Virus record (IMG/VR): IMGVR_UViG_3300014913_000009
Coordinates: 1 to 64,000 of that record
DNA length: 64,000 nucleotides
Reading direction: 5' to 3' (one strand)
Source: a virus
Both the position numbers and the translations under genes were made by a program. Below the pieces are notes generated by a model. The model saw nothing but the letters and a program-made list of their open reading frames with translations. It was not told the origin of the DNA and made no database searches. Positions 1 through 64,000 of this stretch are shown piece after piece; within the stretch, counting starts at the first letter, position 1, and each line of letters opens with the position of its first letter.

Positions 1-61
1 AATTTTCTTCAATAAACCATAAGTATTCATTAAGTTCTCTTTAAATATTTTTAAGTAATCC

Positions 62-96
62 AAAAAAATACTTCCCACTAATTGTGGGAAGTATTT
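62..96 (-). terminator. Intrinsic terminator after the RNAP beta-like gene
   Basis: Inverted repeat AAATACTTCCCAC/GTGGGAAGTATTT followed by a T run on the minus strand, just after the stop at 105. Confidence 0.75.
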
Positions 97-104
97 ATAT
101 TTCT

Positions 105-1847
105 TTAGCTTCTTAATGCAACAAGTAAATTTCTAACATATTCTGATGGTTTGTCATCTTTGTTAGCAATTAAATGCTTATGAAGCAATTCATCACTCCA
201 TCCTTTTGCCGTTGTAATTAAAGCCATTTCACTTGGACTTATTTTCGTTCCGGATAACTTTCCTTTGTTGGTTGGATTTCCGGTATTGTCAAAATGACAA
301 TGTTCTGTATTGCATTTTATCGCTTTACTGGAATATTTATCAAGTACCATCCAATATAATGGAGCGACATATAGATCAGTTGCCTTTCCGTTCCAATCAA
401 CTTCTTTTGTTTTTCCATAACCTTCGTTATAGAGGTTGTGAAAATGAGAAGTTGGTTCAAAATGATCATAATGCATATGAAAATCTTGAATATCTTCTGC
501 TTTTTCATTTGCCATCATTTCGACAAGCATACCTAAATTTCGTCGTTTTAAAACGGCTAATGGTGATGTCGCACAATGAACATTTTTTGGAAATTGGTCA
601 TCAGGAAGAACAAATACAACACCTTTGCCACCAGCACGATTAGTGATTTTATCGCCGGTCTCCAAGGTATGAATTGTTTCGTATAATAAATAAACGCGAT
701 TATATTTCTTGCCTTGAAATAAATATGTAGTTATTTTCAAGTCTCTAATAACACCTTTGTCTATTTTACATATATATTTAGATGAATGACATCCAAGTCG
801 TTTGATCTTTTCATGTTTGGCTAAAACTTTGCCCTTTTCGACAATGTCTCCTATTTTGACCATCATCTTAAAATTGGAAATAGATTTTGGAACGAGAAAC
901 GTTTGTTCGTTTAGTTGTTTGACCGTAAGCATTTCGGAAGCGGTTTTGCTAATTGCAATTTGCTCCTTGTACGTAAGAAAGGGACATAGAATAGTCTTTA
1001 AATGCTTGCCACTTAATGTGCCTGTTATTTGAAATTCATCTCGCCTTCTTTTATGATCGTATTCCGGATGATGGCACCATGGATCTTCGCCATCAACTAC
1101 TTCAACAACACCATTTATGTTAGAGGCGGTCATCCGTCGTCTACTATATTCGGGAAACAATAAATTCTCATGTAATATTTGCGAATATTGTTTACCTCTT
1201 TTTATAAACATTCCATTATTGTCAATTTCCACATCTTTGCATTGATACATAGAAATGCCGACATTTTTACCTTGACTTTGAGTCATATAATCAAGTATGT
1301 TGCTGGCATCAAATATCGGCATTTGACTATTCCGCCCAATATTAGGAGTGTCTATAAATATCTTATTTGGATATAATTTATCAACTGGTGTGACATATTG
1401 TATACTTTTGTGAGTTTTAATGATACGCATTAATTCATATTGAACTCGATCCGGTTCAATCAAATATCCAAACAAATAATGATCTTCTAATGTACGATTA
1501 ATACTATCTCTTATACAACATGCAAGAATATCACATTCATCTATCATATAATAATCTGCAATTGATTTATCCCATGGATTATACAAAGGAGTTGGTTTTG
1601 CAATATTACATATTCTCAATTTTCCGTTTTCCATATGCAAAATATGATTTTCGTCTGGAATCGGCAATGTAAATATAATAGAATAATTGACTTGTTTGTC
1701 ATTTTCTAAATTCATTGTAAATTGAGCATTAGTATCTGAAATTCTAATTTCCGGATTACACATGTAGAACTGTCTGACCGGCGATAACAGTACTTGGAGT
1801 TTTCTTAGTATCTTTTTGACGTTGTCTACTAATAAAGTTTTGTCCAT
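105..1847 (-). CDS. Phage RNA polymerase beta-like subunit (minimal, 580 aa)
   Basis: GDKITNRAGGKGV matches the beta GDKxxxRHGxKGV lysine motif. PLYWMVLDKY and GNPTNKGKLSGTKISPSEM resemble the beta C-terminal YxxKLxH and QPxxGKxxxGGQRFGEME regions. Confidence 0.9.
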   Translation of the reverse strand: MDKTLLVDNVKKILRKLQVLLSPVRQFYMCNPEIRISDTNAQFTMNLENDKQVNYSIIFTLPIPDENHILHMENGKLRICNIAKPTPLYNPWDKSIADYYMIDECDILACCIRDSINRTLEDHYLFGYLIEPDRVQYELMRIIKTHKSIQYVTPVDKLYPNKIFIDTPNIGRNSQMPIFDASNILDYMTQSQGKNVGISMYQCKDVEIDNNGMFIKRGKQYSQILHENLLFPEYSRRRMTASNINGVVEVVDGEDPWCHHPEYDHKRRRDEFQITGTLSGKHLKTILCPFLTYKEQIAISKTASEMLTVKQLNEQTFLVPKSISNFKMMVKIGDIVEKGKVLAKHEKIKRLGCHSSKYICKIDKGVIRDLKITTYLFQGKKYNRVYLLYETIHTLETGDKITNRAGGKGVVFVLPDDQFPKNVHCATSPLAVLKRRNLGMLVEMMANEKAEDIQDFHMHYDHFEPTSHFHNLYNEGYGKTKEVDWNGKATDLYVAPLYWMVLDKYSSKAIKCNTEHCHFDNTGNPTNKGKLSGTKISPSEMALITTAKGWSDELLHKHLIANKDDKPSEYVRNLLVALRS

Positions 1848-3297
1848 TTTTTATTCTTTCAGTAAGTGTGTTTAAAAGTGAATTAAATCCATTGTCTTCA
1901 ATCAATGCATTTAATGTATTAATTCTTTCTTCAAATCCTATTAACCCAGTATTTGAGACTGATGCATCATTAGAAAGAAAATGTAATGGACATCTATTTG
2001 TGATTATCTCACGAATAGTAATTTCATTACGTTCTATTTCTGTCATAAAATCAAAGAAGGGTTTGGATAAATTCTCATCAAGTATGCTTGATAGCAATGG
2101 CATTGTTGTTCTAACTGATAATTTGCTTTCGAGAAGATCAATAATAATTCCGAATCTTTTAGCCAATCCGTGCTTAGAATCAAACAATTCTTGCGATGCT
2201 CTTTCAATGATATGTGCAAATGATTTCATCAATGTAACATTTTGATCTGCGATCAACCATAGCATTTTGGCAAAATTGCCAATCATACCAATCCACAATT
2301 TACCAATAATTATGCCCGATGCTATTTCTAAATCACTTTCTCTTAGATCTTTAAGGTTACCATTAATCCATTTGTTTATATCATCTTTTTTGAGAGATTC
2401 GCAACAATCAAGAATATAATAAGTATCAGAATCTTCATTGAGAATATCTTCAGCGCATAATGAAAAATTATGTACTTCCATTATTCCTTCAATTTCTTCT
2501 TGATAATTATTAATATCTACCGGACCAAGACTTTCCCCAAGTTTCATCTCATGATCCCATTCGAGAGAAGTCCAATCTTCTTGAAGATTCATGCCTGGCA
2601 ATCCCATTAATCCAAATGCCCAATCTCCATCAAAATCGGCATTCATACCTTTCGTATAAGGTGGCGCCATACCAATTGTTGGCTTATCCCATTTTCGAAT
2701 GGTAAGTTTGCGAAAACTTTGATCGTGCAATACTGGCTGCCGAAAAACAATTGCCCATGCAAATTCTGTTGTTTCGCCACAATGTTTATAGAAATATTTT
2801 GCCATTTTTTTGTATATAGGTATTGGTAATGCGATTTCATCATATTCAATCCATGGACAATGACATATAACTCCTCGAAACGAACCTTCGGCACGATGAT
2901 TATATATATTGGTATTTAGCCGTCCTTTCTTGCCGGCAAGATCTAATGTAATGGCATTCCAATACAATCTTACATTAATCGACACTTGCTCATCATAAAA
3001 GTCAGGATCTTCTATATGATAGTCCTCCCATTCTCGAACCATATGAATAAGACGATCAAAATGAAATTGGATATTTGACAATACATATTTGTCATTTATG
3101 ATTTCTGGTTGTTGAGGGGGGATAAGAACATAATCTACTATTTTCCCGCTTGCATTTTCTATTTTGATTGGCAATTTAAATATGCCGCCATTTTTAATGC
3201 ATTCGTCAGTAAGAATATGATTTTCTATAGTCAAAACATCAATAGGATCTACCATCCTCTGGATATATTTCCCTATTGGTCTTAGTATTTTCTTCAT
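1756..3297 (-). CDS. Phage RNA polymerase beta'-like catalytic subunit (minimal, ~513 aa)
   Basis: Contains LAGKKGRLNTNIYNHR...FRGVI, RQPVLH and NADFDGD, with R-to-D spacing of 35 as in cellular beta'. Start set at ATG 3297 after AAAGGAG (track start is 3321). Confidence 0.93.
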   Translation of the reverse strand: MKKILRPIGKYIQRMVDPIDVLTIENHILTDECIKNGGIFKLPIKIENASGKIVDYVLIPPQQPEIINDKYVLSNIQFHFDRLIHMVREWEDYHIEDPDFYDEQVSINVRLYWNAITLDLAGKKGRLNTNIYNHRAEGSFRGVICHCPWIEYDEIALPIPIYKKMAKYFYKHCGETTEFAWAIVFRQPVLHDQSFRKLTIRKWDKPTIGMAPPYTKGMNADFDGDWAFGLMGLPGMNLQEDWTSLEWDHEMKLGESLGPVDINNYQEEIEGIMEVHNFSLCAEDILNEDSDTYYILDCCESLKKDDINKWINGNLKDLRESDLEIASGIIIGKLWIGMIGNFAKMLWLIADQNVTLMKSFAHIIERASQELFDSKHGLAKRFGIIIDLLESKLSVRTTMPLLSSILDENLSKPFFDFMTEIERNEITIREIITNRCPLHFLSNDASVSNTGLIGFEERINTLNALIEDNGFNSLLNTLTERIKNGQNFISRQRQKDTKKTPSTVIAGQTVLHV

Positions 3298-3781
3298 CTT
3301 CGCTCCTTTGCTTAAAGTCAAGTGCCATACGCAGTTTTTGCTCTCCTGTTTGCCCTGCGCTATACTTCATAGACAATCTTACGCTATGATTGTCTTTACC
3401 AATACTTTCATAGTTCCATAATCCAAGATGTCGAATATCCATATTATTAAAATAGTCTGGAGGTGATATTATTCCAGGAATATTCATATTAAATGAAACC
3501 GAACCATCAGATTTTCGCCTACTCGGAACACCATGTATAAATACTTCTCCCGGAGTAGATTTCGTAAGATGTTGTCTTTTTATTTGCAATTTTGCAATTT
3601 CGGCATCTATTTGCTTAATTTCATCTGTTGGTTCTTGTGGTTTATATACTGGAAAAGACTTCATTGATCTCAGTACATGATTCGCGACTTCCTGTATATA
3701 ATCGCAAGTGTCAGGTCTTGGTTGCAACCAAAGTCTTTCTGATTGCATTTCGTCCATTATTTTGAATGCTATATTTGACAT
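3239..3781 (-). CDS. Hypothetical protein overlapping the beta'-like start
   Basis: 180-aa ORF with SD (AAAGGA), in operon with the RNAP genes. Confidence 0.7.
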   Translation of the reverse strand: MSNIAFKIMDEMQSERLWLQPRPDTCDYIQEVANHVLRSMKSFPVYKPQEPTDEIKQIDAEIAKLQIKRQHLTKSTPGEVFIHGVPSRRKSDGSVSFNMNIPGIISPPDYFNNMDIRHLGLWNYESIGKDNHSVRLSMKYSAGQTGEQKLRMALDFKQRSEDEENTKTNREIYPEDGRSY

Positions 3782-3793
3782 AATGTCCTTTCT

Positions 3794-4033
3794 CTATTTT
3801 GCTTCAATATATTTAATATATTGAATAAGTTTCATAATTGTATTTTCTGGATTTGCTTTACGATCAAACAAAAAATCTAAGTTTTCTTTAGTCATCAATT
3901 TTTCAATAGTATGATGTGTTTCTATAATAGAATTTTCTAAATCTATCATATCTGTTGTTACTTTTTTTAACTTTTGTAAAATTTCAAATCTTGTTTTGTC
4001 AAGAAAATCATCATTGAAATCGTCATTATTCAT
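3794..4033 (-). CDS. Hypothetical protein
   Basis: 79-aa ORF with SD, in operon. Confidence 0.65.
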   Translation of the reverse strand: MNNDDFNDDFLDKTRFEILQKLKKVTTDMIDLENSIIETHHTIEKLMTKENLDFLFDRKANPENTIMKLIQYIKYIEAK

Positions 4034-4047
4034 TCTCTATCCTTTCT

Positions 4048-4731
4048 TTATTTTGATAATTGTATTAAAAGTTCTTTTATAGCACTATTAACAATTTCAA
4101 TAACTTCATTTTTTGTAACATATTTATTGTTGAAATTATCAATCAAATTAACAATATCGAAATTAATATCAGAATTAACATTTGTTTGAATCTTTGATGG
4201 GTTACGTTTTTTGATCGAAAGTTTATTTTTTACTTTTGGTAAATAGGGAGTTTTTTTAACTATTGTATTAAAGAATGATAAGTCTTCTTCTTTCATATTC
4301 TGAATTATTTCTTTTGTAGATTTCAAAATTTCTTTTTTATTGTTTTCCCATATTTGCTTTAATGTTTTTCGATTAAAGGAATCGGGTGCTATTCGAAATA
4401 ATTGATATGCATTTATTGTATGATCAATATCTTGTCTTCCTTGCACTATTTTATAAGGAGCAAACATTCTCCCAATCATAAAAGATGAGATATTAAGCCT
4501 TTTGGCTATATCTTTATAAGCCATGTTTGTTGATGTAAGTTTTACCACACGATGATATACTAATCCATCTATTGTATATCGTCTTTTTTCCATATTCCAT
4601 TCAGATGTTAAGCAGTTAGGACATCGGACGAGTCCTTCTTTTTTGTCCCATTGATGTTCGCATTTCATACATGTGAGCATTTTGTAGTCTATCATATTCG
4701 GAAATGTTATTTCTTTTTGAGATGAAGTCAT
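4048..4731 (-). CDS. Zn-ribbon plus HTH-like DNA-binding protein
   Basis: CMKC...CPNC motif and an HTH-like segment MAYKDIAKRLNISSFMIGR. Confidence 0.65.
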   Translation of the reverse strand: MTSSQKEITFPNMIDYKMLTCMKCEHQWDKKEGLVRCPNCLTSEWNMEKRRYTIDGLVYHRVVKLTSTNMAYKDIAKRLNISSFMIGRMFAPYKIVQGRQDIDHTINAYQLFRIAPDSFNRKTLKQIWENNKKEILKSTKEIIQNMKEEDLSFFNTIVKKTPYLPKVKNKLSIKKRNPSKIQTNVNSDINFDIVNLIDNFNNKYVTKNEVIEIVNSAIKELLIQLSK

Positions 4732-5292
4732 TTAGTTTTTCCTTTCAAGAGATTTATTTTCTATAATTTCAATGCGAGATAATACAGATTCAACATCTTG
4801 GACAAGGCTATTAAGTATTGAATATTCAGAATTTTGCGATGAGATTCTATTTGCAACTGCAAGATAATTAGAATATTTCATATTAAATTTTGCCAATTCG
4901 TTTTTTGCTTTTTTTATCAAGTCTTTTCGAATCTTTGTATCTTTGATCGCAATGTCTCCACGTTCCCACATTCTATTAGAATTTGGGATTGATTCAAATG
5001 CACGTATAAATCTATATTTATTATCTGAGCCTTTCATACAAATACGAAGCATGCGAGTAATTTGACGTAATTCATTTTTTCGATTTAGAATACCACCGGA
5101 TCTATCATCCCATGTTAACGAATTATGTAATATATGATTTTTATTTTTTGCTTTTTCTAAAAGCAATTCGATTGTCTTTGATTTTCCAGATACTTTGCTT
5201 ATTGCTTCTCCGACTGCCTGAGCATCAAGTGAAGTCGGGAACATATTTGCCCACGAGAATCTGATAGTCTTTTTTTGTTTTGATGCAATCAT
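4732..5292 (-). CDS. Conserved phage hypothetical protein
   Basis: DAQAVGE...LH..LTWDD pattern that I recall from phage hypotheticals; ATG 5292 follows GAAAGGAA. Confidence 0.65.
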   Translation of the reverse strand: MIASKQKKTIRFSWANMFPTSLDAQAVGEAISKVSGKSKTIELLLEKAKNKNHILHNSLTWDDRSGGILNRKNELRQITRMLRICMKGSDNKYRFIRAFESIPNSNRMWERGDIAIKDTKIRKDLIKKAKNELAKFNMKYSNYLAVANRISSQNSEYSILNSLVQDVESVLSRIEIIENKSLERKN

Positions 5293-5318
5293 TTTGAATT
5301 CCTTTCTTAGAATATAGA

Positions 5319-5352
5319 TATTCAGTCCCCTCAATAAAGAGGGGACTGAATA
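5319..5352. terminator. Intergenic GC-rich hairpin (terminator or processing site)
   Basis: TATTCAGTCCCCTC/GAGGGGACTGAATA 14-bp stem; no clear U tract. Confidence 0.55.
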
Positions 5353-5359
5353 AGGATGA

Positions 5360-6337
5360 CTATGCGCGTATAATACGTGCTGTATGATCTCGAATGTTTT
5401 CGACTTCTTCTATCAATTCTTGTGCATCTTCAGGCAGATTATCAGCCATTGTGCTATCAAGAATTCGACTTGCAATGACTGCTCTGAATGTATAGGGGTG
5501 AACATTTACACTATACGTTTGTAAATTCCCTCGTAAATTTTGCATTCGGGCCTTCATCGGTTTGCCGGTTTTGTTGGATTCTATCTCAACAATATTCCGG
5601 ATATCGTTATGCCATTGAGGTAAAACATCAAGATACAAATGAACACCTGGTTGCATTGTATTGCGACTGAAATAGTCGCTATAAAATGCTTCTAACCGGA
5701 TTTCTGTTCCTTCTCCAGTTGTTGCCGCATAATGAATTAAGTCATTTGGACGGAAATTCATTTTCTCCAGTTGTTGGTTGAACGCGTTATTACGCCGATT
5801 ATTACGCCGATTGTTACGCCTTGCTTGATTCCGTTGATTTCGTTTATCCGATCCACCTTTGCCAACAAGTTCTAATACTGCTAATTCTACATAAGTATGA
5901 ATTTGCAATGAAGTCCCTTCTGGAACTTTCACTTTCTTTGAACTTGTAACATTAATGAATTGAGAAACTACTTCTGCTCCTGCAATTTGATCGCCATTGG
6001 CGATAAATTGCCCCTGAATACGAGCGGGGAGCCAAACTGAATCTTCACCAAGATTTCCAACAATAGATATAATATCGCCTTTTTTATACTCTTTATCGAG
6101 TATGGCTGGATGATATGTTGGAAAATTTGTTTTTGGCTGTGGATTATCAGTTAAAAGACTTCCTACAATTACATCTCCTTGTTTGTGGCATCCTTGGACT
6201 TTAGCAAGTCCTGCGAATTGACACTTTAGAGATATTCCATCTTCTTCCGGAAGAACTACTGCGATTTCTTCTTCTTGGATAATTTCATCAGTTACTTCTA
6301 CTGCTTCGGCCAATACTGGCTTTTTGTTTTTACTCAT
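5360..6337 (-). CDS. Hypothetical protein, possibly OB-fold nucleic-acid binding
   Basis: Long ORF with KKGDIISIVGNL (OB-like), an acidic N-terminus and an NRRN low-complexity insert; start uncertain (6337-6397). Confidence 0.55.
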   Translation of the reverse strand: MSKNKKPVLAEAVEVTDEIIQEEEIAVVLPEEDGISLKCQFAGLAKVQGCHKQGDVIVGSLLTDNPQPKTNFPTYHPAILDKEYKKGDIISIVGNLGEDSVWLPARIQGQFIANGDQIAGAEVVSQFINVTSSKKVKVPEGTSLQIHTYVELAVLELVGKGGSDKRNQRNQARRNNRRNNRRNNAFNQQLEKMNFRPNDLIHYAATTGEGTEIRLEAFYSDYFSRNTMQPGVHLYLDVLPQWHNDIRNIVEIESNKTGKPMKARMQNLRGNLQTYSVNVHPYTFRAVIASRILDSTMADNLPEDAQELIEEVENIRDHTARIIRA

Positions 6338-6655
6338 AATTTTATTCTTTCGATTAGAATTTTTTTTCATATTAGTTAGCATGCCAATCATGTACATGCC
6401 TGCTTGTTTGTTGGCCTATTTACAATTAGCCTTTTGTTACCAAGGGTCGCATTGGTAGCATCCATTATTTAAACAATATTATTACTCCTTATTAAAATTA
6501 ATATTATAAAACCCACTATTTTATGCAAGCCATTAAAAGATGCTCTTTTTCGACTCTCGCTTATGTGTTTTGAATGGCGGAGCATTTGTCATATCATATG
6601 GGGGTCTCAATGTTTACGTCTTAATATCTATATATGGATAGTTATATCTCTTCGG

Positions 6656-6693
6656 AAAAAAATATCCCACCAGTCTTATCGACTGATGGGATT
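6656..6693 (-). terminator. Intrinsic terminator
   Basis: ATCCCA(C/T)CAGTC stem followed by a T run on the minus strand, after ORF 6701. Confidence 0.65.
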
Positions 6694-6700
6694 AGAATTC

Positions 6701-7216
6701 TTAAAGTTCAGGTAAGACGGGCTCTTTGACCTTAGTCTTTGCTTTCGCTTTCGACTTCGTCGAAGATTTTGTCTTCGATTTAGACTTTGTCTCCAATTCT
6801 TCATTATGCCACGATTTGAGCAGTTCTTCTGCTTCTGCAACCGTGATGTGATTAAAATCGGTTAAATCTTCTGTCCCATCAATGGTTTCATCCAGCAACC
6901 TTACTTTGATGCTGTATGTGATAGCATTTATGCTATCAAGCCAATCTGAGAAACGTTCGTCTTTCTTGGCACCACCAATGATGCCATTCATTCGACGAAT
7001 ATCCAGGGTTGACCCAACAATAAATGTCGGTCCGCCTTGACCTCGTCGTTTGGAGACATGAAATGCTCCAAATAGTACTTTCTCGCCAGATTTTCTGGCA
7101 TTGGCAATTTTATTATTTGCCAATGCGTAACACGCCATCAGCAATTCGAATGACGACTCGCCAACTGCCATAGTCAATTTTTCCTGTGACTCTAATACTC
7201 TGTCCATAATGTTCAT
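6701..7216 (-). CDS. Hypothetical protein with Lys/Ser-rich tail
   Basis: 171-aa ORF with SD AAAGGA. Confidence 0.7.
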   Translation of the reverse strand: MNIMDRVLESQEKLTMAVGESSFELLMACYALANNKIANARKSGEKVLFGAFHVSKRRGQGGPTFIVGSTLDIRRMNGIIGGAKKDERFSDWLDSINAITYSIKVRLLDETIDGTEDLTDFNHITVAEAEELLKSWHNEELETKSKSKTKSSTKSKAKAKTKVKEPVLPEL

Positions 7217-7259
7217 AATTTTGTCCTTTCTTAAGACTTTTGAAACTTGAACAATCGAA

Positions 7260-7460
7260 CTATTCGATTGTTTCTTCTACCATTGTCTGACTGTCAGCCA
7301 TTTTGGCTTTTCTTTCAGATACTTTCTCTTTTGCAAGTTCTACTGCTTTCTCAGCATACTTGCTGCCCTTTTCATAGGCCCACAAGCCACCTTCGATGAC
7401 TAATAGTCCTGCAAGACAACTGACACCGACTTCGATGCCTTTTTTAATGACTCTCAACAT
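7260..7460 (-). CDS. Small membrane-anchored hypothetical protein
   Basis: ATG 7460 after AAAGGAG; one hydrophobic helix. Confidence 0.6.
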   Translation of the reverse strand: MLRVIKKGIEVGVSCLAGLLVIEGGLWAYEKGSKYAEKAVELAKEKVSERKAKMADSQTMVEETIE

Positions 7461-7572
7461 AGCGATACTCCTTTCTTTTTGTAATAATAAGTAATAATAT
7501 ATTTCGTAAAGAGAATTATATAAGTTATCTAATAACAATCTTCAATAATCCTCAATACTCTCCCTATTAATC

Positions 7573-7800
7573 TCATACAATCAAGGCCACTACTAAGAAT
7601 AATATTGAGAAACTGCCAATTAGACTGTTTCTCGAAATATTTCTCTTAATACTACCGAAGTTAAGTTCGGCCTCAATGAGAGTCTCTTCGTCCAAGTCTC
7701 TCTTTTTACGCTTGTGGTCATAATACCATAAACCACAAGATGCCAGCATTATTTCAATAACGAATGCCACAATCATCCACACTAATATTTCTGCAACCAT
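7573..7800 (-). CDS. Small two-TM hypothetical protein
   Basis: Two hydrophobic segments; SD AAAGGAAG. Confidence 0.65.
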   Translation of the reverse strand: MVAEILVWMIVAFVIEIMLASCGLWYYDHKRKKRDLDEETLIEAELNFGSIKRNISRNSLIGSFSILFLVVALIV

Positions 7801-7816
7801 AATATCTTCCTTTTCT

Positions 7817-7852
7817 TCATCAATTTTAAATGCGGATTGATGATAACCGCAT
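7817..7852 (-). promoter_or_regulatory. 5'-UTR H-type pseudoknot motif, copy A
   Basis: AUGCGG-UUA-UCAUCAAU-CCGCAU-UUAAA-AUUGAUGA directly before the SD. Confidence 0.7.
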
Positions 7853-7899
7853 ATAAAAAATTAACCCGAGTACAAATCGTACCCGGGTTAATTGAATTA

Positions 7900-8334
7900 T
7901 TATCTATCGCAATTCTCGCAATAGATATACACTTCTCCTCCGGCAATTGCCGGTTCCGATGTATCTAAGTACATCGGACCATGACACTTCGGACATATCC
8001 CGGAAGTGTCGGGTGACCTTTCTAATTCGGGGATTTCGTTTCTTTTGATTGTTCGAAGATACCACCCATCTTCCAATTTTTCGTCTCTTTGAACATCATG
8101 ACCAAATTTTCCGATCCAGTTTACTATTGTGTCTTCCGGATTATTGACTTTTGGTATAATACACCAGAAATTGTCCTCCTCTTCGAGGAAACCTCTTTTT
8201 ACAAACTTCACGAGGGCTTTCCCCTCGCCACCGGGAAGGTATGCGACAACAGCGTACCTCTCCCGAACTGTTTCGCCTTTTCCTCGAAATCCTCCGATTT
8301 CGAAGAACGAAATAGCTTCCAAGAAATTATTCAT
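7900..8334 (-). CDS. Hypothetical protein with C-terminal Zn ribbon
   Basis: CPKC...CENC. Confidence 0.7.
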   Translation of the reverse strand: MNNFLEAISFFEIGGFRGKGETVRERYAVVAYLPGGEGKALVKFVKRGFLEEEDNFWCIIPKVNNPEDTIVNWIGKFGHDVQRDEKLEDGWYLRTIKRNEIPELERSPDTSGICPKCHGPMYLDTSEPAIAGGEVYIYCENCDR

Positions 8335-8349
8335 AACATTCCCTTTTCT

Positions 8350-8383
8350 TCGTCAATTTTATTGCGGATTGACGATAACCGCA
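8350..8383 (-). promoter_or_regulatory. 5'-UTR H-type pseudoknot motif, copy B
   Basis: UGCGG-UUA-UCGUCAAU-CCGCA-AUAAA-AUUGACGA before the SD. Confidence 0.7.
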
Positions 8384-8391
8384 TATTAATA

Positions 8392-8462
8392 TTGGCAAAT
8401 CTCATCAGTACCGGAATGCCAATCCGGCAGACCGACGCCGATACCAGCGTCGGTTTCGATTT
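8392..8462 (-). ncRNA. Type II hammerhead ribozyme (HHR-1)
   Basis: AAAUC-GAAA-[stem III with GUAU loop]-GUC cleavage triplet-[stem I UGCCGGA/UCCGGUA, loop UUGGCAU]-CUGAUGA-GAUUU-GCCAA. Complete core plus a loop I / 3'-tail pseudoknot. Confidence 0.93.
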
Positions 8463-8739
8463 AAATGTATTCTAATACCCAATTTTCCGGGTTGTTTCCC
8501 GGAACTCTACCACCAAAATCAAGATAGTACATTCTATCTATCTTTTTGGAAGAGAGCCCAATTTTGGCGGACTCGTATCCGCCATAACTATCGCTCTCGA
8601 ATGGGTTTATTTCGTATGTCTCTTCATCGACATATCCCAACATGCCGAGAAAATCAGCAACGGTGTCGATAGTGAAGTCATCTGGTTCTTCCCGACTTTC
8701 TACTTCAACGCCGTGAGCGTTATAAATTAAAACTTCCAT
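8461..8739 (-). CDS. Small acidic hypothetical protein between two hammerheads
   Basis: 92-aa ORF with SD AAAGGAAA. Confidence 0.7.
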   Translation of the reverse strand: MEVLIYNAHGVEVESREEPDDFTIDTVADFLGMLGYVDEETYEINPFESDSYGGYESAKIGLSSKKIDRMYYLDFGGRVPGNNPENWVLEYI

Positions 8740-8754
8740 AATATTTCCTTTTCT

Positions 8755-8787
8755 TCGTCAATTTTATTGCGGATTGACGATAACCGC
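8755..8787 (-). promoter_or_regulatory. 5'-UTR H-type pseudoknot motif, copy C
   Basis: Core identical to copy B. Confidence 0.7.
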
Positions 8788-8794
8788 TTTGAAA

Positions 8795-8863
8795 TTGGCA
8801 TTCTCGTCAGTACCCGGGTGCCAGCCGGATAGACCGACGCCGATACCGGCGCCGGTTTAGAAT
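8795..8863 (-). ncRNA. Type II hammerhead ribozyme variant (HHR-2, G12U)
   Basis: Same fold as HHR-1 with compensated stems and CUGACGA, but UAAA replaces GAAA. Confidence 0.8.
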
Positions 8864-8865
8864 TT

Positions 8866-9201
8866 TTAAATATCGTGAATATTTTCTAAAATGCACTTCG
8901 CGCTTTCCGGCGAAGACACTTCGAATTGTTTGACGGCATAGCGTCGGAGACTCATGCCGAATTGTTTCCACATGTCTTCTGCGGAGAATTCTTCTCCGCG
9001 GGGCGGAAATTTCTCGAATTCTACTGCGATATACACGCAGCAGAGGGAAGCTAAGTGCAGCGGCAAATTACCAATACACAAATTCCCGGCGACATCTGCC
9101 GGGATAGCATTTCCCGTGATGATGTCAAAATCAATCCCGCTATAGCGGGATGTAATGGCTTTTACGGTCGCCGGATGGCGACTGATAATTAAATTTCTCA
9201 T
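8866..9201 (-). CDS. Csx16-like (VVA1548-family-like) protein
   Basis: LIISRHPAT...IGNLPLHLA..C resembles the Csx16 SRHxGA / GTLPxHLA motifs. Confidence 0.6.
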   Translation of the reverse strand: MRNLIISRHPATVKAITSRYSGIDFDIITGNAIPADVAGNLCIGNLPLHLASLCCVYIAVEFEKFPPRGEEFSAEDMWKQFGMSLRRYAVKQFEVSSPESAKCILENIHDI

Positions 9202-9203
9202 AA

Positions 9204-9659
9204 TTAAAATCCTTTCTTAAATTTGTATAAATACACATCTGATTTGCAGATGTTTTTAATTAAACTCATAATTTTATCGACTTCTCCGCCTCCAAGCCCA
9301 CAGCCTATCAGATATGGCATATGGAGAGTTTCTTCTCTCTCTTGGGCAAACTGGTCGACTTTTTCTAAACATACTGCTAAGTCTGCGTATGACACTCTCT
9401 GTCGATTTGTCCCTATGCCATCTTGTGCACACATATTGCACACATAGATCTCTGTGTCTACTTGAATTATTCGGATTTTTCCGAGTTCTTGTTTATTATC
9501 CCGAAAGACTTTTTCAGGAAAAGACCATTTTCGAGAAAGTGCTAACACAAATCCGGCACCCCATTTATTCACATTGTTCACAATATGGCATATGATGGCC
9601 GGTTTTTGAATTGGCGAAGTGACATCGCCTTTTATGATTTTGATCATTATTTTCTCCAT
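9204..9659 (-). CDS. Macro domain (ADP-ribose processing) protein
   Basis: IKGDVT, ICHIVN..NKWGAGF and MPYLIGCGLGGG motifs. Confidence 0.88.
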   Translation of the reverse strand: MEKIMIKIIKGDVTSPIQKPAIICHIVNNVNKWGAGFVLALSRKWSFPEKVFRDNKQELGKIRIIQVDTEIYVCNMCAQDGIGTNRQRVSYADLAVCLEKVDQFAQEREETLHMPYLIGCGLGGGEVDKIMSLIKNICKSDVYLYKFKKGF

Positions 9660-9716
9660 TTATTTTGCCAATAATCCCGAGAATAGAAATCGGGGATTAT
9701 TGACATTGACGATTGT

Positions 9717-9953
9717 TCAATCTGGATACAGAAGTTCTCTAACTTCCTCTACGATTCTTTCATATTCACGAGGAATTCTCTCGTTGCAATATGATTCCGT
9801 TGGCTCTCCATCAAGTGCGATCTTGACGGAGGTAATGAATACTCCGCTTTGTAGATGATTTGCAAAGCGGATTGTGATAGAGTTCGCTCCATCACATACT
9901 GTCATTTCTCTTATGGCGGAAGAAATATCTTCCTGTTTTAATCTTTTAAACAT
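9717..9953 (-). CDS. Hypothetical protein
   Basis: 78-aa ORF with SD AAGGAG. Confidence 0.65.
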   Translation of the reverse strand: MFKRLKQEDISSAIREMTVCDGANSITIRFANHLQSGVFITSVKIALDGEPTESYCNERIPREYERIVEEVRELLYPD

Positions 9954-9983
9954 AATAAACTCTCCTTGAAAAGTGTTGAAATT

Positions 9984-10427
9984 TTACTTAAACTTTAACT
10001 GACGTTTGAGTTTTCGTAAATTTAGATTTACGATGCAAGAAATTCCCTGTTTGGAAACTCCTAACAAATCCCCTATTCGTTGATGGGAATATTCTTTGCA
10101 ACCAAATAAACCAAATTTCATAATTAATATTGCCCTATCACGCATTTTCATTTGCGCTAATAATTGGCGAAATATTTTATTAAGATGGTTTACATATTCA
10201 TTCATAAATACTTGGGATTTTAAGTGTTTATAATATAATTCGGCTGTTAGAATATCGACTTTCTCATGTCGACACTCTACACATATGTCTTGCTTTTCAT
10301 ATCCTTGCATATGATTACAATCCCATTTTTTTATTTTTATCGGCGTATAATGTACACGTCGGTAGAAATCTGTAGTATGGTTAGATTGCCCGCATTGCGG
10401 GCAATCTATAAACTTGAATTTTGACAT
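9984..10427 (-). CDS. Zn-finger plus sigma-70 region-4-like HTH protein
   Basis: N-terminal CPQC...CVEC; C-terminal RDRAILIMKFGL...YSHQRIGDLLGVSKQGIS...LRKLK resembles sigma region 4. Confidence 0.75.
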   Translation of the reverse strand: MSKFKFIDCPQCGQSNHTTDFYRRVHYTPIKIKKWDCNHMQGYEKQDICVECRHEKVDILTAELYYKHLKSQVFMNEYVNHLNKIFRQLLAQMKMRDRAILIMKFGLFGCKEYSHQRIGDLLGVSKQGISCIVNLNLRKLKRQLKFK

Positions 10428-10702
10428 TATTTTGAGTTCTCTCTTTCTAATATTTTATTGATACTGGCTCCAGTATCCATTAATTCTTTTAATGTAATTC
10501 TCTTCTGATGATGGATCCCATCACTTCCAAGAATGCAGGATAGATCGGGTAGAGAAAATTCATAAGGTTCACATTCAAGGCTTACCTTTAGAACTTCATT
10601 TTCAATATTCACTTTGACATCTATATCAAAGTGAACTTTCTCTCGATCCATTAATGCTATTGCGAGCAAACTTGCAATAGCATCATGTGTTTTTGTTGTC
10701 AT
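10427..10702 (-). CDS. Hypothetical protein
   Basis: Coupled ORF in operon. Confidence 0.65.
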   Translation of the reverse strand: MTTKTHDAIASLLAIALMDREKVHFDIDVKVNIENEVLKVSLECEPYEFSLPDLSCILGSDGIHHQKRITLKELMDTGASINKILERENSK

Positions 10703-11012
10703 CTTCCTTCTCTTTCTCTATAACAGAACGCAATTCTTTTAATGCTGGCGAATTGCTATACCATCTTTCAATCCGGATACTAAACAATAATCCGGCGAAT
10801 ATACCTATGGGACCACCCTGAATGACACCCATTACTGCAGATGCTCCGAAAGCGGCACCTCCAGTAAGAATGATATCAATAATAAGCATCACTCCGCATA
10901 TTACTGATGGCCATATCATTTTATTTGACATGGCACTTGCCATTCTATCGAATCGCGTCATTAGTGCCCATAACGACACTAATGACAATACTACTAACGC
11001 AATGGTAAACAT
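10683..11012 (-). CDS. Membrane hypothetical protein
   Basis: About three hydrophobic helices; SD AAGGAG. Confidence 0.65.
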   Translation of the reverse strand: MFTIALVVLSLVSLWALMTRFDRMASAMSNKMIWPSVICGVMLIIDIILTGGAAFGASAVMGVIQGGPIGIFAGLLFSIRIERWYSNSPALKELRSVIEKEKEDDNKNT

Positions 11013-11026
11013 AACGAATCTCCTTG

Positions 11027-11500
11027 TTAGAGTTCTGATCGTGCAGATACGGCCATTTTATCGACCATATCATTGAATTGAGCATCTATATGGATGCTCC
11101 CAGTATGACTGCGAATATGTTCAGTGTCAAATTTAACTCTTTGACATAAATCGAGAATGATTTTAATCAAATCGATATTTTTCGCCTTTTTTCCAGACGA
11201 TAGTCTCCAGTTTTTCTCGCGCCATTTCGCGCCATTTTTTATGACCTTGATAGCATATTGGCTATCAGTGACAAGTAATGGTGAGATATTCCGCGAATCA
11301 CAATATTTCAAACCAGAAATGATAGCATATAATTCTGCACGTTGGGATGTGCAGTTTTCTACTGAGAACGAAAAGTTACGAACCTTTCGATTATATTTTG
11401 TGACGACATATGCCATTCCGCCACATTTACTTTTAGGACTGTAACTTCCATCAGTATATAACTTATACTGATAGTCTACTGCATCAGATATCTTTGTCAT
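11027..11500 (-). CDS. rnhA: Ribonuclease HI
   Basis: LYTDGS, TSQRAELYA, VTDSQY, KNIDL, HIRSH and NDMVDKMA motifs. Confidence 0.93.
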   Translation of the reverse strand: MTKISDAVDYQYKLYTDGSYSPKSKCGGMAYVVTKYNRKVRNFSFSVENCTSQRAELYAIISGLKYCDSRNISPLLVTDSQYAIKVIKNGAKWREKNWRLSSGKKAKNIDLIKIILDLCQRVKFDTEHIRSHTGSIHIDAQFNDMVDKMAVSARSEL

Positions 11501-11538
11501 AATAATTTTCCTTTCAAGAGATAGTATGATGTGAATAA

Positions 11539-11553
11539 TGATATATTATATCA
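11539..11553 (-). promoter_or_regulatory. Palindromic extended -10 element (TGATATAAT)
   Basis: TGATATAATATATCA palindrome; also at 13790-13804 and 14041-14061, each just upstream of a minus-strand gene. Confidence 0.55.
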
Positions 11554-11686
11554 AAACAAATGATATAATAAATGATATACAAATGATATAAAACAACGAA
11601 TAATATATATAAATGATATATATCATAAATCCCACCATTGTACAAAAGTGATATGTGTATATGTAAATAATATACAATTCATATTG

Positions 11687-11962
11687 TTATGACTGATTAA
11701 AGAAGAATGCTGGAATATATGTAAATAAATACATATTATAATCTTTTTCTATAACAAACTTTGAAATGAGTTTGGTAGAAAGCCAAACATTCCCGTTTTT
11801 CGTAACAATTTTGCATGAATCATTTTCGACAAATATTTCATTTAAATGGAATATTGTCATTTTTACATCAGGAACAAGCAAGCAAGCCTCAACAACTTCA
11901 GGATCAGTAAAATCATTTGGCAATCCTTCGCCAAATTTAAGGTTAGTATAAAAGAATTTCAT
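11687..11962 (-). CDS. Hypothetical protein
   Basis: 91-aa ORF with SD GGAGG. Confidence 0.65.
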   Translation of the reverse strand: MKFFYTNLKFGEGLPNDFTDPEVVEACLLVPDVKMTIFHLNEIFVENDSCKIVTKNGNVWLSTKLISKFVIEKDYNMYLFTYIPAFFFNQS

Positions 11963-12260
11963 AGTAAAATTTCCTCCAAGAAAAAGGTAAGCAAAAGAGC
12001 GGATAATACTAAATAAATCCGCGAATAATTATTTTTAAGACTGAAAGCTACTTTTCATATATATCAAATAAGTAATGTATAATACACCCAAATCGGCAAA
12101 ATATTAATTAAGTGAAGAGGTATGTATGTATATAGAAACAAATATATCAAGACAGATATGAATAAGATAAAAGATAAGCCAAATAGAGATATTTAGAAGC
12201 ATTCAAAGAATACATCTAAAAACCACTCAGAAACCAACAGAAGCAATCAAAGATATAAAT

Positions 12261-12321
12261 ATATAACATAAATTACACCGAGATATAACATGAATTACAC
12301 CGAGATATAACATAAATTACA
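12261..12321. repeat. 22-bp tandem repeat, about 2.8 copies (iteron-like)
   Basis: ATATAACAT(A/G)AATTACACCGAG units. Confidence 0.75.
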
Positions 12322-12987
12322 AAAACCACACTGTTATTCCAGCCGTCTCGTGCCGTCTCGTGCCGTTTAACGCCATTCTAACAGTATTTCGACATATTAC
12401 TAATATCTCTTGATAGCATTCCTATCACGTTCCATATAACTCTTTATATATGCCATATACAGTATGCCATATAGGTATGTTATATGTAATATTGTGTAAT
12501 GTGATAGCCAGCAATATTAGCACATATATTTAATATTTCGCCGAAAAAAGTCATAAGTCCAATTTGTACACCTAAAATGGCTCTTTTTGCAAATGTCCTT
12601 AAAATTCGTAGTAAACCCCTGACGGGGAATACTACTTATGACATATTTTTATTTTTGAAAAGTCATTTTTTTCTCAGGGTTGTACGAAAAAAGTCCATTA
12701 GACACTTATGACTTTTTTTACGTCTTTTTTGCCACTCTAAACTGCCCCTATTTGGCGAATAGAGGCATTCTACGTTGCAAAAATTGCCCAAAATAGGCTA
12801 TTTTTGTAATTTATGATTTATATAGATTATTGAGCACCATACAAACTCTGTCAACTCTACCAAAATCGGCATATTATTATGTGTATTTCTACTACTGATT
12901 GCCAATCATATCACCTCTATAAATATATGTTTTTTCTCACTTTTTCAAATCGGCATATATTTTATTGATTGGATATTTCTCTTTGAT

Positions 12988-13279
12988 GCGCTCGCTTCGC
13001 TCGCGCCCAATAATAATGGTGATTTACCATATATGTTGACATGTAAAGTCCCATCAGACTGCCTCTACACGGCAAATAAATTCTCCTCAAAACACCTTTT
13101 TATGTGATAAATGACACATAAGGCCAAAATGCTCTTTTGGGTAGATATTTCTCTTAAGTGCGCTCGCTTCGCTCGCGCTTATAATGGGAGTATTATTCTT
13201 GATGATTGCGCTCGCTCCGCTCGCGCTGATATATGACAATCAAGTGTTCTTCTTGATGATACGCTCGCTCCGCTCGCGC
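12988..13279. repeat. Four dispersed GCGCTCGCT(T/C)CGCTCGCGC repeats
   Basis: Copies at 12988, 13160, 13208 and 13261 in AT-rich non-coding DNA. Confidence 0.85.
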
Positions 13280-13482
13280 TTATATGGCGTCAGGTTAATC
13301 GCCATATGTTAAGAAGGGGCTGTTATAATAACGATTGGTAATTCGGCTAATTATAAAAATGGCTGATTGCCTATTTGGTTGCTATCCCTTATGATAGGTG
13401 CCGATTGGTATTATGTGCACGTCTCGGGATTCAGGCTATCAATATAAAGTATTAGCCGGGAAATGGTCTGTCGGCGGAGTAG

Positions 13483-13515
13483 AAAAAGCCCCTCCCCATA
13501 ACAGGGGAGGGGCTT
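13483..13515 (-). terminator. Intrinsic terminator
   Basis: AAGCCCCTCCCC/GGGGAGGGGCTT followed by a T run. Confidence 0.8.
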
Positions 13516-13524
13516 GCCAGGGGT

Positions 13525-13731
13525 TCAGGGAGCGTAAGGGCAGTCAGAGGAACATTCCTCTTCGTAGCACTTCGCGCCCTTATAGTGACAATAATTATGT
13601 ACCCAACATGTTGCATCAGCAGCGTTGATGGCTCGGCGAGCGCCACCACGTTGCACTTTACGACCATTTCGACCTTTGTGACACCAATCGTCACTTTTGG
13701 TCGTTGCCGCAATTCGTTCATATGGTTTCAT
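13525..13731 (-). CDS. Small Cys/His-rich hypothetical protein
   Basis: ATG 7 nt after AAGGAG; followed by a terminator. Confidence 0.55.
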   Translation of the reverse strand: MKPYERIAATTKSDDWCHKGRNGRKVQRGGARRAINAADATCWVHNYCHYKGAKCYEEECSSDCPYAP

Positions 13732-13796
13732 AATGATTCTCCTTGTAAAATGATATAAAAATAATACAAACGATATAAAAGTGATATAATGATATA

Positions 13797-14021
13797 TTAT
13801 ATCACTTTCTCTAAATGTTTTGTCGGTTCCGTCAATATCATAAGTTTTATTGACGGAAACAACAATATAAATGACAATGCGTCTACGTTTTCTCTTCGAG
13901 CCTCTTTATCAGAGACGATGAGGTGGATCAGAATAGATCCTATAATCGCAATCGGAAGGACTGCAATAGCATTTACCACCAATATGGCGATAAATACTGT
14001 AAATACGATTTTGTCTTTCAT
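13797..14021 (-). CDS. Small membrane hypothetical protein
   Basis: SD AGGAG; hydrophobic. Confidence 0.6.
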   Translation of the reverse strand: MKDKIVFTVFIAILVVNAIAVLPIAIIGSILIHLIVSDKEARRENVDALSFILLFPSIKLMILTEPTKHLEKVI

Positions 14022-14115
14022 GATAAATTCTCCTGAAAGTAAGTGATATATTATATCACTTGGGTGAATGAATCTCCCACCATGCCGACAAGTGGCATAG
14101 TGGGAGAAAAATACT

Positions 14116-14508
14116 TTATTCTACGGTTTCTGGAGTTTCCTCTGGCTTTTTGCCGAAGAGGTGACTCCAGATCGACAGGATCTTTCCGAAGACCCAATCG
14201 TGGACTCGCTTCTCCGCTTTGGGAGAAACGACGGAGGCTATCAAAATGCATAGTCCTCCAACACACGCTAATCCCGCGATTAGCGAGAGGTTCTTGAACA
14301 GATAGTACGCCAGAAGAACTGGCATGACCACAACAAGTAAAAATCCCACTGCGGGGGATTTCTCACATAATGTGTCAATCTTCTTTCGGGGATTAACAAA
14401 TCCCGCGAAATGACTGACAAACGAGGACTCTAATCCCCGTTTTTTTGCTTTGCCGAGGATTTCGGTGATCTTCTTTCGGGGATTAACAAAATTTTCTGTG
14501 TGTTTCAT
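14116..14508 (-). CDS. Membrane hypothetical protein with duplicated FVNPRKKI motif
   Basis: Probable start ATG 14508; two TM segments; internal 23-bp direct repeat. Confidence 0.55.
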   Translation of the reverse strand: MKHTENFVNPRKKITEILGKAKKRGLESSFVSHFAGFVNPRKKIDTLCEKSPAVGFLLVVVMPVLLAYYLFKNLSLIAGLACVGGLCILIASVVSPKAEKRVHDWVFGKILSIWSHLFGKKPEETPETVE

Positions 14509-14579
14509 ATTTTTCTTCTTTCTGTTTGCAATTTTAGATGAGATTGCAATTAACTCATTGATGATACTCAAAATACTCA

Positions 14580-14774
14580 CTATTTCTTGAGTAATCCGCC
14601 CAAAAGGCAAACTACTCCAATGAGACCAATCCCATTGCTGGCAGTGAACAGTCCCTGTTGGGACATGAACATTGCCATCTCTAACTGACTCAGTCCAACT
14701 GGGATAGCAGACATAGATATGCCTATGGCTGCTACCACAGTTATAATACCTATGACAATTAATACGTATTTCAT
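14580..14774 (-). CDS. Small membrane hypothetical protein
   Basis: ATG 14774 after AGGAG in the repeated leader module. Confidence 0.6.
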   Translation of the reverse strand: MKYVLIVIGIITVVAAIGISMSAIPVGLSQLEMAMFMSQQGLFTASNGIGLIGVVCLLGGLLKK

Positions 14775-14830
14775 AATATTTCTCCTGATATGACAAGCAA
14801 GCATCGCTTGCTTGTCGTTTGAATAAAAAT

Positions 14831-14855
14831 ACAGACAAGAACTGTTCTTGTCTGT
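14831..14855. repeat. 25-bp palindrome ACAGACAAGAAC-W-GTTCTTGTCTGT, copy 1 of 4
   Basis: Also at 15151-15175 (one mismatch), 17420-17444 and 18416-18440. Confidence 0.9.
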
Positions 14856-14908
14856 AAAAAAACCCTTCTACTTGTTAGAGTGGGAGGTAGACCCCATGAT
14901 GGAGGAGG

Positions 14909-15100
14909 TTATTCCTCCATCAAATCCTCTCTGATTGTTTCTACTGTTGTCATCATGTCGGATAATTCCGACACGACGACGGCCGCTGTTTCTGTCGAAG
15001 GATTTATATCCTCCAACAGGAGATGTATTCTTCTCTTTAGTATCTGTAGTCTTCTGCTGACTACAGCCTTTGGTGTTGCCTTTGGTGTTGCCTTTTCCAT
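14909..15100 (-). CDS. Small hypothetical protein
   Basis: SD AGGAG in the repeated leader; KATP repeat. Confidence 0.6.
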   Translation of the reverse strand: MEKATPKATPKAVVSRRLQILKRRIHLLLEDINPSTETAAVVVSELSDMMTTVETIREDLMEE

Positions 15101-15175
15101 GATATTTCTCCTGATATGACAAGCGATGCTTGCCTGTCGGTTGATTGAATATAGACAAGAACTGTTCTTGTCTGT

Positions 15176-15208
15176 AAAAAGTCTCTCCCACTCGTTAGAG
15201 TGGGAGAG
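15176..15208 (-). terminator. Intrinsic terminator-like hairpin
   Basis: CTCTCCCACTC/GAGTGGGAGAG then T5; a related hairpin lies at ~14864-14888. Confidence 0.65.
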
Positions 15209-15209
15209 G

Positions 15210-15500
15210 TGAGGCCTGGCTTTTGGTTATAGCAATTCCCTCTGGCTCCAGATTCACGAGGAGCATCGTGCTACATATATACCCGTTTCTTCCGCGAGAA
15301 ACAAGGGCTCTTACGGCTGCTGATGTAGCACAACCGGCAGCAAAGTTTATACTCGTTTTGCAGAGAGTTGAGTATTAGTTAATAACACTCAAAATCCCCA
15401 CTATTATTAATTGGTGGGAATTTTATTTACTATGTATTCTCCGTGCAGGGGAAGAATACATAGTGGTCGCATTTGTGTGAGAGTATGCGAGAACTCTTGT
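15210..15500 (-). ncRNA. Candidate structured ncRNA with pseudoknots
   Basis: ORF-free; several long stems and a 12-bp loop-to-downstream pairing. Confidence 0.5.
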
Positions 15501-15616
15501 GAAGATTGCTGTGAAGGACTTAGAATGATATGTAGATAGCAATCATCTCCATATATCAAATTACCCACTATTGTACAAAAAAAGCCATCCCACTTGGCAG
15601 AGTGGAGATGGCGAGT

Positions 15617-15788
15617 ACGATCGGGTTCTCTTCCGAGAACTAATTAACGCTTTGCATCGATTTTGCCAAAACGTTCCACGTCATTCCCGCAATGGCGAGT
15701 TTGACGCACCACATGGAATCAAATGTGGATTTTTCCCGAACTTTCTCTGCCCCCTTGGGCCAGGCATTCGGATACCTAATCTGATCGC
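15617..15788 (-). ncRNA. Candidate multibranch ncRNA
   Basis: GCGAUC/GAUCGU encloses five hairpins; a terminator follows (15576-15612). Confidence 0.5.
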
Positions 15789-16075
15789 ATTTTCAACTGC
15801 CTTTGATTTTAACCGTCAGATCTCGGTTACATCTTTGTTTATACTCCTTATGATGTTTCAGAGTTTTGAATAGGCCTTATTCGAAATCCCCACTATTTCG
15901 AAGTGCCGGAAGACGCAATAGGGAGGTCTTCGAGCACCCCGAAGAGAGTCGGGGTGCGAGTCCGCAAGCGAGTCTTCGAGCGAAGCCTTACGGAGTAAGG
16001 CGGAGTTGCAAGCGAGTCTTCGAGCGAAGCTCTTCTCTTCTCTTGTGGGGGGGGTGGCGGAGTAAGGAAGAAAGA

Positions 16076-17119
16076 CTATTCCTCGTCCTCTTCCTCCTCT
16101 TCTTCCTTTTCTATTTTTACGCCCGACTCCAACAGGAACCGGGCGGCCTCCACAAATCCTTCCTCTATTGCTACTCTCATTTCCCACCCGTAATCTCCAG
16201 AATTGAGGTCTATCCAACCCCCTTCTACGAGGGTCTTTATCATGGGCACACTTCCCAGCGCGTACAGCAGCGCTTGACATGGAAGATCGCCACCTTCCTC
16301 CAACATTAACTGAACCAGACGGCAGTGTCCCGCCCTGATGGCACGGAGGACATCCTCCTCGTCAATTAATGATGCACGAGACCTTGATTCGATCAGGGTC
16401 CGTGAGATGCACTCACATCCCATCCTCACGGATGTGGAGAGGTGCTCTGAAGATGCACGCCCTCCGAACTCAAGAGCGAGATGAATCATAGAAACGTTCC
16501 CACTCTCAAGTGCGTCCTCCATGATGTCTCCCTCATAGTCGGGAGTCCTCTCCAACAGCATCCGTGCTGCGAGGACATTCCCCGATCTTACCTCTCTGTT
16601 CACCTCCATGCCCGAAAGTGGGCATTCAAGTGACTCTAGTATCAACCGGAGGCATTCCACCCCCTGCAGGCTGCCTCCTTGACAGTATCTTATCGCCTGC
16701 GCGAGTGAGCTCTTGTTCTTGCCCGCTCCTCGCTTGAGGAGCAGGCGGACGATCTCAGTATGACCATGGAACGAGGCCCATCTCAAAGGACCCCCCTCGT
16801 CGAAGTGTATACAAGCCCCTGCATCAAGGAGCATGCGAACAGCACCCTCCCTGCCCTCCGTAGAGGCACTAACAAGCGCCTCCCCCAGGGTCTCGTTCGA
16901 AAAACAAGACTCTTTTAAAAGCATCATGAGGATGCTTTCCTTTCCACGCCATGCTGCCGTCAAGAATACCGTCTTGACGGCATCTTTCGACACCCCTCTT
17001 GCGAGGATAGTCTTTACGACAGATTCTCGTCCGCCGTATGAGGCCTTGATAAGGCCTCCTTCCAACACCCTCGTGGGGATGTTGTTTGCCATCAACTCAA
17101 GTGTGAGTCGACGATCCAT
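16076..17119 (-). CDS. Ankyrin-repeat protein (N-terminal domain apparently frameshifted off)
   Basis: Repeats such as PLRWASFHGHTEIVRLLLKRGA; acidic tail. Confidence 0.85.
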   Translation of the reverse strand: MDRRLTLELMANNIPTRVLEGGLIKASYGGRESVVKTILARGVSKDAVKTVFLTAAWRGKESILMMLLKESCFSNETLGEALVSASTEGREGAVRMLLDAGACIHFDEGGPLRWASFHGHTEIVRLLLKRGAGKNKSSLAQAIRYCQGGSLQGVECLRLILESLECPLSGMEVNREVRSGNVLAARMLLERTPDYEGDIMEDALESGNVSMIHLALEFGGRASSEHLSTSVRMGCECISRTLIESRSRASLIDEEDVLRAIRAGHCRLVQLMLEEGGDLPCQALLYALGSVPMIKTLVEGGWIDLNSGDYGWEMRVAIEEGFVEAARFLLESGVKIEKEEEEEEDEE

Positions 17120-17129
17120 TCCTGAGACC

Positions 17130-17327
17130 TCACGAATGAGGTCCCAGTGGGAGTTCTCTCTCGCAAGAGTCTCCCCCCATCTTCTTGGGGGGGGAGATAT
17201 GAGGTTTTACATCAAGGAATTCCCTGATGGAACATCCATCAGGGAATATATCGTTGAATGTTTCTGTCGATTCTTCCGAGAGATCGACAGAATGCATGTT
17301 CTTAAAATATCCTTTTGTGATCTTCAT
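17130..17327 (-). pseudogene. N-terminal fragment of the ankyrin gene, split at a C8 tract
   Basis: MKIT...FPDGCSIREFL matches the N-terminus of paralog 17509-18312; removing one base restores the frame into 16076-17119. Confidence 0.6.
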
Positions 17328-17366
17328 AACATTTTCTCCTGTAATATGACAAAGCAAGCATCGCTT

Positions 17367-17410
17367 GCTTGTCGGTTGCTTGTCGGTTGCTTGTCGGTTG
17401 CTTGTCGGTT
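17367..17410. repeat. 11-bp tandem repeat x4
   Basis: GCTTGTCGGTT x4. Confidence 0.9.
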
Positions 17411-17415
17411 GAACA

Positions 17416-17508
17416 AAATACAGACAAGAACAGTTCTTGTCTGTCATACTCTCTATTGGGGTGATTTCGTCCATACGGAGAAATCCCCACATGGTGTCTC
17501 TTTACATC
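17416..17508. repeat. 93-bp perfect direct repeat, copy 1
   Basis: Identical to 18412-18504. Confidence 0.95.
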
Positions 17509-18312
17509 TTACGCTCCATTCTCAACAAGCAGTTTGACGACTGCTAAATGTCCGTTCCTCCTCGCCCAACGCAACGAGGAACCGTGATTTTCATTCGTAT
17601 TAGCCCCTCCTTTTATTAGTAGTTTCGCAATTTCTGCGTATCCATTTCTCGCAGAAAGATACAATGCACGCCCTTTAAACGCGTTAACATCTGCACCGCT
17701 CTCAAGGAGCAGTTTTACAACTTCAGGGTAATTACCAATCACTGCCCAGCGCAGTGGATCTCCGTCTATAACATCCGCATCCACTCCCGCCTCAAGGAGC
17801 AACCTCACGATTGCAGTGTGTCCGTTTTCAGCGGACGAACACAATGCCCAATCATAATGGGCGTTTATACCCATCTCTATCAGCAATTTCACAATTGCAG
17901 TATGCCCGTATACAGCGGATAAATGTAATATGGAGTCTATATCCACCCCCATCCCTATCAGCAATTTCACAATTGCAGTATGCCCGTTTTTCGCCGACAA
18001 ATGCAACACATGATTATTGTGGGCGTGAACATTCGCGCCATTCTTGAGCAGCAGTTTTACAACCGCTATATTCCCGTGTTCCGCTGCATCTCGCAACGCC
18101 CAATCGTCTCTGACATGAACGTTTGCACCTGCATCAAGACAAGCCTGGGTTATATCGACCCGCCGTGCCATTAGCCAACCCAGCCATCCGTTATTGTCGA
18201 GTTTTTCGAGCAGTTCTGGTACGGTACACCCGTCCGGGAAATGCTTGTCGAACCAGTCAATGCCAGATTCACAGGCTTTGAGTTCTATTAATAAGTCAAT
18301 TGTGATTTTCAT
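17509..18312 (-). CDS. Ankyrin-repeat protein
   Basis: About six or seven canonical repeats (ALxxAAxxGHxxIVKLLLxxGA). Confidence 0.93.
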   Translation of the reverse strand: MKITIDLLIELKACESGIDWFDKHFPDGCTVPELLEKLDNNGWLGWLMARRVDITQACLDAGANVHVRDDWALRDAAEHGNIAVVKLLLKNGANVHAHNNHVLHLSAKNGHTAIVKLLIGMGVDIDSILHLSAVYGHTAIVKLLIEMGINAHYDWALCSSAENGHTAIVRLLLEAGVDADVIDGDPLRWAVIGNYPEVVKLLLESGADVNAFKGRALYLSARNGYAEIAKLLIKGGANTNENHGSSLRWARRNGHLAVVKLLVENGA

Positions 18313-18328
18313 ATTTTTTTTCTTTCTT

Positions 18329-18365
18329 CCATCAATTTTAAAACGGATTGATGGTTAACCGTTTT
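18329..18365 (-). promoter_or_regulatory. 5'-UTR H-type pseudoknot motif, copy D
   Basis: AAAACGG-UUAA-CCAUCAAU-CCGUUUU-AAA-AUUGAUGG; compensatory changes in both stems. Confidence 0.7.
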
Positions 18366-18411
18366 TCCTGTTTGGAAATAAAAAACCTTGACTACAATTG
18401 TAGTCAAGGTT

Positions 18412-18504
18412 AAATACAGACAAGAACAGTTCTTGTCTGTCATACTCTCTATTGGGGTGATTTCGTCCATACGGAGAAATCCCCACATGGTGTCTCTTTA
18501 CATC
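18412..18504. repeat. 93-bp perfect direct repeat, copy 2 (includes the 3' end of the single-chain RNAP gene)
   Basis: Identical to 17416-17508. Confidence 0.95.
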
Positions 18505-21500
18505 CCCACTTGGAGAGTATGTCGGCGACATTTCGTTCGCCAACATTATAATCCCGATTTCTATTCTCGGGATTATCCGTAACGAAGGAGCACCCTTTAT
18601 GGAGTGCATCCATCACTCTCTCCACGGGGAGTGGTGCCCTGTCTTTCCTCTTTCCGTTTACGGAAATAAACAGGACCTTATTCTCCTCCCCATTCCAGTT
18701 GGGGAGATTTTTGACATATCTGCCAGTACTCCCCTTGGAGTCTAGATTTGCCAAAAGGAGATCAGAACGATCCCATTTTGCCTTATCCTTTTCTCCATAT
18801 TTCCCCTGGAAGATTTCCTCCGCAGGGGATCCAAATTCAATCTCATTGGACATTGCATCCAATGAGATTTTGGGAGACCATTCAGGGTTACTCATACGAC
18901 CCCCAATGATCGCCCACACTCCCATCGGAACAATCTGTTCGACGAGAGACCATGGATGAACATTTTCACCCATAGCATAAGGCTTGCCGCTCTTATCGCG
19001 GTTTACCTTAAGAGTTCTATCTTCAAGATAGAACTTCTTAATCCTACCTTTCGTATTGCGCTCGGCGAGACTCATCGAGCGTAATATGCAGATTAGATAG
19101 AACTCAATTGAATGAGGCATATCAATCAAGTACTGTTTGATAGCCTCTATTTGCTGGCTATTATATTTAGAGTCACTTCTAAACATGCTAGCCCAAATAT
19201 CAAATAAGGACATTACCGACATTCCATAGCCGTCAATATCCTTCTCCGAATTCAAACGCCCCTGCATAAGGCGTTCACGTGCCTTACCTCGAACATTCTT
19301 GACGGCTGGGCGTTTAGACCACAACTCTATCAAGAGGCTCGAGACGGCATTATAAAGCCCCACATTATCCTCTGCTCCGAGGGTGGGACTTTTAATGACA
19401 GAGTACATCTGAGCGAGCCTTCCAAAATGAGGCTCCTGGATGTTGCTCCATTTATGACAATTCTCGACTACTTCCTTGTAGCCAAGAATTGTCGAGGTTT
19501 CACCAATCACCCGCTTCTCTGCGAGCGATTGGACTTCGGGGGACGCATCTTTCGATGGGCCCTTTATATATTTATAAAGGGAAGCATCTTCATGCATCCT
19601 CCAAATCGAGGGGCTTCTCTTGCCCCAATTGTCGGGAATTCTATTCCCGAAAGTTCGAGCCAGAATTTTGTCTGGCTCGACCTTGCAACCCAAGAACTGT
19701 TGACATTCGTCTCTAAACAGATCTGGGTTGATAATAACGCCATCCAACTTATGTTTCAATAAGTTGATAGCGACCTGAACCTTCATGGTCAATCCATAAA
19801 GGCTCGAGGCACATGATATGAGATCAAGTCCCATATCATGTGCCTTAGAAAATAGGGATGAGAGTATATTATCATATACTCCAATCCCATTAGTTTGGAC
19901 ATCCATGATCATGTCACGAACGCCCTTCCAACCCCAAGACTCACTCCGCTTGGTGGTCGGAGTGTCAAGCCCATCAGCATAAACATCTTTCGATGCTCTG
20001 ACGGACTTAACAATACTCAGATTCATTGCATGCAACTTAGACCAAGTCGCAGGCAACAAATCAACATGGGACACATTAACTGCATCTCCATCGAAATCTC
20101 CTCGACATAATATCGAGAAGATTTCCGGATTTACACTCATTGCGTTTGAGTGTGAACCCTTAACCTCCCTGGCTACGACGATAGATCCCGCCGTGACCAG
20201 TGGGGAACGTGTCATCATGACGTTCCCCTTGCGAGGTTTCATCCCACCAGGAATGGCAATAATCGTATTGCCACCCCGAAATGGGGGGATACATGGGTCG
20301 GGCATCACATAAGCATAAATGCCACGAACTCTTACATTCGCAGCCTTATGATGCAATGCCTTCCCCATTGCGCTCTCACCATATATGCCCGCGACATGAC
20401 ACTTCATGCCGGGAACATTCATAGCGAAAGCGCCTTTTGTATTGGCATCCACTCCGAATGCCTCATACATGAGCTGGTAATCAGCCCATTTGCCGCCAAT
20501 ATTGACGGCATGAACGCCCCGCGCCAATTTCTCGCACGTGACGTACGTTTTAGCCATCAAATCCTCGACCGAGGCATTATCCGGCATATTGCGGATGATT
20601 TGAGAACTCATTTTTACTGAGTTTCCAACATCCTTAATTTCAGAGATGCATGTAATTGCACCTCTTTTGGCACCACTACCAGTGGACTTTATATTCCACG
20701 GGCTAATAGTCCCAAACTCTGCCGACAATCCCAACCGGGACATCAGCAAAGAAATGAAAGTACTGGAACCACATAGCCCTTTGGCTATGTCAATTCCAGT
20801 TTCTCGAAGTTGTACGGCACGCAGCTGTACAACCTCATCTTTGGGCTCAACATTATATATGTTAAGCCCGTCGAAATATTTATCGCCAAATTCGACAAAC
20901 ACTTTTTCAGTGCTGTCGAACTGAGATAAATATTCTCCTATAGTAACAATGTCACTATAGGCTGGCATTGTCATCCAATCGGACGGCAATGCCTTCTTGA
21001 TGGAACGATTGGCACTATTGTACCATTTGTTCCATCTCCCTTCGGCAATTGTAGACACGATAATTTTTATCGCATCCTCCTTGCCGAAACGAGACAATGG
21101 AAACAAGTCCATTGTCTCGAATTTATAACTTGTCACCTCCCTGCAAGGTGACAACAGGAGCCGCGTATAAATCGCTTCATACACGGCCTTGAAACCCCCA
21201 GGTATGAGGGTTTTAAACTCACCCCGGTTTAGGAGGATGAATTGCTCACCCTTCATATCCGGGATTAATACCGCCACTTTACTGACGGTCCTGAATATGC
21301 TCCCAAGACGACTCTCGAGAGCATCGTCTACACGGGCCCTGACCCATGCAGACATCTTTGCAGGTTCGTCCTGGGGACACCTGTCCCACAGTTCGTCCCG
21401 GACAAGGGCTTTTACACCCTTTATGGAAATAGTAGCAAGTTCCTGACGCTTGCTACCAAGGATTGAAAGGATATGTTCTAAAACACGCCCTTTCACTTCA

Positions 21501-21583
21501 ATCGACCCCACACACGTGAGGTCGATTTTCAATCCCATCGACTTAAATAGAACCTCGAAGGTCCTATTTACTAAATTCTTCAT
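18449..21583 (-). CDS. Single-chain two-barrel RNA polymerase (YonO / cellular RdRP-like)
   Basis: FDG, QLR...AKG...NIK (first barrel), RSP...GDFDGD (R-to-D spacing 37) and IGVYDN, in RdRP/YonO motif order. Confidence 0.82.
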   Translation of the reverse strand: MKNLVNRTFEVLFKSMGLKIDLTCVGSIEVKGRVLEHILSILGSKRQELATISIKGVKALVRDELWDRCPQDEPAKMSAWVRARVDDALESRLGSIFRTVSKVAVLIPDMKGEQFILLNRGEFKTLIPGGFKAVYEAIYTRLLLSPCREVTSYKFETMDLFPLSRFGKEDAIKIIVSTIAEGRWNKWYNSANRSIKKALPSDWMTMPAYSDIVTIGEYLSQFDSTEKVFVEFGDKYFDGLNIYNVEPKDEVVQLRAVQLRETGIDIAKGLCGSSTFISLLMSRLGLSAEFGTISPWNIKSTGSGAKRGAITCISEIKDVGNSVKMSSQIIRNMPDNASVEDLMAKTYVTCEKLARGVHAVNIGGKWADYQLMYEAFGVDANTKGAFAMNVPGMKCHVAGIYGESAMGKALHHKAANVRVRGIYAYVMPDPCIPPFRGGNTIIAIPGGMKPRKGNVMMTRSPLVTAGSIVVAREVKGSHSNAMSVNPEIFSILCRGDFDGDAVNVSHVDLLPATWSKLHAMNLSIVKSVRASKDVYADGLDTPTTKRSESWGWKGVRDMIMDVQTNGIGVYDNILSSLFSKAHDMGLDLISCASSLYGLTMKVQVAINLLKHKLDGVIINPDLFRDECQQFLGCKVEPDKILARTFGNRIPDNWGKRSPSIWRMHEDASLYKYIKGPSKDASPEVQSLAEKRVIGETSTILGYKEVVENCHKWSNIQEPHFGRLAQMYSVIKSPTLGAEDNVGLYNAVSSLLIELWSKRPAVKNVRGKARERLMQGRLNSEKDIDGYGMSVMSLFDIWASMFRSDSKYNSQQIEAIKQYLIDMPHSIEFYLICILRSMSLAERNTKGRIKKFYLEDRTLKVNRDKSGKPYAMGENVHPWSLVEQIVPMGVWAIIGGRMSNPEWSPKISLDAMSNEIEFGSPAEEIFQGKYGEKDKAKWDRSDLLLANLDSKGSTGRYVKNLPNWNGEENKVLFISVNGKRKDRAPLPVERVMDALHKGCSFVTDNPENRNRDYNVGERNVADILSKWGCKETPCGDFSVWTKSPQ

Positions 21584-21695
21584 AATTTCTCCTTTCTTGA
21601 AAAAGATGGCTTATGAATAGCCAGAGGCCAACATAACCCCACACAATAGAAAGACGTTCTTTTCGCGTGGAAAAAAACATTCTTGCGTGGGGAAA

Positions 21696-21753
21696 AAACT
21701 GTTTCATCCCACCTACGGGAATCGTCAGGCACTAAAAGTAAGTGCTACAGTTT
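21696..21753 (-). ncRNA. Type III hammerhead ribozyme (HHR-3)
   Basis: AAACU-GUA cleavage triplet-GCACU(UACUUUU)AGUGC-CUGACGA-U-UCCC(GUAGGU)GGGA-U-GAAACAGUUU. Confidence 0.88.
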
Positions 21754-21818
21754 AGTTAGAGGGAAAGAAAAAATAGAGGAGAGTTTTTACACTCTCCTCT
21801 ATTTCCCATTCGCCTAAT

Positions 21819-22094
21819 TTATGATAAATCGTCTATGGATCCATCGGGGTTCACTCTGTGGCATTCTTCTCCACAGCTCAATATTAGGTGGAGGTTGGCT
21901 TTGTACAGCGATATACTCCAGTGGTAAGAATTATCGTTGGCATTAAGCCAACGATTACTGTAATCAATACCGTACCCGTCATCGCACCCCTCAAACATAT
22001 CTTGATCCGACAATTCAAAATTGTTTTTCAATGTATTCACCTGTGCTTCAGTTACTAATGAAAACAATTTTACTTCTTTCGTTGCATTTGTCAT
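21819..22094 (-). CDS. Hypothetical protein
   Basis: SD AGGAGG; followed by a hairpin at ~21770-21804. Confidence 0.7.
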   Translation of the reverse strand: MTNATKEVKLFSLVTEAQVNTLKNNFELSDQDMFEGCDDGYGIDYSNRWLNANDNSYHWSISLYKANLHLILSCGEECHRVNPDGSIDDLS

Positions 22095-22109
22095 GGATAT
22101 TTCCTCCTA

Positions 22110-22450
22110 TTAAAAAGCTGGTTCCCACCAGGCCTATTTGTTAATAGACTTGTATCTCATGGTTGGGATGGACACTCCCTTAAAATACCAGTAGATACCA
22201 TTGGGTGTAGTTACACTCATCACTCTATGCTCAGTTAACCCCATAGAGTAAGGTATTTAGTTTTTACAGCATTGCCCTTAGGTTACTGCACCAGGTCATT
22301 CTTGTAGGGCTATGTTTCCTGAGATTCGCCCGATCAACTATTTTAAGAGGATTGATCTTCCTCCGCAGGTAATTCTTTGTTTACAATAAGCCCCCACACC
22401 ACGTCAAGGTGATTACCAATCGTGGGAGTAGACCCCATAAGGGGTCCAAC
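22110..22450 (-). ncRNA. Candidate structured leader/ncRNA containing pseudoknot copy E (22332-22364)
   Basis: ORF-free with many hairpins; GGAGG-AA-GAUCAAU-CCUCU-UAAAAUA-GUUGAUC. Confidence 0.5.
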
Positions 22451-23664
22451 GCATAAATATTGCTATTATGCGAAATAGCCATATATCGAAGGCTTCTCAA
22501 CGCATAACTTCAGTTTCAGGTGTTATGTACCTAACCATTCCTTTTGATGACGCAGTCAGAATGATGAACCGCCATTCTGCGTCCACTACTTATAATGCGC
22601 CGTATAGAGGGGCGCAATACAAGGACTGGCAAATACAATTGCGAGTTGATGATATTGAAAGATGATGGTGCTATACAAATGCACAATCACCATCAACATC
22701 ATGTTTCCCTCAACCATACTGTCAAATCCATCTTATATCCCATTCATTTATATCCCAGTATGAGTACTGGCTATTAGTATGTCGCGCACTACCACGTGCC
22801 ACATACCTTCCTTGTTATTCTGCTTATCTACATATACTATATGTATTACACTAGGACACTATGCATTATCCATTCATATATCGTTACGCATATATAAGGA
22901 CTAGTCCTCCAATTGTGGGTTGATGGCATCGCAATATAATGTACTATACAAACGCACTATTACTACCAATCCCCATTCTACTAAGCCATATTTCCCCATT
23001 ATGTCGTCATCGTGCCACCATCTTGTCGCCATGGTATGCTCGTTGTCGCCATTAGAGGTCATGCTCTTCACTTTCAGGCTTATTGGAAAGCCTACATCTA
23101 ATTCTATCCAGATGTTGGATTCTTATATTCACATAGCTATAAGACGCTATATCTACTTCTACATGCTCGAGGCTACTAATAGATTAATATTTGGGCGAGT
23201 AGATTCGCACATATTATAGAGTCGTTTGTATTCTTTCATACTGTCTCTATCTATGATATGACTGCTTCAGCAGCTCCGTCGATTATTATGGCATTTATCG
23301 ACCTGCCTATTTTTAGGTGTTATAATCACCAGAATAAGACCCCACTGGCGTGAAACGAAGAAGTTTCTCATACCAAAAGGATATATTCCATATAGTTGCC
23401 CCCAAAGAAGAAACAACAAAGAAGATACAACAAAGAAGTCATTAAAAGTTAGATCCTCGAAAGAACATTTACATCTCCACTCTTCAAAAAAAAAAAAAAA
23501 TACAAGTCCTTACAAATCATTATATTTGTAACAATTTCGTAAATCTCAAATAAAAAATAACAATATTTGTTTCTTATATAGGGCTATTTTACACTAAAAG
23601 AAAAACCCCCTTGCATTACTACAAGAGGGTTTTGTTATAATTCTTTTAAAAAAATAATGGTTAA

Positions 23665-24285
23665 TTATCTCATTTTAGTTCCTTCATTCCATACTGTTTT
23701 TCTTAGTCTATTAAAATTCGGCTTATCTATTTTACCCTTTTCTTTTTCGATGTCGAGTTTCATACATCTTAAGTCGATTACATGTCTTTTGTCTGGACTT
23801 TGCCTCTTATAAATTAGCGCCGGAAATGATTTGGCGATATTGTTTGTGAATATGTATAAGAAATCACTCATCATATAATTTGCGCGGGTTTGACTGTGAC
23901 TTACTATTGATGCCGAAGCCGAATTATCTTTTTTCTGCTTGCTTTTTTGTAGACATCTTAAGATACCATTCTCCGTAATGCCACCCATAATATTGCCGAA
24001 TTTGTAGTGTCCTATTCTTATCTTGCGTGATTTGACATTATCAACAAATGCCCCCAATTGTAAATCGTAATCTGTAGGGAGTTTGAATATTATTTTATCG
24101 GCGAAGTCGTCAAGATAAAGACTGACTGGAATGTGATTGTAATCAGATTCTCCAGTAGCCATTACAGTTAATTCGTCATATTCAAATTCAGACAATTTCT
24201 TTTTTATATAACTTACTGCTTTTCCGAAGAGCAATTTTGATTCGACTGGAGATGACCCTGTTATAGTAATAGTTAACTTTTTCAT
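23665..24285 (-). CDS. Hypothetical protein, possibly degenerate SLOG/YspA-like
   Basis: Probable start MKKLTITITGS; terminator-like hairpin at ~23601-23633. Confidence 0.55.
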   Translation of the reverse strand: MKKLTITITGSSPVESKLLFGKAVSYIKKKLSEFEYDELTVMATGESDYNHIPVSLYLDDFADKIIFKLPTDYDLQLGAFVDNVKSRKIRIGHYKFGNIMGGITENGILRCLQKSKQKKDNSASASIVSHSQTRANYMMSDFLYIFTNNIAKSFPALIYKRQSPDKRHVIDLRCMKLDIEKEKGKIDKPNFNRLRKTVWNEGTKMR

Positions 24286-24312
24286 ACTTTTTCTTTCTTT
24301 TTTTAAATATAT

Positions 24313-24341
24313 TTGACAAAAAAACATAAAGATATGATAAT
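24313..24341 (+). promoter_or_regulatory. Sigma70-type promoter at the strand switch
   Basis: TTGACA-17 bp-GATAAT. Confidence 0.7.
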
Positions 24342-24388
24342 TACTATAAATGAAGTTATCATATTCTTCAATAGGGAAAAATAGAACT

Positions 24389-24586
24389 ATGAGTAAAAAT
24401 AAAAAACCATTGATTTGTACCACTTGTGGTAATGCTGATATTAGAAAGTATTTGGGGCATTGGAGATGTCTATCATGTCATAAGATATTCATTGACAATC
24501 CTGTGGATAGAGTTGAAACGATAGTTGAAGAAAAACAATATACATTAATTGCCGAAAACAAGGCCAATATGGGAGTATCGAAATGA
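24389..24586 (+). CDS. Small Zn-ribbon protein
   Basis: CTTC...CLSC. Confidence 0.6.
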   Translation: MSKNKKPLICTTCGNADIRKYLGHWRCLSCHKIFIDNPVDRVETIVEEKQYTLIAENKANMGVSK

Positions 24587-24777
24587 AAATGAAAGAACGA
24601 ATTGCCAATCTTGAAAAAGAGAATGCCAGTTTAATCGAGGAGAAAGAACGGTTATTGCGCATTATTGAAAATATGACTGCCAATCACGTCATATATGATG
24701 GCGGCGAAATGATATCAAATGATATTGCATCGGGTGAGGCAGACTGGTTGGTTAGAGATTCACATAGGCGTTCATAG
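24583..24777 (+). CDS. Small coiled-coil protein
   Basis: Heptad pattern; overlapping start. Confidence 0.55.
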   Translation: MKMKERIANLEKENASLIEEKERLLRIIENMTANHVIYDGGEMISNDIASGEADWLVRDSHRRS

Positions 24778-24787
24778 GATATTAAAT

Positions 24788-25435
24788 ATGCTTGAAAAAG
24801 AAATGTTTCCAATTGTAAAGAAGTGGCTATTATCCGGCGGATTCGAAGTGTATGCTGAGGTTCCGAGTCATGGTCGCGATATTGATGTTGTTGGAGACAG
24901 GAATGGATCCCAGCAGGTTTGCATAGAAATGAAACGATCATTTACAAAGAGTTTGAAGCAACAATTATCATATTGCAAGTTTCGTACACCTACTGTATAT
25001 AGTTGTACTTTAACAATGCCATCAAAAAGTAATCAAGAGTGGTGTAAAATAAGGGGTATTGGGATATTGGTCATAAAAGATTCTCGTGAAATTGAAGTGA
25101 TTCTAAGCCCCGTGGATAAACAGCCCGGAAAAAAATATAAATGGCTAAATCTCATGAATGCGCCGAAAGATAATATTGGTGGAGCTGCATCAGGTAAAGA
25201 CAAACATCCTGCAGTAGATACTTATAATAGAATTGTCGATTTCCTTAAGCAGAATCCCGGTGCAAGTTGGGACCTCGTATTTCAATATGTACCCAATCAT
25301 TATAAACATGCTCGAAGTATGATGCAAAGTATGAGACTGCATTGTAAGTGCTATGAATTGGAACCTCTTAAATGCACGGGAAGCGGAACTGGAACTGGCG
25401 GTCGTAAGCGTAAACCTCGATTCAAAAGGTTTTAA
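24788..25435 (+). CDS. PD-(D/E)xK nuclease-family protein
   Basis: YAEVP...DIDVV...CIEMK. Confidence 0.75.
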   Translation: MLEKEMFPIVKKWLLSGGFEVYAEVPSHGRDIDVVGDRNGSQQVCIEMKRSFTKSLKQQLSYCKFRTPTVYSCTLTMPSKSNQEWCKIRGIGILVIKDSREIEVILSPVDKQPGKKYKWLNLMNAPKDNIGGAASGKDKHPAVDTYNRIVDFLKQNPGASWDLVFQYVPNHYKHARSMMQSMRLHCKCYELEPLKCTGSGTGTGGRKRKPRFKRF

Positions 25436-25804
25436 ATGAAAAGACGACCGAGAGATGGATTCCCAACGACCGTTAAAATTATCAATGATATGTATCGTAT
25501 TATTTATTGGAACGAAGACCATGATTTGGAAGTGATAAAAGAAGAGGAAGGTATTGTTGGTGTTTGCGATTACAATAAGAGGGAAATACATATACTGGAT
25601 AAAGGACAGCACAGGTTGGAAATAGCCGATACGTTGATCCATGAGATTTTACATGCAATTGCAGAGGCATTCAGCATTAAAAGTATACATGAAAAAGAAG
25701 ATGAAGAAGATACTGTAGCATCTCTTGCAAAAGGACTTCTGAGCGTCCTGCATGACAATAAATTGGCATTTTGGCTCAGTAAAAAGGATCGGAGTAATTT
25801 ATGA
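25436..25804 (+). CDS. HExxH metallopeptidase-like phage protein
   Basis: DTLIHEILHAI...EE. Confidence 0.75.
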   Translation: MKRRPRDGFPTTVKIINDMYRIIYWNEDHDLEVIKEEEGIVGVCDYNKREIHILDKGQHRLEIADTLIHEILHAIAEAFSIKSIHEKEDEEDTVASLAKGLLSVLHDNKLAFWLSKKDRSNL

Positions 25805-26625
25805 GTAAAATCAGACAAGCACTTATTATTAGCGATATTCATGCGGGATGCCAAATGGCTTTGTGTCCTCCTAGTGGTATCCATCTGGATAATGGCGGTA
25901 TTTATATGCCGTCAGAGTTTCAGCGAGGGTTATGGAAGTTTTGGAACAAGTTTCACAAATGGGTTAAGAAAGTGATGGAGGGTAAGCCATATATTCTTGT
26001 TGTTAATGGAGATGCTCTAGATGGAGTTCATCATAATTCAACCCATCAGATTTCGCATGATTTAGATGATCAGCAGGACTTGGCGTATAAGATTCTTAAG
26101 CCGGTTGTTGATAGGGCGAGGAAATATTATCACATTCGAGGTACGTCAGCACATGTTGGGGAGGCGGGTGTTTATGAAGAGATGTTGGCTAGACGATTGG
26201 GTGCAATTCCGAATGATTTACATCAATATGCTAGACATGATTTGTGGCTTGAGATTGGTGATTCATTAGCACATATTATGCATACAATAGGAACTACTGG
26301 GAGTGTGGCATACGAAAGCACTGCGGTGCATAAAGAGCTTGTAGAAGCACTTAATGAATCGGCACGCTATAATGAAAGACCGCCCGATGCTATCGTCAGA
26401 AGCCATCGTCATCGTTACTTTGAGACTAAGTGGGCATCAGCACAAGGTCGGCAATTTTCAGTAGTTACTGCCGGGTGGCAGGGAAAAACGCCTTTCGTAT
26501 ATAAGATTGCAGGAGGAAGGAATTCTAGGCCGCAATTTGGTGGAATTATATTGAAATGGAATCCTGGCGAAGGATTATATTCAAGGGCACTTGTTGAAAC
26601 GATAGGAAGATCAAAAACAGAATAA
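25801..26625 (+). CDS. Calcineurin-like metallophosphoesterase
   Basis: SDIHAG, NGDALDG, GTSAH and SHRH motifs. Confidence 0.85.
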   Translation: MSKIRQALIISDIHAGCQMALCPPSGIHLDNGGIYMPSEFQRGLWKFWNKFHKWVKKVMEGKPYILVVNGDALDGVHHNSTHQISHDLDDQQDLAYKILKPVVDRARKYYHIRGTSAHVGEAGVYEEMLARRLGAIPNDLHQYARHDLWLEIGDSLAHIMHTIGTTGSVAYESTAVHKELVEALNESARYNERPPDAIVRSHRHRYFETKWASAQGRQFSVVTAGWQGKTPFVYKIAGGRNSRPQFGGIILKWNPGEGLYSRALVETIGRSKTE

Positions 26626-26660
26626 CATTTTATTAATCATGAAAAATAGGAGTATTAACT

Positions 26661-26960
26661 ATGAAAAAGAAAACAAGGAAATCAAGCGTAAAAAAAAGTG
26701 CTACTTTGACAAAAAAGAAAAAAGGTAGTATGATAGATATGGATATATGGTTGGAGGCACTAAATGGCAACCATAAGGTTGAACATAGTGATGATTTTAG
26801 ATCCTCTTCAGAATATGCCGAATTATGGGGTTGTGGCGAAGCGCGTGCAAGAAAAAGATTGATCGTTTTCAAGAAGGCCGACAGACTTAAAATGTCATTC
26901 AGGCCATCAGTATCATTATCAGGCAAGAGAACCCAAACCCCAATTTACAAAATAGTATAA
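26661..26960 (+). CDS. Basic hypothetical protein (winged-HTH-like)
   Basis: SD AGGAG; Lys-rich N-terminus. Confidence 0.6.
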   Translation: MKKKTRKSSVKKSATLTKKKKGSMIDMDIWLEALNGNHKVEHSDDFRSSSEYAELWGCGEARARKRLIVFKKADRLKMSFRPSVSLSGKRTQTPIYKIV

Positions 26961-26969
26961 TTTTTAGGT

Positions 26970-27043
26970 TGCAAGATAGAGTAGAGGTCACTCGACGGTC
27001 TCATAAGCCGTATACCCTGGTTCGATTCCAGGTCTTGCAACCA
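26970..27043 (+). tRNA. tRNA-Met(CAT), initiator-like
   Basis: Full cloverleaf: TGCAAGA/TCTTGCA acceptor, CTCATAA anticodon loop, TTCGATT T-loop, encoded CCA. Confidence 0.93.
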
Positions 27044-27070
27044 TTTTTTTTTTTTTTTTTAATATCAGTT

Positions 27071-27724
27071 ATGACTAAAACAAAAATGAAAATAGTTGCA
27101 TTCATGCCTATCAAGTTGAATAGTCAGCGTTTGCCATGTAAAAATATCAAACCATTGAATGGCAGGCCTATGTTAAACTATGCCATTGATACTGTAAATA
27201 GTCTTAATAGTATAGACAATTACATATTCTGCTCAGATCCAAAAGTAATGGATTATGTGGAGAGTAGTAATGTTGAATTCCTACAAAGAGATACATCATT
27301 AGATAGTGATAATACTTTGGGTAGCGAAATTTATGACGCTTTCATCAAGCAGATAGATGCAGATGCTTACATCTTATATCATGCCACTTCCCCCCTCCTT
27401 GAAAAAAAGTATTATGAACAAGGAATACATTCCATAAATATGGGAATGTCTTCTGCATTTACAGTTTTTAGGCACCAGACATTTGCATGGTATAGGCGAA
27501 TGCCACTCAACTTCGATATCGAAATACATCCACGTACCCAGGATTTGAATCCGATTATGACAGAAACGTCCGGCTTCTATATGTTTAGAAAAGAAATATG
27601 GGATTGGCATAAGCGGAGAATAGGCCCTAGTCCCGATTTGGTCGAAGTAGATTTCTGGTCTTCTGTTGATATAGATTATCAATGGCAGTTCGACTTATGT
27701 GAAAGGAAACTTAAAAATGTCTAA
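27071..27724 (+). CDS. Acylneuraminate/nonulosonate cytidylyltransferase (NeuA-like)
   Basis: PIKLNSQRLPCKNIK, HATSPL, RTQDL and DID motifs. The ORF-track extension upstream is the tRNA. Confidence 0.9.
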   Translation: MTKTKMKIVAFMPIKLNSQRLPCKNIKPLNGRPMLNYAIDTVNSLNSIDNYIFCSDPKVMDYVESSNVEFLQRDTSLDSDNTLGSEIYDAFIKQIDADAYILYHATSPLLEKKYYEQGIHSINMGMSSAFTVFRHQTFAWYRRMPLNFDIEIHPRTQDLNPIMTETSGFYMFRKEIWDWHKRRIGPSPDLVEVDFWSSVDIDYQWQFDLCERKLKNV

Positions 27725-28328
27725 TATAAAACCACTTGCGATATTGTCAAAATGCAAAGGTCGAGTTACAATACTTGGAAGCGGACCATCCTCAAACAAC
27801 TATAGCATTACAACAGATACTGTTATCATTCCCAACCGATCTATTTGTGCTTCCGCGATTAAAGGCAAGCAAGTAATCTGGGTCTTGGGTTCGGGGACGT
27901 TCAAAAAACAAATTGTTGAATTGCATAAGGACTTTCTTCTTAGGAAGGCAGAAGATCCACAAATAATTGTTTTAAGGTGTGCTGGCAATTTGGATAAGTA
28001 TCAAGAGATATATAACCTTCTTAAATCTGAAACAAATGCAACGATTGTATACATTCCGGTAGCGACTGTTATATCGACTGGAGCGGAATGTGTTAAAATT
28101 GCACTACTTCTTGGTTATGATAACTTGCAAGTTGCCGGTATTGAGATGGGTGTTGATACGACGTATTCCCAAGATATTCTTAATAATAATTTGGGACTCG
28201 ACTCGGGTAAAAGGCATCTGAATGAAGATAAAGCATATTTTAATACGATGGACACAAAAGAAAAGCGTTTGATTCATCCGGTTGAAAATTCAGGTTTGTA
28301 TACTTTTTTAGGGTATCCGAATGCTTGA
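27717..28328 (+). CDS. Maf/GT29-like putative sugar transferase
   Basis: ILGSGPS...STG...AL..GY....AGIEM pattern. Confidence 0.6.
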   Translation: MSNIKPLAILSKCKGRVTILGSGPSSNNYSITTDTVIIPNRSICASAIKGKQVIWVLGSGTFKKQIVELHKDFLLRKAEDPQIIVLRCAGNLDKYQEIYNLLKSETNATIVYIPVATVISTGAECVKIALLLGYDNLQVAGIEMGVDTTYSQDILNNNLGLDSGKRHLNEDKAYFNTMDTKEKRLIHPVENSGLYTFLGYPNA

Positions 28329-29544
28329 CATTCTTCCTATAAAACAAATTCGCAAATTGCAAATTCAGCAAATTCAACAACAGATAAACCTACTACACAA
28401 TGCGGCTTCTGACAAAACCTGTTATATATTAACATGCGGTCCATCACTACAAAAAGTATGGACAGATGAAATGAAAGATTTATTAAAAGATAAATTTGTA
28501 ATTACAGTTAAACAGGCATCGAGATTGGCTGGCGACATATCCGATATACATATTGCTAATGAGCATAATGCAGAATCATACTCCGTTAATCAAAATACTT
28601 TAAAAATTTCTACACTAAGTAAAGATATTAAAAATAATTATAATGCTGATATATGCTTTATTCCCAAATATTTTAATTACCGTTTTCAGATATTCAAAGA
28701 TCGCAAAGTAGAGAATCATGCTCTGAGTAAAACGCTTATACGCCCATTCCCGGGAATGATGACGGAGATTGGGATGTATTTGCCAGAACATCTTGGGTGT
28801 ACTAAAACGATCATAATCGGATGGGATTTAAATCCACATGACTTGAGGCATTTTTATAGCAATGATAAAGTCCATGAAGTCGAGGAGTACAAAAAAATCA
28901 TTGATCTTTCTCCACGCATTGTAGAATGGTATGAGAGTGTTGGCAAGGAAATTTATCTTTATTCTCCATTATCCGCACTAAAAATACCACAAATTTCAGA
29001 AGAAGAATTTTACAAAGAGCACAGAACAATGTATAATACTAATAGTGACCGTTTTTTTAATAACCCTATTCACAATAAGGGAGTTGTAATGTCAAGTATT
29101 GAAATTAAAACAAAAAGTGTTACTCAGATTGAGAAAAGTAAGGTGAAAGTCATCTTTTCCATTACTAATTCGGGGGATGCAATATCAACCTCCGAAAAAC
29201 ATTCGCTACATTTTCGTCCGCATGACAATCTTAAGAACATAGCAGGGCAAGTGATGGATATTAATAGAATCGACAAAGGGCAGACTATTGAAGTAGAGCA
29301 AATTTGTCCAATTGATAAAATTGGCGATGCTCGCTTTGGACTTGTCATAGAAGGAAAAAAATGGCTTGTCAAAGGCGTTGAGATAGATGGTGAAATTATC
29401 CCGTTGCCTAAGCCAAAAGAAAAAGTAGTAATAAAGACACAGGAGGAGCAAGAAGAGGGGAAGTCAGTACACTCATCCCCCAAGAAGGGAAGCAAAAGGA
29501 AAAGGAAAAAGCGAAAATACACACGCAAGAGCAACGAATCCTAA
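28321..29544 (+). CDS. Maf/DUF115-like domain plus beta-rich domain and basic tail
   Basis: CYILTCGPSL...HLGC..IIIGWDL...HFY; in-frame internal SD and ATG at 29089. Confidence 0.6.
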   Translation: MLDILPIKQIRKLQIQQIQQQINLLHNAASDKTCYILTCGPSLQKVWTDEMKDLLKDKFVITVKQASRLAGDISDIHIANEHNAESYSVNQNTLKISTLSKDIKNNYNADICFIPKYFNYRFQIFKDRKVENHALSKTLIRPFPGMMTEIGMYLPEHLGCTKTIIIGWDLNPHDLRHFYSNDKVHEVEEYKKIIDLSPRIVEWYESVGKEIYLYSPLSALKIPQISEEEFYKEHRTMYNTNSDRFFNNPIHNKGVVMSSIEIKTKSVTQIEKSKVKVIFSITNSGDAISTSEKHSLHFRPHDNLKNIAGQVMDINRIDKGQTIEVEQICPIDKIGDARFGLVIEGKKWLVKGVEIDGEIIPLPKPKEKVVIKTQEEQEEGKSVHSSPKKGSKRKRKKRKYTRKSNES

Positions 29545-29570
29545 TTGCTTGGGCTGCTACTGATAAAGTC

Positions 29571-30179
29571 TTGTCTAGATTTGTAAAATGCAATGCTATG
29601 CAGGATAAGAAATCTTATTGGAAAAAGTTTGACAAACTTATTGTGACAAATCATACGAGTAAGTTTGATGTAAATATATTTGCCGACTTCGACATAAAGA
29701 GAATAGATACTCATTCTCAAGTTCCGGGTCAAAAAAACCGAAAAGACTTTAATTTATCTAAGGTGAGAAATGCTAGCCTTGACTATGCTGCTGAAAATAA
29801 CTATGACTTTTTAGTTGTAGTAGATGTTGATTGTATAGTATATTCATATCCGTCCAACCTTGACGACAAAAGAATTGGAGGTGTGAAGTTCCGATGCAAG
29901 TCAGGAGAAGAGATTTTCGACAGTAGATCTAATTGCCGCACGGGAACAGCGTCATGGTTTATTATACCCAAATCCCTTTTTCACCTTAGATGGCACGAAG
30001 GTTTTGTGGGCTATGGATGGGAAGATATGGATTGGGCGATGAATGTAGTAGGAAAACGGGGATACAAGACATATGGAAGTAATATGGAGTGTGCACACAT
30101 TTCACACAAAGAGGAGTTTCCCGATGGCAAAATACTGAAGAATAATTCTGCATTATTCGAAAGAAGAAAAAGCATTTAA
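29571..30179 (+). CDS. GT-A glycosyltransferase (GT2/GT7-like)
   Basis: RN...DVD and EGFVGYGWED..HISH; start may be 29598. Confidence 0.8.
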   Translation: MSRFVKCNAMQDKKSYWKKFDKLIVTNHTSKFDVNIFADFDIKRIDTHSQVPGQKNRKDFNLSKVRNASLDYAAENNYDFLVVVDVDCIVYSYPSNLDDKRIGGVKFRCKSGEEIFDSRSNCRTGTASWFIIPKSLFHLRWHEGFVGYGWEDMDWAMNVVGKRGYKTYGSNMECAHISHKEEFPDGKILKNNSALFERRKSI

Positions 30180-30198
30180 ATAGAACTCAGATTAAAAG

Positions 30199-30804
30199 AT
30201 GAAGAAAAGCAACATGATTACCATTCTCGGAAGTGGAATTAGTGCTCATAATTATGAGATAAAAACTTCGTCAGTTATAGTTTCCAATGGATCATTATTA
30301 TCTCCATCAATAAAAGGAAAAAGTATCACATGGATTACCGGAGGAGATACTGGACAAAGAGTCGATCATTATAAAAATATTGTAGATAATGCCGCAAAGA
30401 TCCCGACCTCTATAGTGATACAATACAATGAGATACAGCATATTAATGATATTCTCAAATTTGCTCAATATGCGAAAAAAGCATTTGAAATAGACCCTAT
30501 ATTTATACCATCATACAGACCAATTGAATGCGAGCAATTTACAAAAAATGTTATATCAACTGGAATGAGATGTATTGAAATAGCATTAAAGTATTATAAC
30601 GAAATTTTTGTTGCAGGTATCGAGATGGGAATTAACACAAATTACGACGATACACTAATCAAGAAAAATGCACATGGATATTCTGCTACTTTACATCTTG
30701 AAAAGGATAAAACATTTCTTAAAAGTTTGAATAAAAATAATCTAAATAAAATCAAACCTTGCGATAAGTCGGGATTGAAAAAATTTATGGATGCCTTAAT
30801 ATGA
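30199..30804 (+). CDS. Paralog of 27717 (Maf/GT29-like)
   Basis: ILGSG...ISTG..C..IAL...VAGIEMG...HL..DK shared with 27717. Confidence 0.6.
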   Translation: MKKSNMITILGSGISAHNYEIKTSSVIVSNGSLLSPSIKGKSITWITGGDTGQRVDHYKNIVDNAAKIPTSIVIQYNEIQHINDILKFAQYAKKAFEIDPIFIPSYRPIECEQFTKNVISTGMRCIEIALKYYNEIFVAGIEMGINTNYDDTLIKKNAHGYSATLHLEKDKTFLKSLNKNNLNKIKPCDKSGLKKFMDALI

Positions 30805-31643
30805 ATATCGACAATATAAAACCACCCCCGGACGGAAAAAACCAGATTACAAGATCGCGAAATAGCGACATTGAAAAAAACGATGTAATTACATTTATTT
30901 CCGGCGAAGAAGATATGGCATTTCCATTAGTATCAAATCTTCTTGTGAATGAATATCCCGAAGGCGAACGCGTAACAATCTCCAAAAAGAAAGTAAAAGA
31001 ACTCGAGGATTGGTATAAGGGACGTATTTCCGGATACCACATGTCTCTCGTAATGACTTGCGCAGAGCAATGCCCATATATAAAACAATGTCCAATAAAA
31101 AGAATGGGAATTGATATTCCTGAAGGACATCCATGTGCTTGGGAGTCTGGATTATTTAAGGCTCGTGTTGCCGGATTGTGTGCAGAATTAAATGTAGATC
31201 CACAAGACAAAAACCAATATGTCGATTACAATACTATAAGAGAAATCTCATCCGTCGAAATGTTACTCGAGAGAGTCTCCATGGAAATTAGCACAAAACC
31301 AAGAAGTGTCATTCCTCAGGCAGTCGGCATTGATGGTGATGGACATGCAATATTTCAGGACATGATAAATAAAAGATACGAATGGCTCAATCAATTGACG
31401 CGCAAAAAGGTTGGACTTCTGGAAAGTTTGTCAGCTACTAGACGTGAGAGAATAAAGGCGGGTGTTGCTACAGGACAAGATCCAGCGAGCTATGTGACAG
31501 ATTTAATGAATCGTAAAATGCGCCTAATTGACATGAGGGTCGGAGACGAAACAATAACAACACGAGATCATCCTGAGATTCCAGAGCCGGACGACGACGG
31601 GATGATCTCATTTGAAATTGACGAGGATGAATTAGGTGCCTGA
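30801..31643 (+). CDS. Cys-cluster protein, possible terminase small subunit
   Basis: C..QCP...CP...C..E motif, helical body, position at the start of the virion region. Confidence 0.45.
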   Translation: MNIDNIKPPPDGKNQITRSRNSDIEKNDVITFISGEEDMAFPLVSNLLVNEYPEGERVTISKKKVKELEDWYKGRISGYHMSLVMTCAEQCPYIKQCPIKRMGIDIPEGHPCAWESGLFKARVAGLCAELNVDPQDKNQYVDYNTIREISSVEMLLERVSMEISTKPRSVIPQAVGIDGDGHAIFQDMINKRYEWLNQLTRKKVGLLESLSATRRERIKAGVATGQDPASYVTDLMNRKMRLIDMRVGDETITTRDHPEIPEPDDDGMISFEIDEDELGA

Positions 31644-34437
31644 TCCAAGAGATCCAAGTAGCATCCCCGGAAAATCCGCCAGACAGGCAGTAATCAATCC
31701 CGCCTCTCGAATACAGCATGTCGATGATATACTCGGCTTCAATCAAATCCCTACCGCCTCGTCCAAACAAAGAGCCCTCCTCGCTGCCCGCCAGTATTCC
31801 CCATCGGGCATTCGCCCACAAGGACCATTTACTCAGGGGCAGGGTAATGGTCTTTGGTTTATGGACATTGAAACACTCGGATTAGATAGCGCGTCTCCCG
31901 TTACCATGGGAAGTGTGATGTCTCGAAGTGGCATTGAATCTTTGAGCGGAAATCTTCAGGAGAAGATGATTAGGTCAGGACAATTCGACGAATCAATACT
32001 TCCTGGGTTTGGAAGTGCTGGAGGAAAGATTAAAGGATTACATAATCTCGCAGAATCCGAATGGGACGATCTTGTGAGAAGTATAGATAATGCAACCGAT
32101 TCCGCAGGAAATAATAAACTTAAGGACATTATGGCGGGGCAGTCAAGCAGAGCAATACTCGACGAAGCCAAGCAAACTGGGAGACACCCTGCTGATGTCC
32201 TCTTATCTAAAATGCGGGAAACGAGAAAGGCAGAGGATTTTGGTGCATTATTCAATGCAAAGAAAACAAACAAACGTGCGGGAGATTGGTTTGCCAAGAA
32301 GATAAAGATGATTAGCGATCATGGTGGGGGCACATTGGTCGTCCATAATCTGCCATTTGAATCACGCATAATGAGTACGAGATTTACAGACAAAGGATAT
32401 AAGACCCAGGTTGAGCCTTATTTATATGCATCGTCAATACAAAAGTCCGGCAAAATTGACAAAAGGATGTACTCCACTTCAAAAGAAGTTAGTCGATTGT
32501 CCGATATGCTCCATATTAAAACTCGTGCCGGAGTTGGGGTTGGAGATACTGGAAAGCAATTATTTCAAGCCGTCAAATCTCATATATCTACTCCTGCCGA
32601 CGGATACGTAAAACTTCTTGATAGCCGCGATATTATGCGTTCTGTTAATGCAATGGCAGAAGAGCAGGGGTTCTTGAGTTCAATTGGAGTTACTCGTGGG
32701 TCATCCGTTGATGATTTTTTGCAAGCATTAGATCCCAATCTTAAAGAGTTTCATTTACCATCAGCCGATGATGTTGCCACAGAAGCATTGCTATCACATC
32801 AAATGCAAGCCGGAGAATTACTTGCAAAAGGTGATAAAGAAGCCAAGAAGCAACTTCAGTCCAAATTCGGCGATTACTTCAAGAGGCTGGACATCATCAG
32901 AACGGATAGTCGGCGAGCCGAAAAATATCTCGTTGAAAGATTATCAAATCAAATAGCCAATACACTTGCCGGCAAAGATGTGCGATTGATGGAAGGGAAT
33001 ACTATTAATGGCGTTTTTGTTCCCACGGTAAATGCTTATGAAGGAACTCGCTCAGTATATGATCCAAATGTTGGCAAAAAGGTTGCCGAAACATATTCAG
33101 TACATCGTCCAAAATATTCATCATCACAAAGAACGATAGATGAATTATTTGAATACAATTGGAACGCAACGTCAAAATATCACAGAAAAAATATTTCCAG
33201 AAAAAGATATGATGCTATAAGAGATTCTTTGAAACCCATACTTGAAAAAGGCGAAGCCCTTGATGATGCTGGACTATTATTGCAGAAAGAAATACAAACG
33301 TTAATCAGCAAGGGCGATGATGTCTCAATAAAAGGGATTGAGGCGATCATTGCAAAGCAATCGACCAAAGCAATGGGAAGTGCAACAAAAGCCGCCGAGG
33401 CCGCTTCACGCTTCTCTAAAGCGAAGTGGTTGGGAGTTGGCGTTGGAATTGGACTTGCCGCGACAATGCTATGGGAAGGTAATCCTGAAAGAAATACAGA
33501 AAGGATGACTTCCATAAATCGCGGTGGTAGTGGATCTCCTACTGGAAGTGCTGCGATTGGCGGTGGATTAGCAGTTGCGGGAATTGCAGGTGCATTAAAA
33601 GCGGGGAAAGGATCCCCCGCGTCTTATGGTGCAGTATTGGCCGGCGGATATGCATTGGCAAGTGGAGTTCATGATGTCCTTAATGACAACAAATCGTCAG
33701 ATTGGGGTGGGTCGTTAGGTGCTGGGATTACTGCCGCAGCATTTGGGGGCGTTGCTTATGCAGGGGCCGGAGGGCTGGGGAAGTTAGGACGACCGGAGTT
33801 TTTAAGCAAGGTGGATGATATGTGGAAGGGGCTAGGCGGGCAAAGAATGGGATTTGCTGCTGCCGGAATTATTGGTGCGGGATTAATAGCATCTTATATG
33901 TTGGATGATAATCCCGAAGTTTCCAATCCAATGAGTGAGGCAAGTCATCGCACGCATTCAGATTTTGGCTCACCATACAAAGGGAGGCGAGTATCTGCTG
34001 CTATTGGCGGCTTATTCGAAGATGTTGTCGAAGGAACAAATAAATATATAGGAAAAGTAAGAGGGGGGATGAAGGGTATAGTCAAAACAACGTCGTTGAA
34101 AAAACCGGGTAGTGGACTTATAGTTCATAATGCGACATACTCTGGAAAACAATCAGTCGCAAAAATATCACTATTGGAATCGGCTATGGAGCAAACGGCA
34201 AGCAGACCCGAAATACTTGGAAGAACATCAAGATTGATGCCAAGTGTTGATGATGTCGTTCCATTCAAAAGAATTGCCCAAAAAGGAGGCTTGCCCGAAA
34301 TGCCATCCAAGGGTAAAATAGAATTGCCTTTACCACCGCGTGTAGGTATTCCTCGCGTACAAGGAAGTAAAACCAATACGCCATTTAATGTTGGTAGCAA
34401 TGGAAAGAGTCGGGCAAATGCTAGTTGTATGTATTAA
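31636..34437 (+). CDS. DnaQ-like exonuclease-fold domain fused to a Gly/Ala-rich membrane region
   Basis: FMDIETLG, VHNLPFE, LLDS and HLPSADD; several hydrophobic Gly-rich segments toward the C-terminus. Confidence 0.55.
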   Translation: MPDPRDPSSIPGKSARQAVINPASRIQHVDDILGFNQIPTASSKQRALLAARQYSPSGIRPQGPFTQGQGNGLWFMDIETLGLDSASPVTMGSVMSRSGIESLSGNLQEKMIRSGQFDESILPGFGSAGGKIKGLHNLAESEWDDLVRSIDNATDSAGNNKLKDIMAGQSSRAILDEAKQTGRHPADVLLSKMRETRKAEDFGALFNAKKTNKRAGDWFAKKIKMISDHGGGTLVVHNLPFESRIMSTRFTDKGYKTQVEPYLYASSIQKSGKIDKRMYSTSKEVSRLSDMLHIKTRAGVGVGDTGKQLFQAVKSHISTPADGYVKLLDSRDIMRSVNAMAEEQGFLSSIGVTRGSSVDDFLQALDPNLKEFHLPSADDVATEALLSHQMQAGELLAKGDKEAKKQLQSKFGDYFKRLDIIRTDSRRAEKYLVERLSNQIANTLAGKDVRLMEGNTINGVFVPTVNAYEGTRSVYDPNVGKKVAETYSVHRPKYSSSQRTIDELFEYNWNATSKYHRKNISRKRYDAIRDSLKPILEKGEALDDAGLLLQKEIQTLISKGDDVSIKGIEAIIAKQSTKAMGSATKAAEAASRFSKAKWLGVGVGIGLAATMLWEGNPERNTERMTSINRGGSGSPTGSAAIGGGLAVAGIAGALKAGKGSPASYGAVLAGGYALASGVHDVLNDNKSSDWGGSLGAGITAAAFGGVAYAGAGGLGKLGRPEFLSKVDDMWKGLGGQRMGFAAAGIIGAGLIASYMLDDNPEVSNPMSEASHRTHSDFGSPYKGRRVSAAIGGLFEDVVEGTNKYIGKVRGGMKGIVKTTSLKKPGSGLIVHNATYSGKQSVAKISLLESAMEQTASRPEILGRTSRLMPSVDDVVPFKRIAQKGGLPEMPSKGKIELPLPPRVGIPRVQGSKTNTPFNVGSNGKSRANASCMY

Positions 34438-34447
34438 GGAGATATAA

Positions 34448-34993
34448 ATGCCATTAATAGGAACATCTTACGGATCGTCATCTCATATGCAGGGTGGCTA
34501 CGAGGGATTTATTAAGACCGGATTCTCTGGAAGTATGGCGCTTGATATGACTGCGTTTGGGGCGATTGACACGATGGTAAAAGGGAGTGCAGTTAAAGCA
34601 AATCCAATAACTGGAAGATTACCTGGATTCAAGCATCTGTATAGTTTCCTTGATAAAAACAAAGTCACGTCCGCAGCACTTCAGCGAATGAGTAAAAGTG
34701 TGTTCATGGGGAAATTGGGAGCAATAACGAATGTGTGGATGAGTGGACTAATGGGTGGTATGGCTGGAACTATGAGCACGATGGCTATCGGAGCATTGGG
34801 CGATTATGGATTGCAGCAAGGAGCGGAAAAACGACGCAAAAAATTTACGGGAAATGTAGAAATGTACGGGGAAGGATTTCGCGACACCAAAAATGCACAA
34901 ACAATGAGACAAACAGCATTATCTATGGTGCAGCAATCCCAACTGGGTGTTAGGAGTGCATTAGGCAGAGAAGCATTTCACATGCATAGGTAG
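34448..34993 (+). CDS. Gly/Met-rich putative virion internal protein
   Basis: SD AAGGAG; composition and context. Confidence 0.55.
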   Translation: MPLIGTSYGSSSHMQGGYEGFIKTGFSGSMALDMTAFGAIDTMVKGSAVKANPITGRLPGFKHLYSFLDKNKVTSAALQRMSKSVFMGKLGAITNVWMSGLMGGMAGTMSTMAIGALGDYGLQQGAEKRRKKFTGNVEMYGEGFRDTKNAQTMRQTALSMVQQSQLGVRSALGREAFHMHR

Positions 34994-34999
34994 GGGAAT

Positions 35000-35905
35000 A
35001 TGGGATACGGCAAACGAATCGGGCAAAAAATTAGAAGTTTTGCCAAAAAAGGAATCAAAGCCGTAACTATGCGGGGTGGCGCAAATAGGGTTGCAAAAGG
35101 GGTAAAAAAGGTCTCGAAGATAGGACGAGGTGGAGCGCAGGTAAAGGTTGCTCCCAATAATTTTTCGGCAATAAAAAGACCACCGAGCGACCCACTAAAA
35201 GGATTGACTGTAAAACCTGACGGGATGGTTGATGTTCCGTTGGGAGGAGGGTGGGTTAAACCTACGCCATCAAAAGATATTATAGCACAACACGCTAAGG
35301 AGTCCCGCATAAGAGGGTATAAGGCAGAAGATCTTATACAACGCGAACTTGACGAAGAAATAATAAGGAGAGGAGTTAATCCACTTAACATTGGAAGAAA
35401 CGAAACTTTCATGGATGAGTATGTAAGGAAAAGTGCAGAAGATGCAATCAGAAATCCAAATGCGACGTGGAATAGAGGCATAGCAGGAAGACAGGCAAAG
35501 GCGAGAGGAGGTGCCGATAAAGGTGGAATGAATTGGTTTCAAAGAATGAAACTCAAAATGAAATTGGGACCACTAAAAAATATGGATGAATCTATACCAG
35601 GAGTTACTCCCGAAATAAATAGAAGAAGAGCACTTAAATGGGGATCACTGGCAGATGAAATTACAGGACAAAAAGTTGACCTTGAATCAATCAGAGATAA
35701 TCCAGGCAACTATATACGATCAATACAAAAAAAAGCAAAATACTATAGGGAACATGCTCCGCTGGGAGATGATGTACAAGCATATTTTAAGAAGGACATT
35801 AATGGAGTTCAAAAACTGGTAGAAAATTTGCAAGACGCAAATGTTCCTCATAACAAAATCATAGATTATAGAAACCGGTTATTTAGATATCACAGAAACA
35901 GATAG
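35000..35905 (+). CDS. Basic hypothetical protein
   Basis: 301-aa ORF in operon. Confidence 0.6.
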   Translation: MGYGKRIGQKIRSFAKKGIKAVTMRGGANRVAKGVKKVSKIGRGGAQVKVAPNNFSAIKRPPSDPLKGLTVKPDGMVDVPLGGGWVKPTPSKDIIAQHAKESRIRGYKAEDLIQRELDEEIIRRGVNPLNIGRNETFMDEYVRKSAEDAIRNPNATWNRGIAGRQAKARGGADKGGMNWFQRMKLKMKLGPLKNMDESIPGVTPEINRRRALKWGSLADEITGQKVDLESIRDNPGNYIRSIQKKAKYYREHAPLGDDVQAYFKKDINGVQKLVENLQDANVPHNKIIDYRNRLFRYHRNR

Positions 35906-35914
35906 GAGATATTT

Positions 35915-36562
35915 ATGACGTCGAGACTAAAAATGGCCGGCTCATTTGGATCGGAACAAACAGCAAAAGTAGGTTCAAATTTCGGGCGAAAAATGGTCGA
36001 ACATGGAGGTGTCCGAAAATGGAGTACACACCTAAGAATGTATGGTAGTGGAAGTATGGCGATGAATTCGAGACCTGAATATGGGTTCCCTGCAGGCAGA
36101 CGAAAAAAGAAGTATAGAGGCGGGGGAAGTAACACAAGGAAAAAATACAGAGGGAAGGGAGTGCCCAGTCGCCCCACAACTCCCATATCAAAAGTAAAAG
36201 CGACAATAGATAGGGGAAAACGTCCCGGACTGTCATGGAAGAATGGAGCACCTCAAATGAGGGGACCAAAATCTCCATTGAAAATTTCTTATTTACGAAG
36301 AAAGGCGCACATGAGGGGGCTTCGTGGTATAGATAGGTCTGTCGGAAAATATTCCAAAATGGCAATGGGGGCAGGAGCAATGATGGGCATGTATGGAATT
36401 TACAAATTAGCAAAGACCGAAGGAGAGGAGGGGACTGGATCGCTTCTTTTTGGTGGTGCGATTGCAGCTGCTGGCGTGATGGGGAAAAAGCCATTAGCAT
36501 CGGCAATGAAGGGCAATTATCTTAGAAAAATTGGAAGATTGGCAAAGAAGGTAATAAAATAA
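35915..36562 (+). CDS. Basic Gly-rich protein with hydrophobic segments
   Basis: SD AGGAG. Confidence 0.6.
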   Translation: MTSRLKMAGSFGSEQTAKVGSNFGRKMVEHGGVRKWSTHLRMYGSGSMAMNSRPEYGFPAGRRKKKYRGGGSNTRKKYRGKGVPSRPTTPISKVKATIDRGKRPGLSWKNGAPQMRGPKSPLKISYLRRKAHMRGLRGIDRSVGKYSKMAMGAGAMMGMYGIYKLAKTEGEEGTGSLLFGGAIAAAGVMGKKPLASAMKGNYLRKIGRLAKKVIK

Positions 36563-36575
36563 AGGTAGGCTAATT

Positions 36576-37007
36576 ATGGCAACAATGGCAACAATAGGGG
36601 GGATAACGGCAGCAAGTGTGGCAACAATGGGAGCGATTGGCGTGTCTCAATCAATGGATGCTGGTCCAACTCCTCCAGATCCGTGGGAAATCTACCGATG
36701 GAAAAGAGCGGGTTTATATATGGGAGTTGGAGGAGTGGCGGGTGGTGGAGCCGGAATGCTCGCAGGAAGAAAACATCTGGGGAAAAGAGCCGGATGGGGA
36801 GCGCTCGCAGGTGCCGCCATAGGAATAATTGGTGGTGCAATTTTTGCCAAGTCTACTACCAACGCAGAAAAAAGAGGTGCATATATGGGAGGTCGTGTCG
36901 GACAAAATGAAGCGATGACCAGAGTCAGCGGAAGTGTTGGGCAAATTGCACAATTAAGAGCGGACATCGCAAGACTCCATAAACCTATTCGTGGTGGAGG
37001 ATATTAA
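36576..37007 (+). CDS. Glycine-zipper-like membrane protein
   Basis: GVGGVAGGGAG and GALAGAAIGIIGG. Confidence 0.6.
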   Translation: MATMATIGGITAASVATMGAIGVSQSMDAGPTPPDPWEIYRWKRAGLYMGVGGVAGGGAGMLAGRKHLGKRAGWGALAGAAIGIIGGAIFAKSTTNAEKRGAYMGGRVGQNEAMTRVSGSVGQIAQLRADIARLHKPIRGGGY

Positions 37008-38900
37008 TTGGCTAAAGTAAAGGTCCTGGAACATTTGGCAGAACATTTCCAACAAAGCGAAATGTGCAGAAAATGTATATTGTCTTACCACAAATTATAT
37101 CAACAGGGCAAAACCAACAATCCCTTTCCTGTAAGTTGCAGGGGAGATTCCAGCGTACCTCCTCCTGGTATCGAAAATAATAGAGAAGCACAACAAGCAT
37201 TCTTATTGAGCGATCCATCAACATGGGCGGAATTTGAATTGGAGGATCCAAAAAATCCTGGTAAGTCGATGGAGTATAGATCATATCAAAGTGAGATAGT
37301 GAGATGTACTGCGAAAAGATCTGTTGTGCGAATGGGTAGGCGTACTGGTAAAACATTTGGAATAATTACCAAAATGCTACATCGCATGTTTATCCAGAAA
37401 ACCACCATCATTGTTTTGGTGCCTCACAATCCCGCCAATGTCGCCATATTCAGGGCAATAGACGATCTTATGCGAGGATCAAAAATATTGCAACAATGTA
37501 TTTCTAGAAGAGTAAAAAACCCGAGGATCATAGAGTTTAAGAATGGCTCCCGCATTGAAGGCTTTATTATCAATTCTGGAACCGGAACAAATCCCGATAA
37601 AATACGAGGTCAGGGAGCAGATATTTTATATGTTGATGAAGCAGACTTCATCCCCCCTGAAGACTTTACCCCGGTTTGGGCTATACTTATGGACAATAAG
37701 GATGCCGAGTTCTGGATGACTTCAACGCCATCTGGACTAAAAGAAGTTTTTTATTTTAATTGCACCGAAAAAGATCGCGGTTGGCGAGAGCATTACCATT
37801 CATGTCTAGAACATCCCGATTGGGCTGAAATGGAAGCAGACATGAGGGAGCAATATAAATATAATAAAATAGGATGGGATCATGAGGTTATGGCGCTTTT
37901 CGCCGAAGTTGAGGGTGGCGTATATTCTACTGTTGCACTTGAAAATTCTGTCGAGAAATATACTTACGACGCAATGAGAAGGCAAGATGAATGTATTTAT
38001 GCACTTGGTGTCGATTGGAACGGACATCCGATTGGAGATGTTGGTATCGTCGTTGAATATAATCCGCAATCAAACAAATTTAAAGTTGTCGATAAATTTA
38101 TATCGGCCGAAAAAGAATATACGCAATTAAAAGCCATACAAAAAATCATAGAAGTATCGCAAAAATGGAAAATAGATCAATTGTGGGTTGATTCCGGATA
38201 TGGGAGCCCTCAGATTGAAATGCTAAAAAAATATGCGATAGAACGCCCCGAACTAAAGCTCATCCATAAAATAAAAGGCATACAAATGGGCGGGAAGACA
38301 GAAGTCCGTGATCCATGGACTGGAGGTATGATAAAAAAGAGAAACAAATCCCTTATTGTATCAATTACCGCCGAAAAAATCGCCAGAGGGAACTGTATCT
38401 TCCCAAGTGCAGAAGAACCAAAGGGAGGTTTGGTTGATCAATTGAGAAGTCTTAGAATTAAACGGATGGGACTTGATGGGGATCCAGTTTTTGAAGAATC
38501 GGAAGATCATGCAATGGTAGCATGGCAATGTGCAGTATATGCAATTATGATGAAATATTCCGACATCAATTCGTCAATAGGAGTGTCCCATATAGATGTC
38601 GCTCCGACCATTATGAGGAACGGCAGGAAACTCATCCCATTACAAGATACAGGATCAATGAATATTGAGCCAGATCTCTTAAATTATATGCGCAAAGACA
38701 TAATGAATAGAGACGATAGAAGTGTATTCCATAGCCCGCAACATGGAGCGTCAACACAACTATCACGCAAAATCGGTGGTATGCCCTTGAAGCAAAATGA
38801 AAACAAAAGAGGCAATTTTTCTAAAAGTCCATTTAGACGAACACAAAAAGATTTTGTATTTGGACAAGAAAAAAGGCCTACACGGAGGAGACGGCGTTGA
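37008..38900 (+). CDS. terL: Terminase large subunit
   Basis: YQ motif, Walker A GRRTGKT, Walker B YVDEAD, TSTP, nuclease GVDWN and DH. Confidence 0.93.
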   Translation: MAKVKVLEHLAEHFQQSEMCRKCILSYHKLYQQGKTNNPFPVSCRGDSSVPPPGIENNREAQQAFLLSDPSTWAEFELEDPKNPGKSMEYRSYQSEIVRCTAKRSVVRMGRRTGKTFGIITKMLHRMFIQKTTIIVLVPHNPANVAIFRAIDDLMRGSKILQQCISRRVKNPRIIEFKNGSRIEGFIINSGTGTNPDKIRGQGADILYVDEADFIPPEDFTPVWAILMDNKDAEFWMTSTPSGLKEVFYFNCTEKDRGWREHYHSCLEHPDWAEMEADMREQYKYNKIGWDHEVMALFAEVEGGVYSTVALENSVEKYTYDAMRRQDECIYALGVDWNGHPIGDVGIVVEYNPQSNKFKVVDKFISAEKEYTQLKAIQKIIEVSQKWKIDQLWVDSGYGSPQIEMLKKYAIERPELKLIHKIKGIQMGGKTEVRDPWTGGMIKKRNKSLIVSITAEKIARGNCIFPSAEEPKGGLVDQLRSLRIKRMGLDGDPVFEESEDHAMVAWQCAVYAIMMKYSDINSSIGVSHIDVAPTIMRNGRKLIPLQDTGSMNIEPDLLNYMRKDIMNRDDRSVFHSPQHGASTQLSRKIGGMPLKQNENKRGNFSKSPFRRTQKDFVFGQEKRPTRRRRR

Positions 38901-41746
38901 GCAAATTCCGAAAAAAGCCAAGCATAAAATTCGAGAGACCAAGATCCACATCGAAAAGCGGCATTAATTCTGCTGCTGGCAGAAAATATGGCGAAGCCAA
39001 TATGAGGGATACTGGCGAAGGTGGATATGCTGATACCAAAATCCCAATCTTTGATATTGCATCGAAATCAAGTGCTGAGGAAGCCGACGAAGCATTCCTT
39101 CTTGTTTCTGGAGTAATGTCGAAACTTGAGCAGGCAATGAATATAGCAAGGGTTGCCCCAAAGGCAAGTTTTATTCCTGTTGATAGTGCGTCTCGTAACA
39201 TAAGACAAGCAGTCATGAGGAGAGATAGGACCAATGCTCCTGAAGGAGACAAAATTCACTGGGACTTATTTGAGCGCATAATCAATCATGCTGTCAATCA
39301 ATATGATTTTGTTAATTTCGAGTTTCTTGACAATCTGCAAAATGAACCATATTCAGATACTGTAAATTGGAATGCAAATCAGATTATAAATGATTTGATG
39401 CAAGATGGCAATGACATGTTTGCCAATGCGTCGGACACTGTTGGCGATGATGATTTAACGCCGGGACAATATACTGCCCAATTTATTAACAATGGATTAC
39501 CGCAAGACAAATGGAGTTGGTTAAGAAAACTCTTATTATATTCCGCGCCATTAATATATCTATATTTCGACTATAAATTAAAAGGTCCTCTAAAATCATT
39601 GGACGATGCCGGTGTTGCCGGTGGTAAAATGCCTGCAGGGACAGAGTATGGGACAATTATTGTCCAGATATTAATCGGCATAGCCATTTATCTCCTTATC
39701 CAAGGACTTACGGCACAGCAAATGAAGGATATGCTTCGTGATGCGGGATTTGAAAAAGACATGAAGAAAAGAGGTATCCCAGCTGATCTCGACAATTTAT
39801 GTATGCAAGCACAATCATTACTAAATGGTGATTCCATTACCCTCGATGGCTTTGGGGCTCCGGGTAAAACTTATGCTTTGGGCGATTTACCATTAGGCGT
39901 TAGTGTCGAATTTTTGCACAATGCCACGGCATATATGGGGCAGGGCGATTGGGAAATAATGAGAGATTATTGCGTTGGCTTCCTAATGAATCATTTGGTT
40001 GATGATGAATATTATCCATGGCATATGTATCTTGACTCCAGGATTGGATATGACGATCTTGAAGGAGTCATAGAACAAGCTCCATCATATTCTCCGTTAT
40101 TCAGGGTGCATGCAATAAATAATGATGTCACGATAAATAATGGCGGATCTTATAATACAAACGATCCTGATTTTCCATTAACCGGAAATGATACCGAAGG
40201 ATCGCGCGAAGCGAGAGCCCAAAGAAATAGTACTGATTATTCCAAAAAATTTGAAGCTCCATCGGCAATGGATGCTGTTGGCGATGCACTTGGCAATATT
40301 GGCGATGATTTGCTCGATACTGTTGGAGAAGGAATAGAATTCGGCAATGCGGTTGATGGTGGAGCAAGTACTATCGACGATTATACAATGTGGAAAATGA
40401 TGACTGTCGATGCTGGCCAGTATGGATATATTGACTGGAAGGGCGAAGAATTCAAATATACCGCAAATAATCACAGAACGCCTGAACAGGCATCAAGAAT
40501 GAATGCCGAAGCCGAAAAAGAACTCAGGGAAAGATATCAAAACAGATTTACTATGGCCAGGCATATTAGCGGGATTCAAGAAAAGATGAGTGGCGCAGTA
40601 AAAGGGGCTGGTGATTATCTAAAAATGGATCTCGATAAATTACATTGGACAAGAGAAATTGCATGGGTCTGGAACAAAATCGTAGAATCATTAGTTGCGA
40701 ATCTGTCGTGGCAAGATTGGTATAAAGAATTTTTGTGTTGTTTCATTCGAGCTATCGCATATTATAATCCGGCATTTATATCAGTATTAAAAGAACTTCT
40801 CCGATGGGCAACAATGAATATGACCATCAATTATGGAGAAATGCTCAAAAAATTATACGACAAATTCTGGGTTAGTATGATAGAGGAATTCAAAAAAGCA
40901 CTACATACAATGCTCGATGAAGCATGGCAGAATGTGCTTGATACTTATATCCTCCCATTCATTGAAACAAATACACAGGGCGAAGAAAATGAATATTGCT
41001 ATTTATGGAAAATGTTATTGGAAGCATTGCTCAATTCAATGAAGCAATTTAAAGCCGCCATAGATGCTATTATCGACGATCTGTTTAAGCGCCTAATTAT
41101 CAATTCTGATATATTTAATCAAAAACTAGTATTGAGAATGGGATGTAAATATCTCGATATGTTTGCAAAATTATTGGATAAAATATTAGAATTCGCCGAA
41201 GAATGTGGATTACAAGAAACAGAAGAAGGGTTGGCACAACTTGAATCGTGGTTATCTGAACATGGACTAAGCACATTCAATCAGACCATTCCAAGCAATC
41301 TATCCCCAGACGCCATTAATGCGTTATACGGCAATAATAATGGCGAAATCCCCGATCCCTCAAGTGGTATGGATGGAATCGCAGATATGGTTGGGGGAAT
41401 TATTGGGGTGAGTGATGTAGACGATAATGGCAATCCAATATCGGAAACTCCAGTAGAACAAAGAACGTATAATTCTATAACAGCATATGGACATAAAGTG
41501 GATATTCCTGTAAAATATCAAAAGGCAGCTCCCACGAACTCGTGGTGGTTTGGCGAACCCATTGACTACGATGGACTAATTGTTATGCCAGTATCAGCAT
41601 TGCTGGAGAAGAAATATAAAGACAAAGATTTTGCAGAAGAACAGAAACGAAGATGTAGAGACCAATTAACTCCGGAGAGAATGAAACAAATGGTTAAGCG
41701 ATTTCCGCGCAATATGATTGACCCTCGAATTAACAATAGGAATTAA
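38897..41746 (+). CDS. Large acidic hypothetical protein between terminase and portal
   Basis: 949-aa ORF; no motif recognised. Confidence 0.7.
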   Translation: MSKFRKKPSIKFERPRSTSKSGINSAAGRKYGEANMRDTGEGGYADTKIPIFDIASKSSAEEADEAFLLVSGVMSKLEQAMNIARVAPKASFIPVDSASRNIRQAVMRRDRTNAPEGDKIHWDLFERIINHAVNQYDFVNFEFLDNLQNEPYSDTVNWNANQIINDLMQDGNDMFANASDTVGDDDLTPGQYTAQFINNGLPQDKWSWLRKLLLYSAPLIYLYFDYKLKGPLKSLDDAGVAGGKMPAGTEYGTIIVQILIGIAIYLLIQGLTAQQMKDMLRDAGFEKDMKKRGIPADLDNLCMQAQSLLNGDSITLDGFGAPGKTYALGDLPLGVSVEFLHNATAYMGQGDWEIMRDYCVGFLMNHLVDDEYYPWHMYLDSRIGYDDLEGVIEQAPSYSPLFRVHAINNDVTINNGGSYNTNDPDFPLTGNDTEGSREARAQRNSTDYSKKFEAPSAMDAVGDALGNIGDDLLDTVGEGIEFGNAVDGGASTIDDYTMWKMMTVDAGQYGYIDWKGEEFKYTANNHRTPEQASRMNAEAEKELRERYQNRFTMARHISGIQEKMSGAVKGAGDYLKMDLDKLHWTREIAWVWNKIVESLVANLSWQDWYKEFLCCFIRAIAYYNPAFISVLKELLRWATMNMTINYGEMLKKLYDKFWVSMIEEFKKALHTMLDEAWQNVLDTYILPFIETNTQGEENEYCYLWKMLLEALLNSMKQFKAAIDAIIDDLFKRLIINSDIFNQKLVLRMGCKYLDMFAKLLDKILEFAEECGLQETEEGLAQLESWLSEHGLSTFNQTIPSNLSPDAINALYGNNNGEIPDPSSGMDGIADMVGGIIGVSDVDDNGNPISETPVEQRTYNSITAYGHKVDIPVKYQKAAPTNSWWFGEPIDYDGLIVMPVSALLEKKYKDKDFAEEQKRRCRDQLTPERMKQMVKRFPRNMIDPRINNRN

Positions 41747-41747
41747 A

Positions 41748-43727
41748 ATGCCAAGAACACACAGAATACAATCTCCAGCACATGACAGAATAGCCCCTTC
41801 ATCCATGATGTCTAAAAGCAATCCAAGCGCGATTAGCCACGAGATTATAGAACGGAAGGAAATATTGCCTCCATTAGTGACATTCGCGCCAAAACTCCCG
41901 AGGAACATCCATCGACAAAGATCTAATTTTGAGGAAATCCCATATGATTTAACGGAAATTGTTCGCGCGGAAGATACCGATTCCTATGTAGCAAAGTCAT
42001 TTAACGAACATACGCAACTCATTATGAGAGAGGGATTCGCAATAAAAAGTCAGGATGAGGAGACAGAAAGATATTGTAATATAAGAATGAAAGAAATACA
42101 AATACTTACCGGTATTTCTCCAACAGCGCTTTTAAGGAAAATAGCCCGATCAGTAGTTAGATATTGCAATGCATATGTAGTCAAGTCTAGAGTTCCCGCA
42201 CCATGCATCGGAAAAACATACAGAATGAACAATAGGGATCTCGATCCTATTGTTGGATTATTCGTCGCAGATCCACTTACAATAAGTATTCTGCGAGATC
42301 ATAGGGGTCGCCCCAAAATGTATAAGCAATTTGTTCCAGAAACAAATGGGGTGCGATTTTGGAGCCCCGAAGATGTAATTCATATTTCCTACAATCATCG
42401 TGCGGGCTTTCCCTATGGAACGCCATGGATTATCCCGTCATTAGATGATGTTCGCTTTTTAAGGCGATTTGAGGAGCATGCAGATATTTTGGGAGGCAAT
42501 TTCGCACAACCATTTATTGTGTGGAAAATTGGCACCGATGCAATGCCTACAATGGTTAATCCGGAAACAGGGGAGTCCGAAACAGCATTGGTAAAAAGAG
42601 AAATCCAAAGGTTAGCACAAGAAGGTATCGCCATCGTTGGACACAGGCATAATCCAGAAGCACTTAACACATCTGATAGCGGAGTGAATCTTGTCCCATA
42701 TCTCGAATACCTCAAAGATCGTGTAGTATCCGGCGTTGGATTAAGTTCAATTAGTCTTGGACAAGGAGGCACGGCAAACAGAGCGACAGCAACGCACTTA
42801 ATGCAAGTTGCCATAAATAGATGCAAAGATATACAAGAGGTAATCGCCGATAAAATATCATCAACATTACTTTTTGAGTTACAGCTTGATAGCGGAAAAT
42901 CATTCTCAGTCGCCAATGAAGCATATTTTGAATTTGCGGAGATTGATGTCGAAGCACAGCAATCAAGAGAAAACCATGCCACAGCATTATTCCAGGCCGG
43001 AGCGATGACTCATACAGAATTAAGACGCGAAATGAATCTTAATCCATTCTCAGAAGAAGATAAGAATGACGACTTTATTGCATGGGGAGATAGAAAGAAT
43101 CGTGCAGATTTAGAAGCTCAAAAAGAACTGTCATTAGAGCCACAATTAGAAATGCAAGAGAAAACAGCCAAAATGAGTGCTGCGACAGGTCTTGCTAAAT
43201 CAAAATCCTCCCCATCTTCTTCCGGCAATGGATCGAAAAAATCAATTGCCAACAAAAACCAACCTTCTAATCAATATGGAACAAAGAAGACAAAAACAAA
43301 GGTAACAAAGAATGATGCTATTAAAAATGTGAACTTGGAACAATCCATACTTATCAATTCATTGTTAAACAAGGACAACTTGAAAAATAATCAGAAAATT
43401 ATTTCAAAAACCTTCGATAAATACCTTGACAAAATAACACTTATGGTTGATGATTTAACCAGGGATATAATTACTTCCTTCTGTACAAGGGAGACAATAG
43501 AGTATCCAGATGACGAGATTATAGTGGGTATTATTGAAAAAGTATGGAATAGAGGGTTTGACGAATCCTTGAAAAATACTCAAAAATATTTAATATCAGA
43601 TGAAAATAAAGATAAAATAATCGAGAATGTCAAAAAAGAGGGAACAAAAATACAAACCCTCATTCATATAGTGACTGAACAATTGGAAAACGATCTTAAA
43701 AAGTTATTGCACGAGGACACAAAATGA
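41748..43727 (+). CDS. Portal protein
   Basis: RYCNAY, EDVIHI...YGTP, ANRATA, ELRR pattern; position. Confidence 0.85.
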   Translation: MPRTHRIQSPAHDRIAPSSMMSKSNPSAISHEIIERKEILPPLVTFAPKLPRNIHRQRSNFEEIPYDLTEIVRAEDTDSYVAKSFNEHTQLIMREGFAIKSQDEETERYCNIRMKEIQILTGISPTALLRKIARSVVRYCNAYVVKSRVPAPCIGKTYRMNNRDLDPIVGLFVADPLTISILRDHRGRPKMYKQFVPETNGVRFWSPEDVIHISYNHRAGFPYGTPWIIPSLDDVRFLRRFEEHADILGGNFAQPFIVWKIGTDAMPTMVNPETGESETALVKREIQRLAQEGIAIVGHRHNPEALNTSDSGVNLVPYLEYLKDRVVSGVGLSSISLGQGGTANRATATHLMQVAINRCKDIQEVIADKISSTLLFELQLDSGKSFSVANEAYFEFAEIDVEAQQSRENHATALFQAGAMTHTELRREMNLNPFSEEDKNDDFIAWGDRKNRADLEAQKELSLEPQLEMQEKTAKMSAATGLAKSKSSPSSSGNGSKKSIANKNQPSNQYGTKKTKTKVTKNDAIKNVNLEQSILINSLLNKDNLKNNQKIISKTFDKYLDKITLMVDDLTRDIITSFCTRETIEYPDDEIIVGIIEKVWNRGFDESLKNTQKYLISDENKDKIIENVKKEGTKIQTLIHIVTEQLENDLKKLLHEDTK

Positions 43728-45298
43728 CAAAAGATATTGCCGCAATAGATCTTTATCAATTCGATTCTTCCGCCATAGATATTAATAAGGTGGATAGATT
43801 TTTTGACAATCAAAAGAAATCAATCAAGGCTAGCGGCAAATCGAAAGAAGAAGTATCTACTATTCTTCGCCCGACTATTGATGCTACTCGAAGCGATTCG
43901 ATAGTAAATGCCCGTTGTTATGCTGGCTATAGAGTCAATCAAGCAATCCCAACATGGACTAAACCCTATGCAAAGCCAGTCTTACCACATCATAGATCAA
44001 GTGATTCCTCTGGTTTTTTTGGAGGAGGGTCAAAGGCAGAGGATGCACTAGGAAGAGTCCATAAGGCAACATTCCGTCCATTTCCTGGAGCAGACCTCAG
44101 AAATGGATTTGTATCGGCAACAAAAGGAGGGGCAGGATCAGGACAAGTATTATTGGAAGTCGATATTACTAATAGTGATGCACAGGAAAAAATACTGGAT
44201 AGAAGATACTTGACAGTATCGACAAGCCAAGGGACGACGGATGCGACTTGTAGTATTTGCGGATCATCCCTTGTCTCGGGAGGCTGCTCGCATCGACCCG
44301 GGAGAAAATACCCATTAGAAGAAACATCTCCATTATACAAATTCTTATCCGGCGATGCAAAAAAGAAAAAGAAAATTTATGCAGATTGTTTTTCAATCTG
44401 GGATCAAAAAATAAACTTTAGAGAAGTAAGTTTCGTTAATATTCCAGCACAGCAATATGCGGGAGTATTATCAACCAAATGGGTTGATGTGCAAGATGAC
44501 GAAAGCTTAGATTTAGATATTTCACAAATAGATATTTACGACGGCACATCAGATCATGTCGGCGTAATAAGTATGACTGCAACCAATGGTTTGGTCACAC
44601 AGGAACTATTTGCTGATGACTGGTTTCAATCTCCAAGTGGTCTTTACGTGAGCGCGCCAGCACACGATTACGAGGAGGACGAGATAAATAATATGGATAT
44701 GGGGAACAGGAATCCTCCGGCTACACAGCCAAAAAAGGGCAAGGAGCCCGAACATGTAGATAATCATTCTTTTCAATCTAATGTAGGAGAAGATACAGTG
44801 GAAATCAAAGAATTAGAAAAAAAGCTTGAAGTCGAGACGAAGAAAGTATCTGATGCGGAAGCGAAGATAAAAGAATTGTCCGCCGAGCGCGATTCCCTGA
44901 AGGAAGAGATAGGAAAGATCACTGAAGCAAAAGACGAGGCGGAAAAACGCTTTGTTGATTCACAATCCAAGCGCCTGTTTGATATGTATCAGACTTGTGG
45001 TATTTATGACAAAGAAATGTCAGAAGAAGATACCAAGGAGGCTTTGGACGAATTAGCAAAACGCTCTCTCGAATCCCTCAGTGGCTCTATAGAAGATCTT
45101 AGCCCGAAATACAATTCAATTGTAGAATCGCAAACAAAACAGAATGAAGATGAGGATGATAGTCAGGACAAAGATGATGAACCTGATGTTGCAGACGATA
45201 CGAAAAAGGCAGCCGGAACTGTAGAAGATCCTACGGTCAAAAAATCGGAACCTGTAGAGTATGTAAAACCAACTATGGCTTCAGCTCTTGGATTCTAG
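43724..45298 (+). CDS. Prohead protease with C-terminal scaffold
   Basis: HH..., YLTVS, CSIC..C.H..G, EVSFVNIPA; acidic coiled-coil C-terminus. Confidence 0.8.
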   Translation: MTKDIAAIDLYQFDSSAIDINKVDRFFDNQKKSIKASGKSKEEVSTILRPTIDATRSDSIVNARCYAGYRVNQAIPTWTKPYAKPVLPHHRSSDSSGFFGGGSKAEDALGRVHKATFRPFPGADLRNGFVSATKGGAGSGQVLLEVDITNSDAQEKILDRRYLTVSTSQGTTDATCSICGSSLVSGGCSHRPGRKYPLEETSPLYKFLSGDAKKKKKIYADCFSIWDQKINFREVSFVNIPAQQYAGVLSTKWVDVQDDESLDLDISQIDIYDGTSDHVGVISMTATNGLVTQELFADDWFQSPSGLYVSAPAHDYEEDEINNMDMGNRNPPATQPKKGKEPEHVDNHSFQSNVGEDTVEIKELEKKLEVETKKVSDAEAKIKELSAERDSLKEEIGKITEAKDEAEKRFVDSQSKRLFDMYQTCGIYDKEMSEEDTKEALDELAKRSLESLSGSIEDLSPKYNSIVESQTKQNEDEDDSQDKDDEPDVADDTKKAAGTVEDPTVKKSEPVEYVKPTMASALGF

Positions 45299-45349
45299 TG
45301 ACAATCATCAATTATTTTTTTGGAAACCTATTAACGGAGATTTATAACT

Positions 45350-46183
45350 ATGGCAGTTAAAACACCTTATGGTTATGGTCGTCAATCCAAGGACATCTTA
45401 GAACTTTCTGAGGGCGTATCGCCAACAGGTAGTATCAGACTTGCTCCGTGGATTCCCATAACAGAAAGAAATCAAGCGTCAGAATTTGATATCGCCATCA
45501 AAGCAGGCAATGTAATCGCCATCGAATACATTACTACGGCTGTCGGCAGTATCGCGACTGGCCCATATTATGTTCCGGCAAACGGTGGTAAGGCGACAAC
45601 TTTAGCCTATACATCACTCGATGTTGGATTAACCCTTAACAAAAATACTGGAGCGGTTGTAACAGCAGCAGAAGTTGCCGCAGCCTCTACAGCTACACAT
45701 CCTGCAAATAATCCCGTAGGATACAACTTCTTCGACTTTTATCATGATCAGGAAAATGCATACAACAATATGCAGATTCAGACTTATGAAAAGGCGATTG
45801 TAACACGCTACTTTATCGAAGTCCCTGTCAAATACGAATATCAGCTGGGTTCTCCAGGCGAATTGATTATGGCAGATTGGGCTGTACCAGGCTCATGGCG
45901 ACCGGTGGATGCAAACTATCATACGACTGTTGGCTCCTTCACTCGCTATACTGCTGGCTCCGGAGTTGTAACTGTAGATGAGCAGACAAACAAAGAGACT
46001 CAAATCATTGGACGTCTGTTATTTGTTCAGCCAATTACTGATATTGACAATCTAAGTATGGTAACAACTATGCCTGGTCTGTCTTTGACTGGTAGTGGCT
46101 CAAACGGCGTACCTACTCACTTGCGGAATGCGGCGACAATTTCCGGTGTTGAGTATCGGGCGCGAATTTTAGTAAACGCATAA
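45350..46183 (+). CDS. Capsid-associated/decoration protein
   Basis: Directly upstream of the major capsid gene; beta-rich. Confidence 0.55.
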   Translation: MAVKTPYGYGRQSKDILELSEGVSPTGSIRLAPWIPITERNQASEFDIAIKAGNVIAIEYITTAVGSIATGPYYVPANGGKATTLAYTSLDVGLTLNKNTGAVVTAAEVAAASTATHPANNPVGYNFFDFYHDQENAYNNMQIQTYEKAIVTRYFIEVPVKYEYQLGSPGELIMADWAVPGSWRPVDANYHTTVGSFTRYTAGSGVVTVDEQTNKETQIIGRLLFVQPITDIDNLSMVTTMPGLSLTGSGSNGVPTHLRNAATISGVEYRARILVNA

Positions 46184-46200
46184 TTAGGAGCTTAAATTAA

Positions 46201-47601
46201 ATGAACGAACAAGCAAAAATAAACGAGTTCACCCAGCTCTTTAGCACCATGATGGAAACGAAAGTCGCGGACGTCATGAGTGAAATGGGTTACAAGCCAG
46301 GTGAGGTTCCTAATAGGAAAACATCGCCGGAAATCGCCCTTTTCAATAAGCGCGATAATGCAGTCAACCAGATTGCACGCGTCTGGACAAATGATGGGAT
46401 TGACCCAAAAACTGGTGTTAATTTTAATTTCGAAGATATGCTCAGAGTTGTTAAAACTCAAGAGAGAAAACTCGTATCGGAATACCAGAAGACTGTCGGT
46501 GAAGATGCTGCGGCATCTCCCGACATCATGCTCATCATGCCAAAAGTGGTAAGTAAGATTATACGTGAGCCAATTCATTATACGGAAAATCTGACGCCAT
46601 TGCTTCGGAAAGTACGTGTAAAAGGTGGGCAAATCAACATATCTTATCCCGCAGTTGGAGCGATGGGTGGACAGCCGTTGGATATGGCGGAAGGACAGGA
46701 ATACCCGGAAGGTACTCTCGACATGGCTGGATTAAGCAATGTCAAGATAGGAAAATCCGGTATTGCCGTTCGCTGGACACAGGAAATGCAGCGCTACTCA
46801 CAGTTTGACTTTATGGCCATGCTGTTGCGTGAAGCTGCACGAGCACTCGCTCGGTGGAAAGACAAGAAAATTGCTGACCACATCCTTGCACTCGGTGTAA
46901 CTGCATTTGACAACGATGTAGGTGGAATTGATGGTACGACCGGACGCGATATCGCTGGAGATTATAATGGCACATTAGCTGTTGACGATCTCTTTGTCGC
47001 TTATGCTGACATGGTAAATCAGGGATTCACACCAGACACATTGCTCGTCAATCCTCTTGCATGGCTTATCTTTGCAAGAGATCCGCAGATGCGTCATCTG
47101 GCATATTGGGATGGCGGAGCTTACTTCGGCACATCGCAGGGCAAACTTCCGTATGCTGGTGAATTTGAAACCGGCACAGGAGGCGCTCAAGGTGCATGGA
47201 ATGGTAGTCTCGGAATGGGTGGCGAATCCGCCATCGCCGGAATGTATCATCCTGTATATAAGAGTTTCCCTGTCCCGTTGAAAATTGTTGTTAGCCCTTC
47301 TCTCCCCGTGACTGCTGCATCTGGTAGCACTCCGGCGAAAACAACTATGGTTATGTGCGACTCAAAAGAATTGGGCGTACTCTTTGTTGATGAAGAGCCA
47401 ACAAGCGACCAGTGGGATGATCCTTCTCGGGACATCTATAAAGTCAAGATTCGGGAACGCTATGCAATTGGCATCCTAAATGCAGGGCAAGCAGTAAGAT
47501 CGTTTAAAAACGTGAATATTGCGAAGTCTTATGATTACGATGAACGTATCACGTGGGACGCTGCAACAGCCTCACTGCCGTCAGGTGGATACACCCCGTA
47601 G
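46201..47601 (+). CDS. Major capsid protein (HK97-like)
   Basis: AEGQEYPE, KSG....TQEM, PDTLLVNP, KIRERY pattern; terminator follows. Confidence 0.88.
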   Translation: MNEQAKINEFTQLFSTMMETKVADVMSEMGYKPGEVPNRKTSPEIALFNKRDNAVNQIARVWTNDGIDPKTGVNFNFEDMLRVVKTQERKLVSEYQKTVGEDAAASPDIMLIMPKVVSKIIREPIHYTENLTPLLRKVRVKGGQINISYPAVGAMGGQPLDMAEGQEYPEGTLDMAGLSNVKIGKSGIAVRWTQEMQRYSQFDFMAMLLREAARALARWKDKKIADHILALGVTAFDNDVGGIDGTTGRDIAGDYNGTLAVDDLFVAYADMVNQGFTPDTLLVNPLAWLIFARDPQMRHLAYWDGGAYFGTSQGKLPYAGEFETGTGGAQGAWNGSLGMGGESAIAGMYHPVYKSFPVPLKIVVSPSLPVTAASGSTPAKTTMVMCDSKELGVLFVDEEPTSDQWDDPSRDIYKVKIRERYAIGILNAGQAVRSFKNVNIAKSYDYDERITWDAATASLPSGGYTP

Positions 47602-47632
47602 TTTTTGGACAGGTAGAAGTGAAAAAATAACG

Positions 47633-47672
47633 AAAGGTCTGTCTGGGCCGACCTGGACAGACCTTTTCTTTT
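47633..47672 (+). terminator. Intrinsic terminator
   Basis: AAAGGTCTGTC/GACAGACCTTT followed by a T run. Confidence 0.8.
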
Positions 47673-47699
47673 ATATCGTTTTTACAAAGGAAAATAATT

Positions 47700-47999
47700 A
47701 TGAAAAAAGATCTACTTGACGACGCGCTAAAAAACCTCAGAAATACAGACTCCAACAACATTCGCAAAATTAATACCCGTCCCGATATCGAAGAAAGGGA
47801 AGGTAGAATTAATAAGGCTATAAATAAGTCTATCAGGACATCGAAAAAGCCATGGGAGATTTCAGATAAAAGTCTGGCTCAGTATATTGGAGAAATTGAA
47901 GACGAGAGTACTGACGATGAAGTTGATGTCGAATCATATAATAAGAAGGTGAATACAATAACAGACCATAATAAAATCGCCAAACTTTTAGGATTCTAA
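47700..47999 (+). CDS. Hypothetical protein
   Basis: SD AAGGA. Confidence 0.6.
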   Translation: MKKDLLDDALKNLRNTDSNNIRKINTRPDIEEREGRINKAINKSIRTSKKPWEISDKSLAQYIGEIEDESTDDEVDVESYNKKVNTITDHNKIAKLLGF

Positions 48000-48002
48000 T
48001 AT

Positions 48003-49505
48003 ATGGTAGCCCCAATACTCCTTACAAGCACTCCGGCAAATGGCGCTGATGCCGTTCCAACAAATCTTGAATTACAATTAGAATTCAATACGCCAATTGA
48101 CCCAACAACAGTTGACGGCGCAATTCAAGTTAAGGATGTCGAAACTGGCGTAATATATAATGTTGATTTTGATGTAACTTCAAATGTTATAACAATATAT
48201 ACTGGTAGGACTTTAGAGGATTATACCCGATTTGAAATACGGGTATATGGAAATGATTTATCGTCAATAGTTGATCCAATCAAATCTGCCGATGGAGATC
48301 CATTGGCTGCAAGTTTTTGGATATCATTCATGACATCTAAGCCCGTCAGCACGGGAGTAAGTTCGGACGACGATTCGTATTACGAAACCTCAATTGATGG
48401 TTCTGGAAGCGTTGTCGTTGAATCTTTTGATAAATTCGCATTTACCAGCAGTTTTCCAGACGACGAAACCTTATATTTGGACCCAGGATATTTTAATGCT
48501 GATAGCTCTGGCAATCCAAACAATCCAATAACAATAACATTTAATCTCGATGTCGATCCTGTCAGCACTTCCGGCAACATAACAATCCAACAGCGAGCAT
48601 TTGTTGATACAAGATTCGCCGTACCATCACTCCCCGAAATAGAGGGGTTGTTCGATACGGGATTTAGTTCGCCTTCAGGCAATGTATATTGCCCTACGCA
48701 GAAATCGGATTATGAATACCCCGATTTCTCGGTATCTGTTTCTAACGGCGTGCTTTCGCTCACAATAGACAATGAGGACGGGCTTCGATGGAATTCACAA
48801 ATAAGGATTCATGTCTCGTCCGACCTTCTTTCAACAGAGGCAACTGGAGGGCAGGCATTAGGTACTCCCGTCGATATATTATTTACGACCGGTATGTATC
48901 CATGGTTTGCTGAGATAGAGCAATTAAGACTCGAACTAGGCACAGAGAATACAGAGTATTCAGACTTTCTGTTGGCTCGATTTATTTTAAGAGCATCTAT
49001 CAGAGCGTGGAGATTGTCATGTTTCACATTTGATTTATGCAATCCTCCGTATTTTGTCAATGATTATGTTTTGAACAGAGCCATATATGACATATATACT
49101 GGACCAAAGGGCATCGCGAAATCAACTGGCAAATCAAAATCATTAGGAGACTTCTCGGTAAGATACGGATCGTCCGACACTGGGATAGCATTTAAGCAAA
49201 AACTCAACGACTTAACAAAGATCGTCAAAGAATTCGAAATGTGGCTTAAATGGAGATGCTCCGGTCAAGGTGGGTATGGTGGTATGGCAACGGCCGTCAG
49301 AGGTGGAAGTAGAAGTGATTATCCTATCAAAAGATTCAGAGAAAGACATTGGCATAGGGAGTCACATGGAGATGCCTCCTATCATGGGCTTGAAAATACA
49401 GCATCGGATCGCGCATTTAAATTGCCGCGAATTAATGAAGAATACTTGCCAGTATATAGTAGGTGGGGATACTCCTCGTATTATGCTTGGCGCAATGGAG
49501 AATAA
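48003..49505 (+). CDS. Ig-like (Big_5-type) virion protein with possible head-tail adaptor domain
   Basis: STPANGA..VP....L.FN..ID Ig-like start; KSKSLGDFSVRY. Confidence 0.65.
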   Translation: MVAPILLTSTPANGADAVPTNLELQLEFNTPIDPTTVDGAIQVKDVETGVIYNVDFDVTSNVITIYTGRTLEDYTRFEIRVYGNDLSSIVDPIKSADGDPLAASFWISFMTSKPVSTGVSSDDDSYYETSIDGSGSVVVESFDKFAFTSSFPDDETLYLDPGYFNADSSGNPNNPITITFNLDVDPVSTSGNITIQQRAFVDTRFAVPSLPEIEGLFDTGFSSPSGNVYCPTQKSDYEYPDFSVSVSNGVLSLTIDNEDGLRWNSQIRIHVSSDLLSTEATGGQALGTPVDILFTTGMYPWFAEIEQLRLELGTENTEYSDFLLARFILRASIRAWRLSCFTFDLCNPPYFVNDYVLNRAIYDIYTGPKGIAKSTGKSKSLGDFSVRYGSSDTGIAFKQKLNDLTKIVKEFEMWLKWRCSGQGGYGGMATAVRGGSRSDYPIKRFRERHWHRESHGDASYHGLENTASDRAFKLPRINEEYLPVYSRWGYSSYYAWRNGE

Positions 49506-49508
49506 CAA

Positions 49509-49859
49509 ATGAAAAAAAGATGGAAAATGGCAAAGGAATATCGAACGTCCGACATTAAATTGGCGTCATATTTACTTACAATTGGACAAACATTAATTGA
49601 TTTTAATTATGCGCCGATTAATCAGAATCATAAGCATCAAAAACAAAGAACGAAAGTTTTGTTTGTTTTTGAATTAAATGACGAAATAAACGATTGTATT
49701 ATCGACTATAATGCAAGGCGAGACAGAGTGAGCGCCAGCCTATTATTGGATAACTTTAACAACCTGAAGGCAATGGTGGCCAATAGTAATTACCTTACAT
49801 TGGAAGAAATTACCGAATCGGTCGAAAAAGATAGCAAACAAATCGAAAATGGCGAATGA
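49509..49859 (+). CDS. DUF5659-like small protein
   Basis: YRTSDIKLASYL...FVF. Confidence 0.55.
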   Translation: MKKRWKMAKEYRTSDIKLASYLLTIGQTLIDFNYAPINQNHKHQKQRTKVLFVFELNDEINDCIIDYNARRDRVSASLLLDNFNNLKAMVANSNYLTLEEITESVEKDSKQIENGE

Positions 49860-50833
49860 ATTATTTTGATGAATTACTAACGAATGGTCCCGTTGAAAAA
49901 AACAAACGGAGAATGCCAGACTCAATGGTTCCTCTTATGCAGAGGCCATTGTTTCGCCCCAACGACTACAATCTTACCGAAGACGATGCTCCGGCAAGAT
50001 CAATGTTACCAGGATACGAAAGTATCGTCGATGCAATTGATATAATGCTTAAGCATTTACAGCATTATGTAAAGCCGTATGATACCAATCCAATGCGAGT
50101 ATGGTTTCCATTTGAATATATGCCCCTTAAAGAAGGGGATAAGATATTTGACGCTCAAACACCAACAAATGTTTATACAATAAAAGACCTTGACAATAAA
50201 TATCAGGGCGTGTATAATTTAGAGGGTAATGGATCTGCACCAACAAAGCAATCCATACTTTATGTGAGTCCCGAGGATAGAATCAGATTTATGGTTGGCT
50301 ATCCAGCATCAGAAGATAATGATACTTATGCCGAAACAGAAGGATGGGAATCGTTAAAAAGTGGCACTCACAATCCTACAATTACTTACAGGTTTATTAG
50401 AGTTGAACCTGCTGGACACAAAGACTACTTTTCGGGAACCAGAGATATAGGTTCTAGATTTGTCGGGTCTTTTGAATATGAAGACGGTACAGTTGCTACC
50501 GTAAATTCGCAGAGATTTGACGTGGAACTCCAATTTTCCTGTTGGATGTCCACAAACGTTGGCGCGGTCAATCTTACGCGATGGTTTAGGGAAGCAATGA
50601 GTATTATAATCCCCGTCCTGCGTGGGCATGGATTAGAACATGGACATTTCTACAAACAGGAACAAGATGTCCACCTCACGCGATGGCGCAATGATATTAT
50701 TGCCCGAAGCATTGTCTACCGATTTAGAATCGGCGAGGCAAAAGCAATGAAGGCATATATCTTAAAGAGTCTGACGGTCAGAACGACAGTCAGCGATGAC
50801 GGGGAAATAGGTATGGAAATACCGCTATATTAA
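49856..50833 (+). CDS. Neck/tail-terminator-like protein
   Basis: Position before the sheath; FDVELQFSCW...A..L..WF. Confidence 0.55.
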   Translation: MNYFDELLTNGPVEKNKRRMPDSMVPLMQRPLFRPNDYNLTEDDAPARSMLPGYESIVDAIDIMLKHLQHYVKPYDTNPMRVWFPFEYMPLKEGDKIFDAQTPTNVYTIKDLDNKYQGVYNLEGNGSAPTKQSILYVSPEDRIRFMVGYPASEDNDTYAETEGWESLKSGTHNPTITYRFIRVEPAGHKDYFSGTRDIGSRFVGSFEYEDGTVATVNSQRFDVELQFSCWMSTNVGAVNLTRWFREAMSIIIPVLRGHGLEHGHFYKQEQDVHLTRWRNDIIARSIVYRFRIGEAKAMKAYILKSLTVRTTVSDDGEIGMEIPLY

Positions 50834-50880
50834 TGAATAAGGTAAAACAATTACGGCAATTTAAATAAGGACAACTTATT

Positions 50881-52335
50881 ATGACAGACGTTTTTTCAAA
50901 CGTGCCGGGTGTACGCCTTACTTTCAAAGATGGTGGATTAGCAGTTAATCCTCCAGCTCCAGGAACTAAGGTTACTGTCCTGGCTGTAACAACCTCTTCC
51001 TCACTTGATGTGAATGAACCTGTTGTCACTGCTAAACAATCCGATGCACTCGCACTAAGTTATCATGCAGATGGCAGTCCGTCAGAAATGACGCATGCTA
51101 TTTCCGAAGCTTATGCTGGTGGTGCGCGAATTGTTGAATTAGTCAAAATCTGTCGGGAAGACGCTAGTGGAAATCCGCTCGCTTCTGGTGAAGTCGCTAC
51201 CGAATCTGGTGGTACTTATACCAAATCTGACGATATGACAGCAGACCAAAGATATGATTTACTCGAAGATGCTTATGCACAATTACTCGATCATGATGTT
51301 GATATTGTGGTCCCGTATAATGTATTTATTGATAATCCAGGTACTGCTTCTGGCTCATTGCCGAGGCGGGAATTTGGATGGCAATTAGCACATTTTTGCT
51401 ATGAAAGCACTCGAGGGAATAATACGGCAATAGGCGTAATAGCACATAGAAGTGAATTGGAGGTCGCGGATCAAGAGCATAGCGAAACAGTTGATGTTAT
51501 GCACGGAACTCCGACTCTCGCTCAACTCAGTCGTTGGGCAACTGAACTCAAGAATCATACTTATGATTCGTGGTATGATGGCGACGGCGTAAATGGAACC
51601 GATGGAAATCATAGACCAACCAGTTATGCATATTTCTTAAATGCAAGTGATTCGACCCTCCCTGGTACGATTTCATCTGCTGAGACAGATGCTAACGGAT
51701 GGCCAATAGATCTTGGTAAATATATCAGCGTAGTTGCTGGTAATGTCAGGCATCCAAATTTCATTGCTCAAGTCAATTATCCCGAGTTTGGATATTATAA
51801 TGGCAACAAAGCATGTTATTATGCGGGAATGCTCACAAGGTTACCTTCTGAGATAAGTCCAACTAATAAGGCGCTTTCTGGAATAAGTGTGGCAAGAAAA
51901 TTAAGTATTACACAACTCAACAACTGTATTGGTGCTCGATATATTGTACCTCGAATCAAGGCTGGTAGGGGACTTCTTGTCGCCGATGCCATGACTGGTG
52001 CGTGGAATGTATCGCGGTACTACAGAAGTGATTATACACGTATCACAACTGTACAGATTTCACATGAAGTTGGGGATATAATTCGCAATACTATTGACCC
52101 ACTTATAGGCAATCCGCCAAATCCCAACACTACGGCATCAATTCAGGCTATGCTGGACAATCTTTTGCAGGACATGATTGAGGATGGCAAGTTACTTGCC
52201 GGCTCATCTGCTGTATTTAGCCAGACTCCTGAAGAGCGTGCCCTAAACGAAGGGACTGTTAACGCATCACTCCAAGTACCTGGAGAGTTGCGTATTGTTA
52301 CTGGTGTTATTGGCTTATCGAAAGCCACAGCATAG
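50881..52335 (+). CDS. Tail sheath protein
   Basis: PGV N-terminus, SPTNK, C-terminal LQVPGELRIV. Confidence 0.85.
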   Translation: MTDVFSNVPGVRLTFKDGGLAVNPPAPGTKVTVLAVTTSSSLDVNEPVVTAKQSDALALSYHADGSPSEMTHAISEAYAGGARIVELVKICREDASGNPLASGEVATESGGTYTKSDDMTADQRYDLLEDAYAQLLDHDVDIVVPYNVFIDNPGTASGSLPRREFGWQLAHFCYESTRGNNTAIGVIAHRSELEVADQEHSETVDVMHGTPTLAQLSRWATELKNHTYDSWYDGDGVNGTDGNHRPTSYAYFLNASDSTLPGTISSAETDANGWPIDLGKYISVVAGNVRHPNFIAQVNYPEFGYYNGNKACYYAGMLTRLPSEISPTNKALSGISVARKLSITQLNNCIGARYIVPRIKAGRGLLVADAMTGAWNVSRYYRSDYTRITTVQISHEVGDIIRNTIDPLIGNPPNPNTTASIQAMLDNLLQDMIEDGKLLAGSSAVFSQTPEERALNEGTVNASLQVPGELRIVTGVIGLSKATA

Positions 52336-52348
52336 GAGGAACTAAATT

Positions 52349-52987
52349 ATGGCTATGAGCACAAATGATTATGGTAAAACATACACATCTTTCTCCGGTG
52401 CTGACATTCTCATCTCTGTTGGTGGGAAAATTATGGGTGAATTGCAAGGAATATCCTACAGCATTACCCGTGAAAAAGCACCATTATATACACTAGGGTC
52501 ACCGGACCCCCGCTCATTCTCTCGTGGCAAACGAGGAATTAGTGGAAGTTTAATTTTCTTAGTATTTAATAAAAGTCCGCTTCCCGGAAGCATGCCAGAG
52601 GAAAGGGTTGAGTTTATAGGGGATTCAAAAGAGGGTCAAATTTCTACATCTATGTATAATAATAATCTCTTTCAAGAGCCAACTGCCCCACTACAAACCA
52701 TAGCCGCAGGCACATTCGGCAGCGAAAATCCAATAAAATCATATTATGCAGATCAGATCCCCCCGTTTGATGCCCTGATAAGAGCGTCAAATGAATATGG
52801 ACATACGGCATTCATGGAAATTATTGGTATCGAAATACTTAATACCGGCTCTGGAATGTCTGTTGACGACATTACAATTGATGAATCTCACACTTATGTT
52901 GCGAGACGTATCAAAAAATGGTACAATCAGCAGAGGTTTGCCGGCAGCAGATGGGCCGAGGACGATTATCTTGGTGCCTCATACTAG
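52349..52987 (+). CDS. Tail tube-like protein
   Basis: SFSGADI...LQGISYS...GKRGISGSLIF; follows the sheath. Confidence 0.75.
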   Translation: MAMSTNDYGKTYTSFSGADILISVGGKIMGELQGISYSITREKAPLYTLGSPDPRSFSRGKRGISGSLIFLVFNKSPLPGSMPEERVEFIGDSKEGQISTSMYNNNLFQEPTAPLQTIAAGTFGSENPIKSYYADQIPPFDALIRASNEYGHTAFMEIIGIEILNTGSGMSVDDITIDESHTYVARRIKKWYNQQRFAGSRWAEDDYLGASY

Positions 52988-53033
52988 TGCATGATAAGAC
53001 GAAACAATGAAAAATTTAGATGATTAAGGAAAT

Positions 53034-53070
53034 GGCCTGGCAGCCGTCATGGCTGCCAGGCTCTTTTTAT
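53034..53070 (+). terminator. Intrinsic terminator
   Basis: GCCTGGCAGCC/GGCTGCCAGGC followed by a T run. Confidence 0.85.
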
Positions 53071-53071
53071 T

Positions 53072-53734
53072 ATGACTACTGACCCAAAAAAAGGATTTCC
53101 CGATTATCGCTACTCTTTCACAGGAAGCGATTACCGTGTAACCTACATCTCAAAAAATACCGAAGGACTCAATCGGGTATTAACCGGATTGCAGACTCTT
53201 TCATTCTCTACCCATTCGGACTTATTCCCAGGCAGACGGCTTGGCGAAAAAGGTGTTCATGGATATGCAGTTGGCACAAAAACAGTCGCCGGAACAATGA
53301 TATTCTTATTCAGAGGAAATGACCCTTTCCTTGAAGAAATTGCCATCTCTGAAAAAGAAGTAAAAGGCAATACTCCATACGAAACAAGACCTTGTCATTT
53401 GGAGGCTATTCCTGAATTCGATCTGATTATACAGGCAACTTCAGAAGTACCCTTATATGATGCTCAGGGAAAACTCAAAATACACAATACAAAAATGTTT
53501 CTCGGCGGAATAAAATTATCCGAGACTGGCGGCACATTATCTATACATGATGTATATACAGAAATAATGTACACATTTGTTGCAAGAGAGCAGATTCCTT
53601 TTGCATCATCCATCCCCGATGATACAATAAGTAGAATCACGCAAAATAAAAATCAGTCGTCATCTATTCAATCTCTACTTAACCAATACAACGATCAATT
53701 AGATGAGTTTAGAATAAGAAGGGGAAAAAGTTAA
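53072..53734 (+). CDS. Tube-paralog structural protein
   Basis: SFTGSD..LQTLSFS..GTKTVAGTMIF..FVAR, paralogous to 52349. Confidence 0.7.
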   Translation: MTTDPKKGFPDYRYSFTGSDYRVTYISKNTEGLNRVLTGLQTLSFSTHSDLFPGRRLGEKGVHGYAVGTKTVAGTMIFLFRGNDPFLEEIAISEKEVKGNTPYETRPCHLEAIPEFDLIIQATSEVPLYDAQGKLKIHNTKMFLGGIKLSETGGTLSIHDVYTEIMYTFVAREQIPFASSIPDDTISRITQNKNQSSSIQSLLNQYNDQLDEFRIRRGKS

Positions 53735-54828
53735 TGGCAATACTTAATAATAATATGCCGCATAAATATTTCTCCTCCTCTGATTGTAGAATTCTCATTA
53801 CTAATGGACAAGGAAAAGAAAGTTGGATAGACGAAGCATTCTCGATAGAGTGGATTGTCAATGCGCCAATTAATCCGTTGTATGGATATAAGGATAGAGA
53901 AATTCGGGCATGGACACCAGGGCGAAAAATAGTTCAGGGTTCACTTATAATGAATTTCAAAAGGCGGAATAGTATTACATTGGCAATGACCAACAGTATT
54001 GAAAATCTTCTTTACAAAGACATTACGGTAAAATCTGAAAGTAAATTGCTAGAAACAGAGCAAGAGATAAAAGTAAGGCTTATTAGTTATGCCGAATTTA
54101 TCAATTCCTATTTCTACAAATTGCCGACAGGGATGAGATTCCAGGATTTGGGACTTCCTTCTGTAAATCTGGAAGAACCACAGAATACACAAAGAGCCAA
54201 CGCATTGGCAAATATCCCAATACAAGGAAAAGAAATCAAGATATGCAATCTTCAACATCATGCAAAAAACTGGGAAACAGACGAAACCGTCCTACATTCA
54301 CAGCAATCAAATCCACGCAGTCTTGCCGATGGGTATTCAACAAGAAGAGGTGTTTTTATAGGGGATGGTTATAATGAATCTCTGCTCGACGAATTGGATG
54401 AATTGATTATAGAAGAACCAAAACATGATGGCAATATTATTTCTCTTAATAATAACAATCCATATAATGCAGTCGATACTGTATTGCCGAAATTCCTATC
54501 CGGATACAGAGATAGTCTTGCCCTGAAAAATGCGCAAAATCCCAATAGTCGAGAACGTCTTAAAAATATATATTGGGGCGACGAAAGTAAGGGCGCTTAT
54601 AATTTACCAGCACCTTATGATAGCGCGGAATCATTATCGCGACAAAATGATTTCGTGATACTTATTGGACAGAAAGATCCGATTGATGATTCATTTGAAG
54701 ATTTTAATCCAGTCGATAGAATACGAATAGAAGATGTTAAATTCCAAGGAGAACAACAAAGAATATCACATGCAGAGAAGGATGTGCTTCGTGTAGCATA
54801 TCCGTTTTTGGCCAAAACGGTCGATTAA
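53734..54828 (+). CDS. Tube-fold/baseplate-proximal protein
   Basis: YFSSSD..PLYGY..GRKIVQGSLIMNF..FLAK. Confidence 0.6.
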   Translation: MAILNNNMPHKYFSSSDCRILITNGQGKESWIDEAFSIEWIVNAPINPLYGYKDREIRAWTPGRKIVQGSLIMNFKRRNSITLAMTNSIENLLYKDITVKSESKLLETEQEIKVRLISYAEFINSYFYKLPTGMRFQDLGLPSVNLEEPQNTQRANALANIPIQGKEIKICNLQHHAKNWETDETVLHSQQSNPRSLADGYSTRRGVFIGDGYNESLLDELDELIIEEPKHDGNIISLNNNNPYNAVDTVLPKFLSGYRDSLALKNAQNPNSRERLKNIYWGDESKGAYNLPAPYDSAESLSRQNDFVILIGQKDPIDDSFEDFNPVDRIRIEDVKFQGEQQRISHAEKDVLRVAYPFLAKTVD

Positions 54829-54859
54829 TATTAATACTTTTTTTAAGGATGAAAAACAC

Positions 54860-55510
54860 ATGTCAAATTTACCTCCAGGACAATTCGAAGTACCACTTAA
54901 CGAAGACGAAGTTCCATTGCAAGAAGGTGCAGATGGCTTTCCCGTTGGATTTGGACCTAACTCAGGACGAGACAATAAGTCCGAACCCAAAAAACCAACA
55001 GTACATCAAGTCCCCATGCCACCTCAAGCACAATCTCCCGAAGTATCCACATACTTCAGCCAGAATCGTCAGTTAGAAGGACAACCATCTCCTCCACCAG
55101 GATTCCATTATGACGGATTATTAAATGATATCCCATCCGAATTTCTACAAGCATTGGAAGAGAATCCCGAAGCCGATTTGGCAAACAATTCCTTATATCC
55201 GCCAGGATTAAGACAAGAAATGATTGACAAATGGAAAGAACGATTTGGCAAATCAAATGTTTATCTTGTTACAATCGTCGATCATGTTTATGTATTTCGT
55301 GCAATTTCAAGACAAGAATGGGCCTGGATAAAACAACAGGGATTCGACCAGGAGACGTTTGAAAACCAGATGGTTTGGACAACCCTATTATTCCCCAAGG
55401 TGAGTGCCGAAGTCATGCAAGCATGGCCAGCAGGAATTCCCAGTAGTATTACTGAATATGTGATGCGATTCTCCGGATTCTCCGCAACCGCAACGCCCAT
55501 AAGACTTTGA
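54860..55510 (+). CDS. Putative tail assembly chaperone
   Basis: WKERFG..YVFRAISRQEW..PAGIP..SGF. Confidence 0.55.
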   Translation: MSNLPPGQFEVPLNEDEVPLQEGADGFPVGFGPNSGRDNKSEPKKPTVHQVPMPPQAQSPEVSTYFSQNRQLEGQPSPPPGFHYDGLLNDIPSEFLQALEENPEADLANNSLYPPGLRQEMIDKWKERFGKSNVYLVTIVDHVYVFRAISRQEWAWIKQQGFDQETFENQMVWTTLLFPKVSAEVMQAWPAGIPSSITEYVMRFSGFSATATPIRL

Positions 55511-55513
55511 GCC

Positions 55514-56185
55514 ATGGAAATATCTGATCCGAGGATAGCCTTTGACCTCGACAGACGATGGGCATTGCCAGATACGACACAATGGACAAGGTCTCAATGG
55601 TCGCCACATATAATTGCGGCGATCATTGACGCTAAAGAGCAATATCCAACGGTCTTTATGGTGGAAGTCACTACCCCAAAAACATATAATCATAATGGAG
55701 ATGATTTTCTCTTTATTGTTCGCCCATTATCAAGAAGGGAATTCAATATTGTTGGCTCTGTAAATGCCGCGGGAATGTTCTTCGATAGAGAAGTATTATA
55801 TCGGCGATCATTATTATGGCCGGATGAAGATTTTCTCGACGACTTACCAGCAGGTGTTATAGAGACTGTATATGATACTGTCGAAATGATATCCGGCTGG
55901 GGAGATGTTAGGACACTCCAGGAGTTACAAGCAATTTCGCGCGAACAAATAGGTGTGGATAATGATGTGGGGTCGGTTGAGTCAAAACTCGACATGACGT
56001 TAGGAACAGTTTTCAAATCATTGTCGCCGCTTGACATCAAAGATATGGATGCCTATGAAAGTATGCATCTTATTTCTATGGTGGAAGGAATTCTTTCCGA
56101 ACAAGGATTTAAGTTTGACCTTTCTTTCGAAGACAGAAAAGCAGAAGAGGAGATAAGACGAAAAAGATTCGTTGTTAATAGATGA
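55514..56185 (+). CDS. Putative tail assembly chaperone paralog
   Basis: FIVRPLSRREF..LPAGV..ISGW. Confidence 0.55.
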   Translation: MEISDPRIAFDLDRRWALPDTTQWTRSQWSPHIIAAIIDAKEQYPTVFMVEVTTPKTYNHNGDDFLFIVRPLSRREFNIVGSVNAAGMFFDREVLYRRSLLWPDEDFLDDLPAGVIETVYDTVEMISGWGDVRTLQELQAISREQIGVDNDVGSVESKLDMTLGTVFKSLSPLDIKDMDAYESMHLISMVEGILSEQGFKFDLSFEDRKAEEEIRRKRFVVNR

Positions 56186-59100
56186 CCGATTATAGAGATG
56201 AATCAAGTACTTGGGAATCAACCCTAAAATGGGGAATGATTGGCATTGGTGCCGTTATGGGTGCTCGTGCTGCTTATCGTTATTCCCCTGCATTTCGTAA
56301 AGCCGCAATCGAAACTGCCGCGACTGCAGGTGATTTGTATCGATCGGCTGGAGTCCAAGCCAGAAAATATGCATCCAGATGGTCAACAAGCGCAAGTCCC
56401 GCAAAACAAGCGAGTGCGTCAGCCCTTGAATACTTTGCTGGCATAAAACAGGGAGGTATGCCGGCAGCATCAACAGTCCTCGAATCTGAAATGATTGAGT
56501 CCCTATCTCGTATTGATGTAATCCAATATAGCGACGATGCAATCGGCGATCTTAGATCTGCACTTGGCAGAAAATACGGGCAACCGATAGTAGGAGCGCC
56601 TAAAGGATATCGTCATATGACGGTACAAGACATCCTCACCAATGCACAAAAAGCCAAAAAGGGACATTATGCAATCGGCGAGGGCGGCAGGATGATGACG
56701 GCAAAAGGTTATGAAAACCTTAGGAGCGCCGTACAATCCGGTGCCGTTGACACTGAATGGATATTCAATCAAGACATATTTCTTCGCGAAATGGATAATG
56801 GAAAATTCCTAATAAGAGATGCTCGATTAGTTAATCCTGCAAAAACAGTATCTCAGGCACTTCAAAGATCGCAAAAATTCCGCATATTGGGTATGAGCCC
56901 AGCCGACCCGTTAGTTCCAAGTTCATGGACAACAAAAACTGCATCGGATTTAATGAGTCCAGATATTCCGATAAATCTTCGTGGCAGAGGGCCAACAAAA
57001 GTTGGTGGTGATTCTGTAATGCAAATTGGGGATAATGTATATAGCGTCCAAGGCAATCAAATGAAACGCGTAGGCAAAACCGACGCTCGTATATATACTA
57101 GCCCGAGATTGGTTAAGGAGCGTGCTGGACAAGCCGGTATGGGCGGTCAGTATTATGGACCAAAAGACACCCAAAGAGCAGTTACCGCAAAAGAAAGAAT
57201 TGCACAAGATCCCAATCGCTACAAAGGACCGATTGGGAAAGTCCGGAAATGGGCCGAATCCGGAAAAGGATACAGAGGATTTGGAATCGGCGAAGGATAT
57301 AATATTGGACCGCAATATAAACATGGGCAATCCATATTCGGTTTCGCCAGAGATTGGATGAATAAACTCCTCAATTACAAAACGGCAATCAATCTTAAAA
57401 CGGGAGCAAGGGGCGCAAAAGCATTTGCCGAAGAGAGCGTAATTGACAAGGTTAAGGGTTTCTTCAAAATCACTCCGGATAAAATGAAGAAAAATATGTA
57501 TTGGGCATCCGAAGAAGAACTCGGAAACCTCACCCTCAAACAAATGAAGGATGCCGCGAATCTTCATGCAAGCACCCACACAACCATAGAGTCCGTCTCA
57601 ACGCCGACAATGAGACTTCAGGGTAAATATCATACTGAAGTTAGGGATGTCGCTATGACGCCAGGTGAGGCTGTGGGGGCCTTTGGCAGAAAGTTCACAA
57701 CATCCGCAACAAGGGTGTTTGAATGGGCAACGGGAATGGGAGTTAAGCCCGGCACCGCAGGACAAACAATGCTTAGATTGGTGGCGAAGGGGGTCATCCC
57801 GACATGGCTATTGGTTGAAGCATTTAAGTATGGCGATTTTATGTCGGAAGAAATAACAGGCGTAAGTCCAATAAAAATGGGGGCTTATGGCTATGCGGGG
57901 GCGCAAACTGCAAAGCAGGGAATGCTTAATCTATCCGGATTTTCAACACTTTCAAATGCCGCGGATGAAGCTACAGGTGGTTTTTGGTCATCGACCGGAG
58001 GGACAATATTAAGAACTGCCGGTATTTTTGGAGCAAGTCTGGCAATCGGCGCTCATCCAGCCGCGAGTAAAGCGACAAAAAAATGGGCTCCAAGATTAGG
58101 GCTCGGATTAGCAGCGTTGCAACTTACGGGATCTCCCGGTAAATCGGCATTTGATCAATGGGATGAATACACCGGAAATAAAATGGTGCCGATAAGAAGG
58201 GGAAGGGGTTGGCTCACTGGACCACAACCTTACGAAGGTGGAGAAGTTCAATATTATAGGAAGCATGCAGTAGCACAAATATTGGATGATAGCCAATATG
58301 AAAAGTTTGGCGGGAAACAAGCATATTTTGAAGACTTATCTTTATTGCCAACACCTCATAATTGGATGGGCGCGAAAAGAATATTGGATCCTTATGCATG
58401 GGAAAAGCGCACATATTACGATCAGCCGTACCCACTTAACAAAGGAATGTTTTCTGAAGTTCCAATAGCAGGACCACTCCTTGATCTTACTGCTGGCCGC
58501 ATTCTTAAGCCAAGAGTAATGATGCATCAACAGGAAATCCAGAGGTGGCTCGATACGCCACAAATTCCGAGAGACCCCAAAATGACAATGATTGCAGATC
58601 AACTCAATATGCAATTACCCGTTACCGGAAGAGCCATTCCTAAATTCGGCGTAGCACAAGAAATCGGAACGGCAATAAAGGGTGCAACAGATTTTATTGG
58701 TATGCCCGGATTTATGCTGAATGCACTTAAAGAAAAGGCAACAGGAAGTTCCGAATGGTTCCATGATGGCCCAGTATGGCAAACGCCAGACTATCAGGTA
58801 TCTCAAGTAAGAAATTTCTTTGAGATGGAATGGGGCGGAATGCTTGGGGGATCAGAATTGTTCCGGCGTATGTGGTCAAAAGATTCTCACGAAGTATCAT
58901 TCGTTAATCCAATCCCCAATACAATGCCGGATTATATGCCCGGAAGTAGATCAATGTATGGAGATACTAATTTCATCAATTTCTCCGAAGGTGATCCATT
59001 TTCAAAAATAAGAGCTCCTGGTGCTCGCAATCTCCACATGGCACTCAATCCTCATACGAGTAATTTTGACAAATGGAGAATGCTCAAAGGGGTCGCCCCA

Positions 59101-60291
59101 TTCTCAAGAGCTGCGAAATCATTCGAAGCGGGAGTTATTGGAGCTGGAGAAAATCAAGTATTCAATGATGCACAGCAATCCCAATTCGAAGATGTCCAGA
59201 GTCGTATGAATATGTATGATCCTTCGACCGCATGGGCAGGGGAAGAAGGTGGAAGTTCCGGATTCCAATCATCATTACCTCATATTCCGTGGGTCAGCAC
59301 AAAATTTATGGGCGCTCCATCACCAGAGGAACATTATAGAAAAATGGTAAGATATGGTTCTGATTACTGGGACTGGAAAAATCCTTATGATCAAATGCTG
59401 GATCCATACCTATCATACATGAGCACCCAAAACCCGGTATCTGCAGCTGGTAGTGGTGCATTACTAGGATCAATCGCCGGATCAAGAGGCGCTGTTGTAG
59501 GAGCCGCTTATGGGGCGGTGTCTTCAATCTTTTCTGATGATAGTATTTCCAATAAAGAATCTCGCAGGGAATTTACAGAAGATTATTTTGACAAAATGCA
59601 ATATACCAAATTGCGCATGATGGAAGAACGCGCACTGGATATGAATAGAAGTGACCTTGTCAAAAAAATCCAAAATATGCAATCAAGCACAATGGTCGGA
59701 TTGGATTATAGTCTGGACTCGGAAGAATTTGCATTAGCAGCCAAAAAAGCATTGCCATCAAAAGACAGGGGTTATCTAATGGCGCTTGCAAATTCGGGTA
59801 TGGATACTTCGGAAATGCCAGAATATATGCATCCGATAATTGACAAGCTTCGTGGTCAGGGTAATCCTAAAATGAGTTATGCATCCAGAGATAGGATGGT
59901 CTCTGATTGGGTTGGAGAGAATGGCGGGATTCCCGGTGGAGAATGGGCTGGATGGGCTCCTGGCGTAGATATGCAAAAACTCAAAGCGGTTTCTGTTGCT
60001 GCTGATGGCGATAATATGCATGACTATGGATCTTATGAACCCGATGTAGAAATGGATGCCTATAGTTCTCCCTACTTAGATGCCATACAAAACTACGGGA
60101 CAATTAGCAATCCAGACTTGCAAAATATGAGTAGGATGGTGTATAATAATATGGCTCATCTCCGCAAGTTGGGGATTGACAATGGGGGGGTTATGATTAC
60201 CCCTTCATTTGGCAGTGGGCGGAGTCAATGGAATATTAATAGAGGGCGCGTAAATAGTGCCCGGCAATGGCGACAAAGAGGGATTTGGTAA
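56182..60291 (+). CDS. Tape-measure-like / large virion protein
   Basis: 1369 aa, Gly/Ala-rich with hydrophobic segments; follows the chaperones. Confidence 0.65.
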   Translation: MTDYRDESSTWESTLKWGMIGIGAVMGARAAYRYSPAFRKAAIETAATAGDLYRSAGVQARKYASRWSTSASPAKQASASALEYFAGIKQGGMPAASTVLESEMIESLSRIDVIQYSDDAIGDLRSALGRKYGQPIVGAPKGYRHMTVQDILTNAQKAKKGHYAIGEGGRMMTAKGYENLRSAVQSGAVDTEWIFNQDIFLREMDNGKFLIRDARLVNPAKTVSQALQRSQKFRILGMSPADPLVPSSWTTKTASDLMSPDIPINLRGRGPTKVGGDSVMQIGDNVYSVQGNQMKRVGKTDARIYTSPRLVKERAGQAGMGGQYYGPKDTQRAVTAKERIAQDPNRYKGPIGKVRKWAESGKGYRGFGIGEGYNIGPQYKHGQSIFGFARDWMNKLLNYKTAINLKTGARGAKAFAEESVIDKVKGFFKITPDKMKKNMYWASEEELGNLTLKQMKDAANLHASTHTTIESVSTPTMRLQGKYHTEVRDVAMTPGEAVGAFGRKFTTSATRVFEWATGMGVKPGTAGQTMLRLVAKGVIPTWLLVEAFKYGDFMSEEITGVSPIKMGAYGYAGAQTAKQGMLNLSGFSTLSNAADEATGGFWSSTGGTILRTAGIFGASLAIGAHPAASKATKKWAPRLGLGLAALQLTGSPGKSAFDQWDEYTGNKMVPIRRGRGWLTGPQPYEGGEVQYYRKHAVAQILDDSQYEKFGGKQAYFEDLSLLPTPHNWMGAKRILDPYAWEKRTYYDQPYPLNKGMFSEVPIAGPLLDLTAGRILKPRVMMHQQEIQRWLDTPQIPRDPKMTMIADQLNMQLPVTGRAIPKFGVAQEIGTAIKGATDFIGMPGFMLNALKEKATGSSEWFHDGPVWQTPDYQVSQVRNFFEMEWGGMLGGSELFRRMWSKDSHEVSFVNPIPNTMPDYMPGSRSMYGDTNFINFSEGDPFSKIRAPGARNLHMALNPHTSNFDKWRMLKGVAPFSRAAKSFEAGVIGAGENQVFNDAQQSQFEDVQSRMNMYDPSTAWAGEEGGSSGFQSSLPHIPWVSTKFMGAPSPEEHYRKMVRYGSDYWDWKNPYDQMLDPYLSYMSTQNPVSAAGSGALLGSIAGSRGAVVGAAYGAVSSIFSDDSISNKESRREFTEDYFDKMQYTKLRMMEERALDMNRSDLVKKIQNMQSSTMVGLDYSLDSEEFALAAKKALPSKDRGYLMALANSGMDTSEMPEYMHPIIDKLRGQGNPKMSYASRDRMVSDWVGENGGIPGGEWAGWAPGVDMQKLKAVSVAADGDNMHDYGSYEPDVEMDAYSSPYLDAIQNYGTISNPDLQNMSRMVYNNMAHLRKLGIDNGGVMITPSFGSGRSQWNINRGRVNSARQWRQRGIW

Positions 60292-63200
60292 ATGCCCAGA
60301 AGAAAGAAAAAAGGAATTGTCAAACCATTGTTGGGAGCAGCTGCATTAGGCGGTGCTGGATACGGGTTTTATTATAGTCTTAAAAATCCAATCAAAAGTG
60401 CTGCGGGAGAAGTAGCCGCAACAAAACCTAGTCAAGCATATTCGGGAAAAGGTCCGATAGATAGAACCCCTGAATACAAAGGAAAGCCAATAATGATTGG
60501 TGAAAATCCAATCCCGCCAGGCGGACTTAATTTACGAACCGAATCAGAATTTGCAAAATTGTCCGCGGAACATCTACAAAAAGTCGACGATGCAACACTA
60601 CGAATGCTAAAGCAAAATACAGGACAATCCAATAGTTATGGTGGCATCTTTTCTGCTGCAGAACAACAAGGATTGGGAGTAGATATTACCAGGACTGGCG
60701 GAACAATCAACGTAGAAATACAAGGACTAAAAGGTCCAACACAAGTAGTGCAACTTCCAGCCCAACCAAGAGGAGGCGGAAAAGCAACCTTCGGTCTGCG
60801 CAGATATAATGCACCAACCTTTATTGTTGGCGAAAGAGGTGCGGAAAGAATAGGGCATGTTCAGGATGCAATTGAAGAAAGTATTTTTAATGCAATAAAA
60901 GACAAGAAAAATCTTACTCCAACCCAATTCGCCGATGTGATACAAAACGCAAGACAGGAAGTATTTGATATATTGCCGGCCAGCACCAATACGGATTATC
61001 GCGGATTTGGGCAAACAATCGAAAGTACCAGAATGTCCAATCGTATTGTTGGAACGAGACTTCAAAGGGAATTAAGTACACTTGACAAAATCCACGGAAC
61101 CGGAGTGCAGGCAGAAGCGGCTAGACGCGGATTCAGAGGAATTAAAACACGAGCAGATTTATATGGTGCGGTTATCTCTGATTATTGGCAGGGAATGTCT
61201 GATGACGTATTAAAGAATGTGGGAATATCGACCAATAGAACTTCGCCTGAATTTTACAGACAAGTAATGTCGATGTATGACAATACTAAAGGTGGAAATA
61301 TGATTAAGGGGATTGGACATAGATCGGTCATGGGTAAGTCCGCAATTGTTGGAACCCCACTTGACAAAGTATTACATGAAGGTGGACGTATTTTAAGAAG
61401 TGGAAATCTTGTCAATCCAGAAAGTGGACAAATTGCAAAAACATGGAATGGAATTAAAGATGGAATGATATCCAACTTCCCTGCTGGACCAGAGGGAATA
61501 CGAGCATTAAATACCGGAGCCAATAATAGGCTGATTGGAACAACCAGCCGTGCAGCATTTATCGTTGATCCGAAAGCAGCGGCAGTACTTGGTTTTGATC
61601 CGTTCGAATCCGGCGGATCATTTAGAGTTTCCAAAATGCAAAAAGACGTTCTTACACAAGGTATTCATACAAGGTATAATCTTGATGTTCGACCAGGATC
61701 TCCAGGTGCTCCAAAAGGAATTGATCTCGCCATAAAAAAACAAAAGATTGTCAGGTCGGGAAACAGAGGGAAATATGACAAGTGGATTGGCGGGCTTTCG
61801 CAGAAGGAACAACGTATTGTTGGCGGATTCGATGATCCTTTGATGACATTTGGTAAAGGACAACTCGTTGGATCGGGGTCAATTGAATTCATCGAAGATG
61901 GGGCGACAAGATCAGTCTCAAGCCGCAATATAAGGACAAGAGGTACTTATGATGTTACAAACATAGGATACAATGCCATTGATGATACTCTTTCAATACA
62001 AGGGCATATGCGTGCCTCAACGGCGGCATTAACGATAGGAGGAAGTCATGCAAGTATGAATCCGCATACATTTTCAGCAAGCAAGCTAGGCGATGCTATG
62101 AGCGGAGGGAATGTACATATACTTGGATCGTGGACAGATCTTAAAAAATGGGATCAAATGGGAGTGCTTTTTGATGACCTTGCAGTACAGATCGAACAAG
62201 GGGGAGGAAATGCCGTGAAAGCATTTTCAGACCTCAAAACAATGAATCTAAAAACATACAACCAGACTGTTAAAAAATTTGGGCTTGAAAGCAAAATAGA
62301 TTATATATCCAAAAAAGGAGAGATAAGACTCAAGACGACAACAAGAGATGCGAAAGAAATCGCATTAGCTGCTGGTTATACGGAGGCTCAAGCGGCTGGA
62401 ATAACAGGGCAAATAGAAATGGCAAATCTTGCATCTAAGGTTACGATTGGAGGAGAGGCATCATTCTATTCTTCGAAGGGAGTGTGGTCAAATGCATATC
62501 AAGAAGGTACATCATTGGCACATAGGCGGCTTGGAAAACTCAATGAAATTCAGAGTGTATTACAAAGAGGTGATGTCGAAGAAGCCAAGCGAATGATTAG
62601 AAATATTGGAGGAGATAAAGGAAAAGATATATTCGCATCCGAAAGAAAAGGATATGGCGAAGCATTTGGCAAACTTGGACAAAAAAATATAGACGACAGA
62701 TCAATACTGCTCAATAGAACAAGAGGACTTATTCAAAGTGCAGAAAAAGATATTAATGTTGGACTTAGCAAAATGAATACTATTTCAAATCTTAAAATGG
62801 GATTTGATGAATCTATCATGCTTGGACTTACAGCAAACAAATCATACAAGACATTAAGTAAAATCATACAAGGAGAAATGGTCAAACAATCAGGTTCTGC
62901 TGGCAGAGAATTAAGAGCATACATGGGGCAGATGGGAATGGGGACTCAAGGCAATTGGGGTATCGCCAATGTCGGAGCGCTTCAAACAAAAAGCGGGCCA
63001 TTGACGAGGGTGAAAATTGGAAGTAGCGAACTCAAAGAACTTGGCAGTATTGCAAGAAATTTAGAAAAACAATTATCCGATGGCAGTCCAATCACACAAG
63101 AAATGTTCGACAGTGTAAATAAAAAATTTAATGATGCTCTTGGAAGGGTTGGTGTTGCTCCAGGAGAATCAATGGGTGGATTTCTACTTGAAACAAATGG

Positions 63201-64000
63201 GATGGAATTACCAGTTGCCATTGGAAGTAATCCGGTAAAAGTCGGAGGACAACAAGGGCAAATATATATACCAGGCATTAATGAGGCGGTTCCTCAAAAC
63301 CAAATGTTCCAACCCGGTGGATATTCAAAAAACAAAATACTTTTAAGAAAACTCAAACTTTATCAGCACCTTGGCATGTATCCAAATGAAGCAATAGTTG
63401 GGAAAAGAGCAATGCCGGGGCTTGCCGAAAATTGGAGATTGGGAACTGGCAAAGCAATGGGGGATTTATATGATGAGTTGAATGTAATGTCCACTTCAAA
63501 AAAGGGTGGGGGCAGAAGAATAATGGGGCAAGAATGGAGAGCAGAAGCATCAATTTATTCTCAGGCAATTGGACAAGGACAAATTGATATACAGGATAGA
63601 ATGATGGCATTAAGCGGATCAGAGAGACAGCGAATACAGGGACTAAAGGGGACGCAGCAAATAGAAGCACTTGACGACGCATTAGCAAATACAATATTCA
63701 TATCCAAAGAGCAGGCAAAACTTATGCCCGATGATATTTATCAAGCCATCAAATCCGGCAAAGGATACGGAATCACAGGACGATGGCCAATAGTATCTCC
63801 TGGTGGCATTGGAGTTACGCGTTTTGCTATCGCTGAAAGTTTGCATGGAAATGTCGCAGGAGTTAGTTCTGCTGGACTAATGAGATTTGCCGGTGATGTA
63901 GATATGGATAAAGTCGCAGCATTTGTTGGTCGATTTGAAGGAAATGCAGAAGCACAAAAAGCATTAGAAGAAGCATATAGTTATACACTCAAACAGAATC
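60292..64000 (+). CDS. Large virion protein with RNA-polymerase-like catalytic barrel (partial; candidate virion RNAP)
   Basis: Translated by hand: open for 1236 codons from ATG 60292 to the window end (absent from the ORF track). SKKGGGRRIMG...IFISKEQA...GRWP...AGDVDMDK. Confidence 0.75.
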   Translation, partial: MPRRKKKGIVKPLLGAAALGGAGYGFYYSLKNPIKSAAGEVAATKPSQAYSGKGPIDRTPEYKGKPIMIGENPIPPGGLNLRTESEFAKLSAEHLQKVDDATLRMLKQNTGQSNSYGGIFSAAEQQGLGVDITRTGGTINVEIQGLKGPTQVVQLPAQPRGGGKATFGLRRYNAPTFIVGERGAERIGHVQDAIEESIFNAIKDKKNLTPTQFADVIQNARQEVFDILPASTNTDYRGFGQTIESTRMSNRIVGTRLQRELSTLDKIHGTGVQAEAARRGFRGIKTRADLYGAVISDYWQGMSDDVLKNVGISTNRTSPEFYRQVMSMYDNTKGGNMIKGIGHRSVMGKSAIVGTPLDKVLHEGGRILRSGNLVNPESGQIAKTWNGIKDGMISNFPAGPEGIRALNTGANNRLIGTTSRAAFIVDPKAAAVLGFDPFESGGSFRVSKMQKDVLTQGIHTRYNLDVRPGSPGAPKGIDLAIKKQKIVRSGNRGKYDKWIGGLSQKEQRIVGGFDDPLMTFGKGQLVGSGSIEFIEDGATRSVSSRNIRTRGTYDVTNIGYNAIDDTLSIQGHMRASTAALTIGGSHASMNPHTFSASKLGDAMSGGNVHILGSWTDLKKWDQMGVLFDDLAVQIEQGGGNAVKAFSDLKTMNLKTYNQTVKKFGLESKIDYISKKGEIRLKTTTRDAKEIALAAGYTEAQAAGITGQIEMANLASKVTIGGEASFYSSKGVWSNAYQEGTSLAHRRLGKLNEIQSVLQRGDVEEAKRMIRNIGGDKGKDIFASERKGYGEAFGKLGQKNIDDRSILLNRTRGLIQSAEKDINVGLSKMNTISNLKMGFDESIMLGLTANKSYKTLSKIIQGEMVKQSGSAGRELRAYMGQMGMGTQGNWGIANVGALQTKSGPLTRVKIGSSELKELGSIARNLEKQLSDGSPITQEMFDSVNKKFNDALGRVGVAPGESMGGFLLETNGMELPVAIGSNPVKVGGQQGQIYIPGINEAVPQNQMFQPGGYSKNKILLRKLKLYQHLGMYPNEAIVGKRAMPGLAENWRLGTGKAMGDLYDELNVMSTSKKGGGRRIMGQEWRAEASIYSQAIGQGQIDIQDRMMALSGSERQRIQGLKGTQQIEALDDALANTIFISKEQAKLMPDDIYQAIKSGKGYGITGRWPIVSPGGIGVTRFAIAESLHGNVAGVSSAGLMRFAGDVDMDKVAAFVGRFEGNAEAQKALEEAYSYTLKQN

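What the first reader, a model, noticed from the sequence alone, without database searches (positions are those of the whole stretch)
21696..21753. Type III hammerhead in the leader of an RNA polymerase gene
Seen: a complete core with GUA cleavage triplet (cut 21746/21745), ~160 nt upstream of the polymerase ATG. The first pair of stem II is an atypical U-U, and the loops are complementary (ACUU/AGGU or UAC/GUA). It is unrelated in topology to HHR-1 and HHR-2, so it was acquired independently. Inference: self-cleavage sets the 5' end and stability of the RNAP mRNA.
Basis: partly seen in the sequence, partly recalled or inferred. Interest (0 to 1): 0.7.

Follow-up and report, generated by a model that had tools for sequence, protein, structure and literature searches.

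The report
Phage hammerhead ribozyme before polymerase gene
A small self-cutting RNA motif of a well-known kind sits between a small gene and a probable RNA polymerase gene of an uncultured sediment phage, where it most likely cuts one long message into two hairpin-capped pieces; it is a good but ordinary example.

Summary
The motif is real. On the minus strand, 21753-21696 holds every conserved hammerhead core position: CUGACGA, GAAA, A15.1-U16.1 and a GUA triplet cut at 21746|21745. Its stems are 5 bp, 4-5 bp (after a U10.1-U11.1 mispair) and 7 bp.

- **Chance:** it is the only type III match in the 89,970-nt phage record. None of 300 composition-matched random genomes gave one as good.
- **Against:** Rfam's type III model does not score it. 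No homologous locus allows a covariation test. No RNA data exist.
- **The U-U mispair:** it is a documented natural variant (Perreault 2011).
- **Ribozymes nearby:** the phage also has one canonical type II hammerhead and one that reads U at G12. Distant relatives of the polymerase gene lie near a type II hammerhead and a twister-sister. None has a ribozyme directly upstream of the polymerase.
- **Upstream hairpin:** a 17-bp hairpin precedes the motif. In my sample of viral contigs, 8 of 14 type III hammerheads have such upstream structure, against 6 of 63 controls.

Most likely this is an ordinary phage intergenic hammerhead. It marks a cut between a small gene and the probable YonO-like polymerase gene, and is not a polymerase-specific device. 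It is a new member of a known kind. This scan has noted hairpin-plus-type-III units on other DNA before.

The parts
21696..21753 (-). Whole type III hammerhead motif (HHR-3). Predicted cut between 21746 (A17) and 21745 (G1.1).
   Evidence: Sequence read. Only type III descriptor hit in the record. The MFE and centroid of the 58-nt, 71-nt and 256-nt folds give the three-way junction.
21747..21753 (-). Stem III 5' strand (16.7-16.1). It pairs with 21696-21702 to give 7 bp, including A15.1-U16.1.
   Evidence: Pair probabilities are 0.5-0.76 in native context. Duplex energy is -6.1 kcal/mol.
21729..21745 (-). Stem I hairpin: 5 bp with a 7-nt loop. It would be the extreme 5' end of the downstream cleavage product.
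   Evidence: Pair probabilities are 0.81-0.92.
21722..21728 (-). Core C3-A9 (CUGACGA).
   Evidence: It matches the consensus quoted in Perreault 2011, section 13.
21706..21721 (-). Stem II hairpin: a U10.1-U11.1 mispair, then 4 bp (5 with a G-U pair), closed by a 6-nt or 4-nt loop (UAGG).
   Evidence: Pair probabilities are 0.68-0.82. The U-U variant is documented in Perreault 2011, section 8.
21702..21705 (-). Core G12 A13 A14 plus A15.1 (GAAA).
21768..21807 (-). 17-bp hairpin (-23.7 kcal/mol) followed by a pyrimidine run. It looks like a terminator and ends 14 nt before the hammerhead. Proposed 3' cap of the upstream cleavage product.
   Evidence: The terminator scan did not list it, because its U run can be absorbed into the stem.
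21637..21692 (-). Long imperfect hairpin (-25.7 kcal/mol) directly 3' of the hammerhead, in the polymerase leader.
21599..21623 (-). Second, weak terminator-like hairpin (5 bp, 7-nt loop) with a U run, just before the ribosome-binding site.
21589..21594 (-). Shine-Dalgarno AAGGAG, 5 nt before the ATG at 21583. The wider word AAGAAAGGA recurs 7 times on the minus strand.
18449..21583 (-). 1044-aa ORF, a probable single-chain two-barrel (YonO/RdRP-like) RNA polymerase with an extra C-terminal domain of about 120 aa.
   Evidence: GDFDGD is present. R459, P461 and G495-D500 are invariant in 4 of 4 relatives. The nearest atlas clusters carry PF05183 in tailed phages (0.89, 183 features). A weak PDB profile hit (E about 0.7) to a phage beta' subunit falls over the same motif. 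Pfam, PHROGs and PDB phmmer found nothing.
21819..22094 (-). Upstream 91-aa ORF of unknown function. Its message would be separated from the polymerase message by the cut.
   Evidence: No family hit.

Best explanation
This is a genuine type III hammerhead self-cleaving ribozyme of the kind phages carry between genes. It has the known natural U10.1-U11.1 variant of stem II.

Proposed mechanism:
1. Transcripts run from the small upstream gene through the 17-bp hairpin into the polymerase leader.
2. The hammerhead folds in these transcripts and cuts after A21746.
3. The upstream piece ends in a 2',3'-cyclic phosphate, 21 nt (21767-21747) behind the strong hairpin.
4. The downstream piece starts with a 5'-OH at G21745, which is the first paired base of the stem I hairpin. 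Stem II, a 23-bp hairpin, the ribosome-binding site and the polymerase ORF follow.
5. One message thus becomes two with structured ends, without a host nuclease, and their lifetimes are uncoupled.

Shown here: the motif, its rarity by chance, its predicted fold in context, and the hairpin-plus-type-III layout in other viral contigs.

Inferred: transcription through the hairpin, cleavage itself, and any effect on stability.
For: - **Core and stems:** every conserved core position is present, with three stems.
- **Rarity:** it is the only type III hit in the record, and 0 of 300 random genomes had one as good.
- **Location:** the motif is intergenic and on the coding strand of its module.
- **Fold:** the hammerhead fold is the MFE and the centroid in the 256-nt context (z -6.6; 0 of 200 shuffles fold as well). 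Stem pair probabilities are 0.5-0.92 in the 161, 256 and 401-nt contexts.
- **Other hammerheads in the record:** a type II hammerhead scores at Rfam's gathering score (37.4 bits) and a second scores 32.2 bits.
- **Ribozymes near relatives:** contigs with the nearest polymerase homolog on record hold a twister-sister (40.9 bits, cut-off 34) and a type II hammerhead (35.3 bits) on the same strand.
- **Literature (Perreault 2011, sections 6, 8 and 13 read):** stem II can start with U10.1-U11.1, and U-U supports more cleavage than any other mispair. Hammerheads of types I, II and III cluster between prophage genes.
- **Independent U-U examples:** two intergenic, sense-strand motifs in viral contigs have a well-paired stem II behind U-U. 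L008 is a complete type I. L005 has stem II and the UAGG loop, which were not forced by that search. By contrast, 0 of 31 pattern hits in prokaryote genomes reach 5 bp.
- **Upstream hairpin is typical:** the 60 nt upstream fold at <= -15 kcal/mol in 8 of 14 type III hammerheads, against 9 of 55 type I and 6 of 63 controls (Fisher 2.6e-4 and 3.6e-3). Here the value is -25.1.
- **Downstream product:** the predicted 3' product is strongly structured from its first base (z -4.2).
Against: - Rfam's Hammerhead_3 model gives no match at E <= 10, either in a 451-nt search or among 17 scored candidates in the whole record.
- There is no homologous locus, so there is no covariation test. The closest protein relative of the polymerase has 24-26% identity. 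A second metagenome holds only identical pieces.
- The motif alone does not fold better than shuffles: z -1.16 for 71 nt (28 of 200 shuffles fold as well) and z -1.65 for 58 nt (13 of 200).
- Perreault 2011's own filter would first reject a 10.1-11.1 mispair. The pair is the most conserved after 15.1-16.1, so activity is probably reduced.
- The preceding hairpin plus U run may be an efficient terminator. In that case few transcripts would contain the motif.
- No promoter was located.
- The loop-loop pairing that would help folding is not above chance.
- No polymerase-homolog locus has a ribozyme in this position.
- A motif this good is expected about 6.6 times by chance in a scan of 250,000 windows. 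The case therefore rests on context.
Confidence: 0.55

Rival explanations
1. One reading: a polymerase-specific leader device. The ribozyme exists to set the 5' end, stability or timing of the polymerase mRNA. It may act as a slow or conditional switch because of the U-U pair.
For: - The cut lies 162 nt before the ATG, and the leader is unusually structured (z -6.6).
- The leader has a second terminator-like hairpin before the ribosome-binding site.
- Precedent: the HF1/HF2 halovirus hammerhead lies 13 nt before an early helicase gene, and the transcript's 5' end was mapped within 3 nt of the cut. The same paper suggests that slower phage variants might be regulated (passages of Perreault 2011).
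Against: - No ribozyme lies directly upstream of the polymerase homologs in L001 or L002/L003. In L002 the gene overlaps the preceding ORF.
- U-U hammerhead-like motifs elsewhere precede unrelated genes, such as the terminase large subunit in L008.
- The hairpin-plus-type-III layout is generic.
Confidence: 0.15
2. A decaying or very slow hammerhead relic. It is derived from a real ribozyme but no longer cleaves at a useful rate.
For: - It has a U-U at the most conserved stem pair.
- It gets no Rfam score.
- There is no significant tertiary loop contact.
- The neighbouring type II copy at 8793-8863 already reads U in place of G12. Ribozyme decay may therefore occur in this genome.
Against: - All 11 fixed core positions and H17 are intact.
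- All three stems are uninterrupted.
- U-U is reported to support more cleavage activity than any other mispair.
Confidence: 0.2
3. A chance match to the hammerhead consensus inside a structured leader that has some other role.
For: - About 6.6 chance motifs of this quality are expected over 250,000 windows.
- No conservation can be shown.
- Pattern hits in prokaryote genomes such as L024 and L030 show that look-alikes do arise inside genes.
Against: - The expectation is 3.7e-5 per genome, and 0 of 300 simulations matched.
- The motif is intergenic and on the sense strand. About 5% of the record is intergenic.
- The phage carries other hammerheads.
- The upstream hairpin is typical of type III units.
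Confidence: 0.03
4. The stretch is coding. A 50-aa GTG-initiated ORF (21732-21580) ends in a TGA that overlaps the polymerase ATG, as in translational coupling.
For: The ORF exists and its stop overlaps the ATG.
Against: - The GTG lies inside stem I, with no Shine-Dalgarno sequence before it.
- The polymerase has its own consensus AAGGAG.
- The region folds far better than shuffles.
- I did not search for homologs of the 50-aa product.
Confidence: 0.02

Closest known systems
Type III hammerhead ribozyme (Rfam RF00008, clan CL00010)
   Same: Same core, same order of parts (stem III open, stems I and II capped), and a GUA cleavage triplet. Stem and loop sizes lie in the range of the 14 type III examples I sampled in viral contigs.
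   Different: The Rfam model does not score it at E <= 10. It has U10.1-U11.1 where G-C is usual, and N7 is C. The sampled phage examples mostly have GUC and stems of 7/4/5 bp.
Clustered hammerheads of phages and prophages, including natural U10.1-U11.1 variants (Perreault et al. 2011, PMC3088659; sections 6, 8 and 13 and passages read)
   Same: It is intergenic in a phage and shares a genome with other hammerheads of another type. It has the U-U start of stem II. The proposed role is cutting long phage transcripts into gene-length mRNAs.
   Different: I could not see their figures or supplementary data. I therefore cannot say whether any of their U-U examples is type III or phage-borne. Here the three ribozymes are not adjacent: about 12.8 kb separate this one from the type II pair.
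HHphage of haloviruses HF1/HF2 (as described in Perreault 2011; passages read)
   Same: It is a hammerhead in the 5' leader of an early gene of nucleic-acid metabolism. There the mapped transcript 5' end lies within 3 nt of the cut.
   Different: That one is a core-variant class linked to high salt or Mg. It lies 13 nt from the start codon, not 162, and belongs to an archaeal virus.
RNase III processing sites between phage T7 early genes (recalled from general knowledge, no call)
   Same: It works alike: a cut between cistrons leaves a hairpin at the 3' end of the upstream message.
   Different: That cut is made by a host protein enzyme on a double-stranded site. Here the RNA would cut itself and leave 5'-OH and cyclic-phosphate ends.

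Membership tests
Hammerhead ribozyme | Core C3 U4 G5 A6 N7 G8 A9 | tested here: met
   CUGACGA at 21728-21722. Consensus as quoted from Perreault 2011, section 13.
Hammerhead ribozyme | Core G12 A13 A14 | tested here: met
   GAA at 21705-21703.
Hammerhead ribozyme | A15.1-U16.1 pair and H17 (not G) at the cleavage site | tested here: met
   A21702 pairs with U21747, and A21746 is H17.
Hammerhead ribozyme | Three helices around the core, with no mispair next to the core (N10.1-N11.1, N1.1-N2.1) | tested here: not met
   Stems I (5 bp) and III (7 bp) are closed by G-C and A-U, but 10.1-11.1 is U-U. Perreault 2011 rejected such hits at first. The paper also reports natural hammerheads that start stem II with U-U, and says U-U supports more cleavage than any other mispair.
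Hammerhead ribozyme type III (RF00008) | Covariance-model score at or above the gathering score (48.5 bits) | tested here: not met
   No match at E <= 10. No Rfam family matched the complete type I U-U motif of L008 at E <= 10 either.
Hammerhead ribozyme type III (RF00008) | Topology: 5' and 3' ends in stem III, stems I and II capped by loops | tested here: met
Hammerhead ribozyme | Conservation with compensatory changes in homologs | tested here: inconclusive
   No homologous locus was found. Only two motif-level relatives came from pattern search, and they have other topologies.
Hammerhead ribozyme | Tertiary contact between stems I and II (loop-loop or pseudoknot) | tested here: inconclusive
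   A 4-bp loop complementarity exists but is matched by 66% of shuffled loops.
Hammerhead ribozyme | Site-specific self-cleavage giving 2',3'-cyclic phosphate and 5'-OH | not testable with these tools
   No RNA run holds the stretch. This needs a bench assay.
Two-barrel single-chain RNA polymerase (YonO / PF05183-like), for the downstream ORF | Metal-binding DxDGD loop with an upstream R-x-P, and the double-psi beta-barrel fold | tested here: inconclusive
   The motifs are present and invariant in 4 of 4 relatives. There is an atlas lead to PF05183 clusters and a weak PDB profile hit at E about 0.7. There is no Pfam hit.

The most novel reading that the evidence does not exclude
The U-U-weakened hammerhead, the hairpin before it and the two hairpins after it could form a dedicated timing device in a phage with three RNA polymerase systems. 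In this reading, cleavage is slow or conditional (dependent on Mg2+, a protein or read-through). It decides how much stable, 5'-OH, hairpin-capped mRNA for the single-chain polymerase is made from early transcripts. A ribozyme would then gate the hand-over from one polymerase to the next.
Probability: 0.08. Interest if true: 0.6.

Novelty: new member of a known kind. Interest (0 to 1): 0.3.

Why it matters
What bacterial and phage hammerheads are for is still open. The 2019 review passage I read says that more work is needed to define their purpose. This locus offers a compact test case: a complete type III motif with the natural U-U variant, a strong hairpin on one side and a structured leader of an identifiable gene on the other. 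The sample of viral contigs made here also suggests that type III units usually come with an upstream hairpin. That fits a role as a host-independent way to make two stably ended messages. The phage is uncultured and an orphan, so only in vitro or heterologous tests are possible now. The finding does not change what is known about the class.

Tried and rejected
**Expression data**
- No RNA holder is listed for the stretch.
- Two DNA runs were laid. One is the probable source. The other holds only identical short pieces that do not cover 21691-22236, so it gives no variants.

**Relatives of the locus**
- The single-protein scan of viral contigs found none.
- The word-index protein search found only the protein itself.
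- blastn against 50,697 phage records found no match.
- The full HMMER search listed 147 proteins. Three share the polymerase core, one is the protein itself, and the other 143 match only the C-terminal ~120-160 residues (within 884-1044).

**Pattern hits rejected**
- L006 has no GAAA and looks coding. L007 has no stem II or III.
- L009/L011 (identical), L010 and L012 have 1-2 bp in stem II.
- L024 and L030 look like type III but lie antisense inside a conserved 310-aa ORF, and their folds are no better than shuffles.
- L005 is kept only as a stem II/core relative. Its stems I and III reach 3 bp at best.

**Other structural ideas**
- An alternative pairing of the pyrimidine spacer 21771-21757 with the 3' half of the ribozyme wins in an 82-nt window. 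It is matched by 16.8% of shuffled spacers and has at most 0.02 pair probability in native context, so I dropped it.
- Loop-loop pairing is not significant.

**Promoter search**
- No sigma-70-like site lies on the minus strand between 22067 and 21300.
- The repeated TTTTTCC-CACGC word is not enriched: 9 matches against 5.9 expected.
- The k-mer recurrence scan found only the ribosome-binding word.

**Identity of the polymerase**
- hhalign of the 4-member profile against the phage's own beta'-like ORF aligned the R-x-P to DFDGD stretch, but at only 2.6% probability.
- A per-member Pfam scan found nothing relevant.
- The C-terminal domain has no Pfam family.

**Closed material**
They may list U-U or type III phage examples that bear on novelty.

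Full report
**What is there**

Read on the minus strand, 21753-21696 spells a complete type III hammerhead:
- a 7-bp stem III (21753-21747 with 21702-21696), whose innermost pair is A15.1-U16.1
- A17 at 21746, followed by the predicted cut before G21745
- a 5-bp stem I with a 7-nt loop (21745-21729)
- the core CUGACGA (21728-21722)
- a stem II that opens with U21721 opposite U21706 and continues with 4 Watson-Crick pairs plus an optional G-U pair around a UAGG or GUAGGU loop
- GAAA (21705-21702)

The cut lies 162 nt before the ATG (21583) of a 1044-aa ORF.

**Is it more than chance?**

- A descriptor of my own found this as the only type III hit on both strands of the whole 89,970-nt record. 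It required the fixed core, H17, U16.1 and stems of at least 4/3/4 bp, and tolerated a first mispair in stem II.
- In 300 first-order Markov genomes of the same size, none had a hit with stems as long as observed. A lenient 3/3/3 version gave 0.14 hits per genome.
- A composition-based estimate is 3.7e-5 per genome. That still means about 6.6 such motifs by chance in a scan of 250,000 windows, so context has to carry part of the weight.
- The context is favourable. About 5% of the record is intergenic, and the motif lies there, on the strand of all genes of its module.
- The same record holds a type II hammerhead at Rfam's gathering score (8390-8461, 37.4 bits) and a second at 32.2 bits (8793-8863).

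**Folding**

- Alone, the motif folds into the three-way junction, but not better than shuffles. The z-score is -1.16 for 71 nt and -1.65 for 58 nt.
- In its native 256-nt setting the junction is kept in both the MFE and the centroid. That region is very structured (z -6.6; 0 of 200 shuffles fold as well).
- Pair probabilities of the three stems are 0.5-0.92 in the 161, 256 and 401-nt contexts.
- An alternative pairing of the pyrimidine spacer with the 3' half of the ribozyme wins only in an artificial 82-nt window and is not significant.

**Results against the reading**

- Rfam's Hammerhead_3 model does not report the motif at E <= 10. This holds in a 451-nt search and among 17 scored candidates in the whole record.
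- No relative of the phage is on record.
  - The polymerase-like ORF found only itself in the word-index search.
  - It found nothing in 50,697 phage records.
  - The full HMMER search found three core relatives at 22-26% identity.
- A second sediment metagenome holds only identical fragments. Covariation therefore cannot be tested, and no RNA data exist.
- The hairpin in front of the motif has a U run and may terminate transcription.
- I found no promoter.

**The U-U pair**

Perreault et al. [quoted passage not shown] They add that U-U had been shown to support more cleavage than any other mispair. Their curation rejected mispairs next to the core unless the gene context was typical, such as a prophage.

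I looked for other cases with pattern scans.
- A pattern that fixed the core, U-U and this stem II found one viral contig, L005. The motif there is intergenic and on the sense strand. It has a 6-bp stem II and the same UAGG loop, which the pattern did not force. Its stems I and III are poor.
- A looser pattern that let stem II vary gave 6 viral hits (5 distinct). L005 and L008 have 5 bp or more behind U-U.
- L008 is a complete type I hammerhead whose MFE is the hammerhead fold. It is intergenic and on the sense strand, about 345 nt before a terminase large-subunit gene. No Rfam family matches it at E <= 10 either.
- The same pattern on prokaryote genomes gave 31 hits, none with 5 bp. The two that looked like type III (L024, L030) lie antisense in a conserved ORF and were rejected.
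- The record of L005 carries two more sub-threshold hammerhead cores just after stop codons, at 26 and 23 bits.

The missing Rfam score is therefore weak evidence, and U-U hammerheads do occur in phage intergenic regions.

**What it belongs to**

The motif starts 65 nt after the stop of a 91-aa ORF and 14 nt after a 17-bp hairpin of -23.7 kcal/mol (21807-21768).

Earlier notes of this scan described type III hammerheads that follow hairpins behind genes in other genomes. I tested that idea on fresh data.
- Among 142 core candidates, my descriptor found 72 distinct complete hammerheads: 14 type III and 58 type I.
- The 60 nt upstream fold with a median of -15.8 kcal/mol for type III (n = 14). 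The median is -9.5 for type I (n = 55 with enough flank) and -9.4 for controls taken 300 nt further upstream (n = 63).
- The fraction at <= -15 kcal/mol is 8 of 14, 9 of 55 and 6 of 63. Fisher tests give 2.6e-4 and 3.6e-3.
- Several of the type III examples have a perfect hairpin that abuts the ribozyme.
- Here the value is -25.1, and only two of the 14 are stronger.

Caveats: the sample is small and defined by a canonical G-C pattern, and two examples come from one locus.

The layout makes mechanistic sense. After a type III cut, the upstream RNA keeps only one strand of stem III, so a separate hairpin is needed to cap its 3' end. In the two type II copies of this phage, the 10-bp stem III hairpin itself stays on the upstream product. 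The downstream product here begins with the stem I hairpin at its first base and is strongly structured (z -4.2).

**The downstream gene**

The ORF has GDFDGD, and an R-x-P motif lies 34 residues before it. Both are invariant in the 4-member alignment.
- Pfam, PHROGs and PDB phmmer find nothing.
- A PDB profile search gives only E about 0.7 to a phage beta' subunit, over exactly this stretch.
- The protein atlas places it next to clusters of tailed-phage proteins, most of which carry PF05183 (score 0.89, 183 shared features).

I call it a probable YonO-like single-chain polymerase.

The loci with homologs do not support a polymerase-specific ribozyme. In L002/L003 the homolog overlaps the preceding ORF. 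On the same strand, the ribozymes found are a type II hammerhead 2.7 kb upstream and a twister-sister 2.1 kb downstream. L001 has none. L004 lacks the upstream sequence.

**Comparison and verdict**

Phage and prophage hammerheads of all three types, clustered between genes, have been known since 2011. Their suggested role is cutting polycistronic transcripts into messages of different stability, and this remains unproven. The HF1/HF2 case gives a precedent for a hammerhead that defines the 5' end of an early transcript.

This locus is a new member of that kind. It has the known U-U variant and is placed before an unusual gene. I put 0.55 on an active ribozyme that separates the two messages, 0.2 on a slow relic, 0.15 on a polymerase-specific device, and little on chance or coding.

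Noticed in passing
window 8793-8863 (-): The second type II hammerhead (32.2 bits) reads UAAAC where the first copy and the consensus read GAAAC. That places U at G12 of the core. My relaxed descriptor also counts it as one core mismatch. It may be inactive.
   Followed up: partly
L002 8774-8852 (+) and 966-1039 (+); L003 966-1039 (+): Metagenome contigs with a 972-aa homolog of the polymerase-like ORF carry two ribozymes on the same strand. They bracket a block of about 7.7 kb that contains the homolog. One is a twister-sister above Rfam's cut-off (40.9 bits against 34). The other is a type II hammerhead at 35.3 bits.
   Followed up: partly
window 18449-18830 (-), residues about 925-1040 of the 1044-aa ORF: The C-terminal domain of about 120 aa matches 143 other cluster representatives. 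They range from stand-alone proteins of about 130 aa to giants of 2000-5000 aa. The domain has no Pfam family. In one hit (P0006) it follows DUF4326 and a NADAR-DarT1 domain.
   Followed up: partly
window 21599-21623 (-) and 21637-21692 (-): The polymerase leader holds a 23-bp imperfect hairpin. It also holds a second, weak terminator-like hairpin with a U run just before the ribosome-binding site. This suggests possible attenuation.
   Followed up: no
window 11963-13086 and 3322-3793: By a crude ORF call, two long stretches on the minus-strand module have no ORF of 50 aa or more. They are 1124 nt and 472 nt long, and the second lies upstream of the beta'-like gene. No Rfam family matched there at E <= 1.
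   Followed up: no
L045 1501-1540 and L044 1501-1544 (record G001, the contig of L005): Two short hammerhead-like cores (CUGAUGA or CUGAAGA, a paired stem II, then GAAA) lie directly after stop codons. They score 23 and 26 bits to RF00008 and have no obvious stem I hairpin. They lie about 2.5 kb and 1.3 kb upstream of the U-U motif of L005.
   Followed up: partly
window 16076-17119 (-) and 17509-18312 (-): Two ankyrin-repeat proteins are encoded directly downstream of the polymerase-like ORF (Pfam Ank_2, E 1.7e-19 and 1.1e-47).
   Followed up: no
window 26970-27040 (+): A tRNA gene (60.9 bits) with a CAU anticodon, as read from the alignment. It lies at the start of the plus-strand module.
   Followed up: no
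L047-L164 (viral contigs): In this sample, type III hammerheads are preceded by strong hairpins far more often than type I hammerheads or control windows (8 of 14, 9 of 55 and 6 of 63). Several loci hold two to four hammerhead cores.
   Followed up: partly

Follow-up and report, generated by a model that had tools for sequence, protein, structure and literature searches.

Virion RNA polymerases allow phages to start transcription without, or despite, the host enzyme. Those fused to a tape measure protein have so far been known only from one group of Thermus siphoviruses, unrelated to the phage considered here. A giant gene in the tail module of this phage, which runs off the end of the 64,000-nucleotide stretch of DNA that was analysed (the window), raises the question of whether a polymerase has also been placed in the tail of a large contractile-tailed phage. 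A first-pass annotation had proposed an injected virion RNA polymerase (RNAP) with a non-canonical catalytic loop.

Within the window the gene occupies 60292..63999 on the plus strand and encodes 1236 aa, open at the edge, which is the uninterrupted frame that had been reported. On the whole 89,970-bp contig, about 47% of a genome estimated at about 190 kb, the ORF listing extends it to a stop at contig position 65361, giving the C-terminus and a full protein of 1689 aa. The four motifs quoted at first pass (SKKGGGRRIMG, IFISKEQA, RWP, and GDVDMDK) are all found in the translation where they had been placed (Table 1). The ATG does follow immediately, and in the same frame, the TAA of a 1369-aa upstream gene, and a Shine-Dalgarno-like AGAGGG run lies upstream of it; in a related contig (L003) the counterpart genes lie in different frames with a 1-nt overlap, so the shared frame is incidental and carries no read-through signal. 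The hydrophobic N-terminal segment noted earlier is present, as a Gly/Ala-rich stretch found in every full-length relative in the alignment, but it is weakly hydrophobic, with a Kyte-Doolittle mean below the threshold of 1.4; residues 1581-1600 reach that mean. The protein contains no cysteine. Profile searches gave it no Pfam (E up to 1), PHROG (E up to 0.01-0.1), or PDB-sequence match, and no peptidase family match in Pfam or PHROG, while its language-model neighbours are tape measure proteins at a score of 0.79, below the noise level.

Table 1. Features of the giant gene and of its neighbours in the tail module; motif coordinates in the giant ORF follow nt = 60292+3(n-1)
Feature	Position	Strand	Basis or remark
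Tail sheath	50881-52335	+	PHROG 16991, E 5e-50
Tail tube	52349-52987	+	PHROG 9206, family of 0305phi8-36 tube protein
1369-aa upstream gene	56182..60291	+	Orthologous to the virion structural proteins 0305phi8-36 gp145 and ME3_35
Giant gene in the tape-measure slot	60292..64000	+	ORF listing; ATG start; continues past window edge
N-terminal Gly/Ala-rich weakly hydrophobic segment, residues about 9-30	60316..60381	+	Translation
Helix-rich region with small β-sheet, residues 889-1069	62956..63498	+	AlphaFold model region; invariant blocks GFLLET (963-968), Y992/P994/E998/V1000
SKKGGGRRIMG, residues 1069-1079, predicted start of catalytic barrel	63496..63528	+	Alignments
β′-type double-psi β-barrel (DPBB-A), predicted, residues about 1077-1237	63520..63999	+	Model; last residue just past window edge
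IFISKEQA, residues 1135-1142	63694-63717	+	Translation
RWP, residues 1164-1166, counterpart of β′ NRAPTLH	63781..63789	+	hhalign registers
GDVDMDK, residues 1201-1207	63892-63912	+	Translation
Asp triad DVDMD (D1202, D1204, D1206), putative Mg2+-binding catalytic loop	63895..63909	+	Invariant in family; sole DxDxD of protein

The genes around the giant ORF define its place in the tail. The presence of sheath and tube genes bears out the contractile tail that had been proposed, and the gene order runs from sheath and tube through chaperone-position genes to a gp145-like protein, the giant ORF, and the hub. The upstream 1369-aa protein, itself without cysteine, matches 0305phi8-36 gp145 (blastp E 6e-18) and ME3_35 (5e-21), and the downstream gene is an orthologue of the 0305phi8-36 hub gp147, with flanks on both sides also orthologous to those of ME3 by blastp; the hub protein further matches PHROG 20474, a family that includes gp147 and is annotated ‘endolysin’. 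Because the flanks are orthologous to gp145 and gp147, the giant ORF occupies the tape-measure slot itself rather than lying beside it, and the earlier description of the upstream gene as tape-measure-like has to be given up in favour of a virion structural protein. This slot assignment is one of synteny, since there is no profile match to tape measure families. The positional orthologue in 0305phi8-36, gp146 (‘hypothetical tape measure protein’), also lacks cysteine, carries a hydrophobic segment ~100 aa from its C-terminus, is annotated as detected in virions by mass spectrometry, and has been assigned as tape measure (PMC2147016). The 1689-aa protein has no detectable sequence similarity to gp146 or to ME3_36, so its standing as a virion protein comes from gene position only. 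Elsewhere on the contig the phage encodes further polymerase genes, namely a β′/β pair at 105-3321 and a 1044-aa DFDGD protein at 18449-21583; the Pfam RdRP family (PF05183) has no match on the contig.

Three relatives of the 1689-aa protein are available: an exhaustive HMMER search yielded two (E 1e-40 and 4e-35), and the third lies on an IMG/VR contig with matching gene order. Across these four family members, at 26-39% identity, D1202, D1204, and D1206 are invariant, the loops reading DVDMD, DVDGD, DLDGD, and DTDLD. One DxDxD is expected by chance in roughly 1 in 5 proteins of this length (an estimate at about 5% Asp), so the motif alone is weak evidence; it is lifted above chance by its invariance at such low identity and by the conserved motifs that flank it. 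Only ~11% of the family alignment is invariant (56 of about 525 columns), and the three Asp are among these columns, as are K1070, G1072, G1073, I1077, and G1079 of SKKGGGRRIMG and G1163 and P1166 around RWP. All three relatives retain the K-x-GG, the G..P of the RWP site, and a bridge-helix block. As to the description of the loop as unusual, the Met is indeed there, but two relatives carry the canonical DVDGD and DLDGD, and the substitution is a detail of this lineage.

The predicted fold points in the same direction. An AlphaFold2 model of residues 800-1470, built without templates, is of moderate confidence (mean pLDDT 61.5). In a Foldseek search of the PDB most of its top rows are RNAP β′ chains, the best being AR9 nvRNAP at E 0.036 and none reaching E 1e-3, and in a second structural comparison the 50 rows listed consist entirely of RNAP largest subunits. 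Among the structural matches listed, RNAP chains rank above every other DPBB protein, and the chains of phi14:2 gp66 and P23-45 gp96 are absent. The model is collinear with the β′ N-terminal clamp and barrel, and its barrel fits E. coli β′ 350-489 at 3.4 Å over 108 aa. The helix-rich region that precedes it could serve as a clamp-like connector or form a piece of a second barrel. A model of the N-terminal half failed (pLDDT 38) and returned generic helical matches only, so the enrichment in RNAP is not a property of the search. The Asp triad lies inside the modelled β′-type barrel, in a loop that itself has pLDDT below 50, and is kept in every homolog; on both points the proposal of a polymerase site withstands scrutiny.

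Independent of the model, ungapped scans of the family profile against the E. coli rpoC product, with reverse scans over the whole 1689-aa profile, recover two landmarks of β′. The triad segment has its best match at β′ 453-472 (p 0.028; reverse best site 1195, p 0.015), and segment 1290-1314 has its best match at the bridge helix, β′ 780-804 (p 0.018; reverse best site 1290, p 0.011), with scores of 17.0 and 22.2 against next-best values of 7.0 and 10.7. This bridge-helix block, of family consensus TGYITNRL, follows the triad by ~95 residues and was missed at first pass because it lies beyond the window. Among the β′ look-alikes proposed there, the DFDGD region is recovered, but KKGGGRR and IFISKEQA are not recovered on their own; scans with the SKKGGGRRIMG stretch of the 1689-aa protein against E. 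coli β′ were not significant. By hhalign, RWP falls in register with NRAP of E. coli β′ (E 0.021) and with RSP of the RNAP-like ORF of 1044 aa, and an alignment with the phage's own β′ takes in RxP, the triad, and, at its far end, the bridge-helix block (E 0.1). Pfam Rpb1/Rpb2 domains were found at no threshold in the 1689-aa protein.

The signature recurs in cultured phages. The slot between a gp145-like protein and the hub is held by gp034 of Bacillus phage vB_BauM_KLEB27-3, gp095 of Bacillus phage vB_BceM_WH1, and gp36 of Acinetobacter phage ME3 (ME3_36), whose annotations go no further than ‘structural’ or ‘hypothetical’. These proteins of 1603-2515 aa likewise lack cysteine and carry RxP...DxDxD with a spacing equal to that in the 1689-aa protein. 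The two Bacillus-phage proteins read a near-canonical NRYPT...AD(Y/H)DGD and align with E. coli β′ 327-466 over 132 columns (E 0.049), their equivalent of the SKKGGGRRIMG stretch included; the family profile in turn aligns with them over 105 columns (hhalign, E 2e-4), with RWP in register with NRYPT. The ME3 protein is more diverged (REP...DHDQD). Judged by piece length, the Foldseek matches in BFVD (E 2e-5 and 7e-4) are compatible with WH1 gp095 and ME3_36. A literature search found no paper that treats the KLEB27-3, WH1, or ME3 slot proteins as polymerase, and none that describes such a slot-borne polymerase in myoviruses. In 0305phi8-36, gp146 has no DxDxD and carries instead DIETTG, which resembles a DEDD exonuclease motif. 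The protein in the same slot of Moorella phage MTATph1, CDS0027, also has no DxDxD; the slot protein can therefore work without a polymerase module.

How complete an enzyme the 1689-aa protein might be depends on the second barrel (DPBB-B) and its basic residues, for which profile and motif comparisons gave no significant match to E. coli β or to the phage's β-like subunit. Candidate sites are the GFLLET...YIPG block at 963-1000 or the region upstream of about 885. The protein could instead be a β′-like subunit only (barrel A plus bridge helix), paired with a separate β-like protein in a heteromeric virion polymerase as in phiKZ-/AR9-type jumbo phages, and the lack of a detectable second barrel, the collinearity of the model with clamp and barrel, the split β and β′ genes of the phage, and the half of the genome absent from the contig would all suit this arrangement. 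We nevertheless find it unlikely: the contig has a single β-like gene, which overlaps its β′ partner, the upstream slot neighbour gives no β-subunit motif signal, the ~870 conserved residues before the module could hold a diverged barrel, and the two barrels of P23-45 gp96 became apparent only in its crystal structure (PMC10770324).

Also unlikely is a reading in which the module is a polymerase relic, exapted or inactive, that is retained for a structural or DNA-binding role within a tape measure or ejection protein, with the triad serving metal-dependent folding or DNA gripping. It draws on the slot proteins of 0305phi8-36 and MTATph1, which dispense with the module, on the variable fourth position of the loop (M, G, G, L, and Q in ME3), on candidate basic residues that are not invariant, and on the presence of at least two other RNAP-like systems in the phage. 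Retention of all three Asp in so small a set of invariant columns, together with a conserved bridge-helix block, is typical of catalytic constraint, and DFDxD supports activity in crAss-like polymerases (bioRxiv 10.1101/2020.03.07.982082). It is quite improbable that the protein is unrelated to polymerases altogether, being either a conventional tape measure or ejection protein whose DxDxD arose by chance or one that carries a DPBB cell-wall enzyme (RlpA-, MltA-, or expansin-like), a type often found in tape measures. The chance frequency of the motif, the modest model confidence, and the tape measure neighbours, themselves below noise, speak for it; against it stand the ranking of RNAP chains over other DPBB proteins among the listed matches, the invariant triad, the reciprocal-best bridge-helix match, the full NRYPT...ADYDGD of cultured relatives with their alignment to β′, and a downstream hub that already matches an ‘endolysin’ family. 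Very improbable is a two-barrel enzyme of other activity, whether a primase-like, RNA-dependent, or PolD-like DNA polymerase acting on the entering genome: the RWP-to-triad stretch has its nearest counterpart in the 1044-aa protein of this phage, which corresponds in position and function to the RdRP/YonO-like gp99 of 0305phi8-36 (PMC2147016), but the characterised phage members YonO, crAss gp66, P23-45 gp96, and gp64 are all DNA-dependent RNA polymerases, and the best structural matches are largest subunits of such enzymes.

We consider it somewhat better than an even chance that the 1689-aa protein is an analogue of P23-45 gp96, a virion RNA polymerase delivered through the tail, with predicted activity and packaging. 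Since a giant slot gene carries a catalytic core of the cellular RNAP type, the tail is probably the route by which the phage brings in a transcription enzyme of its own. The earlier proposal of an injected virion polymerase thus keeps its triad, modelled barrel, and contractile tail, and loses its upstream tape measure and the significance of its Met. The ORF would be the tape-measure-slot protein of a large contractile-tailed 0305phi8-36-like phage, with a very diverged module of the two-barrel RNAP type in its second half (roughly residues 870-1320), followed by a helical C-terminal part that holds the hydrophobic segment at 1581-1600 and a conserved tail. It would be assembled into the tail lumen in the manner of a tape measure and, on contraction, exit through the tube and anchor at the envelope, where the first-entering phage genes could be transcribed without host RNA polymerase before the β′/β pair and the 1044-aa DFDGD protein take over.

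More tentatively, and with rather less than even confidence, we suggest that the large contractile-tailed 0305phi8-36-like lineage, including WH1, KLEB27-3, and ME3, repeatedly uses the slot protein to carry injected enzymes. The cargo in most branches would be a minimal single-chain polymerase, possibly a β-β′ fusion, that passes along the tail tube and, at the membrane, transcribes the DNA as it enters, so that entry and pre-early transcription are coupled; that of 0305phi8-36 is apparently an exonuclease-like domain. If the module is active, contractile-tailed jumbo-type phages have arrived at the same solution as the Thermus phages with another architecture and probably by independent origin, and such a polymerase sits unannotated in cultured, tractable Bacillus and Acinetobacter phages. 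Storage and expulsion of a folded polymerase of at least 150 kDa via the tail tube, the coupling of DNA entry to first transcription, and the division of work among three polymerase systems in one phage would then become testable. ‘Hypothetical tape measure’ genes of large myoviruses merit screening for RxP...DxDxD and a bridge helix.

Known polymerases resemble the module in different respects. With multisubunit β′, including the jumbo-phage nvRNAPs of AR9 (7S00) and phiKZ (7OGP, 8QUE), it agrees in barrel fold, triad position, and bridge helix, and in the model the helix-rich region before the barrel aligns collinearly with the β′ clamp; it differs in being embedded in a tail protein, with no partner β subunit found on the contig, and in a triad-to-bridge-helix distance of about 95 aa, compared with about 320 aa in E. 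coli β′. In its RWPIVSPGG stretch the module is similar to the YonO-like ORF of 1044 aa in this phage (cf. QDE-1/YonO-type single-chain polymerases). Phi14:2 gp66 (DFDID) and the present protein (DVDMD) are both large single chains with a non-canonical fourth position in the triad loop, packaging being predicted here, whereas gp66 is a podovirus protein from outside the tape-measure slot; the DVDMD motif, departing from DFDxD, and the sheath and tube genes set this phage apart from the crAss-like group. The closest parallel is Thermus phage P23-45, whose virion RNAP, gp96, is fused to the tape measure and acts ahead of a second phage RNAP (PMC10770324, Chaban et al. 2024). P23-45 is a siphovirus, and gp96, with proven activity and packaging, has 5,002 aa, an N-terminal RNAP (active core 327-1124), a metallopeptidase, and a transmembrane tape-measure part; the present protein, known from sequence and model, belongs to a contractile tail, has 1689 aa, shows no sequence match to gp96 and no peptidase, and places its module in the second half (about 870-1320) behind ~870 conserved residues. 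Beyond its DFDGD, gp96 itself has no detectable sequence similarity to known RNAPs, and its two-barrel fold was seen only in the crystal structure (PMC10770324). Both proteins are giants in the tape-measure position with a DxDxD module otherwise unrecognisable by sequence and a hydrophobic or transmembrane element elsewhere in the chain, and both phages encode a separate non-virion RNAP.

The homology of P0002 residues ~1070–1320 to the catalytic core of β′-type RNA polymerase subunits is well supported and, in our assessment, very probable. The first-pass annotation had described an uninterrupted frame of 1,236 codons up to the window edge; the ORF listing confirms it at 60292..63999 (+), open at that edge. 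The contig, a single piece of 89,970 bp of which the window makes up the first 64 kb, carries the frame on to 65361, which gives P0002, a protein of 1,689 residues. Translation places the four motifs quoted there as described, namely, SKKGGGRRIMG (residues 1069–1079), IFISKEQA (1135–1142), RWP (1164–1166), and GDVDMDK (1201–1207), and DVDMD is the sole DxDxD of the protein. The ATG indeed adjoins, in the same frame, the TAA of the upstream 1,369-residue gene (P0004). An AGAGGG run resembling a Shine-Dalgarno sequence precedes this ATG, and in L003, an IMG/VR contig bearing a relative, the equivalent genes lie in different frames, with an overlap of a single base. The shared frame is thus without meaning, and we reject translation of P0002 by read-through of the upstream stop codon.

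The position of P0002 in the tail operon is defined by its neighbors. The upstream protein is homologous to ME3_35 (blastp E 5e-21) and, over several collinear stretches, to gp145 of Bacillus phage 0305phi8-36 (E 6e-18), while the 2,779-residue protein downstream is homologous to the hubs gp147 (E 5e-14) and ME3_37 (E 5e-9). The array of sheath, tube, chaperone-position genes, gp145-like protein, slot protein (that at the tape-measure position), and hub also occurs in ME3, KLEB27-3, WH1, and MTATph1. Given these homologous flanks and the common array, P0002 is itself the slot protein, and the upstream gene, which had been taken as tape-measure-like, is instead the gp145 orthologue. In 0305phi8-36 the corresponding gp146, between gp145 and gp147, carries the annotation of a virion protein detected by mass spectrometry; correlation with tail length led to its assignment as the tape measure, and the authors state that tape-measure genes diverge beyond recognition (PMC2147016). 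P0002 contains no cysteine. Cysteine is likewise absent from all 12 gp145-like and slot giants examined (677–2,537 residues; this contig, L004, L005 [0305phi8-36], L007, L008 [KLEB27-3], and L009 [WH1]); P0004 and P0002 together span 3,058 residues without one, and other proteins of the contig have 8–17.

HMMER, run exhaustively over 1.8 billion representatives, yields two distant relatives of 1,605 and 1,679 residues (E 1e-40 and 4e-35), both singletons on short metagenomic contigs (6 and 24 kb), and an IMG/VR scan adds a third, in L003, with identical gene order. There, a frameshift within conserved sequence (L003:12600-12680) cuts the slot gene into ORFs of 906 and 874 residues, the second frame encoding DLGWQELSMLGL 5′ of its ATG; the break may reflect faulty assembly or else be real, as a split gene or a shift. 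Across the family, at 26–39% identity, the aspartate triad highlighted by the first-pass annotation is invariant. The remaining letters of its loop differ among relatives (DVDMD, DVDGD, DLDGD, DTDLD), so that the Met of DVDMD, which had earned the loop the description "non-canonical", is a lineage detail. Conservation extends to K1020, K1070-x-GG, G1163/P1166 (RWP), and A1298/G1304/N1308, and to the blocks GFLLET (963–968) and Y992/P994/E998/V1000. No match was obtained from Pfam and PHROG scans of P0002, its core, and its relatives, from searching PDB sequences with P0002 or a profile, or from tblastn against 50,697 phage records; word-index protein searches return the query itself only, and scans of metagenomes, a genome collection, and viral sequences seeded with the distant relatives return nothing. 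Over the whole contig, the Pfam Rpb1_2, Rpb2_6, Rpb1_5, and RdRP models find only the known β and β′ genes. In a language-model atlas, tape-measure neighbors of P0002 fall below noise and its N-terminal half has no neighbor.

The relationship to β′ emerges when five family segments are run as ungapped profiles along the actual E. coli rpoC sequence; E. coli rpoB supplied the sequence for the β scans described below. The triad segment scores best on β′ 453–472 (p 0.028 vs. shuffles), and segment 1290–1314, encoded past the window at contig 64159-64233, scores best on β′ 780–804, the bridge helix (17.0, the next-best site scoring 7.0; p 0.018). In reverse, the E. coli triad and bridge-helix segments fall best at 1195 and 1290 of the entire 1,689-residue family profile (p 0.015 and 0.011). 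The likeness to β′ proposed earlier for KKGGGRR and IFISKEQA was not recovered by gapless scans against rpoC. With hhalign, the stretch from RWP to the triad is in register with the phage's own 1,044-residue protein (E 0.011–0.012) and with E. coli β′ (E 0.021, six-sequence profile), and it is also in register with the phage's own β′ (E 0.1), there from RxP past the triad and as far as the bridge helix.

Slot proteins of cultured phages provide a bridge to canonical β′. Those of the Bacillus phages KLEB27-3 (gp034) and WH1 (gp095), annotated as structural protein and nothing more, bear a near-canonical β′ signature; this pair aligns with the P0002 family over 105 columns in exact register (hhalign E 2e-4) and with E. 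coli β′ 327–466 (GKQGRFRQ... to NADFDGD) over 132 columns (E 0.049). ME3_36 has REP...DHDQD, and its hhalign comparison with the P0002 family is not significant. In contrast, gp146 of 0305phi8-36 and MTATph1 CDS0027 occupy the same slot without DxDxD. The former (2,537 residues, "hypothetical tape measure protein") contains DKMTYLDIETTGL, whose DIETTG motif resembles Exo I in 3′–5′ exonucleases of the DEDD (DnaQ-like) type. The enzyme cargo of the slot protein may thus vary from branch to branch.

An AlphaFold2 model of P0002 residues 800–1470, built from an alignment of four sequences, has a mean pLDDT of 61.5, with 70–89 in its best part (900–1060) and <50 in the triad loop. In BFVD, Foldseek ranks A0A7R7G2L5_2 first (E 2e-5), followed by the ME3 entry A0A172Q021_2 (E 7e-4). 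These pieces have 1,258 and 802 residues, half of the 2,515 and 1,603 of WH1 gp095 and ME3_36, and from the lengths we infer that they belong to those two proteins. Against the PDB, Foldseek gives no match at E ≤ 1e-3; the top rows are mostly RNA polymerase β′ chains, including the AR9 nvRNAP (E 0.036), plastid and cyanobacterial β′, and the phiKZ nvRNAP. In a second structural look, all 50 matches listed are RNA polymerase largest subunits, and two model segments, one clamp-like, are collinear with β′; model residues 278–438 (P0002 ~1077–1237) superpose on the catalytic barrel of E. coli β′ (350–489) with an rmsd of 3.4 Å over 108 residues at 16% identity. P23-45 gp96, phi14:2 gp66, and YonO are absent among the structural matches listed, an absence that carries no evidential weight. 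A model of the N-terminal half (140–830; pLDDT 38) gives helical-hairpin matches only.

CheckV rates the source, a linear IMG/VR contig, as 47% complete, implying a genome of probably ~190 kb. Its terminase is a distant relative of those of Moorella phage MTATph1, 0305phi8-36, and Acinetobacter phage ME3.

Features of the contig and of related slot loci
Feature	Position	Strand	Evidence or signature
Minimal β′/β pair	105-3321	−	Pfam Rpb1_2 + Rpb2_6; PHROG RNAP
347-aa ankyrin-repeat protein	16076-17119	−	Pfam Ank_2, E 2e-19
1,044-aa ORF	18449-21583	−	TRSPLVTAGSIVVAR...RGDFDGD (RSP...DFDGD), triad at 496–500
Terminase	37008		PHROG match
Portal	41718		PHROG match
Major capsid protein	46201		PHROG match
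Tail sheath	50881-52335		PHROG, E 5e-50
Tail tube	52349-52987		PHROG match
P0004	56182-60291	+	
2,779-aa hub protein	65361-73700 (L001:9362-17701), past window		Homologue of 0305phi8-36 gp147
gp6-like baseplate wedge	74919		PHROG match
0305phi8-36 gp146	L005:24624-32237		
KLEB27-3 gp034	L008:18274-25578		LGSAKMDMSGRF...; NRYPTINQ...KADYDGD
WH1 gp095	L009:16380-23927		LGSAKMDMSGRF...; NRYPTINK...KADHDGD

This half genome holds three polymerase-like systems: the β′/β pair, the 1,044-residue ORF, and the slot protein. The pair, in β′-then-β order with overlapping ORFs, comprises a β′ of 521 residues (NADFDGD at 227–233) and a β of 580 residues with GDKITNRAGGKG. The 1,044-residue ORF matches no Pfam, PHROG, or RdRP model and probably represents a YonO/RdRP-like polymerase of the single-chain kind, with 0305phi8-36 gp99 as its analogue; within the genome, the barrel of this ORF is the nearest to that of P0002 (hhalign E ~0.01). 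The ankyrin-repeat gene lies among leftward, presumably early, genes. The hub protein contains a staphylococcal-nuclease domain (residues 317–415; Pfam E 2e-6), and several of its segments (1122–1172, 2407–2431, and 2628–2662) are strongly hydrophobic.

A two-barrel polymerase requires a second barrel with basic residues. None was found in P0002 when the family was aligned by hhalign with the phage's β-like subunit, E. coli β, and the 1,044-residue ORF, or when the actual E. coli β sequence was used in ungapped motif scans, none of these comparisons being significant; the same β motif scans of the upstream 1,369-residue protein gave no significant signal. P0002 could accordingly be a β′-only subunit with its partner encoded elsewhere, which we consider unlikely. 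Within the protein, the barrel has two candidate placements. One is the confidently modelled β-hairpin block GFLLET...YIPG (963–1000), ~238 residues before the triad; KLEB27-3 and WH1 have a similar LLE(M/L)P block ~240–250 residues before theirs. The other lies upstream of ~885, would give a β-then-β′ order, and is hinted at by the clamp-like structural alignment and by two top-ranking hhalign matches of P0002 ~870–945 to the conserved C-terminal region of β, which are non-significant (E 0.19 and 0.079) and without confirmation in gapless scans. For P23-45 gp96, DFDGD alone is recognizable by sequence, and the two-barrel fold is known from a crystal structure (PMC10770324). Slightly less likely again is that the module is an exapted relic, a reading to be weighed against the invariant triad. 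That P0002 is unrelated to polymerases is improbable in view of the triad and bridge-helix matches; a two-barrel enzyme with another activity is more improbable still.

On balance we lean toward P0002 being an active polymerase, complete in itself, that the phage delivers by way of its tail, in line with the injected virion RNA polymerase proposed in the first-pass annotation. This reading draws on the slot, the precedent of P23-45, a cysteine-free composition like that of other slot proteins, and the presence of further polymerase genes, which could take over later. Our literature search found no paper that places a polymerase module in the tape-measure-slot protein of a myovirus, and for 0305phi8-36 Iyer et al., surveying jumbo phages, list the YonO-like gp99 alone (PMC7824862). 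Compared with the known tape-measure-fused virion RNA polymerase, P23-45 gp96, P0002 differs in both tail type and architecture, and this putative virion polymerase probably originated independently.
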